Both the position numbers and the translations under genes were made by a program. Below, one piece after another: positions 1-64,000 of a stretch of DNA of 64,000 bases (positions are counted from its first letter, which is position 1; the number at the start of each line of letters is the position of its first letter). The notes beneath the pieces were generated by a model. That model had not been told where the DNA came from, did no database searches, and saw only the letters and a program-made list of their open reading frames with translations. Location of the stretch: assembly GCA_963663965.2 (NCBI GenBank), contig CAXXFK010000006.1:224001-288000 (forward strand), written 5' to 3'. This DNA is from Sedimentisphaerales bacterium (GTDB lineage: Bacteria > Planctomycetota > Phycisphaerae > Sedimentisphaerales > SM23-30).

Positions 1-2
1 GG

Positions 3-380
3 GATATTGATATGCCGCCGGGGCGATTGCGGGATCACAACTTCAAATCTCGCGGCTGGACGGTGGTTTCAGCGCAGAATCAGCATCTGGATGTTTACGG
101 TGTGCTTTATACGCCGGAAATATACAGGATGGGACAGTATCTCGGACGGGAGGATTTGAAAAAGTTGGCGATTGTGATGTATCGCAGTTGTGGTCAGTTG
201 ATTGACCCGTTCGGCAGTCAGGGCGAACAGATTCAGCACACAAATTTTTCGCAGCGTGGAAACATGGATGATGTGACACGGATGCGGGGCGGTTACTCCG
301 AGGGCTGGACGGTGTATTGGATTACGGCACACTTCCTCAATGCTGCTGCCCAGTTTCAGGAAATGGGCCTCCTGAAATAG
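3..380 (+). CDS. 3' end of a CDS entering from the left; hypothetical, possibly carbohydrate-active
   Basis: Open frame from the window edge to TAG at 378-380 with protein-like composition, upstream of a GH29 gene. No diagnostic motif. Confidence 0.55.
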   Translation, partial: DIDMPPGRLRDHNFKSRGWTVVSAQNQHLDVYGVLYTPEIYRMGQYLGREDLKKLAIVMYRSCGQLIDPFGSQGEQIQHTNFSQRGNMDDVTRMRGGYSEGWTVYWITAHFLNAAAQFQEMGLLK

Positions 381-500
381 ATGTTTGCTTCACCGACAGA
401 ATCGCATTGTAAACTGTCTCTTGCAAGTCGATTTTGATCGAAATGCGTCAGTCAGTTTAAGCGGGTTTGGAAAATGTAATTGAATGAAAGAATGTATATT

Positions 501-1515
501 ATGACGCGATTAATTCTACTGGGAATATTAGTTTCTGTCGGTGTTTGCAAGGCCGGTGTGGTGGAATATCCGCAGATGGTTGAGATCAAAGAAACGGATT
601 CCGCTGCCAATATTATCGAAAAGTCCGCCAGTGTGCGGCCGTCCCCCCAACAGTTGGAATATCATGGGCAGGAGTTCATTGCTTTTATCCACTTTGGCCC
701 AAATACCTTTAGAGGCGTCGAATGGGGAAACGGCAAGGAAGATCCCAAAGTGTTTAATCCATCGATGGTTGATACGAATTAGTGGTGCGCTCTTATCAAG
801 GCTGCCGGGATGAAGAAGGTGCTCCTGACTGTAAAGCACCATGACGGCTATTGTCTCTGGCAGACACGTTACAATAAGAACTTTTCCGTGCATCAGTCAC
901 GGTGGAAAAACGGTAAGGGCGATGTGCTGAGAAAGCTGGTCGATTCGGCGAAAAAGTATGGTCTTAAAATAGGTGTTTATCTCAGTCCGGCAGATCTTTA
1001 CCAGATGGAAAACGCCGACGGGTATTACGGGAATCTCAGCAAATATCAGGACAGTATTATCCCAACAGAAGTCGAAGCTTTTCGTAGTGATCCGATGAAA
1101 CAGCGAAAGGTGCCTGCGGACTGGCCGGCGTTCAAAGTCAGTGCTGACGACTACAATCGTTATTTCATGAATCAGCTATACGAATTACTGACCGAGTACG
1201 GCCCGGTCCATGAGGTCTGGTTTGACGGAGCGCATCCCAAACGTAAGGGCGGCCAGAAATATATCCGACACGAATGGTTTGCCTTAATTCGTAAACTTGC
1301 ACCTCAAGCGGTCATTTTGGCGGCCCGGATGTACGTTGGTGCGGCAATGAGCATGGCGGTACACGTGACAGCGAGTGGAACGTCCTGACAATCGACAACT
1401 TAAAAGTCTGCGGCTATGACCGTCCGGATAATGATATTGCGTCAGATAGTAAAATTACTGCACCGGACTATTCGGTGTATGATGAAAAGTTCAAGAGCAA
1501 AAGTCTTTATTACCT
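501..1515 (+). pseudogene. Alpha-L-fucosidase (GH29), disrupted
   Basis: Signal peptide plus GH29 motifs FIHFGPNTF, KHHDGYCLW, ELLTEYGPVHEVWFDGA. In-frame TAG at 780-782, frameshift near 1320, truncated at ~1516 by an IS-like end. Confidence 0.85.
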
Positions 1516-2434
1516 CTTAGGGTACAAAAAACAAATTTCCATAATTTCATTAAAATCAGATACTTAAATAATGTTCGGACAAACCTGATTGCAAGTTTTT
1601 ACTGATTTAATTGACTTTGGGGGACGATGAAACAGAGGATATGGATCACCCTTGTGACATATATTGCCTACGGCATCAATAATGAGCTCTATCAGGCAAT
1701 TGAGTATCTCAAAACTCAGGTGGAAGTCTTGATTGAACAACAGGAAAAACCAGAACAAGCGAATTCTTCTCACCAACAGTCAACGAATGCGAATTGCCGC
1801 TAAAGCTAAGAGGCTCAGTAGGAAAGTGCTTGAGCAATGCACCGAGTTGTTTACGGCAGACACGGTGATTCGGTGGTATAACAAACTCATTGCTGAAAAG
1901 TACGATGTTTCTTCCAAACGGGGCAAAGTAGGCAGACCACCGATAACAACTGAAATAGTCAATCTGGTCATCAGATTCAAGAAGGAAAATCCTCGATGGG
2001 GTTATGAGAAAATCAAAGATCAAATGGAGTATCTTGGTTTTGAGATTAGCAAATCATCGGTCAAAAATATTCTCATTGAAAACGGCTATGATCCGGAACC
2101 TGATCTGATCGTTAGATCAACCTGGCATGAATTCTTAAAAAGCCATTGGGAGGTCATGGCCGCATGCGACTTTTTCACCATTGAGCTTCTGGTCGGGCGT
2201 AAACTGATTCGTTGCACGGTCTTCTTTGCCATTGAATTTTCCAGCAGAAGAGTATTCTTCGCTCCTATTCAACTTCAGCCTGATGGTCAGTATATGAAAC
2301 AGGTTGCACGAATCCTTACTGACTGCGAGGATGGTTTTCTAAAAGGGAAACGCTATCTCATCCATGATCGTGATCCATTGTATCGATCAGAAGGTTTTCA
2401 AGTCTCTCGCAGAAATAACAGAACCAATTGGTAA
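1516..2434 (+). mobile_element. Truncated IS-like element with integrase-core (rve) transposase
   Basis: ATG at 1627 (MKQRIWITLVTY), shift at an A run near 1746 into the 1733-2434 frame (ENPRWGYEKI, ACDFFTIE, YLIHDRD). C-terminal catalytic part missing. A diverged inverted copy of the 5' end lies at 57087-57436. Confidence 0.75.
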
Positions 2435-2444
2435 CATAGAGGTT

Positions 2445-2588
2445 ATGGATAGCAACCAGAATGACTGTGCCTCAAAGCTTGCCTTTTTGGCGGAACAGGA
2501 TGAACAATTCCGGACACTTTTAGAGATATGGCAAGATTTAAAGGATTGGCAAAAGCAGGCCATAATTGCAATTGTTCATGGAACCTGA
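2445..2588 (+). CDS. Small hypothetical protein
   Basis: RBS-like AGAGG before ATG; MDSNQNDC...LLEIWQDLKDWQKQAIIAIVHGT. Confidence 0.4.
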   Translation: MDSNQNDCASKLAFLAEQDEQFRTLLEIWQDLKDWQKQAIIAIVHGT

Positions 2589-2635
2589 TGGATTTATAAT
2601 TTATGTCTCGACTGTTGGCTATTCTGTTACGGTCC

Positions 2636-2687
2636 TATACTTTTACTCCGCCCCGGCAGGCGCTGCACTTTTACTCCGGCGTTTACA
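2636..2687. mobile_element. Orphan IS21-type terminal fragment
   Basis: Two direct copies of ACTTTTACTCCG ending in ...GTTTACA (TG on the minus strand). Reiterated transposase sites are typical of IS21 ends. Abuts an IS66 tnpC tail. Confidence 0.55.
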
Positions 2688-2953
2688 GCGGCGCCCGGGT
2701 AGGCGATTTGTATATGGGCCTGATCCATACTTGCGAGTTGAACCAGGTGAATCCATTTGACTACCTGACCGAAGTACAGAAAAACCAGCCCACTATCGCC
2801 GCCGATCCGGAAAAATGGATGCCCTGGAACTACCAGGAAAATCTCAAGACAGACTCCCCGGCCTGATCTGCTCGCCCATCTCTCCTGCCTCCCCCAACTG
2901 CCGCCCAGGAATTTTTGGGATTTTCAGGTTTTTCACCCTTGCCGAAAGGACAC
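2688..2953 (+). mobile_element. IS66 3' fragment (tnpC C-terminus plus right end)
   Basis: GARVGDLYMGLIHTCELNQVNPFDYL...WMPWN is the IS66 TnpC C-terminal motif; ends in CTTGCCGAAAGGACAC at 2938-2953. Confidence 0.8.
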
Positions 2954-4130
2954 CATACAGGCACTCACCCGGGAAGTTCGCCGCCACCTCAACAAAACGC
3001 CGCCGTCCATGCGTCAGGCAGTTGCCCAGGATCGTCTTGAGTGATTCAGGGGCGTTACGGCTCAGAGCATCACACATCTGGATCGGATGCTGCCGGCCGG
3101 CGTGGCGCTGTTTCAGCAGTTCGGCCAAGTTCTCACCGGCATGGCTATGGCCGGTGAAGAACAACGCGATCCGGTGATCGTCCACAATGGACACAATGCC
3201 GGAGGTGAAGACGCCTTTACGCGGGTCTTGGGACGGGCCCTCGTGCTGCCGGCATAATTCCAGCACCTTCATGGTCGTATCATCATTGTGCAGCAGGCGG
3301 CCCTGGGCTGCCTGGTGGACCACTGCCTCAAACACCGGCTCAATCCGGTCAGCAACCTCTTCGACCATCTCCCATTGGGTTGCCGCCGGCAAAGGGATCC
3401 CCAGCGTGCCCTGGAGCCGCTGGAGGCGGTTGAACGGGACGCCGCTACCGTATTTCATCAAGGCGATCATACTGGCCGATTCCGCGTCGTATTTATCCGA
3501 TCCCATGCCGTCAGGGGGCGCGGCCGTGAAGAGTGCTCCGCATAAGTGGCATCGCAGCTTTTGCAATTCATACACCGTAGCACCCAAAGGGGCCTGGCCC
3601 TGGATGCGAATAATCCGGCCGGGAGTTGTCCCATAGACGGTTCCTTTTAGGCACTCCGGACAAGCATCGCCGGGTCTAAGGGAATCGTGCGGCACACGAA
3701 TTGTTTCCGCCCCCGTATAAGCATCCGTACCGTTCCGGCCATGTCCTTTGGTTTTAGGGGATGATTCGGGTGACAATTTGTCCTGTTTGTCATCCTGGCC
3801 GGGCTTGTTTTTCTGCTCGGTCTCGTCCAGAATCTTTTCCATGACCTTGCGGGTCGATTCCGTGGTGGCACCAAAGAGCATCTGTTTAAGCCGCTGGATG
3901 GAAACATGCTTTTTCTCCAGTTCCCGGGTCAGAAAAATCAGCGTTTCCATAGCCGCATGAAGCGTGTCGTATTCATCCTGGCTCAGAGCTGCCTTAGCAC
4001 GCTCCAGAATGGCCTCCAGTTCGCCCTGTTCCAGTTCCACGTATTCAGGACTGTGCGGCTTGCTGGAGATGGGTGTGCCGTGCCTGGACGTTTTGCCCAT
4101 CTGCCTTCGAAATCGTCTGAGATGGCCCAT
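2954..4130 (-). pseudogene. tnpC: IS66 transposase TnpC, truncated
   Basis: LKQMLFG, CPEC zinc motif, LHNDDT, CLTHGRRRF. Homology stops at ECLY where the inverted IS end begins. Confidence 0.85.
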
Positions 4131-4193
4131 GTGCTCGATCCTTTCTAAAAAGGAATAGAGACATTATCGGACAAAACCAAGATACCTCTTGAT

Positions 4194-4562
4194 TCATTTT
4201 AGCAACGCCCCCTCTAACCGCCGCCACGGCTCAACGCCCTGGGACGCCGGATTGCCCCCGGATAGCAGAACACTCAACTGGTGGGCTTCCAGGGCATGGG
4301 TAGCCGAGAAGTCGTTCTGAGGCCACCAGCCGAAGCGCCCCTTGGAAAGCCGCTTCTGGCAAAGCCAAAATCCTTGTCCATCGTAGACGATAATTTTTAT
4401 GGCAGTCGCCCGACGGTTACGAAAAACAAATAATATCCCTCGAAACGGATCCTGTCGCAACTGATCCCGGCAGATCCGGGCCAAGCCGTCGATCCCTTTA
4501 CGGAAATCAGCCGGCTCAACGGCTACCAGAATCCGCATATGAGGTGTCAACTGGATCATCAT
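4194..4562 (-). CDS. tnpB: IS66 accessory protein TnpB
   Basis: DFRKGIDGL, FVFRNRR, YDGQGFWLCQKRL motifs. Confidence 0.92.
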   Translation of the reverse strand: MMIQLTPHMRILVAVEPADFRKGIDGLARICRDQLRQDPFRGILFVFRNRRATAIKIIVYDGQGFWLCQKRLSKGRFGWWPQNDFSATHALEAHQLSVLLSGGNPASQGVEPWRRLEGALLK

Positions 4563-4964
4563 TCACCCCTTACAGAGCGTGTGGCTCAAGGCCGCCAGAT
4601 CGGGCAACTGAGGACCTTTCAGGTGGATACGGATCGTGGTCCCGTCTGATCGGTGGCACTCCAGGGCACACTCGGCTGCCGCCGTCAGTTCAGATGACAG
4701 CAGTTCGATGAACGTCGGACAGGTCTCAGCATCTGATGGGGATGCTGCCACCGTCGATTCCAACCGCTTCTTCAGACCGTTGTAATCCAACCGCAGGGTG
4801 CGGGCCGTCCGGTTCACGCCATAGGTCTGGGCCAACTTAACCGCCGCTGACCACAGCGAATCCGGCAATCGGCGGTAGCCCTTATGCTTCTTTCTGAACT
4901 TGCCAAAGCGTTCCCGACCGCGGACCAACCGGGCCGGTACATTCGATTTGGATCGGGTCTTCAT
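4563..4964 (-). CDS. IS66 TnpA-like HTH protein
   Basis: RLPDSLWSAAV...YNGLKKR; first gene of the IS66 cassette. Confidence 0.75.
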   Translation of the reverse strand: MKTRSKSNVPARLVRGRERFGKFRKKHKGYRRLPDSLWSAAVKLAQTYGVNRTARTLRLDYNGLKKRLESTVAASPSDAETCPTFIELLSSELTAAAECALECHRSDGTTIRIHLKGPQLPDLAALSHTLCKG

Positions 4965-5353
4965 ACATCGTCTCCATTATAGCATAGTCCTGACGACGTA
5001 TAAAATACCACCCGCGAAAATTTATGTCATGCACGCTTGCCGAAAATACACTGTGTTTCGAACAAATATTTAACTCTTTCGGCTAATCAAGCAACTTGAA
5101 TCGAACAGCTGGGGGGTTCGAAGTCGACCTCGCTAAAAACGGTAAAAAGCGCTTGCCAGCTAACCTTTTAGGGTTTTTGAATCGTCCGTAATTTATTTCT
5201 GAAATGGTCGTCCGATTCCGCTCAGGCAACCTGTTCCGTTGCACTCCACTTGAAAATCCCAGCAGAGTAGGGCCCAATGGGACCATTGGACGCGGTAAAG
5301 GTTAAGCGAAAAAGGTTTCAAGATAAGAATTGAAAGGAGGTCATGAAATAAAA

Positions 5354-5959
5354 ATGGAAACACAAAATCAAAATACCTTGGCTAATCCGGTCAGGATTAC
5401 CAAACTGGCGATGCAAGAAGAACTAGGCGAGCAATACAGCCGCTGCTGGTCGTTTGCCTTTAAATACGCCAGCGACGATCTGGAGTTCAATGAGCAGGTC
5501 GCCCGGCTGGGTCAGCGTTTTAATCTGCTGCGCAGTCAGGCCAGTTGGTTTATTAAAGGGGCGCATCGGATCCTGGTTAAGCAGGGGTCGATTATTAGCG
5601 ACGAACCGGTCAAGTTGGAAGTGCAAACAGAGCTGAGCGGTTTTTCCAGAAAACCAACTGCAAAACCGGCCTTTGACTATGTCTCGCAAACGGAGATGAT
5701 GGCGTTTTTAGCCGATCTGGAAGACCTTTTAAACCATCGGGACTATGCCGAGCACTGGGCTGAGCTGGAGCGTTTGCAGCAGATCGTGATGGAACAGCAA
5801 TGCGCCACGGAAAAAGAGGTCTTGAAGCTGTTTCATCTCCGGGCAGTTGTGGAAGGCGAGCTGGAAGCCCGGGAGCGTTTTTTTGACGCCTATCCGGTCA
5901 GTACTGACGCCTGGGAGAACGGCTATTTTGACAACGCCGGCAATGTCAATTACTGGTAA
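5354..5959 (+). CDS. Hypothetical protein
   Basis: ~200-aa ORF with AAAGGAGG nearby upstream and a terminator downstream. Confidence 0.7.
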   Translation: METQNQNTLANPVRITKLAMQEELGEQYSRCWSFAFKYASDDLEFNEQVARLGQRFNLLRSQASWFIKGAHRILVKQGSIISDEPVKLEVQTELSGFSRKPTAKPAFDYVSQTEMMAFLADLEDLLNHRDYAEHWAELERLQQIVMEQQCATEKEVLKLFHLRAVVEGELEARERFFDAYPVSTDAWENGYFDNAGNVNYW

Positions 5960-5964
5960 AGATC

Positions 5965-5989
5965 AAGGGCAGCGATGCCCTTTTTCTTT
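5965..5989 (+). terminator. Rho-independent terminator
   Basis: AAGGGCA-GCGA-TGCCCTT stem-loop plus T run right after the stop. Confidence 0.7.
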
Positions 5990-6232
5990 AATTTTTTATA
6001 GCCTTGGCCGGGCTGCCGGTGATGGCCCGGCGGCGCTCACTGGCGTTCGCGCGAAATGGCGAATGAGGCCGGGCCTTGGGCTGTTGTCCTCATGCACCTT
6101 GAAAAAGGGTTTATGGATCACAGTCTTTTTACTGTTTTATTTCTGATTGTTGGTCAAAGTGTTTGTTATTGATTTTTCCAGTTAACGTGAAAAATCAATT
6201 TCAAACAAAAATTAAATCATAGGAGGTAAACC

Positions 6233-6400
6233 ATGGCAGATGAAATCAAAGAATTGGCGTTCATGAAGACCAAGACCGGCAACGGTTACAAGGTCTGTGT
6301 GAATGACCGTTGGCTTTATACTTCAAGGAAGAATGTTGAAGAAGTCGTCAACGATGTCCAGACTACTTGTACTTTTTCGACAATCGAATCGGATAAGTAA
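6233..6400 (+). CDS. Small hypothetical protein, 55 aa (not in ORF track)
   Basis: AGGAGG RBS then MADEIKELAFMKTKTGNGYKVCVNDRWLYTSRK...DK-stop. Confidence 0.65.
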   Translation: MADEIKELAFMKTKTGNGYKVCVNDRWLYTSRKNVEEVVNDVQTTCTFSTIESDK

Positions 6401-6584
6401 GCAGGCTTGGTGTCACCGGGCGCATTGTGTTTGTTATTATTTTGAGATTAACGCGGCCGGTGGCAAAGACCGGTTCGATTCGTGGAACCGGCATATAAGA
6501 TGTAAGGAGGTATTGTGAGCATGACAAAAACGGTTGGTCAGAGAGTGTACCAACCGTTAACGGTAGTCAAGTTAAAAAGTCAAA

Positions 6585-6773
6585 ATGGAAATCAAAGGGT
6601 ATAAAATGGAGATCATCATAACTGCTGATGATTTCGAACAGTCAATGAAACGAAAACCGAAAGATCAGAGTGAATTTGATGAATGGGTATCTTATGTTGA
6701 AGAAGATTTGATTAGTGATGATGTTGCCTGGGAGATGTTGTTTGAGTCTGCGAGTTATACTATGCAGGATTAA
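6585..6773 (+). CDS. Small acidic hypothetical protein
   Basis: 62-aa ORF co-oriented with its neighbours. Confidence 0.5.
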   Translation: MEIKGYKMEIIITADDFEQSMKRKPKDQSEFDEWVSYVEEDLISDDVAWEMLFESASYTMQD

Positions 6774-6826
6774 GGTGAAACGATTTTTTTCAGTTCCGTG
6801 TGAAAAAAATCTCAAAGGAAGAAAAT

Positions 6827-7237
6827 ATGAGTGTTATCTATTTCAGCGATGCTGAATTGAAGCGTATCTACGATAAGCTTAACTGGCTGGCCGTAGATCG
6901 GGTTGATTTCAGCCCCCAGCTCGAAGAGCCAGCGCTGCGGCGCTGGCTGGTCCGGTTAGGCCTGAGCAATCGCCTGGCCTACCGGGTGACTTACCATGAT
7001 GGAGGCGCTGAATTGACCCTAGCCATACCTGACCTGGAGGTCGCGGCCGAGGGGGAGCTGGCGCTGAAACAGCTGATCGAACAGTTGGAATTACTGGATT
7101 ACAACTGTATCACCAATGGCGGTCAGTGTTTTGCGGATCAGCAGGATCTGGCGCTGTTAAATCGTCTGGTGGACAGTTTGCGGTGCCGTTATGTCCGGGA
7201 GCTGGAATGGGAATTGAACCGGGAGAAGCATAAGTAA
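6827..7237 (+). CDS. Hypothetical protein
   Basis: RBS-like AAGGAAG before ATG 6827; ~136 aa. Confidence 0.65.
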   Translation: MSVIYFSDAELKRIYDKLNWLAVDRVDFSPQLEEPALRRWLVRLGLSNRLAYRVTYHDGGAELTLAIPDLEVAAEGELALKQLIEQLELLDYNCITNGGQCFADQQDLALLNRLVDSLRCRYVRELEWELNREKHK

Positions 7238-7403
7238 CGAATGGACTGGTGCAACTTCGGACACGCTCCTCGAACGGGACGTTCCTGTTGGTATTTAATT
7301 TTCCCACCGCCTCAATTTTCCTTATCCTTTTAGATTTTTCCCCTGCGGGTCGCCGAGGTACCGCTCGGCTAAAAATGTAAAAGGCAGGAAAATCACCGGC
7401 TCT

Positions 7404-7664
7404 ATGGAAAAATTAAATGAACACCAACAGGAACTGGAGACCTTACTCGAGGAGCTGGCAGGCCTGGTCGATAACATGCGGTCGGTCCACTGGGCGATCA
7501 CCGACCTGATCACTGTATACAAGCAACCGACCGAGGAACAGGTGCGGCTATTGAATGCGTTTGGGATTCGTTATACCACCTTACTGACCCAGGCAAAGTC
7601 TCAGGCTATTATCGAGCGAAGATGTCGGGATCTCCTGACAGATATTGTTAGACAGGGGCATTAA
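7404..7664 (+). CDS. Hypothetical protein
   Basis: 86-aa ORF (PTEEQVRLL...TQAKSQAII) followed by a terminator. Confidence 0.6.
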   Translation: MEKLNEHQQELETLLEELAGLVDNMRSVHWAITDLITVYKQPTEEQVRLLNAFGIRYTTLLTQAKSQAIIERRCRDLLTDIVRQGH

Positions 7665-7682
7665 GCTCCTTTTTTCTTTTTT
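7654..7682 (+). terminator. Rho-independent terminator
   Basis: AGGGGC-ATTAA-GCTCCT plus long T tract. Confidence 0.55.
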
Positions 7683-8052
7683 AAGTTTTGCTATGGGACA
7701 GGTTCGGCCAGGCACGGCCAAACCCATAAAAGGCACTGAGCCCGTTATGAGGTCCGGGGCTCAGCTAACCTTTTAAGGCTTTGGCCTATTATGATCGGGG
7801 GGGAGTCACAGGTACTGATGACTCAGGTAGAGATCTCATTGGTGTGCCCAGAACCAATGAGATGTGAATCGTTGGCAAGCCATTTAGTTAGATGGATACC
7901 ATTATAAATGGAAGGTCTCGATGAGACCGAGTTTGTTTCAGCTCGTTGACGTAATTGGGCGCTGCAGGTCATAATCTATTACGATATCAGTGGGACCTGC
8001 GGTTTCTATATAGTCTCTTAAGATAAAATCTTGAGCAAGATGGCAAAGATAT

Positions 8053-8307
8053 CTCAACAGGGAGACGGATACCGCTGTGGCCCTGTTGAGTTCCGGCACT
8101 GCCGGATTAGGAATTCTTCGGAACCGGAATACTGGGGAACCTGACGGTTCCAGACAGGGCTCTGACGATCCCCAGAAATAAGGGCCTACGGGCCCAATAG
8201 GGGTTCTTCGAACCCGGATTACAGGGGGGCCTGGCGGCCCCAGATAGGGCTCTTCGAGCCCCATTAAGACGGGGGCCTGCGGGCCCCCTTTTATAGCCCC
8301 TCAGGGG
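8053..8307. repeat. Array of ~11 short GC-rich hairpins containing a 90-bp tandem duplication
   Basis: Units 8108-8197 and 8198-8288 each hold four stems, e.g. GGAACC-TGAC-GGTTCC versus GGGGCC-TGGC-GGCCCC. Confidence 0.85.
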
Positions 8308-8612
8308 TCAGGATCAGGAATTATGCTCCCGTAGGTCGCCGGAATTTTGATTTGTTTTGAAGTAGGTGTTGGTTGGCAGATCTGACGGGTGTCATTAAGC
8401 CGGAAAACACGCTTGAAAGTTGATGTTCCACTGGAATAGAAAATAAAGGCCTTGGAACCGGAACGGAAAATAGAGCTGTAACTCCTTATGTGAGCGAAGA
8501 TACGGGTGATTATCGCTGTTTTATTCCGTTCCGGGGGCGGAACGGAAAATTCGGACCGAAAAGTATAAATAGCAGGTTGAATTTATCGGTTTAATCGGAG
8601 GGGATTGGACGG

Positions 8613-9041
8613 ATGGATGATCGAAAAGCTACTCAGGAATATGATCGGTATAAGAGCAAGGGGGAAGCCCGGATCGCCGGCTTTTTAAAGGAGCGGCAGA
8701 TCCCTTTTCAATATGAATATCCCCTGGCCATCAAGGACCGGGACCAGGTCCGGATCTGGTATCCGGATTTTCGACTGCCGGATTATTCGTTGATTATCGA
8801 ATATTTTGGCATGAACCGGAACCCGACCTATAACGATCAAATTGCCCATAAAATTCGGACCTACCAGGAGGCGGGTGTGGCTGGTATCTATCTGTGGGAA
8901 TCATCTTTCAACGGTGACTGGCAGGCCGGTCTGCTGGGCCGAATCCGCCAGGTGCAGGAGAGTCGGTTGCACCGGATCAGTATTCTGGAGTCGAATCTGA
9001 AAGACCGCATTCCGGTTGGAATGATTCGCCACACTGGATGA
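8613..9041 (+). CDS. PD-(D/E)XK / Vsr-like endonuclease-domain protein
   Basis: KSKGEARIA, FQYE, YPDF, IIEYFG pattern. Confidence 0.7.
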   Translation: MDDRKATQEYDRYKSKGEARIAGFLKERQIPFQYEYPLAIKDRDQVRIWYPDFRLPDYSLIIEYFGMNRNPTYNDQIAHKIRTYQEAGVAGIYLWESSFNGDWQAGLLGRIRQVQESRLHRISILESNLKDRIPVGMIRHTG

Positions 9042-10995
9042 GAGTGATCCTGGGGGGGAGCAGCAGCCCCAGTTGGGCCAACCGTTTTTCAATGGCATGA
9101 TAGGCGGTTGGGGAGGTGGCGACGATAATGATCCGGGTGAAATGAGCCTGCAGATTTTGCCTGAGATTTTTGAGATAATCGGATTGCCCGGTTTCCACTT
9201 CCAGCGCGATGGTTTTCTGCTTTTGTTGGGCCACCAGATCCGTTCGTCCCACGGGTCGGTTCGCTTCCAGACGGACCTGATAACCCAGCTCTCGGAACCG
9301 TTGGGCATAGTACCGTTTCCAATAGGCATGGGCGATCGATTCCCGGATTTCCTGGGGGGGATCAAGGGCCAGAGCGGTTCGGGCCGACCGGGTAAGTCGC
9401 AGCAGGACAGTTCGGATCCGACCCGTCTGGATAGCCTGGCTCTCCAGCCAACCCAGGCGGAGCAATTGTTCTTTGAGTCGATTGCCAGAGCCGACCCCCA
9501 ACTTCAGCCGTCGATAGCGGGTCTTGACCCCATCATCCGGATAACGGAGAATATCCTCCAGTAGATGAAATGCTTCGGTACTGAGTGGGGTATCATAGCG
9601 TGGACTCCGTGGAACCGGAGCAAAATCGGCCGGCAGGGAGGTCTTTCGCCCGGAACCGGTTGGCTGGGACGGTTGATGTGAGCCCCGGGCCTGATGGAGG
9701 GCGAAATACCTGGCCAGCCTGGCATCGGTTACGGCGCCTTTTTGGTGTTGGAAATGAGGGAATCGGACCAGAAAAGGCTGCATCCAGCGATCCTGTAATT
9801 TGACGATGCCGGAACCGGTGGGCAGACGACTGAACCAGGATTTATCTTCCGCATCCAGCAGGCAGACCGCGGCGGCCTTATTGATATCGGCCGGGTCTTT
9901 CTGGTTCAGAAAGATGGTGGTATAGGTATTCCCCAGGGCCGCGGCAGAGAGCAGATGGGGATGCTGATCGATTACGACGATGCCGATCCCCAGCTCCCTG
10001 CACTGTCTTAGTAACATCTCGATAATGGTTTCACCGGAGGTCTGAGGATGCTTGTGCAGGATATGATGCGCCTCTTCGATAAAGATAACCAGCTTGAGTT
10101 CTTCCCGTTCGGGTTGACTGAGGCGGACATAATAAAGCCAGAGACAGAGCATCGGAATGAGAAACTTTTTGCTTTCCTGGGCCAGGGCATCCAGTTCTAC
10201 GACGGTGAAGCCATTGAGCAGTTGCCGAGTCAGTTGATCCTGACTGACTTGGTCATCGGTAGACAGGGCGGCGAATTCCAGACTCTCCAGGGCACGCAGG
10301 GCAGTCAGTTTCCAACCGGCTATGCGCCCCTTCTCCGGCAGGGCTTCCAGGTCCCTTATGAGCTCTTTCACGGTGGGACCAAGATGGCCACGGTCATACA
10401 GGGCAGCCAGTGTCTTTCGGATCAGACTGCGTGAGCCCTCTCCCAAGGTAAAGGCCTGACTCATAACATCCACTACCTGATTCACATAAACCGTGGGTTC
10501 GATTCCGGGAGGAACCATGAACGGATTAAAAGGAAAGGGGGCAATGGATCGTCCGGGGGTATATACTGCCAGACGCTGAGGAAAGTGGGGGATTAAATGA
10601 CGCACACTCCGCTTCCAGTCCAGGAACAGGACCGGAATCTTATGATCGATCAGCTGACCGAGTAAATGGAAGGAGACATTGGTCTTACCGGCGCCTGAAC
10701 GGCCCAGAATGGCCAGGTTCTGGGTCAGTTCCCGGCTGGAAATCCCTACCGGCCATTTCTCCACATCATATACTACCGTGCCTAATTGATAGGTCCCCCG
10801 GGCCTTAGCTGCCGGCGGAAGAGATAGCAGGATCTTCTGGGTAAAATCCCCTAACCGTCGATAAGCGGTATGAAGAATATGTTTGTCGAGCCGGGCCCGG
10901 GTTTCGGGGCTGGCTAGTTCCCGGGTCTGTTGCCAGATACGGGCCTGACCAGGGATCAGTGGCTGTAATATGCGAATGACTTTTTCGATTGACAT
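8977..10995 (-). CDS. HerA/FtsK-like (DUF87-type) ATPase with C-terminal HTH and restriction-endonuclease-like domain
   Basis: Walker A GRSGAGKT, LDWK, Walker B IFIEEAH, RELGIGIVVIDQHP; tail ESIAHAYWK...TDLVA...IALEVETG. Confidence 0.8.
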   Translation of the reverse strand: MSIEKVIRILQPLIPGQARIWQQTRELASPETRARLDKHILHTAYRRLGDFTQKILLSLPPAAKARGTYQLGTVVYDVEKWPVGISSRELTQNLAILGRSGAGKTNVSFHLLGQLIDHKIPVLFLDWKRSVRHLIPHFPQRLAVYTPGRSIAPFPFNPFMVPPGIEPTVYVNQVVDVMSQAFTLGEGSRSLIRKTLAALYDRGHLGPTVKELIRDLEALPEKGRIAGWKLTALRALESLEFAALSTDDQVSQDQLTRQLLNGFTVVELDALAQESKKFLIPMLCLWLYYVRLSQPEREELKLVIFIEEAHHILHKHPQTSGETIIEMLLRQCRELGIGIVVIDQHPHLLSAAALGNTYTTIFLNQKDPADINKAAAVCLLDAEDKSWFSRLPTGSGIVKLQDRWMQPFLVRFPHFQHQKGAVTDARLARYFALHQARGSHQPSQPTGSGRKTSLPADFAPVPRSPRYDTPLSTEAFHLLEDILRYPDDGVKTRYRRLKLGVGSGNRLKEQLLRLGWLESQAIQTGRIRTVLLRLTRSARTALALDPPQEIRESIAHAYWKRYYAQRFRELGYQVRLEANRPVGRTDLVAQQKQKTIALEVETGQSDYLKNLRQNLQAHFTRIIIVATSPTAYHAIEKRLAQLGLLLPPRITLIQCGESFQPECGLSDSTPEY

Positions 10996-11138
10996 GCTAT
11001 CTATTCAATGAAATTGGAGCTGGATTCATAATGTTTGAACTGATAGACTCGATAGTAGAATATTTATTGCAGTCGTTTGGATGGGAGAATGGTATCCAGA
11101 ACATTTGTGGTTACAATTCAGAATAATTTAAGTTATAG

Positions 11139-11573
11139 TTATTCCGCCTCAAAGCCTGAAAAATTTAACTGTTCGTGTTCATTAATCAGGGCAAGTAATC
11201 GGTCTTCCAGGGTTTGTTTTTTGTCCTGCCATCGTTCGGTTAATTTACGGCGTTCCTTGTCAATTTCAAAGAGCTGGCGTTTGAGTTGATCTTGGCGGGG
11301 GTGATCGTCAATTGTGAGATACCAGGGCGTACGCTGGCGCATTTGCAGACTTTCGCTCACGGTCTGGCATTCCAGATGCAAGAGATGGCGCAGTTGATCT
11401 TCCCGTAATAGATTGAGTCGTTCCAGGTGTTCGCGGGTGAGCGCAATCTCCCGACGCAGGGTAGCGGGAATGGAAGGATCCCAGGCGATACTCCGCTCAG
11501 TAGCCAGTTCCCGGGCCTTGTCTTCCAGTGTTTTTCGGATTCTTTTCATCATATGATAGTGTTGGAATTGCAT
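11139..11573 (-). CDS. Hypothetical coiled-coil protein
   Basis: 144-aa helical ORF in operon-like spacing. Confidence 0.65.
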   Translation of the reverse strand: MQFQHYHMMKRIRKTLEDKARELATERSIAWDPSIPATLRREIALTREHLERLNLLREDQLRHLLHLECQTVSESLQMRQRTPWYLTIDDHPRQDQLKRQLFEIDKERRKLTERWQDKKQTLEDRLLALINEHEQLNFSGFEAE

Positions 11574-11597
11574 CTTAATAAGATTTCGCCTGATTGT

Positions 11598-12173
11598 CTA
11601 AGACAGCTGTTCGGCTTGCCTGAGGACCTCCCGGTATTTAATGCCCATCGCCGTCAGGTCATAGTGCCAGTGTTTTTTGCGGTGGATTCGGATCCGTTGC
11701 GCCAGACCACGGGCCACAAACAGCTTGACAATATCCCGAATGTTATTGGCGCTGATTTTAAGCCGGGATTGGCTTTGGCGCAGGATCCGTTTGAGTTCCG
11801 CCGGTTGCAATGGGTAAGTCAGGTATCGTAAGACAGCCGATCGATGCCTGAAACAGAGCCAGCCGTACAACGGCCAGTTCAGATCCGGCAGAGGGGAGAT
11901 TGGCGGCCAGGGTGGAACGGTTTTCGCCAAGATCCGATAGAGTCGTTGACCGGCAGCGGTGAGATAATAAACCCGGCTGGTCTGGGCGGACGGGTTCAGG
12001 CAATGAATCAGTTTTCTGCCGGCCAATTGGCTGAGGATATGACTGCATGTGGGCGCCGACAGTTGGGTGACCCGACTGATTTGGCGGGCTGTGCGCGGGT
12101 GGACCAGGGCGCGCAGAACCTGTCGGTAAGGGTATCGATCTTGCAGCCATTGGATGGTTGGTCGGGATGTCAT
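11598..12173 (-). CDS. Tandem winged-helix DNA-binding protein
   Basis: Two MarR-like wHTH repeats ending YYLTAAGQRL and YDLTAMGIKY. Confidence 0.7.
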   Translation of the reverse strand: MTSRPTIQWLQDRYPYRQVLRALVHPRTARQISRVTQLSAPTCSHILSQLAGRKLIHCLNPSAQTSRVYYLTAAGQRLYRILAKTVPPWPPISPLPDLNWPLYGWLCFRHRSAVLRYLTYPLQPAELKRILRQSQSRLKISANNIRDIVKLFVARGLAQRIRIHRKKHWHYDLTAMGIKYREVLRQAEQLS

Positions 12174-12341
12174 GGTATCGCTAGTAAAAGAGTACCACTT
12201 TAAAAGGGTACTATCACTTGAAAGTGATAACGATATCCCCCTTTATAAATCTTACGGTTGATGGTCCCATGCCATTGATGGCACACCGGGTATGATATGA
12301 ATCAGTTCAAAGTAATTTAAACCAGAAAATCTGGTTCAGTC

Positions 12342-12542
12342 ATGAAAGCCAGATATCAATGCAGTAACTGTATGCGGGAGTTGGATATTGGGGTTGACGC
12401 CTTTGAGGTCCAGGAAGGAGTCATTGGCATGAAAGGATTCGTACCGTTGGAAAAACGGCTCGTGTTCTGCTGCGAAAAATGTCTGCGGGAATATTTCGAT
12501 CTGGGCGATCTGCCCAAGGTGCCCGAACGAATACCGCGCTAG
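12342..12542 (+). CDS. Small zinc-finger protein
   Basis: CSNC...FCCEKC, 66 aa. Confidence 0.6.
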   Translation: MKARYQCSNCMRELDIGVDAFEVQEGVIGMKGFVPLEKRLVFCCEKCLREYFDLGDLPKVPERIPR

Positions 12543-12651
12543 ATTGAAACCGCTACTGAGAAACGGATTGAGTAATCAAAACATGATTTGCGGTGAGCGC
12601 GTTTGTTGATTGGAATTCATCGCTTTAAAAAGTCTATTTTAATTCCAAAGG

Positions 12652-13908
12652 TTAACGGTGTTCTTTACGCTGACGATGAGGGCGCTTCGAAGTCACTGCA
12701 GAATGGTCACGCAGAAAAGATTCCACTTTACGGGTCAGTTTCAGGCTGAGCTGGGTCAACTGTTGATTGGATTTTTCCAGATCGTCGATTTTCTCTTTAT
12801 AGTGATTGAAATCAGCCGCGGCGATCTGGCGCTGCTGGGACAGCGCAAAATTACAGAAACCACACACCTCGGCATCCCAGGGATTGCTCTTGCGGCAGTG
12901 TGGACAGGTCTGTGGTTTTTTTTGCAGTTCATAGGATTTGTCCTCAGCGGGGCGGGTCTGGCCGGCGTAATTCAGTTGCATCTCCTTGATATCGTCACCG
13001 CCGTAATGCTGGTATTCCCCGATAATGGTACTGGATTGGGTATGGCCGGCGAATTTCTTCAGAACCGCTTCAGAGACCTGGGGATTTTTTCCCATACGCG
13101 TCAGGGTGGCATGGCGCAGGACATAAGCGGAGAATTTGTTCTTCCATCCCAGTTTGTGTTTCAGGCGCTTGAACAATTTGGTGATCGTATCTTTGCGAAT
13201 CGGCATTGTCGGATCATCTTTGGCACAGAAGACATAATTGTCATCGTGCCGTTGACCCGGATAGCCCTTCATCCAATCCAATAGGTAAGGCTCGGAAAAG
13301 ATCACCCGAATGGGCCGATAGTCGACGGCGCCTGATTTTTTGGCAGTATAGATCCGGAAAAAGTAGCCGTGTGGATCTTTTTTCAGATTTTTCCATTGCA
13401 GCCGACGCAGTTCGATGGGGCGGGCGCCGGCATCCAGACCCTGATAGGCCAGAAAAAATTTATCGCGTGGATGAGGACAGAGTTTGATAGCGCGGTGTAA
13501 AACCTCTTCATCCGGCATCTCTTCCGGCAGCCGTAACCGGCCCCGGCCGCTGGGACGTTTCATCCCGCGTACCACAGCAGGAAACTCTTCATCATTACCA
13601 AACCAGTGTTTAAAGCCCTGCCGGATATGCAGATACTCATCCTGCTTGGTCTTGACGGCCAGCGGAGAGGCCAGAATAATATTCCAGGCCCGGGTAATAT
13701 CCTGTTTGGTGGCCCGGTCGAAATCCAGTTCCAGCAAATCGGCGAATTTGACCAGGGAATTAGAGAGCTTTTCCAGACGCTGATCACAGACCGAACCTTT
13801 TTTGTAGGTGAGCCATTCTTCAATCAGAACCCTGTTGCGGGGAGAAAGGCGATGCCATAGCTCGCGCAGGGATGTTCCATGGGATAGGCGGCCATAAGTG
13901 GATTTCAT
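12652..13908 (-). CDS. Tyrosine recombinase/integrase with C-terminal zinc ribbon and coiled coil
   Basis: GARPIE, YVLRH, AGH, EYQH catalytic set; CPHC...CGFC tail. Confidence 0.9.
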   Translation of the reverse strand: MKSTYGRLSHGTSLRELWHRLSPRNRVLIEEWLTYKKGSVCDQRLEKLSNSLVKFADLLELDFDRATKQDITRAWNIILASPLAVKTKQDEYLHIRQGFKHWFGNDEEFPAVVRGMKRPSGRGRLRLPEEMPDEEVLHRAIKLCPHPRDKFFLAYQGLDAGARPIELRRLQWKNLKKDPHGYFFRIYTAKKSGAVDYRPIRVIFSEPYLLDWMKGYPGQRHDDNYVFCAKDDPTMPIRKDTITKLFKRLKHKLGWKNKFSAYVLRHATLTRMGKNPQVSEAVLKKFAGHTQSSTIIGEYQHYGGDDIKEMQLNYAGQTRPAEDKSYELQKKPQTCPHCRKSNPWDAEVCGFCNFALSQQRQIAAADFNHYKEKIDDLEKSNQQLTQLSLKLTRKVESFLRDHSAVTSKRPHRQRKEHR

Positions 13909-14800
13909 AACGATTAGATGAATCGGAAATATTTAAATCTTTCGGACCGTCGGCGTGTTGACAGGACGACGTTGCCAATGTCTCAGCGGGAAATCCGCGA
14001 CGTTCCCCAGGATAGCTAAAAATAATTATCACTTGTCAATCTGAGCTGGAGGGTATTCTCAGGCACAACTGGAGAGTGCATAAGTACGGTTATGCATTTG
14101 TTGACTTGAAGTAAATTTGATATAATTCCAGGTTACTGGAAAGGCGCTTTCGGGATCTATCAGGTACTGGCAGGCCCTGGTCAGGCCGATAAAATGGGTA
14201 AAGATGGGTGGCGAAAGTGATATTTCAACGATAGCCGGCAATGTTGGGCCGGGGCGGATTTTGATTGCATGAAGGAGGTTAATATGTTAAAATATTTTAT
14301 ATCTGGGCCTGTTAAGGCAATGGTTCGGGCTCAGTGAGTTCTGGATTTGTATTTTAATTATATGACGCAGTAGTAAGGCTTCGGCCGAAGAGCGTGTTTT
14401 TAGCTGTTTGCTGTTACGGTCGCCGAGCCGGGGGCGCCATGCCTGTGATGCCACGAGAATGATGATGGCGACTGGAGCCTTTGGGAAGGAGGTTGATATA
14501 TTTATAATGTGGATACAGTTAAAAGATAAATATTGGGGCCCGGAATAAAGTGTGGTACGCAGCTGACAAAGCGATGTCAAATCGGAAAATGACGATGGCT
14601 GCAAGGAAAAATGTATGCGATGGTATTGTATACAGGCGGAGTTGCTGTTACGAAAAATATCGCTGCGCCAGGAGTTACCCGACCATCGATAGTATTCTGA
14701 ATCAGGCTTATAATGCATTAGAACTGGCATTTAGAGCAAAATTGCCGCAGGACAATAGTCAAATAATATATACAAAGAAACTCTATAAAAGGGGTAAATT

Positions 14801-15805
14801 ATGAAACGTTTTATGTTTGTTATTGTCGGTTTGTTGATTAGTGGTTATTGTTTTGGGGAGATTAAGGATATAGGGAGTTTTGAGTATTTTGTCGATAAGA
14901 GCGGGAAGTACAATAATAGTGTTTGGAGTAGCGGTTTGGAAGGGCTTTTAATTAAGGATGAAGACGGTAGCCTTTTTTCTCCTGAAGTTCCAGTCTATGT
15001 AGCTTTCTGGTTAATAGATGAGGAGCACTATGAGATAATAGGTTATGGGGGAAACCCTTATTGGGATTATGAAGGATATGGAGGATATCTAAGGTGCTAT
15101 TGGTTTGGTGATGAATCTTATACTGGTCTTAAACCGACAGAGGTTTGGATTTATGTAGATACTTCAGGTGATGGGCTTTGGTATGACACGAACACTTACG
15201 AATTGATTTATGGTGAGGGGGATTATTTGGTAAAATCTTCTAATATTCGCATTGAGGGCGTTTTGGGCGGATTGGATTTTCTTCCTGTTTTTGATTATCA
15301 TCGTGTTGGCGGAGTTGAACTTCCAGATATGGTCATTGACATGAATCCTGAGGAATTGCCGCGGGTTTCGGTTATTAGTGACTGGGAAGGTTTTTCGTGG
15401 CTGGATGAGTCGGGCCATAGAGCGATTATACTAAGTGGAGAGTTCAGTCATGACCCCAATAATCCGGACTTTGTCTATTCGTGGGAGGCCTTTGGTAATA
15501 ACGGGGATTACTCGATCGAACTGGGCGCGATGGACGGGCTTGGTTGCCGGGCGGTTATTCGCGGCGCTGTTCCTGAACCAGAGATGGTTGACCTTACCTT
15601 CCGATTGAAGGTGTCCGGTCCGAATATCAAAGTCCTTTTGGGGGAGATTTCTTTGACTCTTTATGGGGACGCTTGTCTGGCGGCCAAAGCGCAGGTGGGC
15701 TATGTCGCGCCCATATCCGATTTCAACTCGGATTGTGTGGTCAATCTGGAGGATTATGTGGTTATGCTAGGGGAATGGATGATGGATTTGAGGTGCAAGG
15801 AATGA
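14801..15805 (+). CDS. Secreted protein with dockerin-like C-terminal motif
   Basis: Signal peptide MKRFMFVIVGLLISGYCFG; C-terminus SDFNSDCVVNLEDYVVMLGEW. Confidence 0.75.
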   Translation: MKRFMFVIVGLLISGYCFGEIKDIGSFEYFVDKSGKYNNSVWSSGLEGLLIKDEDGSLFSPEVPVYVAFWLIDEEHYEIIGYGGNPYWDYEGYGGYLRCYWFGDESYTGLKPTEVWIYVDTSGDGLWYDTNTYELIYGEGDYLVKSSNIRIEGVLGGLDFLPVFDYHRVGGVELPDMVIDMNPEELPRVSVISDWEGFSWLDESGHRAIILSGEFSHDPNNPDFVYSWEAFGNNGDYSIELGAMDGLGCRAVIRGAVPEPEMVDLTFRLKVSGPNIKVLLGEISLTLYGDACLAAKAQVGYVAPISDFNSDCVVNLEDYVVMLGEWMMDLRCKE

Positions 15806-15982
15806 AGATATGGCCCTTTTGAAACGAATTTCAAACGAGCTTTTCATTTTTTTAAGGTTTTGGTTATTGGATTATCATATTTGATACCGTCACTATCGAC
15901 ATCTGGTAAGAATGATCGATATGAAGAAAAAATGAAGGCCAGTATTCTCATATTGACCTTCACGAATACGATCATCGTTGGA

Positions 15983-16633
15983 TCAGTTGACGGTCATTTC
16001 ACAGGCCAGCAGATTAAGTTGCAGATCCCGATCCACAGGTATACCGCGTAAATAATGGGTATACTGACTCAGCATGAAACCGGCCGCGATATTAGCGCAG
16101 AAAATGGTTGATTTGGCAGTACACGGCCCGGCCTGAGCCTCGGAGGCGGCAAAAAAAGTCTGGGGATAATACGTACGGCTGACCGGATCACACGCAGTAA
16201 TCACCCGTAAGACCTCCGCGCTCATGCGGCCGTCACAGAAGAACAATACCTTATCCTGCACCATCGGCCAGATGCGGGCCCGGGTCTCGATCTTGTCCAC
16301 GCAGCAGAACACGGCCTGGCTGCAATTCACCGTCCGCCGAAACCGGTCGGGAACCGCATCGATTTGAATCTCCGGATTCATCCGCCGGCAGAAGGCAGCG
16401 GTTGCATCGATCTTGAGCCGGCCCAGATCATCTTGAAAATAACCCTGGGTGGCCAGATTACTGATCTCCACAGTATCAAAGTCGACTAACTGCAACTGTG
16501 TTACACCAATCGCTGTCAACTGGATCGCCACCTGCCGGCCGATCGCTCCCACACCGATCACCGTGACAGCATAGTCCCGCAACCGTTCAGCCGGGATAAT
16601 ATCCGCCTGACGGGAATACCGTTCATTATTCAT
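15983..16633 (-). CDS. ThiF/MoeB family adenylyltransferase (E1-like)
   Basis: RYSRQ, VIGVGAIG, DFDTVEISNL, CVD, DGRM, PC. Confidence 0.9.
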   Translation of the reverse strand: MNNERYSRQADIIPAERLRDYAVTVIGVGAIGRQVAIQLTAIGVTQLQLVDFDTVEISNLATQGYFQDDLGRLKIDATAAFCRRMNPEIQIDAVPDRFRRTVNCSQAVFCCVDKIETRARIWPMVQDKVLFFCDGRMSAEVLRVITACDPVSRTYYPQTFFAASEAQAGPCTAKSTIFCANIAAGFMLSQYTHYLRGIPVDRDLQLNLLACEMTVN

Positions 16634-17356
16634 AGCGCACCTCACTTCCGGATTCATACCAGTAATTTTCATATAACAGTTCATCCAGTAACGCCTGACG
16701 ATCACTATTCTCCAGCCGTTGAATCTGATTATAAATCTCCTGCGGACTCAGTGATTCACATTGGGAAGATTCCTCGGTATAACAACTCGATGACTGGCTG
16801 GAATTGTGTCTTCGCAAGGTCAGCTCGGGAATAACCTTCGCCTGATACTCCTGCTGCCACTGGTTATGATCGGTAGCAGGGAATTCCTGTTCATAATCAA
16901 CCACCATCGGCATTAATATCGCACCTCCCGGTCCGGCCTGAAACTGTAACCGGGCATAATGACTGCCATCCCGGGCCAGGATGCCCATCACTGACCAGTC
17001 GCACTGGCCAAAGACCCGTTTAAAGGTCTCTTCATCTACACTGCTTGGTTCCGGACAGTTGCCCGGATGGGTGTGCAGCCAGATTCTCGCGAACTGCTGG
17101 GGCTCCGCGGCCCAGTTCCACCTGGTCCTCGAAGAAGTCCGCGACTGCCATATCATCCAATGCAACGGTGATAGAGCTGACCTGCTGTTTGATCAGGGCG
17201 ATATCATGCACCAGCAGCAGATCCTCCCGCTCGGTAAGGCCAAAACCCGCTGACTTCATCATCGCTGAGATCGCGAAAATAACACAATTTCGACCAGGCA
17301 TAAGGGGTAAAGCGTAAGGGAATTTGATGGAATGAATTAGGATTGCGCGATTTCAT
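16626..17356 (-). CDS. JAB/MPN-domain metalloprotease (two apparent frameshifts)
   Basis: DEVSGF...WLHTHPGNCPEPSSVD JAMM motif; frames join near 17245 and 17110. Confidence 0.8.
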
Positions 17357-18327
17357 GGCTGACCTCCTTTCGTTGCTTGAGACATTCCTGACAAAGACCC
17401 TCGGAATCCACACAACTGCGACCAAAGGTGTCGCCGCAGTCAGGGCAGGTGACCGTGCAATTATGACAGGCAATTTCCTGACAGGCGGTGCATTCGGTAG
17501 AACAATCATGACAGACCGTGGTTTCGCAATGGGTGCAATAGGTGCTGCATTCCCGGCAATAGTCCCGTTCACAACACTCACAGGTATAAATATCATCCAG
17601 TCCTATCGACGTCCCGCAATCTTCACAACTGGCCCCATCCCAGTCATCCAGCGAAACAAAGGGACTCTGGGGATTGTAGGTGTGCAGCAGACTGTTGACG
17701 GTCAGGAAAAAATCGGCGATGCGCCCCTGTTTCAGGGCCTGACGTACCTGGACATAACCTTCCCCTTCACAGAGCTGGTCATGGGAGACATGGGGATGGG
17801 TGACATTGCAATCAGTGCCGGCCGGACAGGGATGGATGGCCACGCAGCGATAGGGAATATCCCGATCGGTAGCATGGATGGCGTTGATCCGCAAAGTGAT
17901 CTCAAAAGGGCCAAAATTAAACTCTTCCAGCTGGATGGAGTCGGTAATAACGGTTATCAGGGAATCCGCCGGTTGGAAGCGGACCTCCTCGAATTCCTGC
18001 GGCAATTGCAGCAGATCCAGGGTGATCTCGCGCAGGGTTGGGATGGTGTCATACTTCGGCATCTGACGGATCAGACTTTCCAGTTGATAACTCAGGACCG
18101 CCAGGGTCTGCCGGGTACGCAGCTGGATGCAAGTGGCCGCCAGTGCCCAGTGGTGTTGCTGCGCCTTTTGCCAGAGCCGGCAGTCCCCGTTCCAGGGTAT
18201 GATAGTGTTGCAGACAGGCAGCAATTTGCTGCTGCTGTTGCTGGTCCCGGGCATCCTGCCAGGTGAGTATCTGGTTACGATACTGACAGGCAATCCGCCA
18301 GAGTGTTTTGGGAGTTGGTTTAGACAT
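17337..18327 (-). CDS. Prokaryotic E2/UBC-like protein with Cys-rich zinc-finger tail (frameshift near 18185)
   Basis: HPHVSHDQLCEGEG resembles the UBC HPN...C site; about nine CxxC pairs at the C-terminus; AAGGAG RBS before ATG 18327. Confidence 0.7.
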
Positions 18328-18409
18328 AATAAATTCTCCTTGAAAATAAGAGGTATTTAGAAAAACAGGCCCTTCAACCACGCAGTCAAAGGCCTGAGCC
18401 ATCATACGA

Positions 18410-18637
18410 TTAATGCGCGCCTTCAATTTTCAGCGGGGTTATCGTTACCCGGTCATTCTCCTGCAGGACATAATCGCGCGGGACCGGTTGACGGTTGACT
18501 CGAATCAGGTAATCTTCGGGGGCATCGTTGGGCATCTGCCGATCGAAAAACTTCAGGATCGTCATGTTAGCTTGAACTTGAATGTAATCAGCAAAACCAG
18601 AGCCGTTATTGTTGATAAATAGAATCTGCATGGTCAT
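18410..18637 (-). CDS. Ubiquitin-like beta-grasp (MoaD/ThiS-like) protein
   Basis: 75 aa, YLIRVNRQPV..DYVLQENDRVTITPLKIEGAH; first gene of the cassette. Confidence 0.8.
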   Translation of the reverse strand: MTMQILFINNNGSGFADYIQVQANMTILKFFDRQMPNDAPEDYLIRVNRQPVPRDYVLQENDRVTITPLKIEGAH

Positions 18638-18773
18638 AATCCTTTCATGATTAAGGGTAATTAGTTATCAGATGGTGCGAATCGTTTAGTATAAAATGGC
18701 ATATGATAAGCCTGATCAAGGCGGAGAGTGGTTGGTTGATATGGTGGAAATTTCTTTCTGATTAATGATGAAT

Positions 18774-19584
18774 TCAACCGGTATCATAAAATGTATTGGC
18801 AGGTTCACGGCGAGCGAGGATCAGTTCCAAGACCTGACCGACAGTATGGAGAACCGCCAGACAGGCCCGTTCAATGGTCTTTTTTGATTTAGCGGCATAC
18901 CCTTTGACATACTCATAGGAAAATCCCAGGTTGACTTCCGGACAATACAGGCTGGCCAACGTTGCCGCAGTCAGTTCAGCAATGATCTCCTGACTGGGTA
19001 CCTGACCGCCTTGCAATTGGCCTTCGATTCGTTCGTGAGCGGCATGGGCCAGTTCGTGAAAAAAATACTTGGGCGCTATGAGTAGCCAGGACGATGCGGT
19101 TGGTATTACCCTGGTAGTAGCCGTAATAGCGGCTGGCAAAGGTTTGGTAACTGACCGACAATCCCAACCGTTCAGCAACTTCTATCAACGGTGGTGGTGT
19201 AACCGGTTCGTAAGGCAGGGGTTCGCCATCGGTATCTTCCACCCGAAAGACCGCAATGGCATGGAATCCCGTGATAATCACTTTTTCCACTTCACGGTCA
19301 TTCTCATCACGGTCTCGGATCACCCGGGTATTGGAACCCAGGATGCAAAATGCCTTGGCTCCTTTTTTGACTTTACGACCCGCGGTCTGCCATTGACGGA
19401 AGCCCCGGGCATCGGAGGTATCCGCTAAAAACTGCAATATCCGGTTGCCGATACTCCATTGGGCCGAAGGGATATCACACCGCGGCGGGATCGTTACCAC
19501 GGCCAATGCCTTGGGAACAGTACCTGACTGGAAAAGTTTGACGATCTGTCGCAGACAGGCTTTAGCTTTTTCGGAATCATTCAT
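18774..19584 (-). CDS. ArdC-like antirestriction protein (frameshift in A run near 19060)
   Basis: ARGFRQWQTAGRKVKKGAKA ssDNA-binding motif, VFRVEDTDG, HELAHAAH and EIIAE metallopeptidase-like motifs. Confidence 0.8.
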
Positions 19585-19603
19585 AGGTATCACCTCATTT
19601 CAT

Positions 19604-19645
19604 AAAAAAAGGCATCTGATTGCCGGGATAAACAATCAGATGCCG
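19604..19645 (-). terminator. Rho-independent terminator
   Basis: GGCATCTGATTG...CAATCAGATGCC stem with T7 on the minus strand. Confidence 0.65.
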
Positions 19646-19664
19646 GAGTTAGTATTACTACCAG

Positions 19665-19877
19665 TTATTGTCTTTGACTCAGATCGATGCGGATCCTGGT
19701 CCCCTTGCTGTTGAGGACATCCAGTACCGGAGGTAAGGAATCCCGGTCAGTCATGATCTGATAGACCGTTTGGGCCGCTTCCAGTGGAGTGTTTGCCCCA
19801 ATATCGATGGTATAGACCACCCGGTAGAGGTCCGCCTCAGGTGGCGGCGGTTCAATAGTGAGTCCCGGCTGTTTCAT
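19665..19877 (-). CDS. Small hypothetical protein
   Basis: 70 aa (LYRVVYTIDIGANTPLEAAQ), translationally coupled to the upstream gene. Confidence 0.65.
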   Translation of the reverse strand: MKQPGLTIEPPPPEADLYRVVYTIDIGANTPLEAAQTVYQIMTDRDSLPPVLDVLNSKGTRIRIDLSQRQ

Positions 19878-20777
19878 CAGTCATCACCTCCCCTGAATAG
19901 TTCCGGTGCGATCTCCTTGAGCCGTTTGGGCTGCCAGTAGAGGTCCCGTTCCACCGGCAGACCCAAGGCGCCCCGGACGGTCTCCAATTCACTGAGCAGG
20001 AAGTAAACCCATTTCCTTTTCCAAACCTTCAACTAAACCAAAGAATTCAAAATCAATCTCGGATCCCTGTTTATTTTCGACCGGACTGCCCTGAACAGCG
20101 AACCAGGTCCAATTGGCGTCGGGGGTAAAGAACTTGACCGGGACCAGGGCCTTGCCACCCGGATCTATTGAGGTCTCCAACGGTGGCAGCAGTTCCCGGA
20201 TCTCCGGCGGCAGGAGCTTCATTCCCCTCATCTGGTCATTGGCCACCACCTGTCTGGCGGTCTCCACTGCGGCTGTGTTACCCACTGTGATGGCGTTCTG
20301 TTGAGGAATACCCAGACTTGTCGCCATATCAGTCAGGTATCGGGCCATGTGTTCCGCCTGTTCCTTGCGGCTGATGGGTTCGGATTCGCAGGCGGGGATC
20401 GGCGGTGAGAGCAGTTCCACCTGGTCGGTACTTAACTCAATCACGACTCTGCCGTTATCGTCTGAATACCATTCAAAATACCCACAGCCCGGAACCCCGT
20501 AATCGCAGGGTTCCCGGCCGGCAGTCATATCGCCAACCTTGCCCTGCTGAAGCTTAGTAAATCCAGCCAGGTATTTTTCCGCTGCGAACTTGTCAGCCGA
20601 TTCACCTTCGCCACGGAGTCTGATGCGGGCGCCGCGGATATCGCGGTGAAAGTTGCCTGTCAGGTTAAATCGAACGACTTCGTGCATGCCAAGGAAATGC
20701 ATCCAGCCTGTAATACGGCCTGAAGTAGAGTTATCCAATTCGCCTTCTATCAAAAACGTTGTGGGTCGCCATGCCAT
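19877..20777 (-). CDS. Hypothetical protein with C-terminal DUF2958-like domain (frameshift near 20005)
   Basis: VKFFTPDANWTWFA...FFGLVEGLEKEMG continuing in another frame as YFLLSELETVRGALGLPVERDLYW. Confidence 0.7.
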
Positions 20778-20813
20778 AAAAATCACCTGATCCTTTCTTA
20801 GAATTGGGTTAAT

Positions 20814-20850
20814 AAAAAAAGCCCGGTTCTCAACGGAGAGAAACGGGCAT
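20814..20850 (-). terminator. Rho-independent terminator
   Basis: GCCCGTTTCTC...GAGAACCGGGC followed by T7 on the minus strand. Confidence 0.55.
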
Positions 20851-21533
20851 TGCATGGATTTGATTTGTGAAAGGTAATTTTAGTATACTTGAATTATCTG
20901 GACAGATAATTCATTGGAAATGTATTTTCGAATAGGTTCTTACTAATGAGATGTGACAAAGTAACAGATCAAAATAGATATTTCAGAGATATCGGGATTG
21001 AAATAGGTCTTTCAAGAGGACCCAATCAGTTATTTCGAGTAAATGACTGAGAAATAGCTGATTAGAAGAGAGTAGAGACTAAGTTTTTAATCGGTTGTTT
21101 CTGTCCGGTTATTTCGTGGATCGTTACGTATATTAAAGATTATATAGCTGAACTGGATTTTCAGTCAGTCGGGGTGTCTCTGGTGGATCAACTTTGGAGG
21201 TGTAACAATCTATAATGCATATATGTCAGAAATGCTAATCAAGAGAGGCTATTTAAATATTGAACTGATTGGCTCTAAAAAGAATGATGACCCAACTCAA
21301 AGTGTAATTCCACAGAACCACTGGGGCCAACGGATCAAATGAACGTTAGTCGTGTCTGATTAGCCTCTTAGATTAAAATTTGATTTCTATAAACGATAGG
21401 TATGGGCGGCCCAGTATTTGCTCTTTATAAAATCTTAGTTGATAAACCTTTTGGTGGGGAATAAAATAATTTTTTATTGGATTATATTTTTATTATTTCG
21501 GTTTTAGTTCTAAATAGCTCATATTGGTGTTAA

Positions 21534-23143
21534 ATGTCAAAAATCTCAATCTCATAAGGAATCGATTCTAGTCTCTTGGATTGGTCATGCGGACCTCAAG
21601 GGAATGGCCGAAAAATGTTCCAATAGCATTCAGAAGGCGATTAGAAATGAGATAAATTTTAAAGATGAATGGCCAGTTTATGGTTCTGGCCCCTTACAGA
21701 CATGCATTGGTAATATTGAATTTGATAAAATTTGCCTTCTAAGTAACTATCCTAATACTATTAATCGTGCCTGTTTAAAATTACTTGGAAATAATGTCGA
21801 GATACAATCAGTAAACCTGGAAAAGGACAAATTGGTAGATTATCCTGCTATATACGATGTAGCTACTAAATTACTCGAAGAAATTAATTGCAAATATAAA
21901 TTCTGCGATTTATCAATTTTATTGAGTCCAGGTACGCCTACCATGACAGCAACATGGGTTTTATTGGGAAAAACAAAATTTCCAGCGAGGTTCTATCAAA
22001 CCTATAATGGTGAAGTCTGGGAATCGAATATTCCATTTGATCTGACTTTGGATGTACTTCCTGAGTTAATGCAAGGAAGTGACGCTCTTTTTCATCATCT
22101 TGCTTTACAGAGCCCTCAGGAAGTCCCAGGTTTTGAAGGAATTATCGGAGATAGCAAAGCCATACGACTTGCTGTTGGGAGGGCTATAAAGGCTGCCATC
22201 AGGGATGTTTCGGTATTAATAACAGGAGAAAGCGGCACCGGTAAGGAGATGTTTGCAAAGGCGATTCACGAGGCCAGTTCCCGCCGTTAAAAAACATTTT
22301 GAAGCAATCAATTGTGCGGCGTTACCCACTACATTGCTGGAATCACTGTTATTTGGGTATAAAAAGGGGGCATTTACCGGGGCGGTAAAAGATCATGTTG
22401 GATTATTGAAATCCCTGGATGGTGGAACCTTGTTTCTGGATGAAATTGGCGAAAGCGAGCCCGCTTTTCAGGCCAAGTTACTCAGGGTATTACAACCACC
22501 GTCAGGCGTAAGCTCGACAATTAGAGAATTTACTCCAGTTGGCGGTACGCATCCCGAACGAAGTGATGTTCGGATTATTGCCGCCACTAACAGGGATCTC
22601 CTCTTGGAAATTCAGAATGGAACCTTTCGAGATGATCTTTATTACCGTATTGCCCATATTTCGATTCATCTGCCTGCTCTGAGAGAGCGGAAAATCGATA
22701 TTGTGCCGATAGCTGAGGCTATGCTCAACGCCATCAACAAGGAGTTTCAAGCCCAGGATTCTTGTTTTAAGCACAAAATATTTTCTTCTAACACAAAAAT
22801 ATTTCTAAAAAACCACTCATGGAGGGGCAATGTCCGGGAATTGAACAATGTTATTCTTCAAACTGTCGTCATGTCCAATACCGACACAATCCAGCTAGAT
22901 GAAATCAAGGCAGCGATGGCTGAAATGCCTGGATCTTCCGTTTCGGATGATATTTTAAATAGACCTTTTGATGAAAATTTCAATATAAATGAATTGTTGA
23001 AAAATCTGCAAGTCCATTATATACAGAGAGCTATGAAAGAGGCTGGTAATAACAAAACAAAGGCAGCTCGAATGCTTGGATTAAATAGCTACCAGGCGCT
23101 TAATGACCAATTGGATCGTCTTAATATCAAATTAAAGAGGTGA
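21534..23143 (+). CDS. Sigma-54-dependent activator with RtcR/CARF-like N-terminal domain (frameshifts in A runs near 21540 and 22290)
   Basis: ILVSWIGHADL, LSPGTPTM, GESGTGKE, GAFTGA, LFLDEIG, FRDDLYYRI, GNVREL, Fis-type HTH NKTKAARMLG. Confidence 0.88.
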
Positions 23144-23185
23144 GTTATTTGAAAACCAGATTTTTTTTTTCGGGCTCAATATTTG

Positions 23186-23201
23186 TGGCATGGCGATTGC
23201 T
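23186..23201 (+). promoter_or_regulatory. Sigma-54 (-24/-12) promoter upstream of hsdR
   Basis: TGGCAT-GGCGA-TTGCT: GG-N10-GC spacing, close to the TGGCAC-N5-TTGCW consensus. Confidence 0.75.
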
Positions 23202-23282
23202 TTATTTTCTAGCATGGAAAAACCATTGCAACAAAATCAATCTGAAACCAGCCAATCTGGGCATCGGGAGGGCGAAGAGATC

Positions 23283-26200
23283 ATGAAATCGATCAATTTC
23301 GAGTTTCTTCGCGCCGATTGGCAACAACTGGCTTCATTGGCCGGGTTCGCGGAATATTACAGTCATCCAGATCCGGTTAGTTCCTTGATCAAGATGCGGA
23401 CTTATCTGGAGCAGATTGTCGAGCTGGTTTATGATCGTTTTGGTTTTTCCCGGCCATATAATCCAAGTCTGCATGAACTTTTGAATACTCCTGAATTTAA
23501 GCGGGTTATTCCTACCACCGTGCAGACGATTATGCACGCCATTCGGGTTAATGGCAATCGTGCCGTCCATCGTAACGAAGGTACCACGGAAAAAGCATTA
23601 CAGGCTATTAAGGATGGATTTCACCTGGCTCAATGGGTATTTCTGACCTTTACCCAGCAGGATAAATCAGTGTTGCCGGCCTATCGCCAGCCCACACCCG
23701 AAGATTTTGGCCTGACCGCCAAGGCTGAACTCAAACGCCAGAAAAAGAGCCTGCTGCAAAAACTGGAAGCCCAGGAAGCCCAGATGCAGCAGCTTCTGGA
23801 CGAACTGACCAGGGCCCGCGAACAAGCCCAGGCCGCTCAATTGTCCGAGCAGGAGATGCGGGCACAGATTCAGGCCGCCCAATATTCATGCAGCGTGCTG
23901 GACTTTTCAGAGGCCCAAACCCGAAAATACCTGATTGATGTCATGTTGGCCGATGCCGGCTGGAATGTGGGGGCCAAAGGCCAGAATACCACCGAGGTGG
24001 GGCAAGAGGTTGAAATTCCGCACCAATCCACCCCGACAGGCATTGGGTATGCCGACTATGTCCTTTATGAAGATGATGGCCACACCCCGCTGGCTGTGAT
24101 TGAAGCCAAGAAAACAGCCAAAGATGTCAACGAAGGCCGCCAGCAGGCCAAGTCTTACGCCGATGGCCTGGAACAGCAAACCGGCCACCGCCCCATGATA
24201 TTCTATACCAATGGATTTGACCTATGGCTCTGGGATGACAAACAAGGCTATGTTCCCCGTCAGATCTGGGGATTCTATTCCAAGGATAGTATCCGGTTTG
24301 TTTTGCGGCAACGGACCGCAGCACAGAATTTGCAAACAGTTAAGCTTGGCAAAGATATCATTGATCGTGATTATCAGTATGAGGCAGTAACCCAAGTTTT
24401 AGAAAACTTCCAGAACCGCCGGCGCAAGGCATTGATCGTTCAGGCGACCGGAACCGGTAAAACACGGGTGGCCATCGCTCTCAGCGAGGCGTTGGTTCGG
24501 GCCGGCTGGGTCAAGCGGATATTATTCCTGTGCGATCGGCGCGAACTGAGAAAGCAGGCCAAAGACACTTTTACCCGCTTTTTGCCTAATGAGCCGGTAG
24601 TTTATATTAGTGCCTCGACCAGCCTGCAAACCCATCACAAGGTCTATCTGGCCACCTATCCGGCCATGATGAAGTGCTATACCAATTTCGATCCGGGTTT
24701 TTTCGACCTGATCATTGCCGATGAATCCCATCGCAGTATTTACAACCGCTACCGGGACCTGTTTTTCTGGTATGACTCCTTGCAAGTGGGCTTAACTGCC
24801 ACACCAGTCAGTATGATTCAAAGGAATACTTATGATCTGTTCGAGTGTCCGGCAGATAATCCCACGGCCCATTACGATTTTGAAAAGGCCGTTACTGACG
24901 GGTATCTATGCCCCTTTGAAGTCAAAACCTTCACCACGCCATTTTTACGCGAGGGAATCAAATATTCCCAGATGACTAAAGAACAGCGTGAGCAGTTGGA
25001 AGCCCAGGAAACGGTCCCACAGGATATTGAATTTGAACAGGGTATGGTGGATAAGTATATTTTCAATCGGGACACCAACAAGCTGATCCTGAAAAATCTG
25101 ATGGACAACGGCATTCGTATCAAAGACGGCAGCCAGATCGGCAAGACCATTATCTTTGCCCGCAGCCACAATCATGCCATTCTGCTGCAAAAGCTGTTTG
25201 ATGAGATGTATCCCCAATATGGCGGCAATTTCTGCCGGGTCATCGACAATTACGATCCCCGCGCCAGCGAACTGATCGACGATTTCAAGGGCATCGGCCG
25301 CAATCATGATCTGACCATCGCCATATCGGTTGACATGCTCGACACCGGCATCGATGTCCCGGAAATAGTCAACCTGGTCTTTGCCAAGCCGGTCTATTCC
25401 TATGTCAAATTCTGGCAGATGATCGGCCGCGGCACCCGGTTATGCGAAAAACCTTTTCGGCCCCGGCCAACATAAACAGGTTTTTCGTATTTTTGACCAT
25501 TGGGGTGTGTTCGAGTTTTTTGACGAGCAATACCAGGCCGCCGATGACTCCCGTACCGCTAAGAGTCTCCAGCAGTTGGTATTCGAAGATCGTCTCAAAC
25601 TGGCCCAGACTGCCCTGGATCTGCAAAAACAGGATGCCTTCGACCTGGCCACCCGCCTGATACTGGAGGATATCAAGAGCCTGGACGAAAACCAGTCCAT
25701 CGATATCCGCGGCAAATGGCGCGATATCAAGCTGCTGCAGAAAGACGGCGTCATCCGGCAATTTGCCCCGGCCACCCGTGCCCTGCTCAATAACGATATC
25801 GCCCCGCTGATGAAATGGCGCAATATCACCGGCTACCAGGAGGCTTACCTGTTCGACCGGCTGTGCTGTCAGCTCCAGCACGAACTTGTGACCGGTGGAT
25901 CCCAATTTAACGACCTCAAAGACGATCTGCTCAATCAGGTACATGAACTGCCCATCAATTTGAACGCGGTCCGCGCCAAAATCGCCACGATCAACCAGGT
26001 GAATTCCGGCGCGTTCTGGACCCAGCCGACAGTTGAATCAATCGAGACGGTTCGCGTCGAACTGCGCGGCGTTATGAAGTATCGGCAAAATGAAACCGGC
26101 TCTGGTCAGCGATTCCAGCCCAAGGTCATCGATATCGCCGAAGAAGATGATTTAATCGAGAGCAAAGACTACCAGCCCAAAATCAAGGGCCTGCAGCTGA

Positions 26201-26685
26201 TCGAATACCGTCACCGGGTCCAGGCGGTGTTAGAGGCCCTGATGGAAAGCTCGCCGGCCCTGCAAAAAATCCGGCTCGGCGAGCCTGTTAGCGAAACCGA
26301 ACTCAAGGAACTGGCCGCGCTGGTGGTGGCCCAGGAGCCCGACCTCAAACTGGAAGACCTGGCTGACTATTTTCCGCAGGCCGGCTCGATCGAAGCAGTC
26401 ATCCGCGGCATTGTCGGCCTGGACGCCGACCAGGTGGGCCGACGGTTCAGTGAATTCATCAAGACCCATACGCTGAATTCCACCCAGTTGCGGTTTCTCG
26501 ACCTGCTCAAAACCTTTATCGCCCGGCATGGCAAAATCGAGGTCAGCGATCTCTACGAAGATCCCTTTACCTCACTCAATCCCGATGGAATCGATGGTGT
26601 GTTCGATGACAGCCTGGCCGATGAACTGATTATATTGATTCAGGAATACCAATCTGATACTGATGATAATGCGGAGGTTTCGTGA
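23283..26685 (+). CDS. hsdR: Type I restriction subunit R with N-terminal DUF4145-like domain (frameshifts near 25450-25500)
   Basis: YADY...IEAKK nuclease, QATGTGKT, DESHRS, LTATP, DMLDTGIDVP, QMIGRGTR, EcoEI-R-like C-terminus. Confidence 0.92.
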
Positions 26686-27449
26686 TGAGCAGACCAGATT
26701 ATAATGAATGGCGATTGAGCGACCATTTTAAAAATGTATTTGAGAATCGCAAAGATGAGAGATTCTATGTCGATGAAAATATCCAAAAAGCGGCCAAGTT
26801 TCAGGCGAAGGCTATAATTGATGGGGCTACTGATTTAGTGGCTGATAATTCTGTTTCACAAGCCTTTCATATCCTTGATTATCTACAAGAAGATTCAGGG
26901 GAAGATGCTAAAAAGAATGAAATCAAGTGGTATGTTTATGAGATTATTGATGAGCTATTGGGGCACGAAGTAGTTGAAATGCAAGTTCGGGCCGAAAAAC
27001 GGATTCTTAAGCTGGTTGCTTTGATGGAAAAACAGGGAGTTGATGCAGAAATCAGGCATTTTCTTAATGAAGCAACAAAATGTTATCTTTATGGTTTTGA
27101 TATCCAGTGTATCATTATGTGTCGTTCCGTTTTAGATGCCTACTTTGAACAATTGATACCCGATAATACCTGTCGTGATAATAAGGCATGTATTGATGAT
27201 AAAGAAAAATACTATGTATTAGCGGATCGAATTAAAGTGGCAGAGTACATTGGCATGATTAGTCAAGGTCTCGACACTGAGTTTCTCAGAAAGATAAAAG
27301 ACGCTGCTAACAAGCAGATTCACCCGAGCCGATGGGATAAGAAATCTAATGGGTGCAGTCGCATTCATGTTACCGAAGAGTTTGTGTGGGATATATTGGT
27401 AAGAACGGTCTTGGTTATCAAAAACATAAAGGAGCATGCCCATGGCTAA
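26682..27449 (+). CDS. DUF4145/HEPN-like protein
   Basis: EATKCYLYG...MCRSVLD...IKDAANKQIHP. Confidence 0.6.
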   Translation: MMSRPDYNEWRLSDHFKNVFENRKDERFYVDENIQKAAKFQAKAIIDGATDLVADNSVSQAFHILDYLQEDSGEDAKKNEIKWYVYEIIDELLGHEVVEMQVRAEKRILKLVALMEKQGVDAEIRHFLNEATKCYLYGFDIQCIIMCRSVLDAYFEQLIPDNTCRDNKACIDDKEKYYVLADRIKVAEYIGMISQGLDTEFLRKIKDAANKQIHPSRWDKKSNGCSRIHVTEEFVWDILVRTVLVIKNIKEHAHG

Positions 27450-27657
27450 AATTGTACAAGGCGCCACTTTTGTCAGCAAAGGCACTGAATATATATTGGA
27501 CTATGGCCCCAAAGGTAACTTGCGGCCTTACACTGGAGGGCCGGTAAAGAAGGCCATGAAAACCCGCAATCCCTATATCATTGGCGGGGCTGTTGTTTTG
27601 GCTGTTGTAGTTGGGATCGGAGTCTGGTATTGCAACAAGCGAAAACATAACAATTAA
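27442..27657 (+). CDS. Small single-pass membrane protein
   Basis: AAGGAG RBS; hydrophobic segment IIGGAVVLAVVVGIGVWY. Confidence 0.55.
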   Translation: MAKIVQGATFVSKGTEYILDYGPKGNLRPYTGGPVKKAMKTRNPYIIGGAVVLAVVVGIGVWYCNKRKHNN

Positions 27658-27691
27658 AAAAATTGATAATCTATAAAATGAAAGGTAATTC

Positions 27692-29248
27692 ATGATAACC
27701 GGCGCTTTAAAGGGCAAAATTGACAAACTCTGGGAAGAATTCTGGACCGGGGGCATTACCAATCCGCTGACGGTGATCGAGCAGATATCTTTTCTCATGT
27801 TCGCCCGCAACCTGGACCAGCTCGAGAGCATCAACGAGCGTAAGGCCCGGCGGACCGGCGGCAAGGGTATCAAACGGGTCTTTGACGGGCCGGATGATAA
27901 ACGGCGCTGGAAGAACCTGATGCAGATATCCGAGACCGACGCGCTACTTCGTACGGTGCGGGATGAGGTATTTCCCCATTTCAGGGAGATCGGCGGCGAG
28001 GAGACCACCTTCAGCGAGTATATGGCCGACGCCCAACTGATGATCCAGAAACCGTCACTGCTCTACAAGGCCATGAAAATGGTGGATGAGCTGCCGCTGG
28101 TGCATTCCGATGCCAAGGGCGACCTCTACGAATACCTGCTCAGCAAGCTGACCACCGCCGGCATCAACGGCCAGTTCCGCACGCCCCGGCATATCATCGA
28201 CATGATGGTTGAGCTGCTCGACCCCAAATCCACCCATACCATCGCCGATCCGGCCTGCGGCACGGGCGGTTTTCTGGTACAGGCCTACGAATACCTCCGC
28301 AAAAAATACACCTCGCCCGAAGGCCGGATTGAAAACCCGGAGGATCCTTCCGGCGAGCCCATCTATTCAGCCGACCTGCTCAGCGCCGAGGAGCGGGCCC
28401 ATATCCATAACGATATGTTCTTCGGCTTCGATTTTGATGTGACCATGCTGCGGATCGCCTCGATGAACCTGATCCTGCACGGCCTGGACAACCCCAATAT
28501 CCACTATTGCGATACCCTCTCAGGAAAGATGACCGAGCTGTTTCCCAAGCTGGCGGTCAATAAGTTTGACCTGATCCTGGCCAATCCCCCCTTTAAAGGT
28601 TCGCTCGACGCCGAAGATGTGGCGCCGTCGCTCGCCGGCAAGGTCAAAACCAAAAAAACCGAGCTGCTGTTCCTGGCGCTCATGATCCGCATGCTCAAAC
28701 TGGGCGGCCGCTGCGCGGTGATTGTGCCCGATGGCGTACTGTTCGGCTCTTCCAACGCCCACCGCGATCTGCGCAAGATGCTGGTCGAGAACAACCAGCT
28801 CGAGGCCGTGATTTCGCTGCCGTCCGGCGTATTCAAACCCTACGCCGGTGTCTCCACGGCCGTACTGGTCTTTGCCAAAGGTGATGAAAAAGCCGAAGGC
28901 CAGACCGAGCGGGTGTTTTTCTTCGATGTGCAGGCGGATGGATTCAGTCTGGATGATAAACGAACCTCGATCGGTGACAATGATCTGCCGGAGGTGGTTA
29001 AACAGTGGAAAAAGTGGAATCATGGCGACAAGAAAGCGCTGAAGCATTTTACCGACCGGACTCAGAAGGCCTTTTTTGTGATCCGTGAGGAGATTGTTCA
29101 GCAAGGATATGACCTGTCCATTGGCCGGTATAAAGAGCATGTCTACGAAGAAGTGCAATACGATCCTCCGAAGGTTATTTTAAAGCGGTTGAAAAAGTTG
29201 GAAGAGGATATTGTTGCCGACCTCAAGGAATTGGAGGCGATGATTTAA
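27692..29248 (+). CDS. hsdM: Type I R-M methyltransferase subunit M
   Basis: [33 protein letters not shown]. Confidence 0.95.
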
Positions 29249-30294
29249 TGAATCAATTCAATCCCCAATTTACCATAACCAACGCCATGACCGACGCCCT
29301 GACCCGGATCGAGCGGGCGCGGGGCTTCCTCGAAGCCGCCACGCTTTCAGAAGATTGGATCGCCCGGATGAGCCGGCGGGCGCTGCTGCTCGAAGCGCAT
29401 CATACCACGCACATCGAAGGCACACAGTTGACGCTGGAGCAGGCGCAGAAACTCTGGGATGGCGAAACGATCGACACCGTCGATGCGGACGACCGGAGGG
29501 AATTGCTGAACTATCGCAACGCGTTCAATCTGGTGGCGGAGTATCTCACCGGGGGCGCTCCCATTACCGAGGCTCTGATCCGCGAAATTCACCATCGGCT
29601 GGTCGAAGGCGTCCGCGGCGGCAAAGGCCAGCCGGGCCGCTATCGCACCATCCAGAATTATGTCGTCAACAGCCAGACCGGCCAGGTGGTTTACACGCCC
29701 CCGGCCCCGGGCGATGTTCCAGGAATGATGCGGCAACTGGTCGAATGGCTGGCCGCCGACAGCGAAATCCACCCGGTTTTGGTTTCGGGGATCGCGCAGT
29801 TTCAACTGGTTCATATCCACCCGTTTGTCGATGGCAACGGTAGAACCTCGCGGCTGCTTTCGACCCTGTGCCTCTATCGCAGCGGTTTCGACTTCAAAAG
29901 GCTGTTCACCATCAGCGAATATTATGACCGCAACCGCGGGGAATTTTATCAGGCGTTACAGCAGGTGCGCGAACGGGACATGGACCTGACTATCTGGCTG
30001 GACTATTTCCTCACCGGCCTGGCCACCCAACTGGAAGAAACCAAACATATCGGAAAAACCGCGATCGAAATAGACATCATCGCCCACGAACATAACCTAA
30101 ACCCACGGCAAAAACAGGCGCTGGAATATCTGATTATCCGTGGCTCCCTGACCATTGCCGTCTATCAGGAACTCTGTCCCGATGCCAATCGCCGGACACT
30201 GCAGAGAGACCTTAAAGCCCTTATTGCCATAGACTTAGTGTCAACCAGCGGCGCGACCAACAACCTGACTTACACCTTGAAAGGCCGGGATTAA
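29248..30294 (+). CDS. Fic family protein with C-terminal HTH
   Basis: [12 protein letters not shown]ic motif; [11 protein letters not shown]. Confidence 0.93.
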
Positions 30295-30297
30295 TGA

Positions 30298-30353
30298 ACT
30301 TGCGACATACTTGCGACATGACTCGCGACAACTTGCGACACAAACTTGCGACA
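30298..30353 (+). repeat. Five near-tandem copies of ACTTGCGACA
   Basis: Copies at 30298, 30309, 30321 (ACTCGCGACA), 30331 and 30344. Confidence 0.85.
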
Positions 30354-30388
30354 TGGCCCACCGGCAGAAACGAACTGGGGGTGAGGAT

Positions 30389-31618
30389 ATGATGAAAATG
30401 TCGTATAATATCAAACTGGGTGATGTATCAAAATTTATTAGAGGAATTACATTTAAACCAGAAGACAAAGTGGCGTTAGGTTCAGATGATGCAGTTGTTT
30501 GCATGAGAACCAAAAATGTACAAGCTGAACTAGATGAAACAGATTTGATAGCCGTACCTTCAGTATTTGTAAGACGAAAAGAGCAGTATCTGAAAGATGG
30601 TGATATTCTAATCTCGACTGCAAATAGTTGGGAATTAGTAGGCAAATGTTCATGGATTGAAAATTTGAAATTCAAATCCACCGCAGGTGGATTTATCTCC
30701 ATCCTTCGAGGTAACCAAAACAAAATCAACTCTCGCTATTTGTATCACTGGTTGGCTTCTCCTCCAATACAGCATGCTTTGCGACACTGTGGAAGGCAGA
30801 CAACTAATATTTCAAATTTGTCTTTCGAACAAGCAAATTCGATTATAATCCCCATCCCTTACGCCGACAACCCGGAAAAGAGCTTAGCCGAGCAGCGGCG
30901 CATCGCCGCGATCCTGGACCAGGCCGACGCCATCCGAAAAAAACGACAACAGGCCATCAACGAACTCAACAACCTCATCCCCGCTATCTTTGCTAAGTGT
31001 TTCGGGAAATATATTGATGATAAGTCATGCTATGTTGATCTGGCAAATGTCTCGGAGATTGTTTCAGGAGTAACAAAAGGTAGGAAATTTAATGGCAAAA
31101 AAACCATTATATTACCCTATTTAAGAGTCGCAAATGTTCAAGATGGGTATCTGGAACTTTCTGAAATAAAAGAGATTGAAGCGTTGCCGGAAGACTTGGA
31201 AAAATACCGTCTAGAATATGGGGATATACTCCTGACGGAAGGTGGCGATTTTGACAAATTAGGGCGTGGCACAATGTGGGAAGGACAAATTGAAAATTGC
31301 ATTCATCAAAACCATGTGTTTCGAGTCAGGGTGAACCATGAAATATTATTACCAGAGTATTTTGATAGTTTTCTACAGACGCAAGCTGCCAAGTATTATT
31401 TTCTACGATGTGCAAAAAAAACATCAAATTTGGCTAGCATCAATATGACTCAACTACGAAAACTGCCGATTCCAATTCCTGATATGAATATTCAAAAGAA
31501 ATATGCAGATTCCTATCACAAGCACAATGAAATGTCAAAATTTTTGGGACGCACTTATCTTGAAACAGATGCACTATTTATGAGTTTGGTTCAACAAGTA
31601 TTTAAGGGGAATCTATGA
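30389..31618 (+). CDS. hsdS: Type I R-M specificity subunit S
   Basis: Two TRDs joined by LAEQRRIAAILDQADAIRKKRQQA; GDILIS and GDILLTEGG motifs. Confidence 0.93.
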   Translation: MMKMSYNIKLGDVSKFIRGITFKPEDKVALGSDDAVVCMRTKNVQAELDETDLIAVPSVFVRRKEQYLKDGDILISTANSWELVGKCSWIENLKFKSTAGGFISILRGNQNKINSRYLYHWLASPPIQHALRHCGRQTTNISNLSFEQANSIIIPIPYADNPEKSLAEQRRIAAILDQADAIRKKRQQAINELNNLIPAIFAKCFGKYIDDKSCYVDLANVSEIVSGVTKGRKFNGKKTIILPYLRVANVQDGYLELSEIKEIEALPEDLEKYRLEYGDILLTEGGDFDKLGRGTMWEGQIENCIHQNHVFRVRVNHEILLPEYFDSFLQTQAAKYYFLRCAKKTSNLASINMTQLRKLPIPIPDMNIQKKYADSYHKHNEMSKFLGRTYLETDALFMSLVQQVFKGNL

Positions 31619-32238
31619 CAATTGATGGCAAAGAAACATTGTATCTTACATTGGCTTTTGTAGTACCTGGCTTTATTTGGCATTACATTTTAACCTTATT
31701 TCAGCCAAGTAAGACACCCAATAATCAGATGTTATTACTTCGGTTTCTGGCGCTTAGTTGTTTTAATTATGCCATATGGTCATGGCTTGTGTTCAAGTTG
31801 ATAAACACCTCCTATGCCAGGGATAATCGGTCAGAGCTTGCATGGTTATGGACCGTAATTATTTTTATTAGTCCTGCTGGTTTAGGGTTATTAACAGGCT
31901 GTCTAAACCAAATAGGATTTGTAAGAATTGCTTTCAATAAGATGGGATTGATTGCCATGCATTCAATCCCGACTGCATGGGATTATAAGTTCTTTCATAC
32001 GCAAACCTGCGTATGGGTACAAATCCACTTGAAAAATGGCAAAATGATTGCCGGGCTATATGGCTCAGAGTCTTTTGCCTCCTCTGATCCTGAAGAACGC
32101 GATCTTTACCTCCAGAAGGCGGTTAGGATTGATAATGATGGAAATTGGGTGAAACTTGATCGAAGTGATGGTGTATTAATAAAAGGTGATATGATTGAAT
32201 ACATTGAGTTTATTAGAGATAAACAAGGAAACTTATGA
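31615..32238 (+). CDS. DUF6338-like membrane protein
   Basis: FVVPGF N-terminal TMs, PTAWDYKF, SFASSDPEERDLYL. Confidence 0.7.
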   Translation: MTIDGKETLYLTLAFVVPGFIWHYILTLFQPSKTPNNQMLLLRFLALSCFNYAIWSWLVFKLINTSYARDNRSELAWLWTVIIFISPAGLGLLTGCLNQIGFVRIAFNKMGLIAMHSIPTAWDYKFFHTQTCVWVQIHLKNGKMIAGLYGSESFASSDPEERDLYLQKAVRIDNDGNWVKLDRSDGVLIKGDMIEYIEFIRDKQGNL

Positions 32239-32399
32239 TGGCAAAAGACCCAAAACAATCGTCAGCGGAAAATAGAGGTTATCAACCAACTGGCAGAGAA
32301 ATTAAGCCTGGAACAACATCCGGGTATCAACCCCCTAAAAAAGAGGGACCTGAAGGCGGGAATCCTCCAAAAAAAGAAGATACGATTGAAGGAAAATAG
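32235..32399 (+). CDS. 54-aa disordered peptide with repeated GYQP (not in ORF track)
   Basis: ATGA overlap with the upstream stop; RGYQPTG...SGYQPPKK...NPPKK. Confidence 0.55.
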   Translation: MMAKDPKQSSAENRGYQPTGREIKPGTTSGYQPPKKEGPEGGNPPKKEDTIEGK

Positions 32400-32502
32400 T
32401 TCTCATTCAATAGATAAAAATTGGGAATATTGAACAGGGATCAAGCCAAAATAGTATTCAAAAAGCGTTTTGATAAATAACATAATTAAAAAGAGGTGAC
32501 TT

Positions 32503-33972
32503 ATGGAATCGACCATTAAGTGTCCGAATTGTGCGTATCAGATTGAGATAACCGAGGTGATGTCGGCGCAGCTGGCGGAGAAGATGCGGGCCGAGGTAAC
32601 CGAGGAGATGGCCCCGCTGCGTAAGAAGTTGGAGCAGGCCCAGGGCGAGCTGGCCCGGCGCGAGGCGAAACTGGCGGATACCGAAAAGGCGGTGACCGAG
32701 CAGGTACAGGCCCGGCTGGCCGAGCAGGAGAAGAAACTGCTGGCCCGTGCCCGGCAGCAGGCGGTGGATGAGCTGACGGTGGATCTCAAAGACCGGGATG
32801 AGCAGATCAAAGAGATGCAGTTGAAACTGTCGGCGGCCAATAATAAGGAGGTGGACCTGCGCAAGCGGGAACGGGAACTGACCGACCAGCAGGAGCAGAT
32901 GAAAGCCGAGCGAGAGCAGGTGGAAGAGGCCGGCCGTCGAGCCGCCCAGGCTGAAAGGGACCGGATTACGGCCGAGGCCACGCAGAAGGCCCGGGAACAA
33001 CTGGCAGGCGACCTGGCCGCTCAGCGTGAGTCGATGGCCGCTATGGAAGAGCAGCTCAAGGCCGCGCGCCAGGCCGAAAAGGAGCTTTTGCAGCGCGAGA
33101 TGAAGCTGAAAGATCGCGAAGAGGCGGTCGGGCTGGAAACCCAGCGCCAGGTCAGCGCCCTGCGGGACCAGCTGGTGGCCGATACCCGCAAGCAGGCGGC
33201 GGAGGAATATGGCCTGAAAGAGGCAGAACATAACAAGCGGCTGGCCGATTTGAAGGCCCAGCTGGACGATGCCCGCCGCAAGGCCGATCAGGGCTCTCAG
33301 CAGATGCAGGGCGAGGTGATGGAACTGGCCTTGCAGCAGCTGCTGACGGAGAGCTTTCCGGCTGATTCGATCGAAGAGGTGCCCAAGGGCGTCCGGGGCG
33401 GCGATGTGGTCCAGCGGGTGCGGACCGGGGGCGGGCTCGATTGCGGTACGATCTTGTGGGAGTCCAAACGGACGAAAAACTGGTCCAGCCAGTGGCCGGC
33501 CAAACTGCGCGAAGACCAACGCAACGCCAAGGCCGAACTGGCTATTCTGGTCAGCGAGGTTCTGCCCGACGGGGTGGAATATTATCAGCAGCAGGAAGGG
33601 ATCTGGGTGTGCAGCTGGTCCATGGCCGTTTACCTGGCGGCCGCGCTGCGCAACGGGCTGCTCGAAACCGCCAAGGCCCGCCATGCGCTGGAAGGCCGGC
33701 AGACCAAAATGGAACAGGTGTATAGCTACTTGGCCGGCGCCGAGTTCAAGAACCGGGTGGGGGGCTTTATCGAGCCGATTGTCGGCATGAAGACCCAGCT
33801 CGACCAGGAAAAACGCGCCCTGACCAAACACTGGGCCAGCCGCGAAAAAATGCTCGACCAGGCCATCACCGGTATCGCCGGCATGTACGGCGATTTCCAG
33901 GGCATCATCGGCGGCACCCTGCCCCAGATCGAGGCCATGGAGCTGTTGAGGCTGGATGGGGAAACTGTATAA
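32503..33972 (+). CDS. DUF2130-family coiled-coil protein
   Basis: IKCPNC, GSQQMQGEVMEL, VPKGVRGGD, ILWESKRTKNW. Confidence 0.88.
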   Translation: MESTIKCPNCAYQIEITEVMSAQLAEKMRAEVTEEMAPLRKKLEQAQGELARREAKLADTEKAVTEQVQARLAEQEKKLLARARQQAVDELTVDLKDRDEQIKEMQLKLSAANNKEVDLRKRERELTDQQEQMKAEREQVEEAGRRAAQAERDRITAEATQKAREQLAGDLAAQRESMAAMEEQLKAARQAEKELLQREMKLKDREEAVGLETQRQVSALRDQLVADTRKQAAEEYGLKEAEHNKRLADLKAQLDDARRKADQGSQQMQGEVMELALQQLLTESFPADSIEEVPKGVRGGDVVQRVRTGGGLDCGTILWESKRTKNWSSQWPAKLREDQRNAKAELAILVSEVLPDGVEYYQQQEGIWVCSWSMAVYLAAALRNGLLETAKARHALEGRQTKMEQVYSYLAGAEFKNRVGGFIEPIVGMKTQLDQEKRALTKHWASREKMLDQAITGIAGMYGDFQGIIGGTLPQIEAMELLRLDGETV

Positions 33973-33989
33973 AAACAGAAAGGTGAGTT

Positions 33990-35689
33990 ATGTTAACCAG
34001 AATCGAAATCGAAAACTTTAAAGGCATTGGCGACCTGATATCGGTGCCGATCAAACCCATAACACTGCTTTTCGGCGCCAACAGCGCCGCAAAAGCACGA
34101 TTATGCATGCGTTGCATTATGTGAGCGAGATACTCGAACGGCAGAATGTCGATGTTGGCAGAACGGCCCGGGGCGGCAACAGCATTGATCTGGGTGGATT
34201 TGCCGAACTGGTTCATAAAAAAGACCTCAATCGGACTATATCCATTCGGTTGGAGTTTGAGTTAGAAGATGAGTCTCTGAAAGATTATTTGTCAGACGAT
34301 AAGTATGTCAATACATTTGAGATTCGTTTTGAAGAAGATAGTGCTCCTTTGGGGGATACTGATTATCAGTTTACTCCGGTTCAATCGTTTTGGGTTGAAT
34401 TAGAGGTCGGTTTTAGCCATTTTATAAAACAACCGAATGTGACAAGATATTCAACAGGTATTAATGGAAAACGGTTGGCAACATTGCACTACAAGCCGGG
34501 TAGTTTTTATGCCGATATCGAAAGTATCAATGAAGAACATGAGGTATTCAGGGTAGACAGTGCGCCTTTTGGTAATCCCGGAGGTGGAATCTCTGTGAAT
34601 ATTGCCACCAGCGCTTATGCCCGATGCGGATCACAAGCACCTTCGTCAAAATTATCCAATGCCCCGTTGCAGTTCAAAACCAATGCGATTCATGGCGCAT
34701 TGCCCCGATTGAATGAAATTCTTGAGTTCCCAGGTTTAGTGCCGGATCCTTCCATGTATGAATCAGGGACGATAATTCCTCGCATGACGAAAAAAGACCA
34801 GGATGAATATGAGGGACAGGATGCCTATGTCGCCGGTAAGGTGTTGATGAGGTTGCTGACTCAATACCTAGTGGCGCCGGCGGAATATGCCCGGGATTTT
34901 CTGAAAGGGATACGATATGTTGGCCCCTTACGAACGGTTCCGCCAGCCAACTATTATAAGCCAAGAGTGATTGAAGAATCTCGCTGGGCTGATGGTATGG
35001 CAGTTTGGGATTTACTTGGGACAGCTGGTAAAGAGGCGTTTTCATATGAGTTAAGTGAGTGGTTGAGCCGCGAGGATCGACTTAATACTGGTTATGAGAT
35101 GATTGTTACTTCTGTTCGGGAAATCGATCAAAAAACTCAGGACTGGATGATGCGTACTGAATGGGAACAGGAGGATTCTAGTGTTGAGAAGGAAGCGATA
35201 GTCGATTTAGACCGCATACCAGTCAGGAAAAAGGTTCAGCTTTACGACATGCCTAGAGATACCTATGTTTGTCCCAATGCGGTGGGGATTGGCATATCGC
35301 AGGTGATTCCGGTAATCGGTGCAATTGTGGCTGATGGCGCCTCATTGGTTCAAGTTGAACAGCCGGAATTGCATCTGCACCCAACCCAGCAGGCCGCACT
35401 GGGCGATTTACTGATCGCGGGTGTCAGGCAACATAATAAATTGTTGTTCATTGAAACCCATAGCGAGCATTTGATTCTGAGACTTCTTCGCCGAATTCGG
35501 GAAACTTCTAAGGAAATGGTTCCTGATGCCATGTTAAGTCTGTCTCCTGAGGATGTGGCGGTTTTATATCTTCAATCTAAAAACGGCCAAACCAGAATAA
35601 GAGTTATCGATGTTGATAATAATGGCGATTTTGTTCAGCCCTGGCCGGATGACTTTTTTGATCAGGATTTTCATGAGAGGTTTGCCTGA
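33990..35689 (+). CDS. ABC-type (AAA_15/21-like) ATPase with DUF3696-like C-terminus (frameshift in Walker A near 34089)
   Basis: IEIENFKGI, FGANSA[G]KST, GIGISQVIP, EQPELHLHP, IETHSEH, WPDDFFDQ. Confidence 0.85.
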
Positions 35690-36660
35690 TGTATACTGAA
35701 ATTGCGTTTACACCACATATATTTGATGAAGATTGCAATACTGACAATGAAAAGTGGTACTTGGGAATATATAATTTGGGCCAAGGATTATTACCTAAAA
35801 CGGCTGCAGAGCCAATCATTTTGTCAGATATTTATGGCGGTAGTTGTTTGAATGAGGCAGTTGCAAATATAAGCAGAATTAAAGACCACCGAGTTAGAGT
35901 CTTAGCGCAATCCTGTGCGCAAAAAATGAGTAAGTTATCTGTTATAAGGCCCTCAGAAAGCGATTGGCCACAAAGTGAGCAGGATTGGTTAGGCGAATGT
36001 GAAAATTCATTTGTTAACTTTCCAATGGGAAGGGTGTTGATTAGTAATTCTCATCACCAACATATTATTACCCAGATGCCAGCATTTTCTATTTATGATC
36101 CGGCGGATGACCAGAGCGGATTCTGGAATGATATTCAAAGCCAGGGCAGGGTGAATATGAACCTTGATGATCAGGTGAACCTTTTGAGGCCAATCTGTGT
36201 TCATGCAGACTATATTGCTATTAAATCACCACAGATTAGGGGGGGCAGCGACGATGAAACGGTATTTGCGGCCAGAATCATTCAATCTGCCCTTAATAGG
36301 CCAACCAATTATCCAGAAATCAAAGTGATCGAGTTTCATCTGGATGATCAACACAATTCGAATCATGATAACTCTGTAATTAACATAATCCAACTAGTGC
36401 GGCGAATTACTGCTAAATCCAATACAGGTCTGAAAATTAACTTCTATTTCTGGCCCCATTACACGGATCGGGAGCTGGTGGCTGGTCTATTAAAAAATGG
36501 CATTAAAAGCCCCCGTTGGGGTATCAGTATGAATCACATTGCCAGACCGGCCGACACCAGTGGATCTACGACATGGAATATAATTGCCCAGAAGAATTTA
36601 GATGATATTGCGAATACGAGTGATACCCAGATATTTGATATGAAGGAAGATAATCTTTAA
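35689..36660 (+). CDS. Hypothetical protein coupled to the ATPase
   Basis: 323-aa ORF with TGATG overlap; no family recognised. Confidence 0.7.
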   Translation: MYTEIAFTPHIFDEDCNTDNEKWYLGIYNLGQGLLPKTAAEPIILSDIYGGSCLNEAVANISRIKDHRVRVLAQSCAQKMSKLSVIRPSESDWPQSEQDWLGECENSFVNFPMGRVLISNSHHQHIITQMPAFSIYDPADDQSGFWNDIQSQGRVNMNLDDQVNLLRPICVHADYIAIKSPQIRGGSDDETVFAARIIQSALNRPTNYPEIKVIEFHLDDQHNSNHDNSVINIIQLVRRITAKSNTGLKINFYFWPHYTDRELVAGLLKNGIKSPRWGISMNHIARPADTSGSTTWNIIAQKNLDDIANTSDTQIFDMKEDNL

Positions 36661-36742
36661 TCGTCATTTAAGTTTAAGAACAAAATATTTTATGTGTAAA
36701 GAAATACTCTGTTAAATGTTAATATTTATTTGAGGTGAGCAC

Positions 36743-39700
36743 ATGGCGACTTATAGTGAGTGGAATAGTTGGTTAACTGATTACTTCTTTAATTGTAACA
36801 AATCAAATAAAGAGGTCTTTCTTGCTGTTTGTCCAGAAGTGATAAATGAGATCGGACAAATTAACAATATTAAATCACCGGATGATGATTTTATTAATGC
36901 TATACGAAATTGTGATTTGCGGAAACCTCTACACAGCAATATGATACAAACTGCTGATGATTTACGCTCAGAACATAAAAATACATCCTATTCTGGTGAT
37001 CCCAAGTATGTCGCCTTTTTATCCTTCTTGGTATATTGCATATCCATATCGCCTAATCTAACTGGTAAGAATCAAATCCCTGATTTAGAAAAGAAACTTA
37101 ATGAGTCTGGTTTAAGAGAATTTTATAATGATCGAGTTCCAGGTATATGGGGAGCGCTGGAAAAGTGGACCCGGATTAATCAATTTGAAAAAGGAAGGTT
37201 TAATGCAATACATATTCCGCATTATAAGAACGTTGGCTACGCTTTTAGGCAGGCCTTATTTAGGAAAAGTGATCACAAATTAATTGAGGATGCGCTAGCT
37301 AAATCGAAAGTGTCAGCAGGTCTCGAATTGGATAAGATTCAAGCACGAAAAATATTAGCCAACCTACCAAGTGGAACCCGGCTAGCACAATTATTTCAAA
37401 AAAGTACTGATACCGAAATTAAAGAATATTTAATTCAAAGAGTTTTCGATGTATATAATACTCCCCAAAAACTGGACAAAAAAACGGTGATTTTTAGATG
37501 GAATTGCCGCCTGAACCGATTGAATAATTCGTATTCAGGAGACAGTTTTAATGAAAGGCAAACGGCGAAATCACAGTGCCCAGTTTAAGGCGAAAGTGGC
37601 CCTGGCCGCCCTGAAGGGCGACAAGACGCTGGCGGAGTTGGCCAAGGTTTACCAGGTACACCCGACTCAGGTTACCCAGTGGAAAAAGGAGCTTTTGAAT
37701 GCCTTGCCGGAGATCTTTTCTCTGAGGCGCCACCAGGATCAGCGCGAGCAGCAGGCTTTGGTGGATCAGTTATATCAGCAGATCGGCCAACTCACGATGG
37801 AGTTGGACTGGCTTAAAAAAAAATCCGGGCTTGACACTTGAGCAGAAGCGCCTGGCGATAGAGCCGGGCCATCCCCGGATTCCGATCGATCGTCAGTGTG
37901 AACTGCTGGGCCTGGCCCGCAGTAGTTACTATTATCGTCCCTGCCGGGACACGGAGTACCATGAGAGTCTGATGCGGCTATTGGATGAACAATACCTCAA
38001 AACCCCTTGTTACGGGGTTGACAAGATGACGCAGTGGCTGCGTCGTCAAGGCCACATCGTCAATCCGAAGCGCGTGCGCCGTTTGCTCCGGCTGATGGGC
38101 TTAGAAGCGATTTATCCGCGCGTTAAGCGGCATTTGAGCCAACCGGACCCGGCCCACAAGATTTATCCCTACCTGCTTGATGGGGTGGTGGTTACCCGGC
38201 CGAACCAGGTCTGGTCGACCGATATTACCTATATCCGCATGTCTCAGGGCTGGGTGTACTTAACGGCGGTCATGGATTGGTTCAGCCGTTATGTGTTAAG
38301 CTGGGAAGTTTCGATCACGCTGGAGGCCGATTTTTGCGTATCGGCGTTGGAGCAGGCGCTGGGCCAGGGCACCCCGGAGATCTTCAATACGGATCAGGGC
38401 AGCCAATTTACATCAGTGGATTTTATCCGGCCCTTGAAAGATGCCGGGATTTTAATCAGCATGGATGGCCGGGGCCGGGTATTTGACAACATATTTGTCG
38501 AACGGTTATGGCGTTCGGTCAAGGTGGAGGAGGTCTATCTGCGAGATTACCAGACGGTGGCCGAGGCGGTGTTAGGCCTGGGCCGCTATTTTGAGTTTTA
38601 CAATCATGAACGGCTGCACGAGGCCCTGGGATACCTTACCCCGGCCGAGGTGTTCGCCGGGGCTGTCGCCCCTCCAGTCGCCCTCCGGGCTCCTTCCGGG
38701 GCGACAGCCCCCACCGTGGCGATAACTCCATCTAAGAAAGTCAATATTTTTGTCTAGACAATGGGGAGGGGTACAGTATACAATAAATGGGATGGGTCTG
38801 TCGGCGATAATTCAAGCAAATCGACATATCAACTTACACTTGTTCTGCGAGTTAACGATTTTGATGAAAATGTGATGTTTCGAGCAAAAATACGCAATCC
38901 TGAAAATATTGGATTAGAAAACTTTGGTACGTTTAATTTTAAAAACAATTATAGCATATCATATTATGATGAGTATTGGTCAGAACAGTTATTGGATGGA
39001 GAATATGCTTATAATGCGATCGAGCTACTTACGACAAAAATTGAATTAACGAGCGAAGAAAATGGAGTTATAGTCCAGTCTGCAGATTATAATACACCAA
39101 TCATTTTCGATAATGGCGAGCATTATGGTGCAATGGGCTATTGGGTAGAAACTAATAATCCAAAATCAGATGAATTTTTAATTTTATCGAGAGATGAATT
39201 ATTGGGAGACGCATTTCAATTGCTTTCTTATGATGGTGTGCCAAAAGACTGGAATCTATTCATAATTAATTATAATAATTATCTGCATGGCTCAGATGAT
39301 CCATTAGGCATTAAGGATAAGGTAACGTTTAAAGAAATTAATAAAAAAGTGACAATTGATGGTTTCCATTTTAATGGAAAATATTTTAGGTTTTTACCCC
39401 CAAGAATAAAAGTAGCTCCAGATGTAAGTGAAATATTCTGTAATGATATTAAAATATTCATTGATGAAAAAACAGGAAATTATGATATATCAAACCATAT
39501 AACAGACGATGTTTATGTGATCAATATAAAAGCATTATGTGGTAATGAATTTGAGGAACATAAAATCGAGTTTGTAAAATCTTTATTAAATGAAATCACA
39601 AATGATCATTCTTTAGATGCATCTGGCCAAGCATCTAAGGTGAGCAACGGTATCTTTGGTGCAAACCTGACAGATAAGGATTATCAACCGCCTGGTTATC

Positions 39701-40809
39701 CTAAACCTAAAAATAAAATATTATACAACAAAGCATTTACAGTTGAATCAAAGGTACATATTCCTAAAATTCCCAATACTATACCTACCTTGAATACCGA
39801 CATTTTGCAAATAGTTAGACAGAGAAAGGGGAATAGGATTACTGATAGAGAGTTACGATCTTCGATTAAGGAATTAATTTATTATAAATGCGGTGTAGTC
39901 GAACCTGATCCCACCAATTTCATAATTAGTGTGTTAGTAGATCTTGGGAACCTGGAGTATTCCAATAATTATTATTACCTAACTTCAACGTCTTTTATTC
40001 AGAAGATTTCAAAAAGCAATGAAGCTTTTCTAACCGGCTGGCGAGATGAATCACTGTTGCACAATATTATAGATCAATCCCAAAGATGTAAAGATGTTAG
40101 TATAGTATTTGATAATAATTATACGCTTAATAATGATTATGTATTAAAAAACAATTGGATGAATCTATTACCTACTCCGATTAATCTGATCGCCAAAGAT
40201 GAGGATATTTTATATCGATTTCTGAAAGAATTTCAATATTCCAATAATTCTAATTCATGGAGTATTCTAAATTGGTCACATGACAAAAAAACAGTATTAA
40301 ACAATATTCAGGATGGATGGACAATCAGAAATCTAGGTAATACGGCCAAGTATCAGTCCTTTAATTTTAAAACGTTGGGGTGGGAAAATGGTCGGTCAAA
40401 GGAGGACTGTCTCTACGGCCTGTATCGAGAAAAACGCTTTGATGGTGAACATTATTTTCTAGTGAAAGATGAGTATATCAACCGAATCAATCTCGATTGG
40501 GGTATGAATATTTATTTAAGTGAGCTCAAATATTTCAGTTTATTTTATGATGAATTCAAAAAAGTATTGTTATGCCCATATAAATGCAAATTACCACTTC
40601 TGGTAAGCCGAGGGCTTGCTCTTTGCAGTGGATTAGTACAAGAACTTCATGGTAATTATTTAGAAACTGGCAATAGCTATTTGGGGCGATTTCGAAGTAT
40701 CCGTGAAATAGGATGGCATAATAAGTGGTTTATTGCCTATCGATCAGTACCGTGGCCAATCGCTCAGAAAGTCGCAGAAATGTCAGGAAGACAAATGGAT
40801 AAGATTTAA
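36743..40809 (+). pseudogene. DruH-like protein (Druantia type III) split by IS3
   Basis: Removing 37454-38778 fuses VFDV to YNKWDG in frame (~913 aa). N-terminus Y..WN..L..YFF....VFL; directly precedes a DUF1998 helicase. Confidence 0.65.
37454..38775 (+). mobile_element. IS3 family element, 1322 bp, with 3-bp target duplication GTA
   Basis: OrfA 37551-37841 and OrfB 37831-38757 (WSTDITY, DQGSQF, ERLWRSVK), A-run slippery site near 37815, imperfect 26-bp TIRs, GTA at 37451-37453 and 38776-38778. Confidence 0.95.
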
Positions 40810-43800
40810 TGGAGATAGTTATGCAATCGGACCCAATAACAAATGCAGAGAAGATAAAAGAGAGTATCATCAGGTATGTCAATACGACTTTTAATGTTAG
40901 ATACAAATCATTTGTCGAGGAACGAGAGCGTTTACTTAAAAAGGAAGGAACTATTGGTAAGATACCATGGTTTGAATTAATTCCTCAATATAAAACCAGT
41001 AAAAAAATTGATGATATAACGAATGATGATGTCAAAATGGATCCTCAAGTAATTGATCGATTTAAAGAATTCGTAAAATGTGGATTAATTGGTGATTATC
41101 CATTGTACATGCACCAATTAGAAACACTTCAAAAAGCATCTAAGGGGCAAAATGTTATTATCACTGCCGGAACCGGTTCGGGTAAAACGGAATCATTTCT
41201 TTTACCGATTTTCTCTCAACTTATTGAAGAGTCAATAAATTGGCAATCTCCATCTAGAACGGCATTTCATCAATGGTGGCGGAATGATTCTGGTGAGCGT
41301 ATTAACCAGAGACATTATGAACATCGCCCGAGTGCAATAAGAGCATTAATCATATATCCCATGAATGCACTCGTTGAAGATCAGATGGCTCGATTGAGAA
41401 AAGCAGTTTGTTCAAATAAAGCCGAGCAGTGGTTCTCTAAACATTTAAATGGAAACAGATTTTATATTGCTAGATATAACAGTAATACTCCAGTATCAGG
41501 ATATCCTAATGAAAAAACAAAACAAAAAGAATTAAAAAGACAACTAAGAGATCTAGAGAAAAATTTGGAGCAAGCAAGAATATATGATCATACCTATAAC
41601 AAAGGAGCACAGTATTATTTTCCACAAATTGACAGAGCTGAAATGTGCAGTCGTTGGGACGTTCAAGAGTGCCCACCGGATATTCTAATTACGAATTCAA
41701 GCATGCTCAGCGTAATGATGATGCGGGAGATAGAAGACGATATATTTGAAAAAACTAAAAAATGGCTTGAGGAATATGATAATGCTATTTTTAATCTTGT
41801 AATCGATGAATTACATCTTTATCGAGGTACGGCAGGAACAGAAGTATCATATTTAATTAGACTATTATTATATCGTTTGGGTTTAACTCCGGATAGCCCA
41901 AAATTGAGAATTTTGGCTTCAAGCGCATCAATTGAACCAGATAGTGATAGCATCAAATATTTGGATGAATTTTTTGGATCAAAATGGAATCCAGAAAATA
42001 TTGTTTCGGGTAGCTATGAAAATCAACGCGTGCTTTTCGCTAAAAAGTTAGATGTATATCAGTTGGCTGGCCTTAGACAAAATGAAATACCAAAAGATGC
42101 TACACATTGGGATGCTGACTTTTTCCGACAAGCATTATATAGCGGTTTTCAAGGTAAGACTGCTATCAGTGCGTTAGAATTCAGTCGAAATATTTTTGGA
42201 GAGCATGATGATCACATGCTTATTAATGGTTTGAAAGCTTTCTTAAGATTGCGAATGAAACTAAGAGATTCCAGGATTCCTTCTATCAGAGTTCACTATC
42301 TCTTCAGAAATATTGAGGGTATTTGGGGGACAGCCAAACCCGCAGGTATCGATAAGTGTACGGTGGGAATGATATCCCTAAGAAAAACACCCTATATTAA
42401 GCAGAATGGTGAATATTTACGAGCTTTTGAATTATTATATTGTGAATATTGTGGCAGTTTGTTTTTCGGTGGAATGCGTTGCGGTAACGATCATGAGTTT
42501 GATATGTTACCTGATAATTACGATTTAGAAAAAGCACCTTGGAAACCAATTGAAACTTATACTGGTAGCAAGAGTTATGAAGATTATGCTGTTTTCTGGC
42601 CAATGGAGAATGCTGTTAAAAATTTTTCAGTAAAAGGCAAAAAAGTGGAGGGGGGTTGGAGAAAGGCTTTATTAGATCCATATCTAGGGCGTGTTATGCC
42701 AAGTGATGAGGTTGAAGAACGCGAAAGAAGAGAGAAATTGATTAACGGTTATGTCTATGTGGCTAAAAATTCAGATCTTCATAACAAAGCAATGCCGCAA
42801 ACATGTCCATTTTGTGGGATTTATAAAGCAAAAGCCAGGCCAATCAGAGCATTCAATGCTGGTTTTAGTCATATGGCGAAAAATTTAATTCGTGAGTTAT
42901 TCTATTTGTTAGAAGAAAGAAAGCTAATTGTATTTTCAGATAGTAGAGAGGCCGCAGCTAGTATAGCAAATGGAGTGGAAAGATGGCATTATATAGATTT
43001 AATGAGAGAGATACTTATCCAAATTGCTGCCGAATCAGAAAGGAATCGACCAGAAAAGATAAAAGTATTAGAGGACGAATTAATTTATTATCAGAATGAG
43101 ATTAATAAAACACAAGTTCCTGAAAGCCAAAAAAAAGAATATCTCAATAAAATTCCTTTGTGGCAGGAAAAAATCGAAAGACTTAAAAATGAGAATGTGA
43201 TGTGGTTTGATGAGGCGGTATTATCGATCGAGAATTCCGATTTAGTTAAGAAGTTTATGGATATAGGAGCAAATCCTGCCGGCAGCGATATACAATATCA
43301 AAAATTTAATAATGAAAATCAAAAATGGAATATTATCTTAGATAAAATAATAAAAAAATCATTAAAATCTGAACATGATATGAGTGAATTCAAATATCGC
43401 TATATACCAAAGATTAAAGAAGAAATATCAACAACATTATACGGAAGAACGTTTTGGGGATTTGAGCCTTTTGGGATTGGTTATCTTGTACCTCACGAAC
43501 TAAATAGTATTAATCCATACAACATAGCAGAACAAGATTATCGTGAAATTATTTATAGTTGTATTCGAATTTTAGGTATTAACCATTATTATGAGACTAT
43601 TAGTAATGAGTTGTGGTGCAATTTCAATATCGGAGAAGGAAATGAAATCAATAACTATTTGAAATCAGTGGCTCAAAAATATCTAATAACCGATAAAGCG
43701 GGATTCGAAGATCACATTAAACGACATTTTGTGATTAGCGGATCACGCTTAGGGCTAAAACTGGAGAGGTATGGTCTGAGACTTATTGATGCTTCTTCGC

Positions 43801-46040
43801 CAGTATGGGAATGCGCAAAATGTCAAGAGATTCATCTTCATAACTCTGCTGGAATATGCACAAGATGTTTCAATGAATTAGAGGAAACTACCCATCTAAA
43901 AGCTGAAGATATTCGGGAACAGCATTATTATAGCCGTATAGCATTTGAAAATATACCTATTAGGATCCATTGTGAAGAACTTACGGGACAAACTGATGAT
44001 CAAGCCAAGCGGCAAAGATTATTTCTTGGTATTGCAATGGATAATGACGAAGAGATTTTATATGACGAGATTGATGTATTAAGTGTTACAACGACGATGG
44101 AAGTCGGTATAGATGTGGGTACTTTAGAAGCAGTATTATTAGGCAACATGCCGCCTATGAGATACAATTATCAGCAAAGAGTCGGGCGAGCTGGTCGGCG
44201 TGGGCAAGCTTTTCCTATCTCGATGACATTATGTAGGTCTAAAAGTCATGATGCTTATTATTATGAAAACACGAATCAATTAGTATCAGGGAAAGTTCCT
44301 GCACCATTTATTTCGATTGATAGTGTAGAGATTGCCAAGCGCCTGGTAAATAAAGAAGTATTGAGGCGGGCATTCAAAGCTTGTGGAGTTACACATAACC
44401 ATGGTCCTCAATTCCCACCAGATAGTCATGGTGAATTTGGTTATGCTATTAAAAATGGTCAGAAAGATTCAAAATGCTGGGAAGAGACTAAGGAAGACAT
44501 TCGGCTATGGATTGTGAAAAATGAGACAATTATAAAAGAAATAATAAGGTCATTAATTGTTTCTACAAATCTAAAAATACAAGATATTTATGTTGATATA
44601 CTAAAATTGCCAGAAACTATCGATATAATTCTAAAAAACGAATATTTCTCAGCAACTGGTTTGGCAAATAGACTTGCTGAGGCAGCAATTTTACCAATGT
44701 ACGGTATGCCATCGAGGATTAGATCGTTATTTCATGGGAGAAAAAATAACGAGATACAAACAATTGATCGTGATATTTCAGTTGCAATATCTGAGTTTTC
44801 ACCAGGTGTAGCCAGAACAAAAGACAAAGAAATTCACATTTGTAATGGATTTCTTTCGCCAGTTGGAATTGTTAACGGAAAGTTAAGGCATCTTGATGGC
44901 AGCCCAGATCCATTTTGTAAAATAATCAATTATTCATATTGCGATCATTGTGGAAACTTTCTTTTAAATCCCGATCATAGCAACTTGAAATGCCAAAAAT
45001 GTGATTCTATATTGGAGGAATGTATTGCCAAATCCCCTAAAGGATTCACAGTTGGTTTTGATTGGAACAAAAATGGTATTTTATATTTTAAGAAACCCAA
45101 AGATGCGAAACCAGATGATTTGATAATCAATTATCAACCTATTTCTATTGTAGGAGTTGAATCTGATGAAAATAATTCATTTAAATTTAATACTGGCCTA
45201 AGCCTTTTTCACGGTAAACCAGTCTTTAAAATCAATAACAACAATGGAGCCCTCTTTCGTGGTGATATGCTTGATCATGGTAGAATAAAAGAATGGGGGC
45301 TTAAAGAAGAAACATCAGAAGAAGCTTTCTCAATATTCGATAGTAAAGTAACCGATGTTTTAGGAATTATGCCTCAATTTATTGCTGATGGTCTTTGCTT
45401 TGATTGGACAAAAAGCGCAGGAATAAAATCCGCTTTTTATTCACTCGGTTTCATGATTAGAAAGTTAGCCTCAAAAAAATTGGATATTGACGAGCGTGAA
45501 TATGAAATTAGTAGCTTAAATACAACTATTTCAAGTAATGGAAAACGAACGGCCAGATTATTTATTAGTGACTCACTAGTAAACGGTTCAGGTTTTTCTG
45601 AATGGCTTCACGCCAATTACGAGGGTATATTGAGACAAATTACTTGCGTAGAGAAAAGTTCTTTAAGTATTAGTCATCGTGATTGCTTAACTTCATGCTA
45701 TAATTGCTTGTGCAGTTATGACAATATGCCATATCATGCATTACTAGATTGGAGATTATCTATAAGTTTAGCAAAATGTTTGTATGATAATAAATATAAA
45801 TGTGGACTAGATGGCGAATTTGAACATGAACTTGAAATTTATAGGACTCAAATAAATGACCTTATTGTAAAATTTGTTGATAGCTATTCAAAATTAGAAG
45901 CAAAAATGTATGGTAGGTTATCAGGAATGGCTTTCAGAAGTAAAAAATATGATGCAGATGTTATAGTTACTCATCCATTTTGGGATAAAGAAAATGGTAA
46001 TGAATGCGGGATACTTAAAGAAGCAATTGAAAAGTGTAAT
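40809..46040 (+). CDS. DEAD/DEAH helicase with DUF1998 (DruE-like), C-terminus cut by IS3
   Basis: AGTGSGKTESF, YPMNALVEDQ, DELHLYRG, VFSDSR, TTTMEVGIDVG, QQRVGRAGRR, CxxSCYxCL. Confidence 0.85.
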
Positions 46041-47362
46041 TGTACCCCTCCCCATTGTCTAGACAAAAATATTGACTTTCTTAGATGGAGTTATCGCCAC
46101 GGTGGGGGCTGTCGCCCCGGAAGGAGCCCGGAGGGCGACTGGAGGGGCGACAGCCCCGGCGAACACCTCGGCCGGGGTAAGGTATCCCAGGGCCTCGTGC
46201 AGCCGTTCATGATTGTAAAACTCAAAATAGCGGCCCAGGCCTAACACCGCCTCGGCCACCGTCTGGTAATCTCGCAGATAGACCTCCTCCACCTTGACCG
46301 AACGCCATAACCGTTCGACAAATATGTTGTCAAATACCCGGCCCCGGCCATCCATGCTGATTAAAATCCCGGCATCTTTCAAGGGCCGGATAAAATCCAC
46401 TGATGTAAATTGGCTGCCCTGATCCGTATTGAAGATCTCCGGGGTGCCCTGGCCCAGCGCCTGCTCCAACGCCGATACGCAAAAATCGGCCTCCAGCGTG
46501 ATCGAAACTTCCCAGCTTAACACATAACGGCTGAACCAATCCATGACCGCCGTTAAGTACACCCAGCCCTGAGACATGCGGATATAGGTAATATCGGTCG
46601 ACCAGACCTGGTTCGGCCGGGTAACCACCACCCCATCAAGCAGGTAGGGATAAATCTTGTGGGCCGGGTCCGGTTGGCTCAAATGCCGCTTAACGCGCGG
46701 ATAAATCGCTTCTAAGCCCATCAGCCGGAGCAAACGGCGCACGCGCTTCGGATTGACGATGTGGCCTTGACGACGCAGCCACTGCGTCATCTTGTCAACC
46801 CCGTAACAAGGGGTTTTGAGGTATTGTTCATCCAATAGCCGCATCAGACTCTCATGGTACTCCGTGTCCCGGCAGGGACGATAATAGTAACTACTGCGGG
46901 CCAGGCCCAGCAGTTCACACTGACGATCGATCGGAATCCGGGGATGGCCCGGCTCTATCGCCAGGCGCTTCTGCTCAAGTGTCAAGCCCGGATTTTTTTT
47001 TAAGCCAGTCCAACTCCATCGTGAGTTGGCCGATCTGCTGATATAACTGATCCACCAAAGCCTGCTGCTCGCGCTGATCCTGGTGGCGCCTCAGAGAAAA
47101 GATCTCCGGCAAGGCATTCAAAAGCTCCTTTTTCCACTGGGTAACCTGAGTCGGGTGTACCTGGTAAACCTTGGCCAACTCCGCCAGCGTCTTGTCGCCC
47201 TTCAGGGCGGCCAGGGCCACTTTCGCCTTAAACTGGGCACTGTGATTTCGCCGTTTGCCTTTCATTAAAACTGTCTCCTGAATACGAATTATTCAATCGG
47301 TTCAGGCGGCAATTCCATCTAAAAATCACCGTTTTTTTGTCCAGTTTTTGGGGAGTATTATA
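46041..47362 (-). mobile_element. IS3 family element, second copy, inverted
   Basis: OrfA and OrfB translations are identical to the first copy; same 1322-bp length; flanks AAT and TTT give no duplication. Confidence 0.95.
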
Positions 47363-47482
47363 TTTTTCCTTATTGCAAGCCTTATTTCTGAGCCGATAGC
47401 TTTTGCCGGTAATCTGGATGATTTCGGCGTGGTGCAGGAAGCGGTCCAGGATAGCGCTGGCGCTGGGGACATCACCCAGCAG
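47363..47482 (-). pseudogene. istB: Displaced 3' end of IS21 istB
   Basis: LLGDVPSASAILDRFLHHAEIIQITGKSYRLR continues the WGKLLG at ~50900. Confidence 0.85.
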
Positions 47483-47503
47483 GGTAGTGTCAAGAATTTT
47501 TCG

Positions 47504-49439
47504 GTAGCGCCAGGTAACTGGCAAGGAGTAGCGGATGCAAGAGCCGTACAATGAAGGTTTAGCAAACCACATTGGCCCCGAGTCATGTGGGCATACCGGT
47601 AACGGTATGCTTGAAGCGTTGACAGGGGAAGATGCGGGCTGGGTATTGAGCCGCGTAAGTTTGTACATTATAGAACGGAGTGCCGACGCTGTCGAAAATG
47701 TCGGAAGGCAACACCGGATGTCTTATTATCGCGAGAGACATTCCGGACTCCGCGCGGTCGAAGACCCCAGGCACGCATGGACACTTCTTGCACAGGAACT
47801 GGGAGATCCCTTGTTTGGCCTCAGGACACATTATCCTGTGGTCCGCACAGAAAATCCAATTGGAGTACTGCTGTGATGAACGAACAGGGGAAGTCGGACA
47901 GGCCCATAGTACCTAAGAAGTTCTCGAACAAAGAGGCTGGTTGCCATGCCTTGGCGGAGAGGATAGAGGGAAGGGGCCTGACCAAGGGCAATTCGTCTCT
48001 ACTGCACAAGTGCCGGACACCGGGCCGGGAAAGCTTGCCAAACGCATTAGAACGAATACGACAGGCAGCCACCCGGGATAAACAGCTAAAGTTTACTTCC
48101 CTGTGGCATCATGTCTATCATGTCGACCACCTGAGAGAAGAATTCTATCGCATTAAGCGGCAGGCTTCCCCGGGTGTGGACGACCAGACATGGCAAGAGT
48201 ATGAGGCCGGGTTAGAGAACAATCTCAATAGCCTGGCAGAACGACTGAGAAAGGGGGCATATCGGGCAAAACCGGTAAGGCGGGTATTCATCCCCAAACC
48301 GGATGGACGCCAGCGTCCCATTGGTATTACTACCATTGAGGATAAAATCGTCCAGCGTAGCACGACTACGGTATTGAACGCTATTTATGAGGCTGACTTC
48401 AAAGGCTTCTCCTATGGCTTTCGTCCCGGTCGCAGTGCTCACAACGCCTTAGATGCTCTCTATGTCGGCATACTCAAGCGTAAGATAAACTGGGTACTCG
48501 ACGCTGACATCAGCGGCTTCTTTGATGCCATCGATCACGATTGGCTGATTAGATTCGTCGAGCACCGAATCGGAGACCCGCGAGTAGTACGGCATATCAA
48601 GAAATGGTTGAATGCTGGAGTCGTGGAAGAAGACAAACTTCTGCAGATCAAGGAAGGCACCCCGCAAGGTGGGAGCATATCGCCATTGCTGGCGAATATC
48701 TACCTTCATTATGTATTTGATCTGTGGGCTGACCAATGGCGAAAGCGTAACGCCAAAGGGCATATGATTATCGTTCGATATGCTGACGATATCGTTGTCG
48801 GATTCCAATATCAATCGGATGCCAATAGATTTCATACGGACCTGCAGAATCGATTTGGCAAGTTCAAGTTGAAGCTTCATCCGGCCAAAACCCGGCTCAT
48901 TCAGTTCGGCCGCTATGCGACAGAACGAAGGACTACTCAAGGTAAAGGCAAGCCTGAGACATTCGACTTTCTTGGCTTTACGCACATCTGTTCCAAGTCA
49001 AGTAAAGGTCGGTTTATGTTGCTCCGGTTGCCGATGAGAAAGCGGGTGCAGGCCAAGCTAAAGGAAATCAAGGAACAGCTCAAATACCGGCGCTATACCT
49101 CGATTCCGGAGATGGGCCAGTGGCTTCACTCTGTTATCAGCGGCTGGTACCGATACTACGCCGTTCCTAATACATCTCGCTATCTTGGCACCTTTCGCCG
49201 TAGGGTCGCCTGGCTTTGGTTCAGAGCGTTAAGAAGACGCAGTCAACGAAGCCGCATGACCTGGAGGCGAATGTACCAACTGATAGCAAGATGGCTTCCG
49301 CAGCCTAAAATTCTGCATCCGTACCCCCAGGCACGCTTACAAGCTGCTCGTTATGACCCGAGGTAGGAGCCGTATGCGGTAGTTCCGCTCGTACGGATCT
49401 GTGCGGGGGGCTGGGAGTAATCCCAGTCCCTACCGCGAC
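47504..49439 (+). mobile_element. Group II intron
   Basis: 5' GTAGCG; domain V GAGCCGTATGCGGTAGTTCCGCTCGTACGGATCT at 49367; domain VI ending ACCGCGAC; encodes RT. Confidence 0.9.
47876..49366 (+). CDS. ltrA: Group II intron reverse transcriptase/maturase, no endonuclease domain (start uncertain)
   Basis: PGVD, IPKPDGRQRPIGI, SYGFRPGR, GTPQGGSISPLLANIYL, RYADD, FDFLGF. Confidence 0.92.
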   Translation: MNEQGKSDRPIVPKKFSNKEAGCHALAERIEGRGLTKGNSSLLHKCRTPGRESLPNALERIRQAATRDKQLKFTSLWHHVYHVDHLREEFYRIKRQASPGVDDQTWQEYEAGLENNLNSLAERLRKGAYRAKPVRRVFIPKPDGRQRPIGITTIEDKIVQRSTTTVLNAIYEADFKGFSYGFRPGRSAHNALDALYVGILKRKINWVLDADISGFFDAIDHDWLIRFVEHRIGDPRVVRHIKKWLNAGVVEEDKLLQIKEGTPQGGSISPLLANIYLHYVFDLWADQWRKRNAKGHMIIVRYADDIVVGFQYQSDANRFHTDLQNRFGKFKLKLHPAKTRLIQFGRYATERRTTQGKGKPETFDFLGFTHICSKSSKGRFMLLRLPMRKRVQAKLKEIKEQLKYRRYTSIPEMGQWLHSVISGWYRYYAVPNTSRYLGTFRRRVAWLWFRALRRRSQRSRMTWRRMYQLIARWLPQPKILHPYPQARLQAARYDPR

Positions 49440-49543
49440 CACATTTTTTATTAGTCTTTCATCTGGTAGAGTCTTTCAATGGAGGAGGGAGGGACAACTC
49501 CCTGCCCTGCCTCCCCGAGGGGAGGCAAAAATTTATCGGACGA

Positions 49544-50800
49544 TCATGCCATGACCACCTCCTCTTTTTCAGCTTTTTTCTCCTTCTCCAACTCATACAA
49601 ATGATCCATATTCAAATAACGCCTCGTACCCCATTGGGTGCCGGCAATATGTCTCAGGCGGGCCGTGGCCAGCATCAGGGCCGAGTGACCATCCGGAAAA
49701 TTGCCCACCACGCGCGTACGACGACGAATCTCACGCATGATCCGCTCCAGTGGATTATTGGTTCGCAACTGCCGCCAGTGCTTGTCGGGATATTGATAGT
49801 AAGTGAGTGTTTCGAGATAGCTTTCCTGGACCAATTCAGCGGCCTTGCCCAGTTTCATCTCCCGCAATTTGACAATCACTTGCTCGGCCTTCTGGATCGC
49901 CGCCTGGCGGTCTTCCTGGGCATGGATGGCCTTGAGCATGGCCGCTACCTCTCGCACCTTCTTGCGCGGCACATGACTGAACACGTTGCGATACCAGTGG
50001 ACCGTGCAGCGCTGCCAGTCGGCCTCCGGAAAAACCTCGGCCAGCGCGTCCACCAGACCCAGGCATTTGTCGGAAACAAACAGGCGAACGCCCTGCAGGC
50101 CGCGGCGCTTTAAATCGCGTAAGAAACCGCCCCAACCGGCTTTATCCTCTTTGGCGCCCTCGCAGGAACCCAGCACTTCGCGATAGCCCTCCTGATCGAC
50201 GGCAATGGCCACCAGAATCGAAACATTCTTGACTTCGCCGCCCCAGCAACGTTTCAAAACGATGCCGTCCAGATAGACATAGGGATACGACCCTTCCAGT
50301 TTGCGGTTGCGCCATTGGTCGATCTGTTGATAGACTTTCTGATTCAGATTGCTGATGGTGCCCGCACTGACACGGGCGCCCCACAGGCTTTCGGCGATGT
50401 CTTCGATACGCCGGACCGAAACGCCGGCCAGATACATCTCGATCAGGGCCTCTTCTACCGAAGACTCCCGGCGTTTATAGCGCTCGATGATGGCGGTTTC
50501 AAAGGTCGTTTTTCGCAGCTTGGGCATCTTCAAATTCACTTCGCCGGTCGTCGTATGAAACTTACGCGGATAATAGCCCGCCCGGGTATCGGTGCGGGCC
50601 TGGGTATGTTCATAACGCTGGGCGTTGCAGAGCTGGTCCGCCTCGGCGTCCAGCAGGGCATTGAGCGTGTCTTCCACACTCTGGCGCACCATCTGGCCCA
50701 ACTGATCCTTCATCTGGGATTGGTCGATTTTTAAAATTTGGTTCAAGTTTCTAACGTCACTGGTCGATTCTTCTGTTTGACTCATAGTCAGTCCTTTCAT
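49544..50800 (-). CDS. IS256 family transposase
   Basis: MYLAGVSVRRI, YVYLDG, VSDKCLGL, QRCTVHWYRN, TNNPLERIMREIRRR. Confidence 0.95.
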   Translation of the reverse strand: MKGLTMSQTEESTSDVRNLNQILKIDQSQMKDQLGQMVRQSVEDTLNALLDAEADQLCNAQRYEHTQARTDTRAGYYPRKFHTTTGEVNLKMPKLRKTTFETAIIERYKRRESSVEEALIEMYLAGVSVRRIEDIAESLWGARVSAGTISNLNQKVYQQIDQWRNRKLEGSYPYVYLDGIVLKRCWGGEVKNVSILVAIAVDQEGYREVLGSCEGAKEDKAGWGGFLRDLKRRGLQGVRLFVSDKCLGLVDALAEVFPEADWQRCTVHWYRNVFSHVPRKKVREVAAMLKAIHAQEDRQAAIQKAEQVIVKLREMKLGKAAELVQESYLETLTYYQYPDKHWRQLRTNNPLERIMREIRRRTRVVGNFPDGHSALMLATARLRHIAGTQWGTRRYLNMDHLYELEKEKKAEKEEVVMA

Positions 50801-50897
50801 TTGGTGGTAGGTTTCGGTTTCAAAAACTTCATCGACCAGATGAAGGACTGTTTTTACGGTGTCCTATAATATGTGCGAAAAATATTTTACCTTATCC

Positions 50898-51525
50898 CCA
50901 GCAGTTTGCCCCAGTCTTCCAGGGGACGATTGGAAGTCATCACCGTCGAACGCAGTTCATAGCGCCGCATGATCACCTCAAAGAGATATTCCCCGGATCG
51001 TCTGGGCAACTGCTTCATGCCCATATCGTCAATGATCAGCAGGTCCGGTTTCAGGTATTTGGCCAGCGCTTTTTCCAATCCGCCCAGGGCCTCATCCTGC
51101 AGGAAGTCGCGGACCACATCGAATACCGAGCGGTACTTGACCACAAATCCGGTTTTAATGGCCTGATAGCCCAACGCCTGGGCCAGATGACTCTTGCCGG
51201 TGCCCGGCGGCCCCAAGAACAGCACATCGCGCCGTTCGCGCAGGAACCGGCAGCTGGCCAGATCGTAAATCTGTTTTTGTTTGACGGAGGGATTGAACTG
51301 CCAGTCGAAATCCTCCAGCGTTTTCAGTTCCCGAAAGGCCGCGGTCTTGACCCGCCGCTGGATCTGCCGATCCTGACGCACCAGCAGTTCATCTTGCAGG
51401 ATCAATTCCAGGAAGTCCTGGTGAGATAACCGGTTGCCGGCCGCTTCCTGCAGCCGGATCTCCAGCGAGTCGGCCAGTCCGGACAGGCGCAGGCGTTTCA
51501 GCGCGGTTTGGATCGCATCATTCAT
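50898..51525 (-). pseudogene. istB: IS21 helper ATPase IstB, interrupted
   Basis: GPPGTGKSHLA, LLIIDDMG, TSNRPLEDW. Confidence 0.9.
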
Positions 51526-51693
51526 ACGAAGGTCTCCTTGTGATTGAGATAAAATAAAAGGTGCTTCACGCCGGGCTTTGCCATCCATACAGCAAAGAGG
51601 CTGAAAAGAGATAGGGGGTGTGGGGGAAAGTGTCCCCCACGATCAAAACAGTTTTTCTTCCTTAAAATTAAAACCATGATATACTCCAAGAAC

Positions 51694-53229
51694 TTAACCG
51701 TGAGCCGCCGGAACCGACGGCAGGCATTGATCGTATTCACTCAATGGGCGGATAATGGGATGTTCTTCGATAAAATCAAATTGCGGCTGTTCAATCCCTG
51801 TTCCGCGTTTTAACAGGTCACGCAAAGTCCGCAGGCGAAACGCTCCATGTGTCAGGGCAATCCGGCAGGCCTGGTTAATCGCCGGGTGGTCATACTGCTT
51901 GCTCAGGGACAACAGGCCCATGAGCGCCCGAACGGCCGTGATCCCGCGGAACTCCAGCAGAGCCTCGGCCCAGGCCAGGGTTTCCGGCCCGATGTACCGG
52001 ACTTTGGTCAGTAACCAGGTGGATCCTTTTTCCACCCCCGAGCGTTTGCGTGCGTCGATGTGGCGATCATTGGTCTGGAACTTCCCGGCCTCCACCTGGG
52101 CATGCGTCGCGATCGATTCCATGCGATGGTTGTAGATCCGTACCACCCGGCCGTCCCAGCGGGCCCAGACCGGATGCCCCAGATACTCCGGTGGCACGGA
52201 ATAGTAGGCTTTGGCGACTTCCACATGGCCGTCGCGATGCACCCGGCGTTGAGACTCTTGGAATGAAGGGAAATGACCGGACGGTAAGGGCAGCAAAGCC
52301 GGCTTGTCGGCCTGGTCAAAGATCTGGCGTACCTGTTGACGCATCGTGCCGTGAATCCGGGTATCGGCCACCCGCACTTCCCAATCCTGTAAAAAACGGT
52401 TCTGTTCGGCCAGCGAACTAAAGATCCGGCCCTTCAAGGCGTTGTCCTGCACATATTTGATTCCGCTTTCCACCTTGCCTTTGTGACGGGGTGTGTAAGG
52501 CCTGGCCGGCAGAATGACCGTCCGGTAATGGACACAAAACGATTGCAGTTTGGGATTCAGTTCCGGATCGTACCAGTCGGCCCGGGTGACCGCTGCCTTC
52601 AAATTGTCGATAACCAGGGTTTGAGGCACACCCCCAAAATGCCAGAAGGCGTTCTCCAGACAGCGTAGAAAACTCTCGGTGGTCTGGTGGAAGACCGACT
52701 CACTGTAGGCTTTACGCGAATGACTTAAAACCATGCGGAAGACATAAGTTCTTTTGCGTTTGCCATTGAGCCAGACCGGCGCGCCGGTGCCAAAATCGAC
52801 TTGCGCTTCCTGGCCCGGCGGGCATTCCATCCGCCGATAGGGCAAAGGGCGGGTCTGGCCCAGGCGCCGCACAAACCGCTTGACACTGTCATAGCTGCCA
52901 GTGAATCCCTGCTCGCTTTGCAGATCCTGAAAGATCCGTTGTCCGGACAACCCCTGACCGAGTTTGTCGCAGATAATCTGACGATAGGGTTCGCACTGGC
53001 TCTGGCGGCCTGCCGACCCGGGGGGCGAAATGGTCGATTTTGGCCCACCGCCGATCTCGGACCCGGGGGGCACAATGGCCGATTTTGACTGTTCACGCAC
53101 CAATCGGACATAGCGACTGACCGTCTGGCGATGGATCCCCAGTCGGCGAGCCACCTCGCGCTGGGAAAACCCTTGTTCACAAAGAGTTATGATCTTATTC
53201 GTCTGTACCATGCTGATCTGATTGGCCAT
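51694..53229 (-). CDS. istA: IS21 transposase IstA
   Basis: N-terminal HTH, QVDFG, IDNLKAAV, PRHKGKVE, YSVP. Confidence 0.95.
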   Translation of the reverse strand: MANQISMVQTNKIITLCEQGFSQREVARRLGIHRQTVSRYVRLVREQSKSAIVPPGSEIGGGPKSTISPPGSAGRQSQCEPYRQIICDKLGQGLSGQRIFQDLQSEQGFTGSYDSVKRFVRRLGQTRPLPYRRMECPPGQEAQVDFGTGAPVWLNGKRKRTYVFRMVLSHSRKAYSESVFHQTTESFLRCLENAFWHFGGVPQTLVIDNLKAAVTRADWYDPELNPKLQSFCVHYRTVILPARPYTPRHKGKVESGIKYVQDNALKGRIFSSLAEQNRFLQDWEVRVADTRIHGTMRQQVRQIFDQADKPALLPLPSGHFPSFQESQRRVHRDGHVEVAKAYYSVPPEYLGHPVWARWDGRVVRIYNHRMESIATHAQVEAGKFQTNDRHIDARKRSGVEKGSTWLLTKVRYIGPETLAWAEALLEFRGITAVRALMGLLSLSKQYDHPAINQACRIALTHGAFRLRTLRDLLKRGTGIEQPQFDFIEEHPIIRPLSEYDQCLPSVPAAHG

Positions 53230-53334
53230 GTCAAGCTCCCGTTTTTAGGTAACTTTAACAGACCAATTAGCCTTTCTTCAACATGGTCGATTTTAAACTG
53301 CCCCCTCGTGGTCGATTTTAACCGCCCCTTGACA

Positions 53335-54458
53335 TCTCACTGACGCAGAACGGAAAGAGCTGCTTGAAGTTGTTACAAAACTCAAGGGCACCTCGCAAAA
53401 AGTCAAACGGGCTCAAATCTTGCTTAAGGCGGATGCGGACGGCCCCAACTGGTCCTGCAATCAAATTGCCGACGCTTTTTTGTGTCGTCTCAGGACCGTA
53501 ACCAAAGTTCGTAAATCGCTGGTAGAAAGAGGGTTTGACATCACATTGAACGGTAAGCAGCGTGACACGCCGCCTCGCGCCAAGCTGCTGGATGGCGAGC
53601 AGGAGGCAAAGATCATTGCCCTGAGGCTGAGCGATCCGCCGGAAGGTTACAGTAACTGGTCGTTGCGTTTGATCGCCGACAAAGCGGTGGAATTGGGAAT
53701 CGTAGAATCCATCAGTCACACCACCGTTGCCACGACGCTTAAAAAAATGAAATAACGAACCGAAAGATACAGTACTGGGTGATACCGCCGGCGCAAAATA
53801 GTGAATTTGTCGCGTGCATGGAAGATGTCCTGAATGTCTATTCCCTGCCGTATGACCCGGATTTTCCGGCGCTCTGCATGGATGAACAGCCGGTGCAATT
53901 GCTCAAGGAAACTCGCACTCCGATGGCCGCGACCTTGCATCATCCTCGTCGAGTGGACTATGAATACGAACGTGCCGGAACCGCCAGCCTATTCATGTTC
54001 ACAGAACCGAAATCCGGCTGGCGTGGGGTGAGTGCTCGTCCACAACGGAAAAAAGCTGACTGGGCCGTTGAAATGGCAGAGTTGCTTGATGGCCGCTATG
54101 CCCATGCGAAACGAGTGCTTCTGGTGTGCGACAATTTGAATACGCATACCAGGGGAGCTTTTTACGAGGTTTTTCCTCCGGAGCAGGCGCGCCGGTATGT
54201 GGAAAAAATTGAATTTCATTACACGCCCAAGCATGGCAGTTGGCTCAATGTGGCCGAAAATGAACTGAGTGCGATGACCCGGCAATGTCTGAAGGATCGA
54301 AAAATGACCGACATGGATAGGCTGAAAAAAGAGACGAAAGCATGGGCTACCCACTCCAACGAAAAGCAACGAGGCGTTAACTGGCAATTTAAAGTGGAAG
54401 ATGCCAGGTGTAAATTGAGATCACTATATCCGAATATTTAATCTTTACAGAACACTAG
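53335..54458 (+). mobile_element. IS630 family element, 5'-truncated, with probable programmed frameshift
   Basis: LTDAERKEL...RAQILLKAD...WSLRL HTH ORF, A7 slip at ~53741, DDE ORF (CMDE, DNLNTH, TPKHGSWLNVAE); ends in CACTAG. Confidence 0.85.
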
Positions 54459-54914
54459 ACTTCCTGTACCTAATGAACAACTAATTTATATTATATTTAT
54501 TTTATTAATCAAGAAATTAATTCGTAATGCAGAGATAGGATATAACTTATCACGGGAATCCTGAAAAGGGAAATTATTAAAATATAAATATATTAGCAGC
54601 TTGACCTGTTAGGCGTATGGGGGGTGTATACAGTATACAAAAACGCCATAAATTGCTTGAAAATGTATACATTTGAGCGTAAAATAAAAATAGATTAATT
54701 GCGCATATGATCGTGTAAGATCATTGATTACAAGTGGATATGTAATTGCTGCTCTGTGCCTGGGAGCGCTTGTGGTCCTGGGGGTCGGGGGTTCGAGGCC
54801 CGGACCGGGCCGACTTTGAAGATGATTTCGGGTTTGGACATATTCCGCTGATTCCTCCTATCGATTGGTTCTACCTATCAGTACGATAGACTAAACGATT
54901 GTACTATATCAAGC

Positions 54915-55180
54915 TTGTGCTGATGCTGGAACCTTTACGGCCAAAGCAGGCAGGCGGATAACAGCGCCCGGTAACGCGGCGCTGGATAAGGACCAGCCGG
55001 ACTGAGGCCGGGGAGTATGGAATCAGCATCACCGGACACACTCCCATCGCAATGCAAGGGTCAACGGAAACAGACCATGGATCAGTTCGATTGATATCAG
55101 GAAGAATAAGCTGGTTGCGTAAGCAGGTGTAAGGAGGGCGCGGAGAAACCATTGGGGAGCAGCCTGGCTGATCAAGCCTT
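54915..55180 (+). ncRNA. Candidate structured non-coding RNA, unassigned
   Basis: TGATGCTG/CAGCATCA closing stem enclosing CAGCGCC..GTAA..GGCGCTG and CCGG..CCGG hairpins; further GNRA-like loops downstream. Confidence 0.3.
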
Positions 55181-55479
55181 GCGGTGGATTTGGATTGCCG
55201 GCCGAAATAGGTGCGTTCCGGGCGGGAAAAGGCCAAATTCAGATAGATCGGTTCTGTAGTCAAAACCATGGAAACCATCAGGGCTTGGCAGGATGTGAGA
55301 GTCAGGAAATATCCGGTTACAGGCAAAATGGATTCATTCGTTTAATCGCAGGAAGGATCTTTCCTTTTAACTAAGACTTCAAAGTATTTAAAGCTTATGG
55401 TTGATACAGGTTGTGTGTAGCTTTATTTTGTGAGTATTGGGATGCCATCGATAGCTATTTATAGGTCCGTGATTTCATC

Positions 55480-56178
55480 TTGGCTGACATGGAAATTCAA
55501 TCCACTTCCGCTTCAGGCCAGCGGAAAAGAAAGAAACAAAGCCGGTATGAACGGTTCGGTGAGGTACTGCGTTATCTGACCCTGGAGGAACTGCGGTTGT
55601 TTTTTGATGGGATTGATACCTACCGCCACAAGCTAATGTTCCAGGTCATCTATGAGCTGGGCTGCCGGGTGGGGGAGTTTGTCCGGATCCAACTCAAGCA
55701 TCTGAGTTTTACCCGCAGTACCGTATTCTTTCCCGCGGCCAATACCAAGACTCGACATGCCCGGACCAGCTATCTGCCCCAGGGATTAATGAATGAACTC
55801 AAGAGTCAGCTGCGTCAGCAGGGCATGGTGAGCAAACGGTCTGATCAGATACTCAAGCCGGAGGCCTATCTGTTTCATCCCGGCCATCGCTGGCAACAGC
55901 CCTATACTGAAACCCTGATCCGGCAGATCTTTCAGTATTATATTGAGAAAAGCCAGTTGCAGCAGATTTACAGTCAGGACCGACGGGGCCGAAATCTCAA
56001 GATGGTTACTGTACACTCCCTGCGTCACAGTCATATTATGCACTACATATTGGATAAGGGATTACCGCTGCCGTTCGTTCAGCGTCAGGTAGGGCATCGC
56101 AGTCTGAAAACCACCTCGGTCTATCTGGCGCCTTCTTCGGAAAAGATTGCCCGGGCCTATCAGGCTGCCCGGCAGTAA
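55480..56178 (+). CDS. Minimal tyrosine recombinase (catalytic domain only)
   Basis: GCRVGE, TKT, HSLRHS, GHRSLKTTSVY; 232 aa with no N-terminal binding domain. Confidence 0.9.
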   Translation: MADMEIQSTSASGQRKRKKQSRYERFGEVLRYLTLEELRLFFDGIDTYRHKLMFQVIYELGCRVGEFVRIQLKHLSFTRSTVFFPAANTKTRHARTSYLPQGLMNELKSQLRQQGMVSKRSDQILKPEAYLFHPGHRWQQPYTETLIRQIFQYYIEKSQLQQIYSQDRRGRNLKMVTVHSLRHSHIMHYILDKGLPLPFVQRQVGHRSLKTTSVYLAPSSEKIARAYQAARQ

Positions 56179-56444
56179 ACCGCTGCCGGCGATTATGGCG
56201 GTTATCCAGTGTCAGCCCGTTAACTCTCACTTTTCCGGATTTTGGCATGGGTTTGCCAGAGGGGCGAATTTCACATTTGCTAACAAATGTGAAGGAATTG
56301 CCCGAAACAGCATCCCAATCAGCTGGCAGATGAGGTTCTATGCACAGACTTTCGTCAAATGTGAAAAAAATGGGAATTGAATCCCATTTTCAGGTTATAT
56401 CCCTTGGCGATGATTAGAATTGTACATGATCTTTTTTCTAATTG

Positions 56445-57065
56445 TCATCTCTCAATGTAATAGACATTGGCCCTTTTCTCTTGCCAGCCATGGACGCCAA
56501 TCTTTTCGATTAAGGCAGCTCGGAATCGCCTTCTTCTACCGGTGATCGTTTGCCGATAAGAATCATCGGGAATAATCAGATTAATAACCAATTTAACCAG
56601 TGTTTTATTATCGTACCACTGTAAACGATCATCGTTTTTCCGATTTATGATTAATTCAGCAATCTCTTCCGCAATTGGTTTCACAAATAACGGCGCGGCT
56701 CGCTTGTAAGCTTGCCGATAAGTCTCATGATGGACACCCGTACACATCGCATCCAGATCGACATACCAAGTTTGCACTTCCGCACGCGAGGAACCAAAAT
56801 TGATGGCGCCGTGCCTTTCGATCTCAAAATAGAGTTCCGGTGGTTCCCAACGCAGATGTGTAATGCGACGCAATTTACTCATGTTCATGGCATGTAAATC
56901 AGTACCGTCAAGATAATCCCAAATAGTAATCAGGAAATCGTGAACTTTGTCATCGTCATCGACACTACCTGCCGGTATTTTGGCTAGATAGTCTTTCATC
57001 GCCTTGATTGATTCGTTTATATCAAAAATGTCCACGACAGGCTCCTTTAATTGGTTTTTTGACAA
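56445..57065 (-). CDS. Hypothetical protein
   Basis: 206-aa ORF (FEIERHGAINFGSSRAEVQTW). Confidence 0.65.
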   Translation of the reverse strand: MSKNQLKEPVVDIFDINESIKAMKDYLAKIPAGSVDDDDKVHDFLITIWDYLDGTDLHAMNMSKLRRITHLRWEPPELYFEIERHGAINFGSSRAEVQTWYVDLDAMCTGVHHETYRQAYKRAAPLFVKPIAEEIAELIINRKNDDRLQWYDNKTLVKLVINLIIPDDSYRQTITGRRRRFRAALIEKIGVHGWQEKRANVYYIER

Positions 57066-57086
57066 TCAGTCTATTGTGCCACCGCA

Positions 57087-57436
57087 TCATGTGTCGGGGG
57101 TAAACAATACCGTACATTGTTCCAGCATCTTTCGACTAAGTTGTTTGGCCTCCGCTGCTATTCTTATCCGTTGAGGATTGGTCAACAGAATGCGTTGGTT
57201 CTGTTGCTCATGTTGTTCAATCAAGACTTCCACCTGAGTTTTGAGAGACTCAATCGCCTGATAGAGCTCTTTATGGATGCAGTAGGCCATATATGTCGCA
57301 AGGGTGATTCATAACCTCTGTTTCATCGTCCTCCAAGTCTATCAAATCAGGAAATACTTGCAACCAGGTTCGCCCGAACATTCTTTAAGTGCCTGTTTTC
57401 AAGGAAATTATGGGATATTAATTTTTGCACCCTAAG
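57087..57436 (-). mobile_element. Decayed 5' remnant of the IS-like element seen at 1516
   Basis: Reverse complement CTTAGGGTGCAAAAA... aligns with 1516 onward; ELYQAIESLKTQVEVLIEQ; early TGA; truncated. Confidence 0.8.
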
Positions 57437-57605
57437 CCGAGTTGGGTTTATAAGTACAAAATACTTAAGATGAGTTAAGAATGTACTTCATTATTAAAAA
57501 TGGCTGCTGGGATTGCATGTTATTAAAATCAAAAACAGCTATTCTGTCTAAAAACTGTCTAAAATTAATACCAATTTATTGCAATTTAATATTTTAAATT
57601 AAGAA

Positions 57606-57638
57606 AAATCCTTACAAATTCTTTATTTGTAAGGATTT
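57606..57638. terminator. Stem-loop downstream of the tRNA fragment
   Basis: AAATCCTTACAAAT-TCTTT-ATTTGTAAGGATTT perfect inverted repeat. Confidence 0.6.
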
Positions 57639-57645
57639 AGTTTAA

Positions 57646-57688
57646 TGGGCGATACTGGACTTGAACCAGTGACCCCCAGCTTGTCGAG
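57646..57688 (-). other. 3' half of tRNA-Val(GAC), probable att site
   Basis: Reverse complement CTCGACAAGCTGGGGGTCACTGGTTCAAGTCCAGTATCGCCCA covers anticodon loop, T arm and acceptor strand; 5' half absent; integrase adjacent. Confidence 0.8.
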
Positions 57689-57896
57689 ATGTGTATAATG
57701 GATTGCATAAATGCTGTAAAAATAATTAATAATAACATAAAGCGATATATTATAGTATGATATGAAAATTAAATAAATCGTGCATATTTGGCAAAAAGAG
57801 AATATAATGCTCTATATGTCATAAAGAGTGTCATAATCTGATTTTTAAGAAGATTCAAATTGGTCAAATTATGACACTTTGTTTGGAGGCAAAATT

Positions 57897-59126
57897 ATGT
57901 CAAATAAGCATGGCTTACCCGGAACAATATGGTTGAATCATGGGCGTTGGTACTGGAAGGTTAAGTTGCCCGGTGATATTCGACGTAAGGACATTCCGCT
58001 TATCCCTTCGGAAGCTAAATATGCAACGAATGATTATGGGGTAGCCGTTGAAATTGCCCGTGAGATCTATCGCCGGCATACCACGACCCCGCGGCCGGGT
58101 GAGGGGGAAAGTATTGCGGATCTGGTGGGGGCCTATCTGGCTTATGCGCAACAATATTATCGGCAGGGACGTGAGTTGGTAAATATTCAGGCGGCCCTGA
58201 CCCATTTGACAGAACGGTATGGGAGGATACCGGCTGAGGATTTTGGACCTAAAGATCTACGATACCTTCAAGAGCAAATGATCGAATTGACCTATAGAAA
58301 TTCGCCTCGGCGTCGTTTCGCCCGGTCAACAATCAATAAATATATTGGAATATATAAACGGGTCTTTAACTGGGCGGTCGCCGAAGGGAGACTTCCTCCC
58401 AGCGTGGGGTATGGCTTAAACTGTGTAGCCAATTTAAAGAAAAACCGGAGTGATGCTCGCGAAGGCGAGGTGATTCAGCCTGTCACCAAAGAACAGGTGT
58501 GGGCGGTTTTGCCTTATTGCTCATCAGTGGTAGCGGCCATGGTCCAGGTGCATTACTATACCGGCATGAGGCCAACGGAGTTATGTAATATGCGATGGGA
58601 GGATATTGACAGGACCGATAAGGTATGGGTTTACCGGCCGGCGGAGTTGGAAGGGCGCCAGGCCCATAAAACTGCCCATCTGGGACATGAGCGAGCTATT
58701 GCCATTGGACCAAGGGCGCAAGCAGTAATCAATTCTCTAATCAAAAGAGAAGAGAAGAGTGGATTTGTTTTTTCTCCTCAAGTTGCGGTGCGGGAAATGC
58801 GTCAACGTCGAAGAAAGCAACGAAAAACACCTGAGCAATATGGTAATAGACCCGGTACCAACCGAAAAGCAAAACCGCAAAGTCAACCCGGGGATCATTA
58901 TAATCGGTATACTTACGCGAAAGCTATCCGTCGAGCCTGTATAGAAGCAAAGATCAATCCCTGGGCGCCGAATCAATTGCGGCATACCGCCGCTACACGT
59001 ATTCGTCGTGAGATGGGATTGGATGCCGCTGGAGCTACATTAGGCCATAGCACGGTCAGTACAACTCAGATCTGTGCGGGAATCTGTCGGGATAAAGCCA
59101 TTGCCGTTGCGGAAAAAATGGGGTGA
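57897..59126 (+). CDS. Phage-type tyrosine integrase, probably inactive
   Basis: TGMRPTE, HKT, NQLRH, LGHSTVSTTQIC with Cys where the catalytic Tyr is expected. Confidence 0.88.
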   Translation: MSNKHGLPGTIWLNHGRWYWKVKLPGDIRRKDIPLIPSEAKYATNDYGVAVEIAREIYRRHTTTPRPGEGESIADLVGAYLAYAQQYYRQGRELVNIQAALTHLTERYGRIPAEDFGPKDLRYLQEQMIELTYRNSPRRRFARSTINKYIGIYKRVFNWAVAEGRLPPSVGYGLNCVANLKKNRSDAREGEVIQPVTKEQVWAVLPYCSSVVAAMVQVHYYTGMRPTELCNMRWEDIDRTDKVWVYRPAELEGRQAHKTAHLGHERAIAIGPRAQAVINSLIKREEKSGFVFSPQVAVREMRQRRRKQRKTPEQYGNRPGTNRKAKPQSQPGDHYNRYTYAKAIRRACIEAKINPWAPNQLRHTAATRIRREMGLDAAGATLGHSTVSTTQICAGICRDKAIAVAEKMG

Positions 59127-59502
59127 ATGTCGAGACAAATTATATTACGTTCTTAATGATTTATAGTTTATATCCTTAACTGTTTTAATGCCTAAGGTTA
59201 TGGTCGCTCGATATTAAATTTTCAATAAGTTCTTATGTTGATTTTATGCTTGTTAGTCAATAAGAAAATATATCTTAATTTTATGCAGGTAATTTGATGA
59301 TGACTATTTGAAAATTATTAAAAAAATATTGACGGATTATAAATATACTAATAAATTATTTAGTGCAGTAATTGGTTTTGACGGGAATACATAAATATAT
59401 GTAAGACAGTTTATCTGCTCAATCCGTTATTGCCGGCTTAAGTACTAGATTTGTCTTAATTATCGCCAATCATGTGATTAATACTGTAGTAAGGAGTATA
59501 GT

Positions 59503-62500
59503 ATGGGTGCTTTAAGTCGAATCGTACGGAAAATTATAAAGGGTAAAGATCAATATAATCTTCAACTTGAACAATATGAATCTCGGGTATTACTTAGCGC
59601 TTCTCCTCCTATGATTGGTCCACTTGATTTCGAAGGTGTCATGATGATCCCTCTTGAAAATACTTGTCTTTTAACAGACACCACCTCGAAGCTTAACGAA
59701 TGTATTGAACCTACGGGGTATGTTCATGATGTTATTAACCCTAAAAATACAAGTGAATCAATTGTAGAGTTTGTGGCTTCTGATGTACAGACGCAATCTG
59801 TTATGACGATCTTCTTCGATGACTTCTCTGATGGTAACATGGACGGATGGTATCGCGGAGATTGGGATTCCGGATCAGGTAGTGACTACTGGGGGTTAGT
59901 AAATGATGGGTTATATGCACCTCAGCCTTGGTGTGCCGCAGTTTCAGATGGTGGTGCTACTGTATGGTCTGACTACGACAACGATATGCAGGCATATATG
60001 TACCACTATATTGATCTGAGTGGGTATGATGGTTGTTACCTACAGTTCGACTACTATCTTGCATCAGAAGAAACATACGATGAACTGTTAGTACATGTCT
60101 ATGCTGACGGGGGATGGTCATCTGCTCTGTGGTCCGACTCTGGATTTCACAATTGGGATGGGAGTTCCTCAACTACAGTAGATCTTAGCTCTTATGACGG
60201 AAAAGAAATCTATATTGAGTTTGAGTTTCGAAGTGATAGCTCTGTAGAAAGAACTGATTGGGAAGGTGACGGTGCTTGGGTCGATAATATCAGAGTCAAA
60301 GGATCGGCAGTATCCTCCGATCTCACGAAGCAAACCGACCACATAAATAGCACCAGTGCCTTTCCTGGGGATACATTAGAAGTCGATCTAACAATAGTGA
60401 ACAGCGGATCTAATTCAGCTAACTCCTCCTATGTTTACTACTACTGGAAAAAGGGTTCAAAGGAATATTCTGACACTTATAAGGTTGGTCAGGATTATGT
60501 GAAAAGTCTTTCACCCCAAGACACCTCAGATGAGAGCTTTGAGTTTACGGTCCCCGCAGGATCTTTGGCGGGTACTTACTACTTATACTATTGGATAGAT
60601 GCTCGCGAGGAAATTAGTGAGAGTATCGAAACCAATAATAAATGGGCGTGGACTGTTACGGTCAACGAACCGACGAAAATATTATCTGTCGACTTTGAGC
60701 CGGATGATGGTTCCCAGGGTACTGTTGATGAGACAAAAACAGTGACAGTTTCCGTTGGTGCAGAGATTGCACAGCCAGGTGTTCTTCAGGTATGGATGTA
60801 CGATGATGATTTTTCGACCCAGGATACGGAGTGGATATATATTGATGCTCCGCAGAGTACAGTACGTACGTTTGAACTGGCCTTGGTCGAGTCTGAGGTT
60901 GGTGCGCGTGACTATTCGACATATATTCAATTTCGGCCAAACGTAACGACCGGGCCGTTCATTTCAACGGAGCTATACGACTCGATCTGGACTGGCAGTG
61001 ATTATACCATCGACTGGAACGGAATTCCCGATCTCACGAGGCAAACGGACCACATAAATAGCACCAGTGCCTTTCCTGGGGATACATTAGAAGTTGATCT
61101 AACAATTGTGAACAGCGGATCTAATTCAGCTAACTCCTCCTATGTTTACTACTACTGGAAAAAGGGTTCAAAGGAATATTCTGACACTTATAAGGTTGGT
61201 CAGGATTATGTGAAAAGTCTTTCACCCCAAGACACCTCAGATGAGAGCTTTGAGTTTACGGTCCCCGCAGGATCTTTGGCGGGTACTTACTACTTATACT
61301 ATTGGATAGATGCTCGCGAGGAAATTAGTGAGAGTATCGAAACCAATAATAAATGGGCGTGGACTGTTACGGTCAACGAACCGACGAAAATATTATCTGT
61401 CGACTTTGAGCCGGATGATGGTTCCCAGGGTACTGTTGATGAGACAAAAACAGTGACAGTTTCCGTTGGTGCGGAGATTGCACAGCCAGGTGTTCTTCAG
61501 GTATGGATGTACGATGATGATTTTTCGACCCAGGATACGGAGTGGATATATATTGATGCTCCGCAGAGTACAGTACGTACGTTTGAACTGGCCCTGGTCG
61601 AGTCTGAGGTTGGTGCGCGTGACTATTCGACATATATTCAATTTCGGCCAAACGTAACGACCGGGCCGTTCATTTCAACGGAGCTATACGACTCGATTTG
61701 GACTGGCAGTGATTATACCATCGACTGGAACGGAATTCCCGATCTCACGAGGCAAATGGACCACATAAATAGCACCAGTGCCTTTCCTGGGGATACATTA
61801 GAAGTTGATCTAACAATTGTGAACAACGGATCTATCTCAGCTAACTCCTCTTATGTCTACTACTACTGGAAAAAGGACTCAAAGGAATATTCTGACACTT
61901 ATAAGGTTGGTCAGGATTATGTTGAAAGTCTTTCACCCCAAGACACCTCAGATGAGAGCTTTGAGTTTACGGTCCCCGCAGGATCTTTGGCGGGTACTTA
62001 CTACTTATACTATTGGATAGATGCTCGCGAGGAAATTAGTGAGAGTATCGAAACCAATAATAAATGGGCGTGGACTGTTACGGTCAACGAACCGACGAAA
62101 ATATTATCTGTCGACTTTGAGCCGGATGATGGTTCCCAGGGTACTGTTGATGAGACAAAAACAGTGACAGTTTCCGTTGGTGCAGAGATTGCACAGCCAG
62201 GTGTTCTTCAGGTATGGATGTACGATGATGATTTTTCGACCCAGGATACGGAGTGGATATATATTGATGCTCCGCAGAGTACAGTACGTACGTTTGAACT
62301 GGCCTTGGTCGAGTCTGAGGTTGGTGCGCGTGACTATTCGACATATATTCAATTTCGGCCAAACGTAACGACCGGGCCGTTCATTTCAACGGAGCTATAC
62401 GACTCGATCTGGACTGGCAGTGATTATACTATAGACTGGGACGGAATTCCTGATCTTGAAGCGACATTGACTATCCTTAGTAACGGCTGCTATTGGGGTG

Positions 62501-64000
62501 ACCAGGTTGGGTTCGAAGTAGGAACAGAAAACACAACGGGTGTACCAACGAATCATAATTGGAAAGTATATTTAGTGATGTCGCCAGACTCAAACGTGAC
62601 GATTACAGATTATATACTAGATGAATGGCTGATTCCTATAGGTAGTGGCGAATGGGGAATGTCATTATTGGAGGAATTACCAGCTACTCCACCGTCAGGA
62701 TTTTCAAGCGATGGAATTGTGTATTTTGGTTTAATCGCTGATGTAGCGAACAACATAATCGAGCAAAACGAAATAAATAATATAGATATTGAAACGATAC
62801 GAATAAGTAAATATAATAATCCTCCCACAATAGATATTTTAGTTGGGCCAGGTGATGGCGATACGATTAATTATGATGATGTAAAATATGAATGGTCTGG
62901 CTATGATTCTGATGGGTATATTAGCGGTTACGAAGTAAAAATGGATGACTCAGGCTGGTCGACTGCAAACAAAACTATGACATTTCCAAATCTTTCCGAA
63001 GGAAAACATGAATTTTCTGTCAGGGCAATAGACAATGACAATCAATATTCTAACTGGTCACACAATACTTTTAATGTGGATTTAGATGAAAACCAAGAAC
63101 CAGGAGACACAATTGCCTATTCATATGACTTGGGTACATTGAAATTGAATGACTCAAAAAATATTACAGAGATGGTTGGGAATGGTTTACATTTGAATAA
63201 AGACATAGATATATTCAAAATAAGTTTAGAGGATAATGCCAAAGTAACATTTGACATAGATACAACACCGCCGGTGTCTTCATTAGATTCATATTTACGT
63301 TTATTCGATAGTTATGGTTCAGAAATTGCATTTAGTGATGATGAGGCATCACCGGGAGAGTCAAACACACTTGATTCATTTTTAGAACGTTATCTATCCG
63401 TTGGCACTTATTATATTGGAGTTTCGGGGTATCCCAATGTTCGTTACTTGCCCTCAAATAATAGCTCCGCAGTTTCTGGAAGCACAGGTAATTATACACT
63501 GAGCGTTACAGTTTCTAGTCCTGAGGATCAGCCACAGGATATTCGACCTTTAGATGTTATTCAACTATCAGGTGACTTCGAAGAAACGAGTGATGGGCTA
63601 CATACCGCTACTGGAACGATTGTCGTGAATGACTTTTTAACTGTTATTGGAACGATCACCTATGATGATGAACTGAATATCCATGGCGATGGGGAAGTAT
63701 GGGTACATAATATCCCTATTATTGGTGATGCCATGTTGATGGATGATGAATTTGATTTTCCCGCCGGCGAGGTTATAACCGATAAACTGAACGGAGCACT
63801 ATCAAGCCTGGCTGTAGCCGGATTGGATCTTAAGCTAGACCGATTCTTGTTAGTTGAAAATGGAGTCCGATTGGAAGGGGCTCTGAAATTACCCGATTTA
63901 ATGGGTGGTACTGAAATCAAATTTGCCAATCCGCATTTCATTGATATTACCACAGAAGGGTTATTTTATGACTTTGTTGTTACCCCCAATGACCTAAGTT
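59503..64000 (+). CDS. Giant secreted LEPR-XLL protein with CARDB/Ig-like repeats and a PPC-like domain; runs off the window
   Basis: AAGGAG RBS, LEQYESRVLLSA motif, frame appears open to the edge, PDL...N.G...GTYYLYYWID...E..ETNN repeats, DSYLRLFDS...DD. Confidence 0.85.
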   Translation, partial: MGALSRIVRKIIKGKDQYNLQLEQYESRVLLSASPPMIGPLDFEGVMMIPLENTCLLTDTTSKLNECIEPTGYVHDVINPKNTSESIVEFVASDVQTQSVMTIFFDDFSDGNMDGWYRGDWDSGSGSDYWGLVNDGLYAPQPWCAAVSDGGATVWSDYDNDMQAYMYHYIDLSGYDGCYLQFDYYLASEETYDELLVHVYADGGWSSALWSDSGFHNWDGSSSTTVDLSSYDGKEIYIEFEFRSDSSVERTDWEGDGAWVDNIRVKGSAVSSDLTKQTDHINSTSAFPGDTLEVDLTIVNSGSNSANSSYVYYYWKKGSKEYSDTYKVGQDYVKSLSPQDTSDESFEFTVPAGSLAGTYYLYYWIDAREEISESIETNNKWAWTVTVNEPTKILSVDFEPDDGSQGTVDETKTVTVSVGAEIAQPGVLQVWMYDDDFSTQDTEWIYIDAPQSTVRTFELALVESEVGARDYSTYIQFRPNVTTGPFISTELYDSIWTGSDYTIDWNGIPDLTRQTDHINSTSAFPGDTLEVDLTIVNSGSNSANSSYVYYYWKKGSKEYSDTYKVGQDYVKSLSPQDTSDESFEFTVPAGSLAGTYYLYYWIDAREEISESIETNNKWAWTVTVNEPTKILSVDFEPDDGSQGTVDETKTVTVSVGAEIAQPGVLQVWMYDDDFSTQDTEWIYIDAPQSTVRTFELALVESEVGARDYSTYIQFRPNVTTGPFISTELYDSIWTGSDYTIDWNGIPDLTRQMDHINSTSAFPGDTLEVDLTIVNNGSISANSSYVYYYWKKDSKEYSDTYKVGQDYVESLSPQDTSDESFEFTVPAGSLAGTYYLYYWIDAREEISESIETNNKWAWTVTVNEPTKILSVDFEPDDGSQGTVDETKTVTVSVGAEIAQPGVLQVWMYDDDFSTQDTEWIYIDAPQSTVRTFELALVESEVGARDYSTYIQFRPNVTTGPFISTELYDSIWTGSDYTIDWDGIPDLEATLTILSNGCYWGDQVGFEVGTENTTGVPTNHNWKVYLVMSPDSNVTITDYILDEWLIPIGSGEWGMSLLEELPATPPSGFSSDGIVYFGLIADVANNIIEQNEINNIDIETIRISKYNNPPTIDILVGPGDGDTINYDDVKYEWSGYDSDGYISGYEVKMDDSGWSTANKTMTFPNLSEGKHEFSVRAIDNDNQYSNWSHNTFNVDLDENQEPGDTIAYSYDLGTLKLNDSKNITEMVGNGLHLNKDIDIFKISLEDNAKVTFDIDTTPPVSSLDSYLRLFDSYGSEIAFSDDEASPGESNTLDSFLERYLSVGTYYIGVSGYPNVRYLPSNNSSAVSGSTGNYTLSVTVSSPEDQPQDIRPLDVIQLSGDFEETSDGLHTATGTIVVNDFLTVIGTITYDDELNIHGDGEVWVHNIPIIGDAMLMDDEFDFPAGEVITDKLNGALSSLAVAGLDLKLDRFLLVENGVRLEGALKLPDLMGGTEIKFANPHFIDITTEGLFYDFVVTPNDLS
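60317..62449 (+). repeat. Three near-identical 711-bp (237-aa) tandem repeats
   Basis: Units start at 60317, 61028 and 61739; antisense ORFs in the track recur with period 711. Confidence 0.95.

Follow-up and report, generated by a model that had tools for sequence, protein, structure and literature searches.

Arrays of short hairpins tied to a conserved repeat site of undescribed integrative elements in Planctomycetota: a candidate single-stranded DNA signal

The window (the whole 64,000-nt stretch of DNA analysed here) contains a member of an undescribed family of integrating mobile elements in Planctomycetota. Genes for an integrase, a winged-helix protein, a 144-aa protein and a HerA/VirD4-like ATPase form a module on the minus strand, with a small nuclease gene convergent to it. 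To the left of the nuclease gene lie a repeat site (motif D), an array of short hairpins, a long hairpin (motif A) and a cluster of small genes. The features are as follows, with coordinates in the window.

5130–5179, minus strand: weak further copy of motif A, preceding the 209-aa gene
5330–7664, plus strand: small genes of 209, 145 and 86 aa, pointing towards the array and motif D
7317–7395, minus strand: motif U, a branched hairpin upstream of the 86-aa gene
7713–7788, minus strand: motif A, a long conserved hairpin and candidate single-strand promoter
7914–8010, minus strand: left remnant of the array, severed by an insertion
8011–8110, plus strand: dispersed, MITE-like repeat of ~97 nt that has inserted within the array and carries TAG on either side
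8108–8288, minus strand: core mini-hairpin array of four ~45-nt two-hairpin units (8 hairpins, the first decayed)
8297–8339, minus strand: 4-bp hairpin (8297–8307) and decayed copy of the terminal hairpin (8325–8339, matched by eye)
8426–8550, no strand assigned: motif D, candidate nick/origin site and position of a step in strand bias
8557–8571, plus strand: CGAAA..TATAAATA motif before the nuclease gene, found also before the winged-helix and integrase genes
8613–9041, plus strand: PD-(D/E)xK-type nuclease of 142 aa, weakly like T7 endonuclease I and junction resolvases (E 0.05)
8977–10995, minus strand: HerA/VirD4-like ATPase fusion of 672 aa, with a winged-helix-like stretch and a C-terminal nuclease-like domain
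11139–12173, minus strand: conserved 144-aa protein and 191-aa winged-helix protein, the latter a candidate origin binder or regulator
12652–13908, minus strand: tyrosine integrase (PF00589) with a C-terminal zinc ribbon

The same gene order recurs at L003/L054, L052, L078, L080, L081, L087, L090 and G406. The integrase is of a kind found mostly in archaea, and its nearest Atlas clusters are 67–100% archaeal, although the Atlas cautions that such figures do not prove transfer. The integrase of G742 is next to a tRNA gene, and in G406 and G031 the module sits in an island at tRNA-Phe together with a second integrase. No tRNA was detected in the window or on contig C6, no att repeat was found for the window's element, and assembled contigs over the locus contained no joint marking excision. 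A Logan contig spans positions 6724–15500 with 0 differences, this is probably from the source sample and hence gives no independent confirmation. The motif before the nuclease gene, generalised as CG(A/T)AA-n1-3-TTTA(T/A)A(A/T)A, resembles archaeal BRE/TATA promoters; it has 24 matches in the genome, three of them before a long open reading frame, and two of these three are element genes. One subfamily (L055, L127, L129, L154) also carries a Cdc6/Orc1-like AAA+ gene in the module.

Across 63 sequences of the ATPase fusion, the C-terminus, roughly residues 465–672, has invariant residues H556, E577, D586, E599 and E601 and an invariant D-x12-E-x-E. PD-(D/E)xK nucleases follow the spacing D-x6-17-E-x-E, and the ATPase-nuclease fusion is a candidate pump-plus-relaxase. 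An Atlas lead for a relaxase identity stands at 0.86, with the family on 11% of members. The relaxase profile PF13814 (Replic_Relax) gave no match in the 63-sequence fusion alignment or in a six-frame search, matching only the winged helix of the separate 191-aa protein, and tblastn of the nuclease-like domain against plasmids returned only CoiA-like matches with E 3 or worse. The best solved relatives of the fusion ATPase (PDB) are HerA, not coupling proteins, and profile matches were to DUF87 in 63/63 sequences, P-loop_TraG in 62/63 (below cut-off) and TrwB_AAD_bind in 8/63. The small nuclease and the C-terminus of the ATPase gave no alignment to each other. Five host genomes, including two that are complete or close to it, yielded no VirB4 over the cut-off, the main matches of the search being the element ATPases themselves. 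Blastn of positions 7300–8620 against 72,556 PLSDB plasmids gave no match at E 0.01, and hence no likeness to a described sso, ssi or Frpo; the plasmid relatives of element proteins were limited to distant DUF87 ATPases.

The array was first noticed as about 11 consecutive GC-rich hairpins, mostly 20–25 nt apart, between 8053 and 8307. All of these are present in the sequence, at 8053–8090 (10-bp arms), 8092–8106, 8110–8125 (decayed, with only three Watson–Crick pairs), 8136–8151, 8157–8172 (5/6 pairs), 8182–8195, 8201–8215, 8226–8241, 8247–8261, 8271–8288 and 8297–8307 (4 bp), and the stretch folds better than 200/200 shuffles on both strands (z -3.60 plus, -4.79 minus). Its seven perfect GC-rich hairpins within 260 nt rank it as the second-densest such cluster in the 7.2-Mb genome, the densest (C19:126167) adjoining a Y1 transposase. 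The four ~45-nt units of the core array are 60–76% alike and follow each other head to tail without spacers, and the absence of unique spacers of even length agrees with the initial annotation that this is not CRISPR. Its 90-nt tandem duplication was recovered too (79% identity over 56 nt, 75.6% over 90 nt), together with the pair-preserving change between GGAACC/GGTTCC and GGGGCC/GGCCCC; the basic unit, however, is not the four-hairpin 90-nt one but that of ~45 nt with two hairpins. Read on the minus strand, the core loops are GAA, GTCA, GTCA, (C)GTA, GAA, GCCA, GAA and (C)GCA, with C-G closing each. Among the extra-stable UNCG tetraloops that had been pointed out, cTACGg (8187) and cTGCGg (8278) are real, whereas cTTCGg is confined to the decayed hairpin; both well-formed TTC hairpins are C-TTC-G triloops with 6 bp each.

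Part of the stretch first outlined is foreign to the array. The ~97-nt repeat has 32 profile matches genome-wide, 29 of them near full length (profile built from 18 other copies), and its copies are mostly bounded by (T)TAG at both ends. At this locus TAG is duplicated at 8011–8013 and 8108–8110 and a decayed array hairpin lies on the left side, which together indicate that the repeat inserted into the array. No terminal inverted repeat was seen in it, it is nearly absent from 40 relatives, and an autonomous partner was not found in the five neighbourhoods inspected. The first two hairpins listed above (8053–8106) are part of this repeat, hence the dispersed-repeat explanation that the initial annotation had raised against its own reading applies to them only and not to the core (8108–8288), which is not dispersed. 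The left remnant holds a perfect hairpin at 7914–7928, which L100 and L106 also have following their motif A, and near 7992–8006 a decayed one with a minus-strand GCA loop. At the other end, the terminal hairpin has in relatives a tandem G.A/A.G mismatch and a GAA-type loop on the minus strand. The limits of 8053 and 8307 are superseded by a conserved region that spans about 7713 to 8570.

Relatives comprised 37 ATPase loci in genomes (by title mostly Planctomycetota), the best 80 of 186 metagenomic nuclease loci and further hits from genome searches (8/101 and 15/401); from 120 nuclease loci, 10 were too short and 81 were left after dereplication. Blastn detected no other copy of the core array among the first 50 loci, and only the array itself in its own genome. 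The array is conserved by structure and not by sequence, with arrays of the same design 230–500 nt before the nuclease gene in many loci. In each repeat, an AGATAG-like linker joins a short hairpin to a 6–7 bp hairpin with a TTC or TGC loop, ~45 nt in all including the spacer. L080 has an uninterrupted array. A covariance model built from 22 units of 11 other loci, with the window left out, found its best matches in the window, and in the genome, at 8180–8218 (36.7 bits) and 8225–8263 (22.1 bits). The third genome match lies in a second element of the same genome, on contig C2, hence all three credible matches of the core unit fall within two elements. Over 87 loci the model gave 62 matches, training units included. 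In the alignment 88.9% of cells are paired and 120 changes are two-sided, which 0/500 shuffles equalled, these figures coming from a fitted alignment of related sequences and hence not being a probability. The proposal of a covarying, conserved element is supported.

Model matches in G003, G081 and G045, with no D and no element genes, were taken as chance. At ATPase-only genome loci without a nuclease, neither a strict scan nor the model detected an array in the 6-kb flanks; the array is therefore less widespread than the ATPase family, or else these loci have their origin farther away. The number of units ranges from none to four or more, by tandem duplication, and this variability suggests that single units are probably additive or redundant. 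The initial annotation recognised no family, and a search of Rfam gave no match for the window at the gathering score; for 10 array loci at E 1, it returned only three chance matches to miRNA models, outside the array cores.

Motif D, the most conserved feature of the region, begins with TTCC-N3/4-GGAA, which is followed by direct repeats of AAAGcCCcTGGAAcnGGAAC, an AT-rich TAA...TTA tract and an additional GGAAC. The complete genomes G023 and G031 carry it, and it is present in 43/81 dereplicated nuclease loci, and GNA-type hairpins lie within 450 nt to its left in most of these (at least one in 40/43, at least two in 25/43, at least three in 18/43). Two or more such hairpins occur in 0/38 loci without D; in all these counts, kin are not independent. 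For 61 of the 62 model matches, D follows 62–944 nt downstream on the same strand, the remaining match being cut by the end of its locus. The initial annotation had paired the array with the adjacent nuclease and the HerA-like ATPase. The link to the ATPase element holds, whereas the nuclease is not necessary: at L207, which has D and a seven-hairpin array, the 1.5 kb past D revealed no nuclease gene, and the C2 element has D and hairpins without a nuclease. Arrays occurring where no nuclease gene follows D indicate that the array belongs to D, and 38/81 nuclease loci have neither D nor array. Fewer than two hairpins are present in 18/43 D loci, where the array is dispensable or replaceable. 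At L054 the element genes are kept, D and the array are missing and the nuclease gene is truncated.

D also coincides with a step in base composition, the G+T fraction of the plus strand being 0.59–0.71 in the 550 nt to its left and 0.43–0.53 from D rightwards (42 loci). With one or two mismatches the D pattern alone is at background level (17/26 and 28/401 genomes, with similar control counts), and matches were kept only if flanking features were present. L188 and L201, probable chance D sites, are among the 44 regions of the loop tests below and were dropped for the ORF, strand-bias and motif A counts. Viral contigs contained no relative of the nuclease; of the 10 sites there that match the D pattern exactly, none came with an array, a motif A or a gene of the element, and all were set aside as chance.

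Further structures lie to the left of the array. Motif A has a covarying stem with near-invariant T.T mismatches, in relatives also tandem GA/GA on the minus strand, and the window's copy folds as DNA at z -7.68. It has 53 matches in 33/42 loci, 53/53 of which are left of D and co-oriented, with several copies per element, typically before small genes and the array. The weak second copy in the window (E 9e-4) folds no better than shuffles (z 0.48). Motif U (z -3.42), related to motif A in outline, is present also in L051 and L054. The small genes form a leading-region-like cluster that varies among relatives (DUF2958, pRiA4b ORF3-like and other uncharacterised ORFs), and those at the locus matched no known anti-defence family. 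To the left of D, 14 ORF families are conserved. Ten of them are oriented exclusively towards D and one mainly so; the other three point away and are probably shadow frames.

To establish which strand and which molecule the hairpins represent, loop registers were compared in 44 D regions by anchoring on the loop sequence, unselected for pairing. In the triloop register of CTTCG the next three pairs are Watson–Crick in 32/57 cases (shuffle mean 2.2, maximum 8), and CTTCGG is paired in the tetraloop register in 1/23. The minus-strand sequence C-GNYA-G is paired in 20/31 cases, compared with 1/11 for the RNA-type C-GNRA-G and 5/45 for the mirror control, plus-strand C-GNA-G; CTGCGG pairs in the tetraloop register in 8/20. 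Counted as distinct hairpins, minus-strand C-GNA-G makes up 30/44 triloops, while 12/40 tetraloops are minus-strand C-GNNA-G and 11 more C-CGNA-G. Internal mismatches include tandem GA/GA on the minus strand six times and plus-strand G.T in 0/9 single mismatches, and the U.C/C.U mismatches of the plus strand are G.A on the minus strand. By nearest-neighbour energies, DNA of the minus strand is the more stable in 4/15 arrays and RNA of the plus strand in 13/15, a comparison that cannot show a GNA effect since the DNA parameters assign GAA and TTC loops equal energy. CTA directly follows the hairpin on the minus strand in 19/52 triloop and 0/12 tetraloop hairpins, which is no more than suggestive of a primase site.

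These registers match a known class of DNA structure. According to PMC13037366, GNA is the only one of 64 triloops to yield DNA mini-hairpins, which require closure by C-G and have far weaker RNA counterparts; these mini-hairpins are nuclease-resistant, bind SSB poorly and mark the G4, ssiA and N4 sites. The array hairpins probably act as minus-strand DNA. Of the two roles first offered, an RNA scaffold is disfavoured by loop registers that point to minus-strand DNA mini-hairpins, and an ssDNA signal is supported by the minus-strand GNA/GNNA loops and their fixed orientation to D. More generally, ssDNA signals can pass for UUCG RNAs, and the loop register separates the two.

We see roughly an even chance that the array is an oriT/sso-like signal that primes and protects ssDNA at the leading end of the minus strand once this has been nicked and displaced. 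The fusion protein would be a MOBC-like relaxase with its own coupling ATPase and would nick the minus strand at D, which would serve as oriT and also as dso. After the nick the array would be exposed, followed by motif A and the small genes, with the fusion gene last. The exposed array would resist exonucleases and SSB, shielding the end of the strand, and may prime second-strand synthesis as an sso/ssi-type site; motif A may be an Frpo/ssi-like promoter, and the small genes a leading region transcribed from the minus-strand template. Conservation, covariation, loop polarity, linkage to D, the step in strand bias and co-orientation are observed and support this reading, whereas we infer the transfer steps (the nick at D, the relaxase, the leading region and the priming). 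The relevant sections of PMC11541004 describe leading regions with Frpo/ssi promoters and the relaxase lagging, and MOBC elements without anti-defence enrichment in their leading regions, and an extract of PMC4595007 places an sso downstream of oriT in ICEBs1. The layout left of D matches both the leading region and the ICEBs1 placement, which supports the transfer reading. Excerpts of PMC12857230 and PMC6736028 identify MOBC relaxases as PD-(D/E)xK enzymes, with TraX binding direct repeats 70–120 bp from nic and no covalent intermediate seen; MobC IMEs have their own VirD4 according to passages of PMC5357655 and PMC5704250.

The main alternative to a transfer origin with an sso is a vegetative origin, which would account for most of these observations as well. 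Under this possible if somewhat unlikely explanation, the same minus-strand ssDNA signal would serve the excised element with no conjugative transfer: the winged-helix protein (or Cdc6/Orc1) would bind the GGAAC repeats, the AT-rich tract would melt, the HerA-like ATPase would unwind, and the hairpins would be ssi-type priming sites as in RSF1010 oriV. D does resemble iterons with an AT-rich tract, HerA is the best structural relative of the ATPase by sequence, a Cdc6/Orc1-like gene is present in the subfamily named above, no helper VirB4 was found in the five hosts, and ssiA has a GAA mini-hairpin (PMC13037366). However, a single strand is marked, and all hairpins, all copies of motif A and the majority of the small genes share one side and one polarity, a layout expected of a displaced strand. 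Furthermore, neither a primase gene nor one for a replicative helicase was recognised among those of the module, and the Cdc6 subfamily mostly has few hairpins. It is distinctly unlikely that the array is instead a plus-strand non-coding RNA, with motif A or another promoter close by as its start, that works as an attenuator or as a scaffold for proteins, a case that has been made for the STAXI motif. The cUACGg and cUGCGg tetraloops of the window, the paired CTGCGG loops and the RNA energies would suit such an RNA, motif A could serve as an ordinary promoter, and a sigma-70-like site (7946–7975) and a terminator-like hairpin (8271–8288) are present. Yet the commonest loop, UUC, is in the triloop register and cUUCGg is hardly ever paired; no G.U occurs among nine internal single mismatches, with U.C/C.U found instead. 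The promoter match is at chance level (1 found, 1.2 expected), a T-tract follows the last hairpin in only 11/36 cases and on a T-rich strand, Rfam gave no match, and the array accommodates an insertion of 97 nt as well as widely differing numbers of units.

Two further explanations dispense with an origin. Self-propagating or neutral REP/BIME-like palindromes that accumulated in a permissive intergenic region, or cruciform substrates of the small nuclease, would fit the tandem expansion of units, the similar short GNA hairpins that flank the Y1 transposase on C19 of the same genome, and the weak resemblance of the nuclease to T7 endonuclease I. These readings are very unlikely and largely refuted, as the core unit is not dispersed (the three best genome matches being two in the window and one on C2), C6 carries no Y1 transposase, the hairpins keep a fixed position and polarity with respect to D, and arrays occur without the nuclease. 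The hairpins are also not preceded by GTAG, which defines REPs in the passages of PMC8266576 consulted here. PADLOC weakly matches the ATPase with HerA/DndH/Mad8 and the nuclease with PDC-S68/S69 domains, which could hint at a HerA-nuclease anti-phage system with the array as decoy or trigger, and hairpins do trigger Lamassu/DdmABC according to PMC12282955. We consider this extremely unlikely, given that the PADLOC matches are partial and far from whole-system, that the ATPase and nuclease genes are convergent and form no operon, and that the constant neighbours are an integrase, a winged-helix protein and plasmid-type small genes.

The reading of the array as a priming/protection signal at the leading end could be extended to archaeal-descended elements in Planctomycetota, in which the fusion protein nicks and pumps non-covalently and a tunable, nuclease-proof GNA array caps and primes the leading end. 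We think this extension unlikely; the archaeal-type integrase, the Cdc6/Orc1 subfamily and the BRE/TATA-like motif would be traces of such descent. If true, it would account for the establishment of the strand that a non-covalent (MOBC-like) relaxase handles. New here are the element family, the regular unit of two hairpins and the strict linkage of this unit to one defined repeat site. We found no paper on the element family or the array, and a related motif is possible in the supplements of PMC2864571 and PMC11541004. The oriT and sso sites of most integrative elements are unknown and almost nothing is known for Planctomycetota; here dozens of loci provide an alignable cis region with a promoter-like hairpin, a mini-hairpin array, a repeat site and a step in strand bias. 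As a strand is predicted and a candidate nicking enzyme named, each step is testable with oligonucleotides and one protein.

Our array is closest in loop design to the DNA mini-hairpin sites covered in portions of PMC13037366 (the G4 complementary-strand origin, RSF1010 ssiA and the N4 vRNAP promoters), sharing C-G-closed GNA/GNNA loops on one strand and a position next to an origin, here a likely one. Those sites have one to three hairpins, whereas the array has up to eight or more, in a ~45-nt unit with a conserved linker; it also differs in its variable copy number, and no cognate primase gene was found. ICEBs1 sso1, as presented in an extract of PMC4595007, is likewise an orientation-fixed, multi-hairpin ssDNA site of an integrative element on the first-exposed side. 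ICEBs1 encodes a full T4SS and a MOBT relaxase, while the array region is without a sequence match in PLSDB plasmids. With MobC (PF13814) IMEs, pAD1 TraX and CloDF13 MobC, as described in the papers cited above, the element shares an integrase, an ATPase, a PD-(D/E)xK-type nuclease that has D..E-x-E, the presence of direct repeats where its origin is proposed to lie, and the lack of mating-pore genes. It differs in having ATPase and nuclease in one protein, an ATPase closer to the HerA/CedB type, no PF13814 match in the fusion and a tyrosine integrase of archaeal type, in contrast to the serine integrase of MobC IMEs.

Leading regions with Frpo/ssi, in sections of PMC11541004 and PMC12282955, share with the element co-oriented, variable small genes preceded by long template-strand hairpins. 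Unlike Frpo/ssi promoters, motif A is without clear TTGACA/TATAAT boxes, and the element's small genes are uncharacterised; the MOBC elements in the sections of PMC11541004 are without anti-defence enrichment. The STAXI motif, from parts of PMC2864571, is also a tandem structured repeat near integrase, antirestriction and DNA-handling genes and raises the same question of RNA or ssDNA. It is a pseudoknot with UUCG tetraloops that was judged RNA-like, whereas the array has the triloop register and no Rfam match. The array also recalls REP/BIME with TnpA-REP, described in passages of PMC8266576, as a cluster of short palindromes, but differs from these in the absence of GTAG, of core dispersal and of a nearby Y1 transposase, its 97-nt insert alone being dispersed.

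The window's own genome carries a second member of the element family (contig C2, 77600-81788), with two copies of the long conserved hairpin motif A, two GNA hairpins and the candidate origin, motif D; its ATPase gene is directed away from motif D, and no nuclease gene is present within this element. The element at a related locus, L054, has the full gene set, but a deletion (8890-9420) has taken out the array together with motif D and cut into the nuclease gene at its start; this element is probably an immobile remnant. A further subfamily (L055, L129, L127 and L154) encodes a Cdc6/Orc1-like AAA+ protein with a C-terminal winged helix (L055:5810-6895 and L129:8043-9137, also in L127 and L154), on contigs that look bacterial.

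The module's surroundings in the window include the following features:

~2600-4960, IS66-like element
15983-18637, minus strand, prokaryotic ubiquitin-like cassette (ThiF/E1, JAB, probable E2, ThiS-like)
18976-19593, ArdC-like gene, next after the cassette
47540-49366, group II intron with RT

Similar ubiquitin-like cassettes adjoin the module at two related loci (L052, L055) and in two other genomes (G406, G031). One more plasmid-type gene follows the cassette and ArdC-like gene in the window. The stretch 21604-64000 is a hotspot of defence and IS genes: besides the group II intron it holds a Fic protein encoded with type I R-M genes, a large helicase of the DEAH type, a split sigma-54 regulator, two further tyrosine recombinases and IS3 (two), IS256, IS21 and IS630 elements.

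Several repeat families also occur in this genome. A profile search found 32 matches to a ~97-nt intergenic repeat, both ends of which are (T)TAG (window 8011-8110; C6:44153; C6:17318; a tandem pair at C42:77992-78195; ~28 more places), and a single partial match among 40 relatives. No terminal inverted repeat was seen in it, and no autonomous partner was found in the five neighbourhoods inspected. Long structured intergenic repeats of several hundred bases form a further large family with many copies (for example C36:7685-9200, C42:49600-50500 and C10:304352). The densest hairpin cluster of the genome accompanies a Y1 transposase (C19:125714-126450), and its hairpins have the same minus-strand GTA/GTCA loops as the array.

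The window integrase (12652-13908) has a zinc ribbon at its C-terminal end, and its closest Atlas protein clusters are for the most part archaeal. At locus L240 (contig C27 of genome G742), an atypical tRNA-Val gene (14513-14584) lies immediately ahead of the element integrase, whose frame is split at that point. Three genes of the window element are preceded by a CGAAA..TTTATAAA-type, promoter-like motif:

8557-8571, plus strand, before the nuclease gene
~12241-12257, minus strand, before the wHTH gene
~13930-13946, minus strand, before the integrase gene

This motif is element-specific, being kept in relatives and seldom found in the host genome, and it resembles archaeal BRE/TATA in what is a bacterial genome.

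Follow-up and report, generated by a model that had tools for sequence, protein, structure and literature searches.

Does the CARF-containing sigma-54 activator encoded directly ahead of a type I restriction operon in this Sedimentisphaerales genome control that operon and, if so, through which DNA elements? We analyzed a stretch of 64,000 nucleotides (the window), in which the island genes from 21534 to 46244 are all on the + strand. A preliminary description had proposed a signal-inducible restriction island. This proposal is well supported because rpoN, which was looked for in the host genome, is present, the N-terminal domain of the activator is a CARF domain and the promoter box is conserved. 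It is, however, a published prediction rather than a new idea: the restriction-modification (R-M) link and the sigma-54 control of this activator family are already predicted in print (PMC4012209; PMC11090510). The features are as follows.

21534..23143, +, CARF-AAA+-HTH sigma-54 activator, RtcR_PspF2 / PspF-like family (535 aa, two extra bases discounted)
21562..22125, +, CARF sensor domain
21574-21594, +, CARF strand-1 motif W-x-G-x-x-D
21922-21939, +, invariant CARF motif LSPGTP
22367..22384, +, GAFTGA sigma-54 contact loop, intact
22773..22806, no strand assigned, tandem 14-bp palindromes within the activator coding sequence, 20 bp apart and of the ACAAW-N4-WTTGT type; candidate upstream activating sequence (UAS)
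23186..23201, +, sigma-54 -24/-12 promoter, predicted +1 near 23212
23214..23216, +, in-frame ATG of hsdR at about +3, a predicted near-leaderless start
23214..26685, +, hsdR for a PRK11448-like type I restriction subunit; reading frame broken near 25447 in the window
26682..27657, +, 255-aa ORF and 73-aa ORF (the latter hydrophobic over a C-terminal stretch), neither of which occurs in the paralogous island
27692..29248, +, hsdM, NPPF motif at 28583
29248..30294, +, SoFic-type Fic protein
30311..31618, +, hsdS, 31% identical to hsdS of the paralog
31615..33972, +, DUF6338 membrane protein, 54-aa ORF and DUF2130 coiled-coil protein
33990..36660, +, AAA/DUF3696 ATPase with a -1 frameshift in the Walker A region (about 34083), and 323-aa partner
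36743..46244, +, Druantia-like pair (DruF-like, DruE)

The activator and its family

The activator reading frame is interrupted twice in the window, by extra bases at 21539 and 22287. A short-read contig over 21281-23170 shows 0 substitutions and has neither extra base; thus, we consider the gene intact, the support being this one contig of depth 3, possibly from the source sample. Pseudogenization of the activator by real frameshifts is rejected on the same contig. The preliminary description had overlooked the frame breaks in the activator and in hsdR.

Walker A spans 22225-22248, Walker B is at 22433 and the HTH, near 23051, is of the Fis type; the enhancer-binding protein with an intact GAFTGA that had been reported earlier is confirmed. 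The N-terminal domain had been described as RtcR/CARF-like, and only the CARF part of that description holds. PADLOC RtcR_PspF2 matches with an E value of 2e-49 and is the best of the three RtcR-group models, with 167 and 330 bits for the two activator pieces (PspF1, 44 and 147; RtcR, 16 and 148). Foldseek with an AlphaFold model (pLDDT 89) returned CARF proteins as all of the matches listed, and VIA ranks Csm6 of E. italicus first (Z 15.7, rmsd 2.1, 138 aligned). A sequence search of the CARF profile against PDB gave nothing below E 0.35. Against the RtcR model NF038308, whose cut-off is 650 bits, the two pieces score 38.6 and 249.4, and RtcR proper was rejected. PF06956, the RtcR N-domain, has no match anywhere in the genome, and is only weakly matched in 6 of 17 homologues. 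The activator adjoins R-M genes and has no rtcBA operon next to it; rtcB is on another contig.

An NtrC-like AAA+ domain with GAFTGA, a C-terminal Fis-type HTH and an N-terminal CARF domain are the hallmarks of RtcR_PspF2, and the activator has all three. It is a member of this ('PspF-like') family and not RtcR, for which ligand-dependent sigma-54 activation of the downstream genes is predicted (PMC4012209), with indirect support from the conserved box and repeat described below. Homologues occur in 40 of 401 sampled genomes by profile search (21 of 401 by single-protein search).

The PspF-like CARF regulators of Makarova 2014 (PMC4012209; PADLOC PDLC01995 RtcR_PspF2) have the same domain order, no rtc genes nearby and hsdR directly 3', and sigma-54 activation of the downstream R-M genes was predicted for them, with 2',3'-cyclic-phosphate RNA or phage nucleotides as proposed signals. 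An example in that paper is from Polaromonas CJ2, the organism of our plasmid match H1. Pfam architecture is likewise the same for the Desulfobacterium hsdR given there. The promoter, binding site and start-codon geometry are added here, and are not given in the available text of PMC4012209. The RtcR superoperons of Bell 2024 (type I R-M, Druantia, CoCoNuT; PMC11090510) also have the CARF gene immediately followed by type I R-M and form long co-oriented defence trains, as in the window. No McrBC/CoCoNuT genes were seen in the window island, whose distal end is cut by an IS. HTH binding to a UAS is predicted there; no UAS is named in the available text, and 'leaderless' is absent from the main text.

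The promoter, the hsdR start and the genes behind

The box (TGGCATGGCGATTGCT) has GG-N10-GC spacing and lies 82 bp ahead of the conserved hsdR Met at 23283, which bears out the correctly spaced -24/-12 element noted about 80 bp before hsdR. A box is present within -20 to +220 of the activator stop in 53 of 63 scorable GTDB loci, compared with 4/61 upstream on the same strand, 2/63 inside the coding sequence, 5/63 on the opposite strand and 3.2% of 3150 shuffles. A further count found it behind the activator stop in 49 of 54 homologous loci, so that conservation ahead of homologous hsdR genes, proposed as a check, is borne out. Downstream hsd genes accompany the box in 39 of 53 loci, versus 1 of 10 loci without it. 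Judged by this conservation, the -24/-12 box is real, beyond chance. A paralogous island in the genome carries an identical box and an intact hsdR behind an activator that is only 57-62% identical.

The ATG at about +3 recurs in relatives: an in-frame ATG at index 26-31 is present in 19/30 and 31/35 hsdR-first loci, with 0 out of frame. Translation of hsdR in the window need not rely on this leaderless start, as a GGAGG ribosome site precedes the second ATG, at 23283. Only the Pseudomonas-like leaderless group has a hairpin covering the -12 element (pairing exceeds all 2000 partner swaps, although the loci are kin and not independent); the window and set 1 lack it. A scan for sigma-70 promoters did no better than chance (8 versus 7.3).

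The island encodes type I R-M (hsdR, hsdM and hsdS with catalytic motifs, the hsdR frame being split in the window). Compared with the intact paralog, hsdR has one base too many in an A-run at the break, which is therefore probably an assembly error; no identical contig spanning it was present among the matches listed. HsdR, HsdM and Fic retain their catalytic motifs. The specificity of hsdS likely differs from that of its paralog, given only 31% identity.

The long co-oriented run of defence genes in the preliminary description is correct as to orientation, and fails in its distal part, which is truly broken. The ATPase -1 frameshift is real, as a short-read contig agrees with it. An IS3 copy at 37454-38775, flanked by a 3-bp target duplication, interrupts the DruF-like gene, and a second IS3 copy cuts the DruE C-terminus (about 46040).

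A tandem palindrome inside the activator gene

The intragenic repeat lies ~380-400 bp upstream of the sigma-54 box. Conservation at synonymous sites peaks there: the repeat holds the top 4 of 182 four-fold columns in set 1 (KL 0.77-1.74 versus a median of 0.08) and the top 2 of 171 columns in set 2. Repeat scores exceed those after synonymous recoding (19.35 of 20 versus 16.04 for 48 loci; 16.87 versus 14.64 for 45 loci), with 0 of 1000 recodings reaching the observed score in either case. In the set-1 group without a box, the score is still slightly above recoded controls (2/1000). The last 70 activator codons, at the usual enhancer distance, carry no synonymous signal. The loci counted are related to one another, and locus counts thus overstate independence.

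De novo motif search in non-coding DNA 5' of the start codon gives the same palindrome motif, and the repeat occurs there in 35 of 77 relatives (1/77 in controls). With a model trained on this 5' DNA only, the intragenic repeat is the best site pair in 42 of 48 near-box coding sequences and 1 of 11 others. In the second, Pseudomonas-like set, in which the repeat form differs, the same model recovered no more than 4 of 45 sites. The window and its paralog lack both the 5' copy and a divergent box. Under a hand-made pattern the window repeat scores 20 of 20, the genome best, a result that is partly circular because the pattern was drawn after data inspection; under the independent 5'-trained model the window site ranks 107, and the paralog site 6, of 7.24 million positions.

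The repeat has decayed in several lineages from which the box was lost. On a quick tree (59 of 81 rows, with incomplete or frameshifted loci, the window among them, excluded), the near box switches state 8 times; strong branches make at least 4 of these switches unavoidable, and decay of the repeat goes with most of them. Exceptions are L087 (score 19) and L026 (17), with strong repeats and no near box. The two protein clades differ in repeat form and in their HTH helices; covariation of the outer half-sites exists between the clades only, and within neither. These patterns suggest that the tandem palindrome is likely an enhancer bound by the activator. It is absent from the literature searched; the Makarova 2020 CARF classification and the Bell 2024 supplements could be relevant to its novelty. 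If the repeat is the activator's own binding site, as is likely, the gene would amount to a transferable switch that turns anti-phage genes on.

Proposed mechanism and alternatives

With a probability of about 0.7, we propose that the activator, seated on the intragenic repeat and triggered by a ligand, opens the sigma-54 promoter for hsdR-hsdM-hsdS and the genes behind. The HTH would bind the palindromes at 22773-22806 within its own coding sequence, and the CARF domain would hold the protein repressed until a ligand binds, as in RtcR. The AAA+ ring of the ligand-bound activator would then loop about 400 bp to the promoter at 23186-23201; such looping of an enhancer-bound ring is the standard sigma-54 mechanism. 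Expression of hsdR-hsdM-hsdS and the genes behind would follow, with HsdR synthesis possibly coupled to the near-leaderless sigma-54 message. The 5' repeat of many relatives may be an autoregulatory operator that also serves divergent sigma-54 promoters.

The sigma-54 promoter could instead merely boost an operon that is expressed anyway, by read-through from the activator promoter and from internal promoters, leaving restriction ungated. A host requires steady methylation, no terminator-like site was called from the activator to hsdR, and the inner hsdR ATG of the window is SD-led. Internal promoters are also expected by Bell 2024 (PMC11090510). We consider this unlikely, as the box, repeat and +3 ATG are under selection and are lost together, and as the inner ATG has an SD in 0 of 31 leaderless-type loci of set 2. 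Somewhat less likely still, the repeat may not be an activator site: a DNA-bending protein or global regulator of the host may bind there, or the sequence may be an internal promoter element. The repeat is AT-rich, a -10-like hexamer (TACAAT) overlaps its 5' copy, and about 400 bp is beyond the distance of typical enhancers. Against this, the repeat is lacking at the homologous position of the 7 further sigma-54 activators that were detected in this genome (11-17 of 20), and its form differs between the clades with differing HTH helices. CAA-to-TTG spacing in the repeat is 6, compared with 4 in the IHF consensus, and no IHF consensus occurs from the repeat to the box. Least probable is that the island is a dead relic in this organism, with real frameshifts and a defunct switch. 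The distal genes are indeed broken by the ATPase frameshift and two IS3 insertions, and the window assembly breaks hsdR. However, both activator breaks are missing from the otherwise identical short-read contig, each of the three breaks is one additional base within or next to a homopolymer run, and the HsdR, HsdM and Fic catalytic motifs are intact.

A more serious contender keeps the wiring and replaces damaged RNA ends as the signal by cyclic oligoadenylate, another second messenger or a protein partner, and we regard it as possible but doubtful. The nearest solved folds are cA6/cA4-binding CARFs, with Csm6 closest (Z 15.7; type III-A CRISPR, Garcia-Doval 2020, PMC7101355), although closeness to Csm6 and to RtcR cannot be ranked because no RtcR structure is among the matches. 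In the inferred alignment, Csm6 Thr114 is the likely counterpart of the invariant Thr in LSPGTP, and the RtcR CARF reportedly also binds the RtcA and RtcB proteins. Unlike Csm6, the activator has no HEPN nuclease, no cas genes nearby and no steady co-occurrence with Cas10: of 21 Planctomycetota genomes that have the activator and are 88-100% complete, 13 give no Cas10 palm match and 6 pass the cut-off. The host's own Cas10 match is marginal, fails TIGR02577 and is not convincing, and no cyclase gene accompanies the activator in the loci inspected.

In the preferred reading, the ligand would be RNA ends broken during infection or damage, with 2',3'-cyclic phosphate; this is the leading candidate, at rather less than even odds. 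In RtcR of E. coli and Salmonella, CARF represses and ligand drives oligomerization, and binding to 5' tRNA halves that terminate in 2',3'-cyclic phosphate is described for Salmonella RtcR only, in the available text (Hughes 2020, PMC7790460; Kotta-Loizou 2022, PMC9650030). Both proteins are CARF-controlled sigma-54 activators, but the window protein fails the RtcR models and stands in tandem with its targets, which are restriction genes and not rtcBA. Thus, we infer a tRNA-half ligand only by analogy, because the activator is not RtcR itself.

We tentatively suggest that the activator gene may serve as its own enhancer in a 1.7-kb plug-in cassette (CARF sensor, repeat and promoter fused to a near-leaderless start). 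HsdR would come almost only from the induced message, under control of a damage signal that flanking defence genes inherit. If so, type I restriction would be inducible in many Planctomycetota and proteobacteria, and cloned islands without the trigger might look inactive for this reason. No experimental test of the 2014 CARF/sigma-54 restriction prediction was found in the literature searched. The cis parts needed for one are supplied here: a promoter, a predicted start codon and a candidate binding site for which relatives provide a natural loss-of-function series.

Genes behind the divergent boxes of relatives were compared with PADLOC for 40 of 53. Thirty-three were unmatched, and the 7 matched at 1e-8 are BrxA, two caspase-like proteins, JAB, a helicase and two kinases.

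The activator gene and its family

We identified the following features in the window.

21534-23143: CARF-AAA+-HTH sigma-54 activator gene
22773-22806: tandem palindrome, candidate enhancer, inside the activator CDS and 380 bp before the box
23186-23201: -24/-12 promoter (the box)
Behind the box, in this order: hsdR, two small unknown genes, hsdM, SoFic, hsdS, DUF6338, DUF2130
Distal island, behind DUF2130: AAA/DUF3696 ATPase and partner, then Druantia-like DruF and DruE

The activator appears in the ORF list as two pieces (21604-22290 and 22253-23143), and ATG 21534 is out of frame with the N-domain as assembled. Contigs from three public runs were aligned to positions 21000-40900. One X1-run contig spans 21281-23170 with no substitutions and three one-base deletions (21323, 21539 and 22287). 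Real frameshifts in the activator are ruled out by this single contig (depth 3, perhaps derived from the source sample), which lacks bases 21539 and 22287. Both breaks thus stem from bases inserted in the assembly, and the intact gene encodes 535 aa. The GAFTGA motif reads as intact, in agreement with the preliminary description, as do Walker A/B and the HTH. The host rpoN was found on another contig (C11); its product best matches a Phycisphaerae-labelled record (47%) among the five named genomes compared, which makes a planctomycete the probable host.

The N-domain had been described as RtcR/CARF-like, of which the CARF part stands and the RtcR part does not. A structure model of the N-piece (120 sequences, pLDDT 89) matches a CARF protein in every Foldseek row listed; the 22 best VIA rows are CARF proteins as well (best, E. 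italicus Csm6; Z 15.7, rmsd 2.1, 138 aligned). RtcR proper is ruled out by scores far under the RtcR cut-off and by zero matches to the RtcR Pfam profile across the host genome. The best PADLOC model for the two pieces is RtcR_PspF2 (E 2e-49 and 9e-99).

This family and its association with R-M are described in Makarova 2014 (PMC4012209), where sensing of cyclic-phosphate RNA or phage nucleotides is predicted to lead to sigma-54 activation. RtcR-like genes at the head of superoperons, with Type I R-M first, are reported in Bell 2024 (PMC11090510), and a gene of this kind appears only as a table entry in a P. aeruginosa island paper. Experimental tests of RtcR_PspF2-type activators were not found in the largely open-access literature searched. 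We conclude that the activator is genuine and intact, and that both its family and its genomic setting have been described before. What is added to this ten-year-old prediction is a map of the cis-regulatory elements, chiefly the intragenic repeat, that brings it within reach of a few simple experiments.

The sigma-54 box and the hsdR start

The box is correctly spaced (GG-N10-GC), as had been claimed, and the proposed check of its conservation at homologous loci was positive. Set 1 comprises 79 GTDB loci, mostly Planctomycetota, 63 of them complete enough for scoring. The box lies within -20..+220 of the activator stop in 53/63 (controls: 4/61 upstream on the same strand, 2/63 inside the CDS, 5/63 on the opposite strand, 3.2% of shuffles). 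Downstream hsd genes occur in 39 of these 53 loci versus 1/10 without a box. Set 2, retrieved with a Pseudomonas-led profile, comprises 80 metagenome and 5 viral loci (69 scorable, 54 after 90% dereplication); the box is present in 49/54 (controls: 0/54 opposite strand, 1/54 internal). Three of five named proteobacterial plasmid loci pass the same rule, and the other two have weaker matches. Five IMG/VR viral-collection contigs (L142-L146) carry the activator, with a downstream box in 3/4 representatives scored.

Divergent boxes occur in 30/79 loci, 60-330 nt ahead of the activator start, versus 5 in the same-strand control; neither the window nor its paralog, a second activator island on contig C2, has one. 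A box lies on at least one side of the activator in 58/61 loci. DUF2130 coiled-coil genes recur early behind these flanking boxes (L026, L091, L101, L143 and L207 upstream, minus strand; L095 downstream), and BREX (BrxA), caspase-like, JAB, helicase and kinase genes also lie behind divergent boxes. On Polaromonas and Rhodoferax plasmids (L107, L111) the activator heads VWA-PP2C-kinase-helicase trains in place of hsdR. A second box-like match in the window (32037-32052, within DUF6338, ~450 bp before DUF2130) is probably due to chance.

ATG codons are concentrated 27-29 nt after the first T of the box, corresponding to +2 to +4 in the usual numbering. Where hsdR is first, an in-frame ATG occurs at index 26-31 in 19/30 set-1 loci (plus 3 GTG) and 31/35 set-2 loci, with none out of frame; for other first genes the counts are 3/23 and 0/14. 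No such peak is seen among the 65 box-like sites in the host genome. The predicted near-leaderless ATG of the window is at 23214, and a further SD-led ATG is at 23283. In Pseudomonas-like leaderless-ATG loci of set 2 (L148-L215), an inverted repeat with compensatory changes brackets the -12 element (box bases 5-27) and might let read-through RNA fold into a hairpin immediately ahead of the ATG; the window lacks this repeat. Downstream of the activator stop in L223, the -12 GC is lost and a purine-rich stretch resembling a ribosome site stands in front of the same N-terminal HsdR extension, which suggests a change from leaderless to led translation.

The intragenic repeat and a proposed activation scheme

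The usual enhancer distance would place the site in the final codons of the activator gene. Four-fold-site analysis identified no synonymous constraint there. The strongest conservation in both sets is ~125-155 alignment columns before the end, where the DNA contains two 14-bp palindromes with a 20-bp spacing. In 48 near-box loci of set 1 the repeat has a score of 19.35 of 20 versus 16.04 after synonymous recoding, and in 45 of set 2 it has 16.87 versus 14.64 (0/1000 recodings as high in each). Means are 12-14.8 in 20 loci with a distant box or none, and scores at the corresponding position of seven other sigma-54 activators of the host are 11-17. On a quick tree, 8 changes of the near-box state are counted (at least 4 forced). 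In nested box losers the repeat has mostly decayed (e.g., 13, 13 and 14 versus 20, 19 and 20 in sisters), except that L087 (19) and L026 (17) keep high scores. In L026 the box has moved to +173, and a similar palindrome pair is visible by eye in intergenic DNA.

The motif was also recovered de novo in non-coding DNA just 5' of the start codon (~74% of 78 sequences), where copies score at least 17 in 35/77 loci versus 1 control. The scoring pattern was hand-made after data inspection, and hence a second, blurred model was retrained on non-coding copies alone. This model favours the 20-bp spacing, places its best pair at the intragenic site in 42/48 near-box genes versus 1/11 others, and ranks the paralog site 6 and the window site 107 among 7.24 million positions. 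On set 2, where repeat and HTH both differ from set 1, it found the intragenic site in just 4/45.

By analogy with established bEBP and RtcR biology, from which looping and CARF repression are taken, the most likely scheme is that the resting activator would be bound to the repeat within its own gene. A ligand at the CARF domain would free the AAA+ ring, which would loop to sigma-54 polymerase at 23186-23201, and the message would begin at ~23212, very close to the hsdR start codon. A Cas10 product is disfavoured as ligand, because 13/21 genomes with the activator lack a Cas10 palm match and the host has no convincing one. Our best guess, again by analogy, is cyclic-phosphate RNA ends. The host encodes rtcB elsewhere, without RtcR.

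The restriction island and its paralog

In the window, hsdR is split near 25447 by one extra base in an A-run, relative to the intact paralog hsdR, at a position that no listed identical contig spans. The ATPase frameshift is real, as the window sequence over 33870-37483 is reproduced exactly by a short-read contig. An IS3 copy with a 3-bp duplication splits DruF, and a second copy truncates DruE.

The paralogous island (G000:C2:60038-76629; L024, L025) has an identical box, an intact activator (57-62% identical), intact hsdR (85-91%), hsdM and Fic at 94% identity, and a different hsdS. Cross-activation between the two promoters is possible. The paralogous island could also come from a related organism, given 5.4% contamination. 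The surroundings are mobile in character (integrases, HerA/TraG-like ATPase, ArdC-N, IS elements). Both islands are bordered by a group II intron-like RT and an IS256-family element (window 47777-49366; G000:C2:56728-58317), >99% identical between the copies, and thus share recent mobile elements. An ArdC N-terminal (anti-restriction-like) gene (18976-19593, minus strand) and a ThiF/JAB prokaryotic ubiquitin-like module (15983-18293, minus strand) lie 2-5 kb upstream of the restriction island and share its mobile-looking element.
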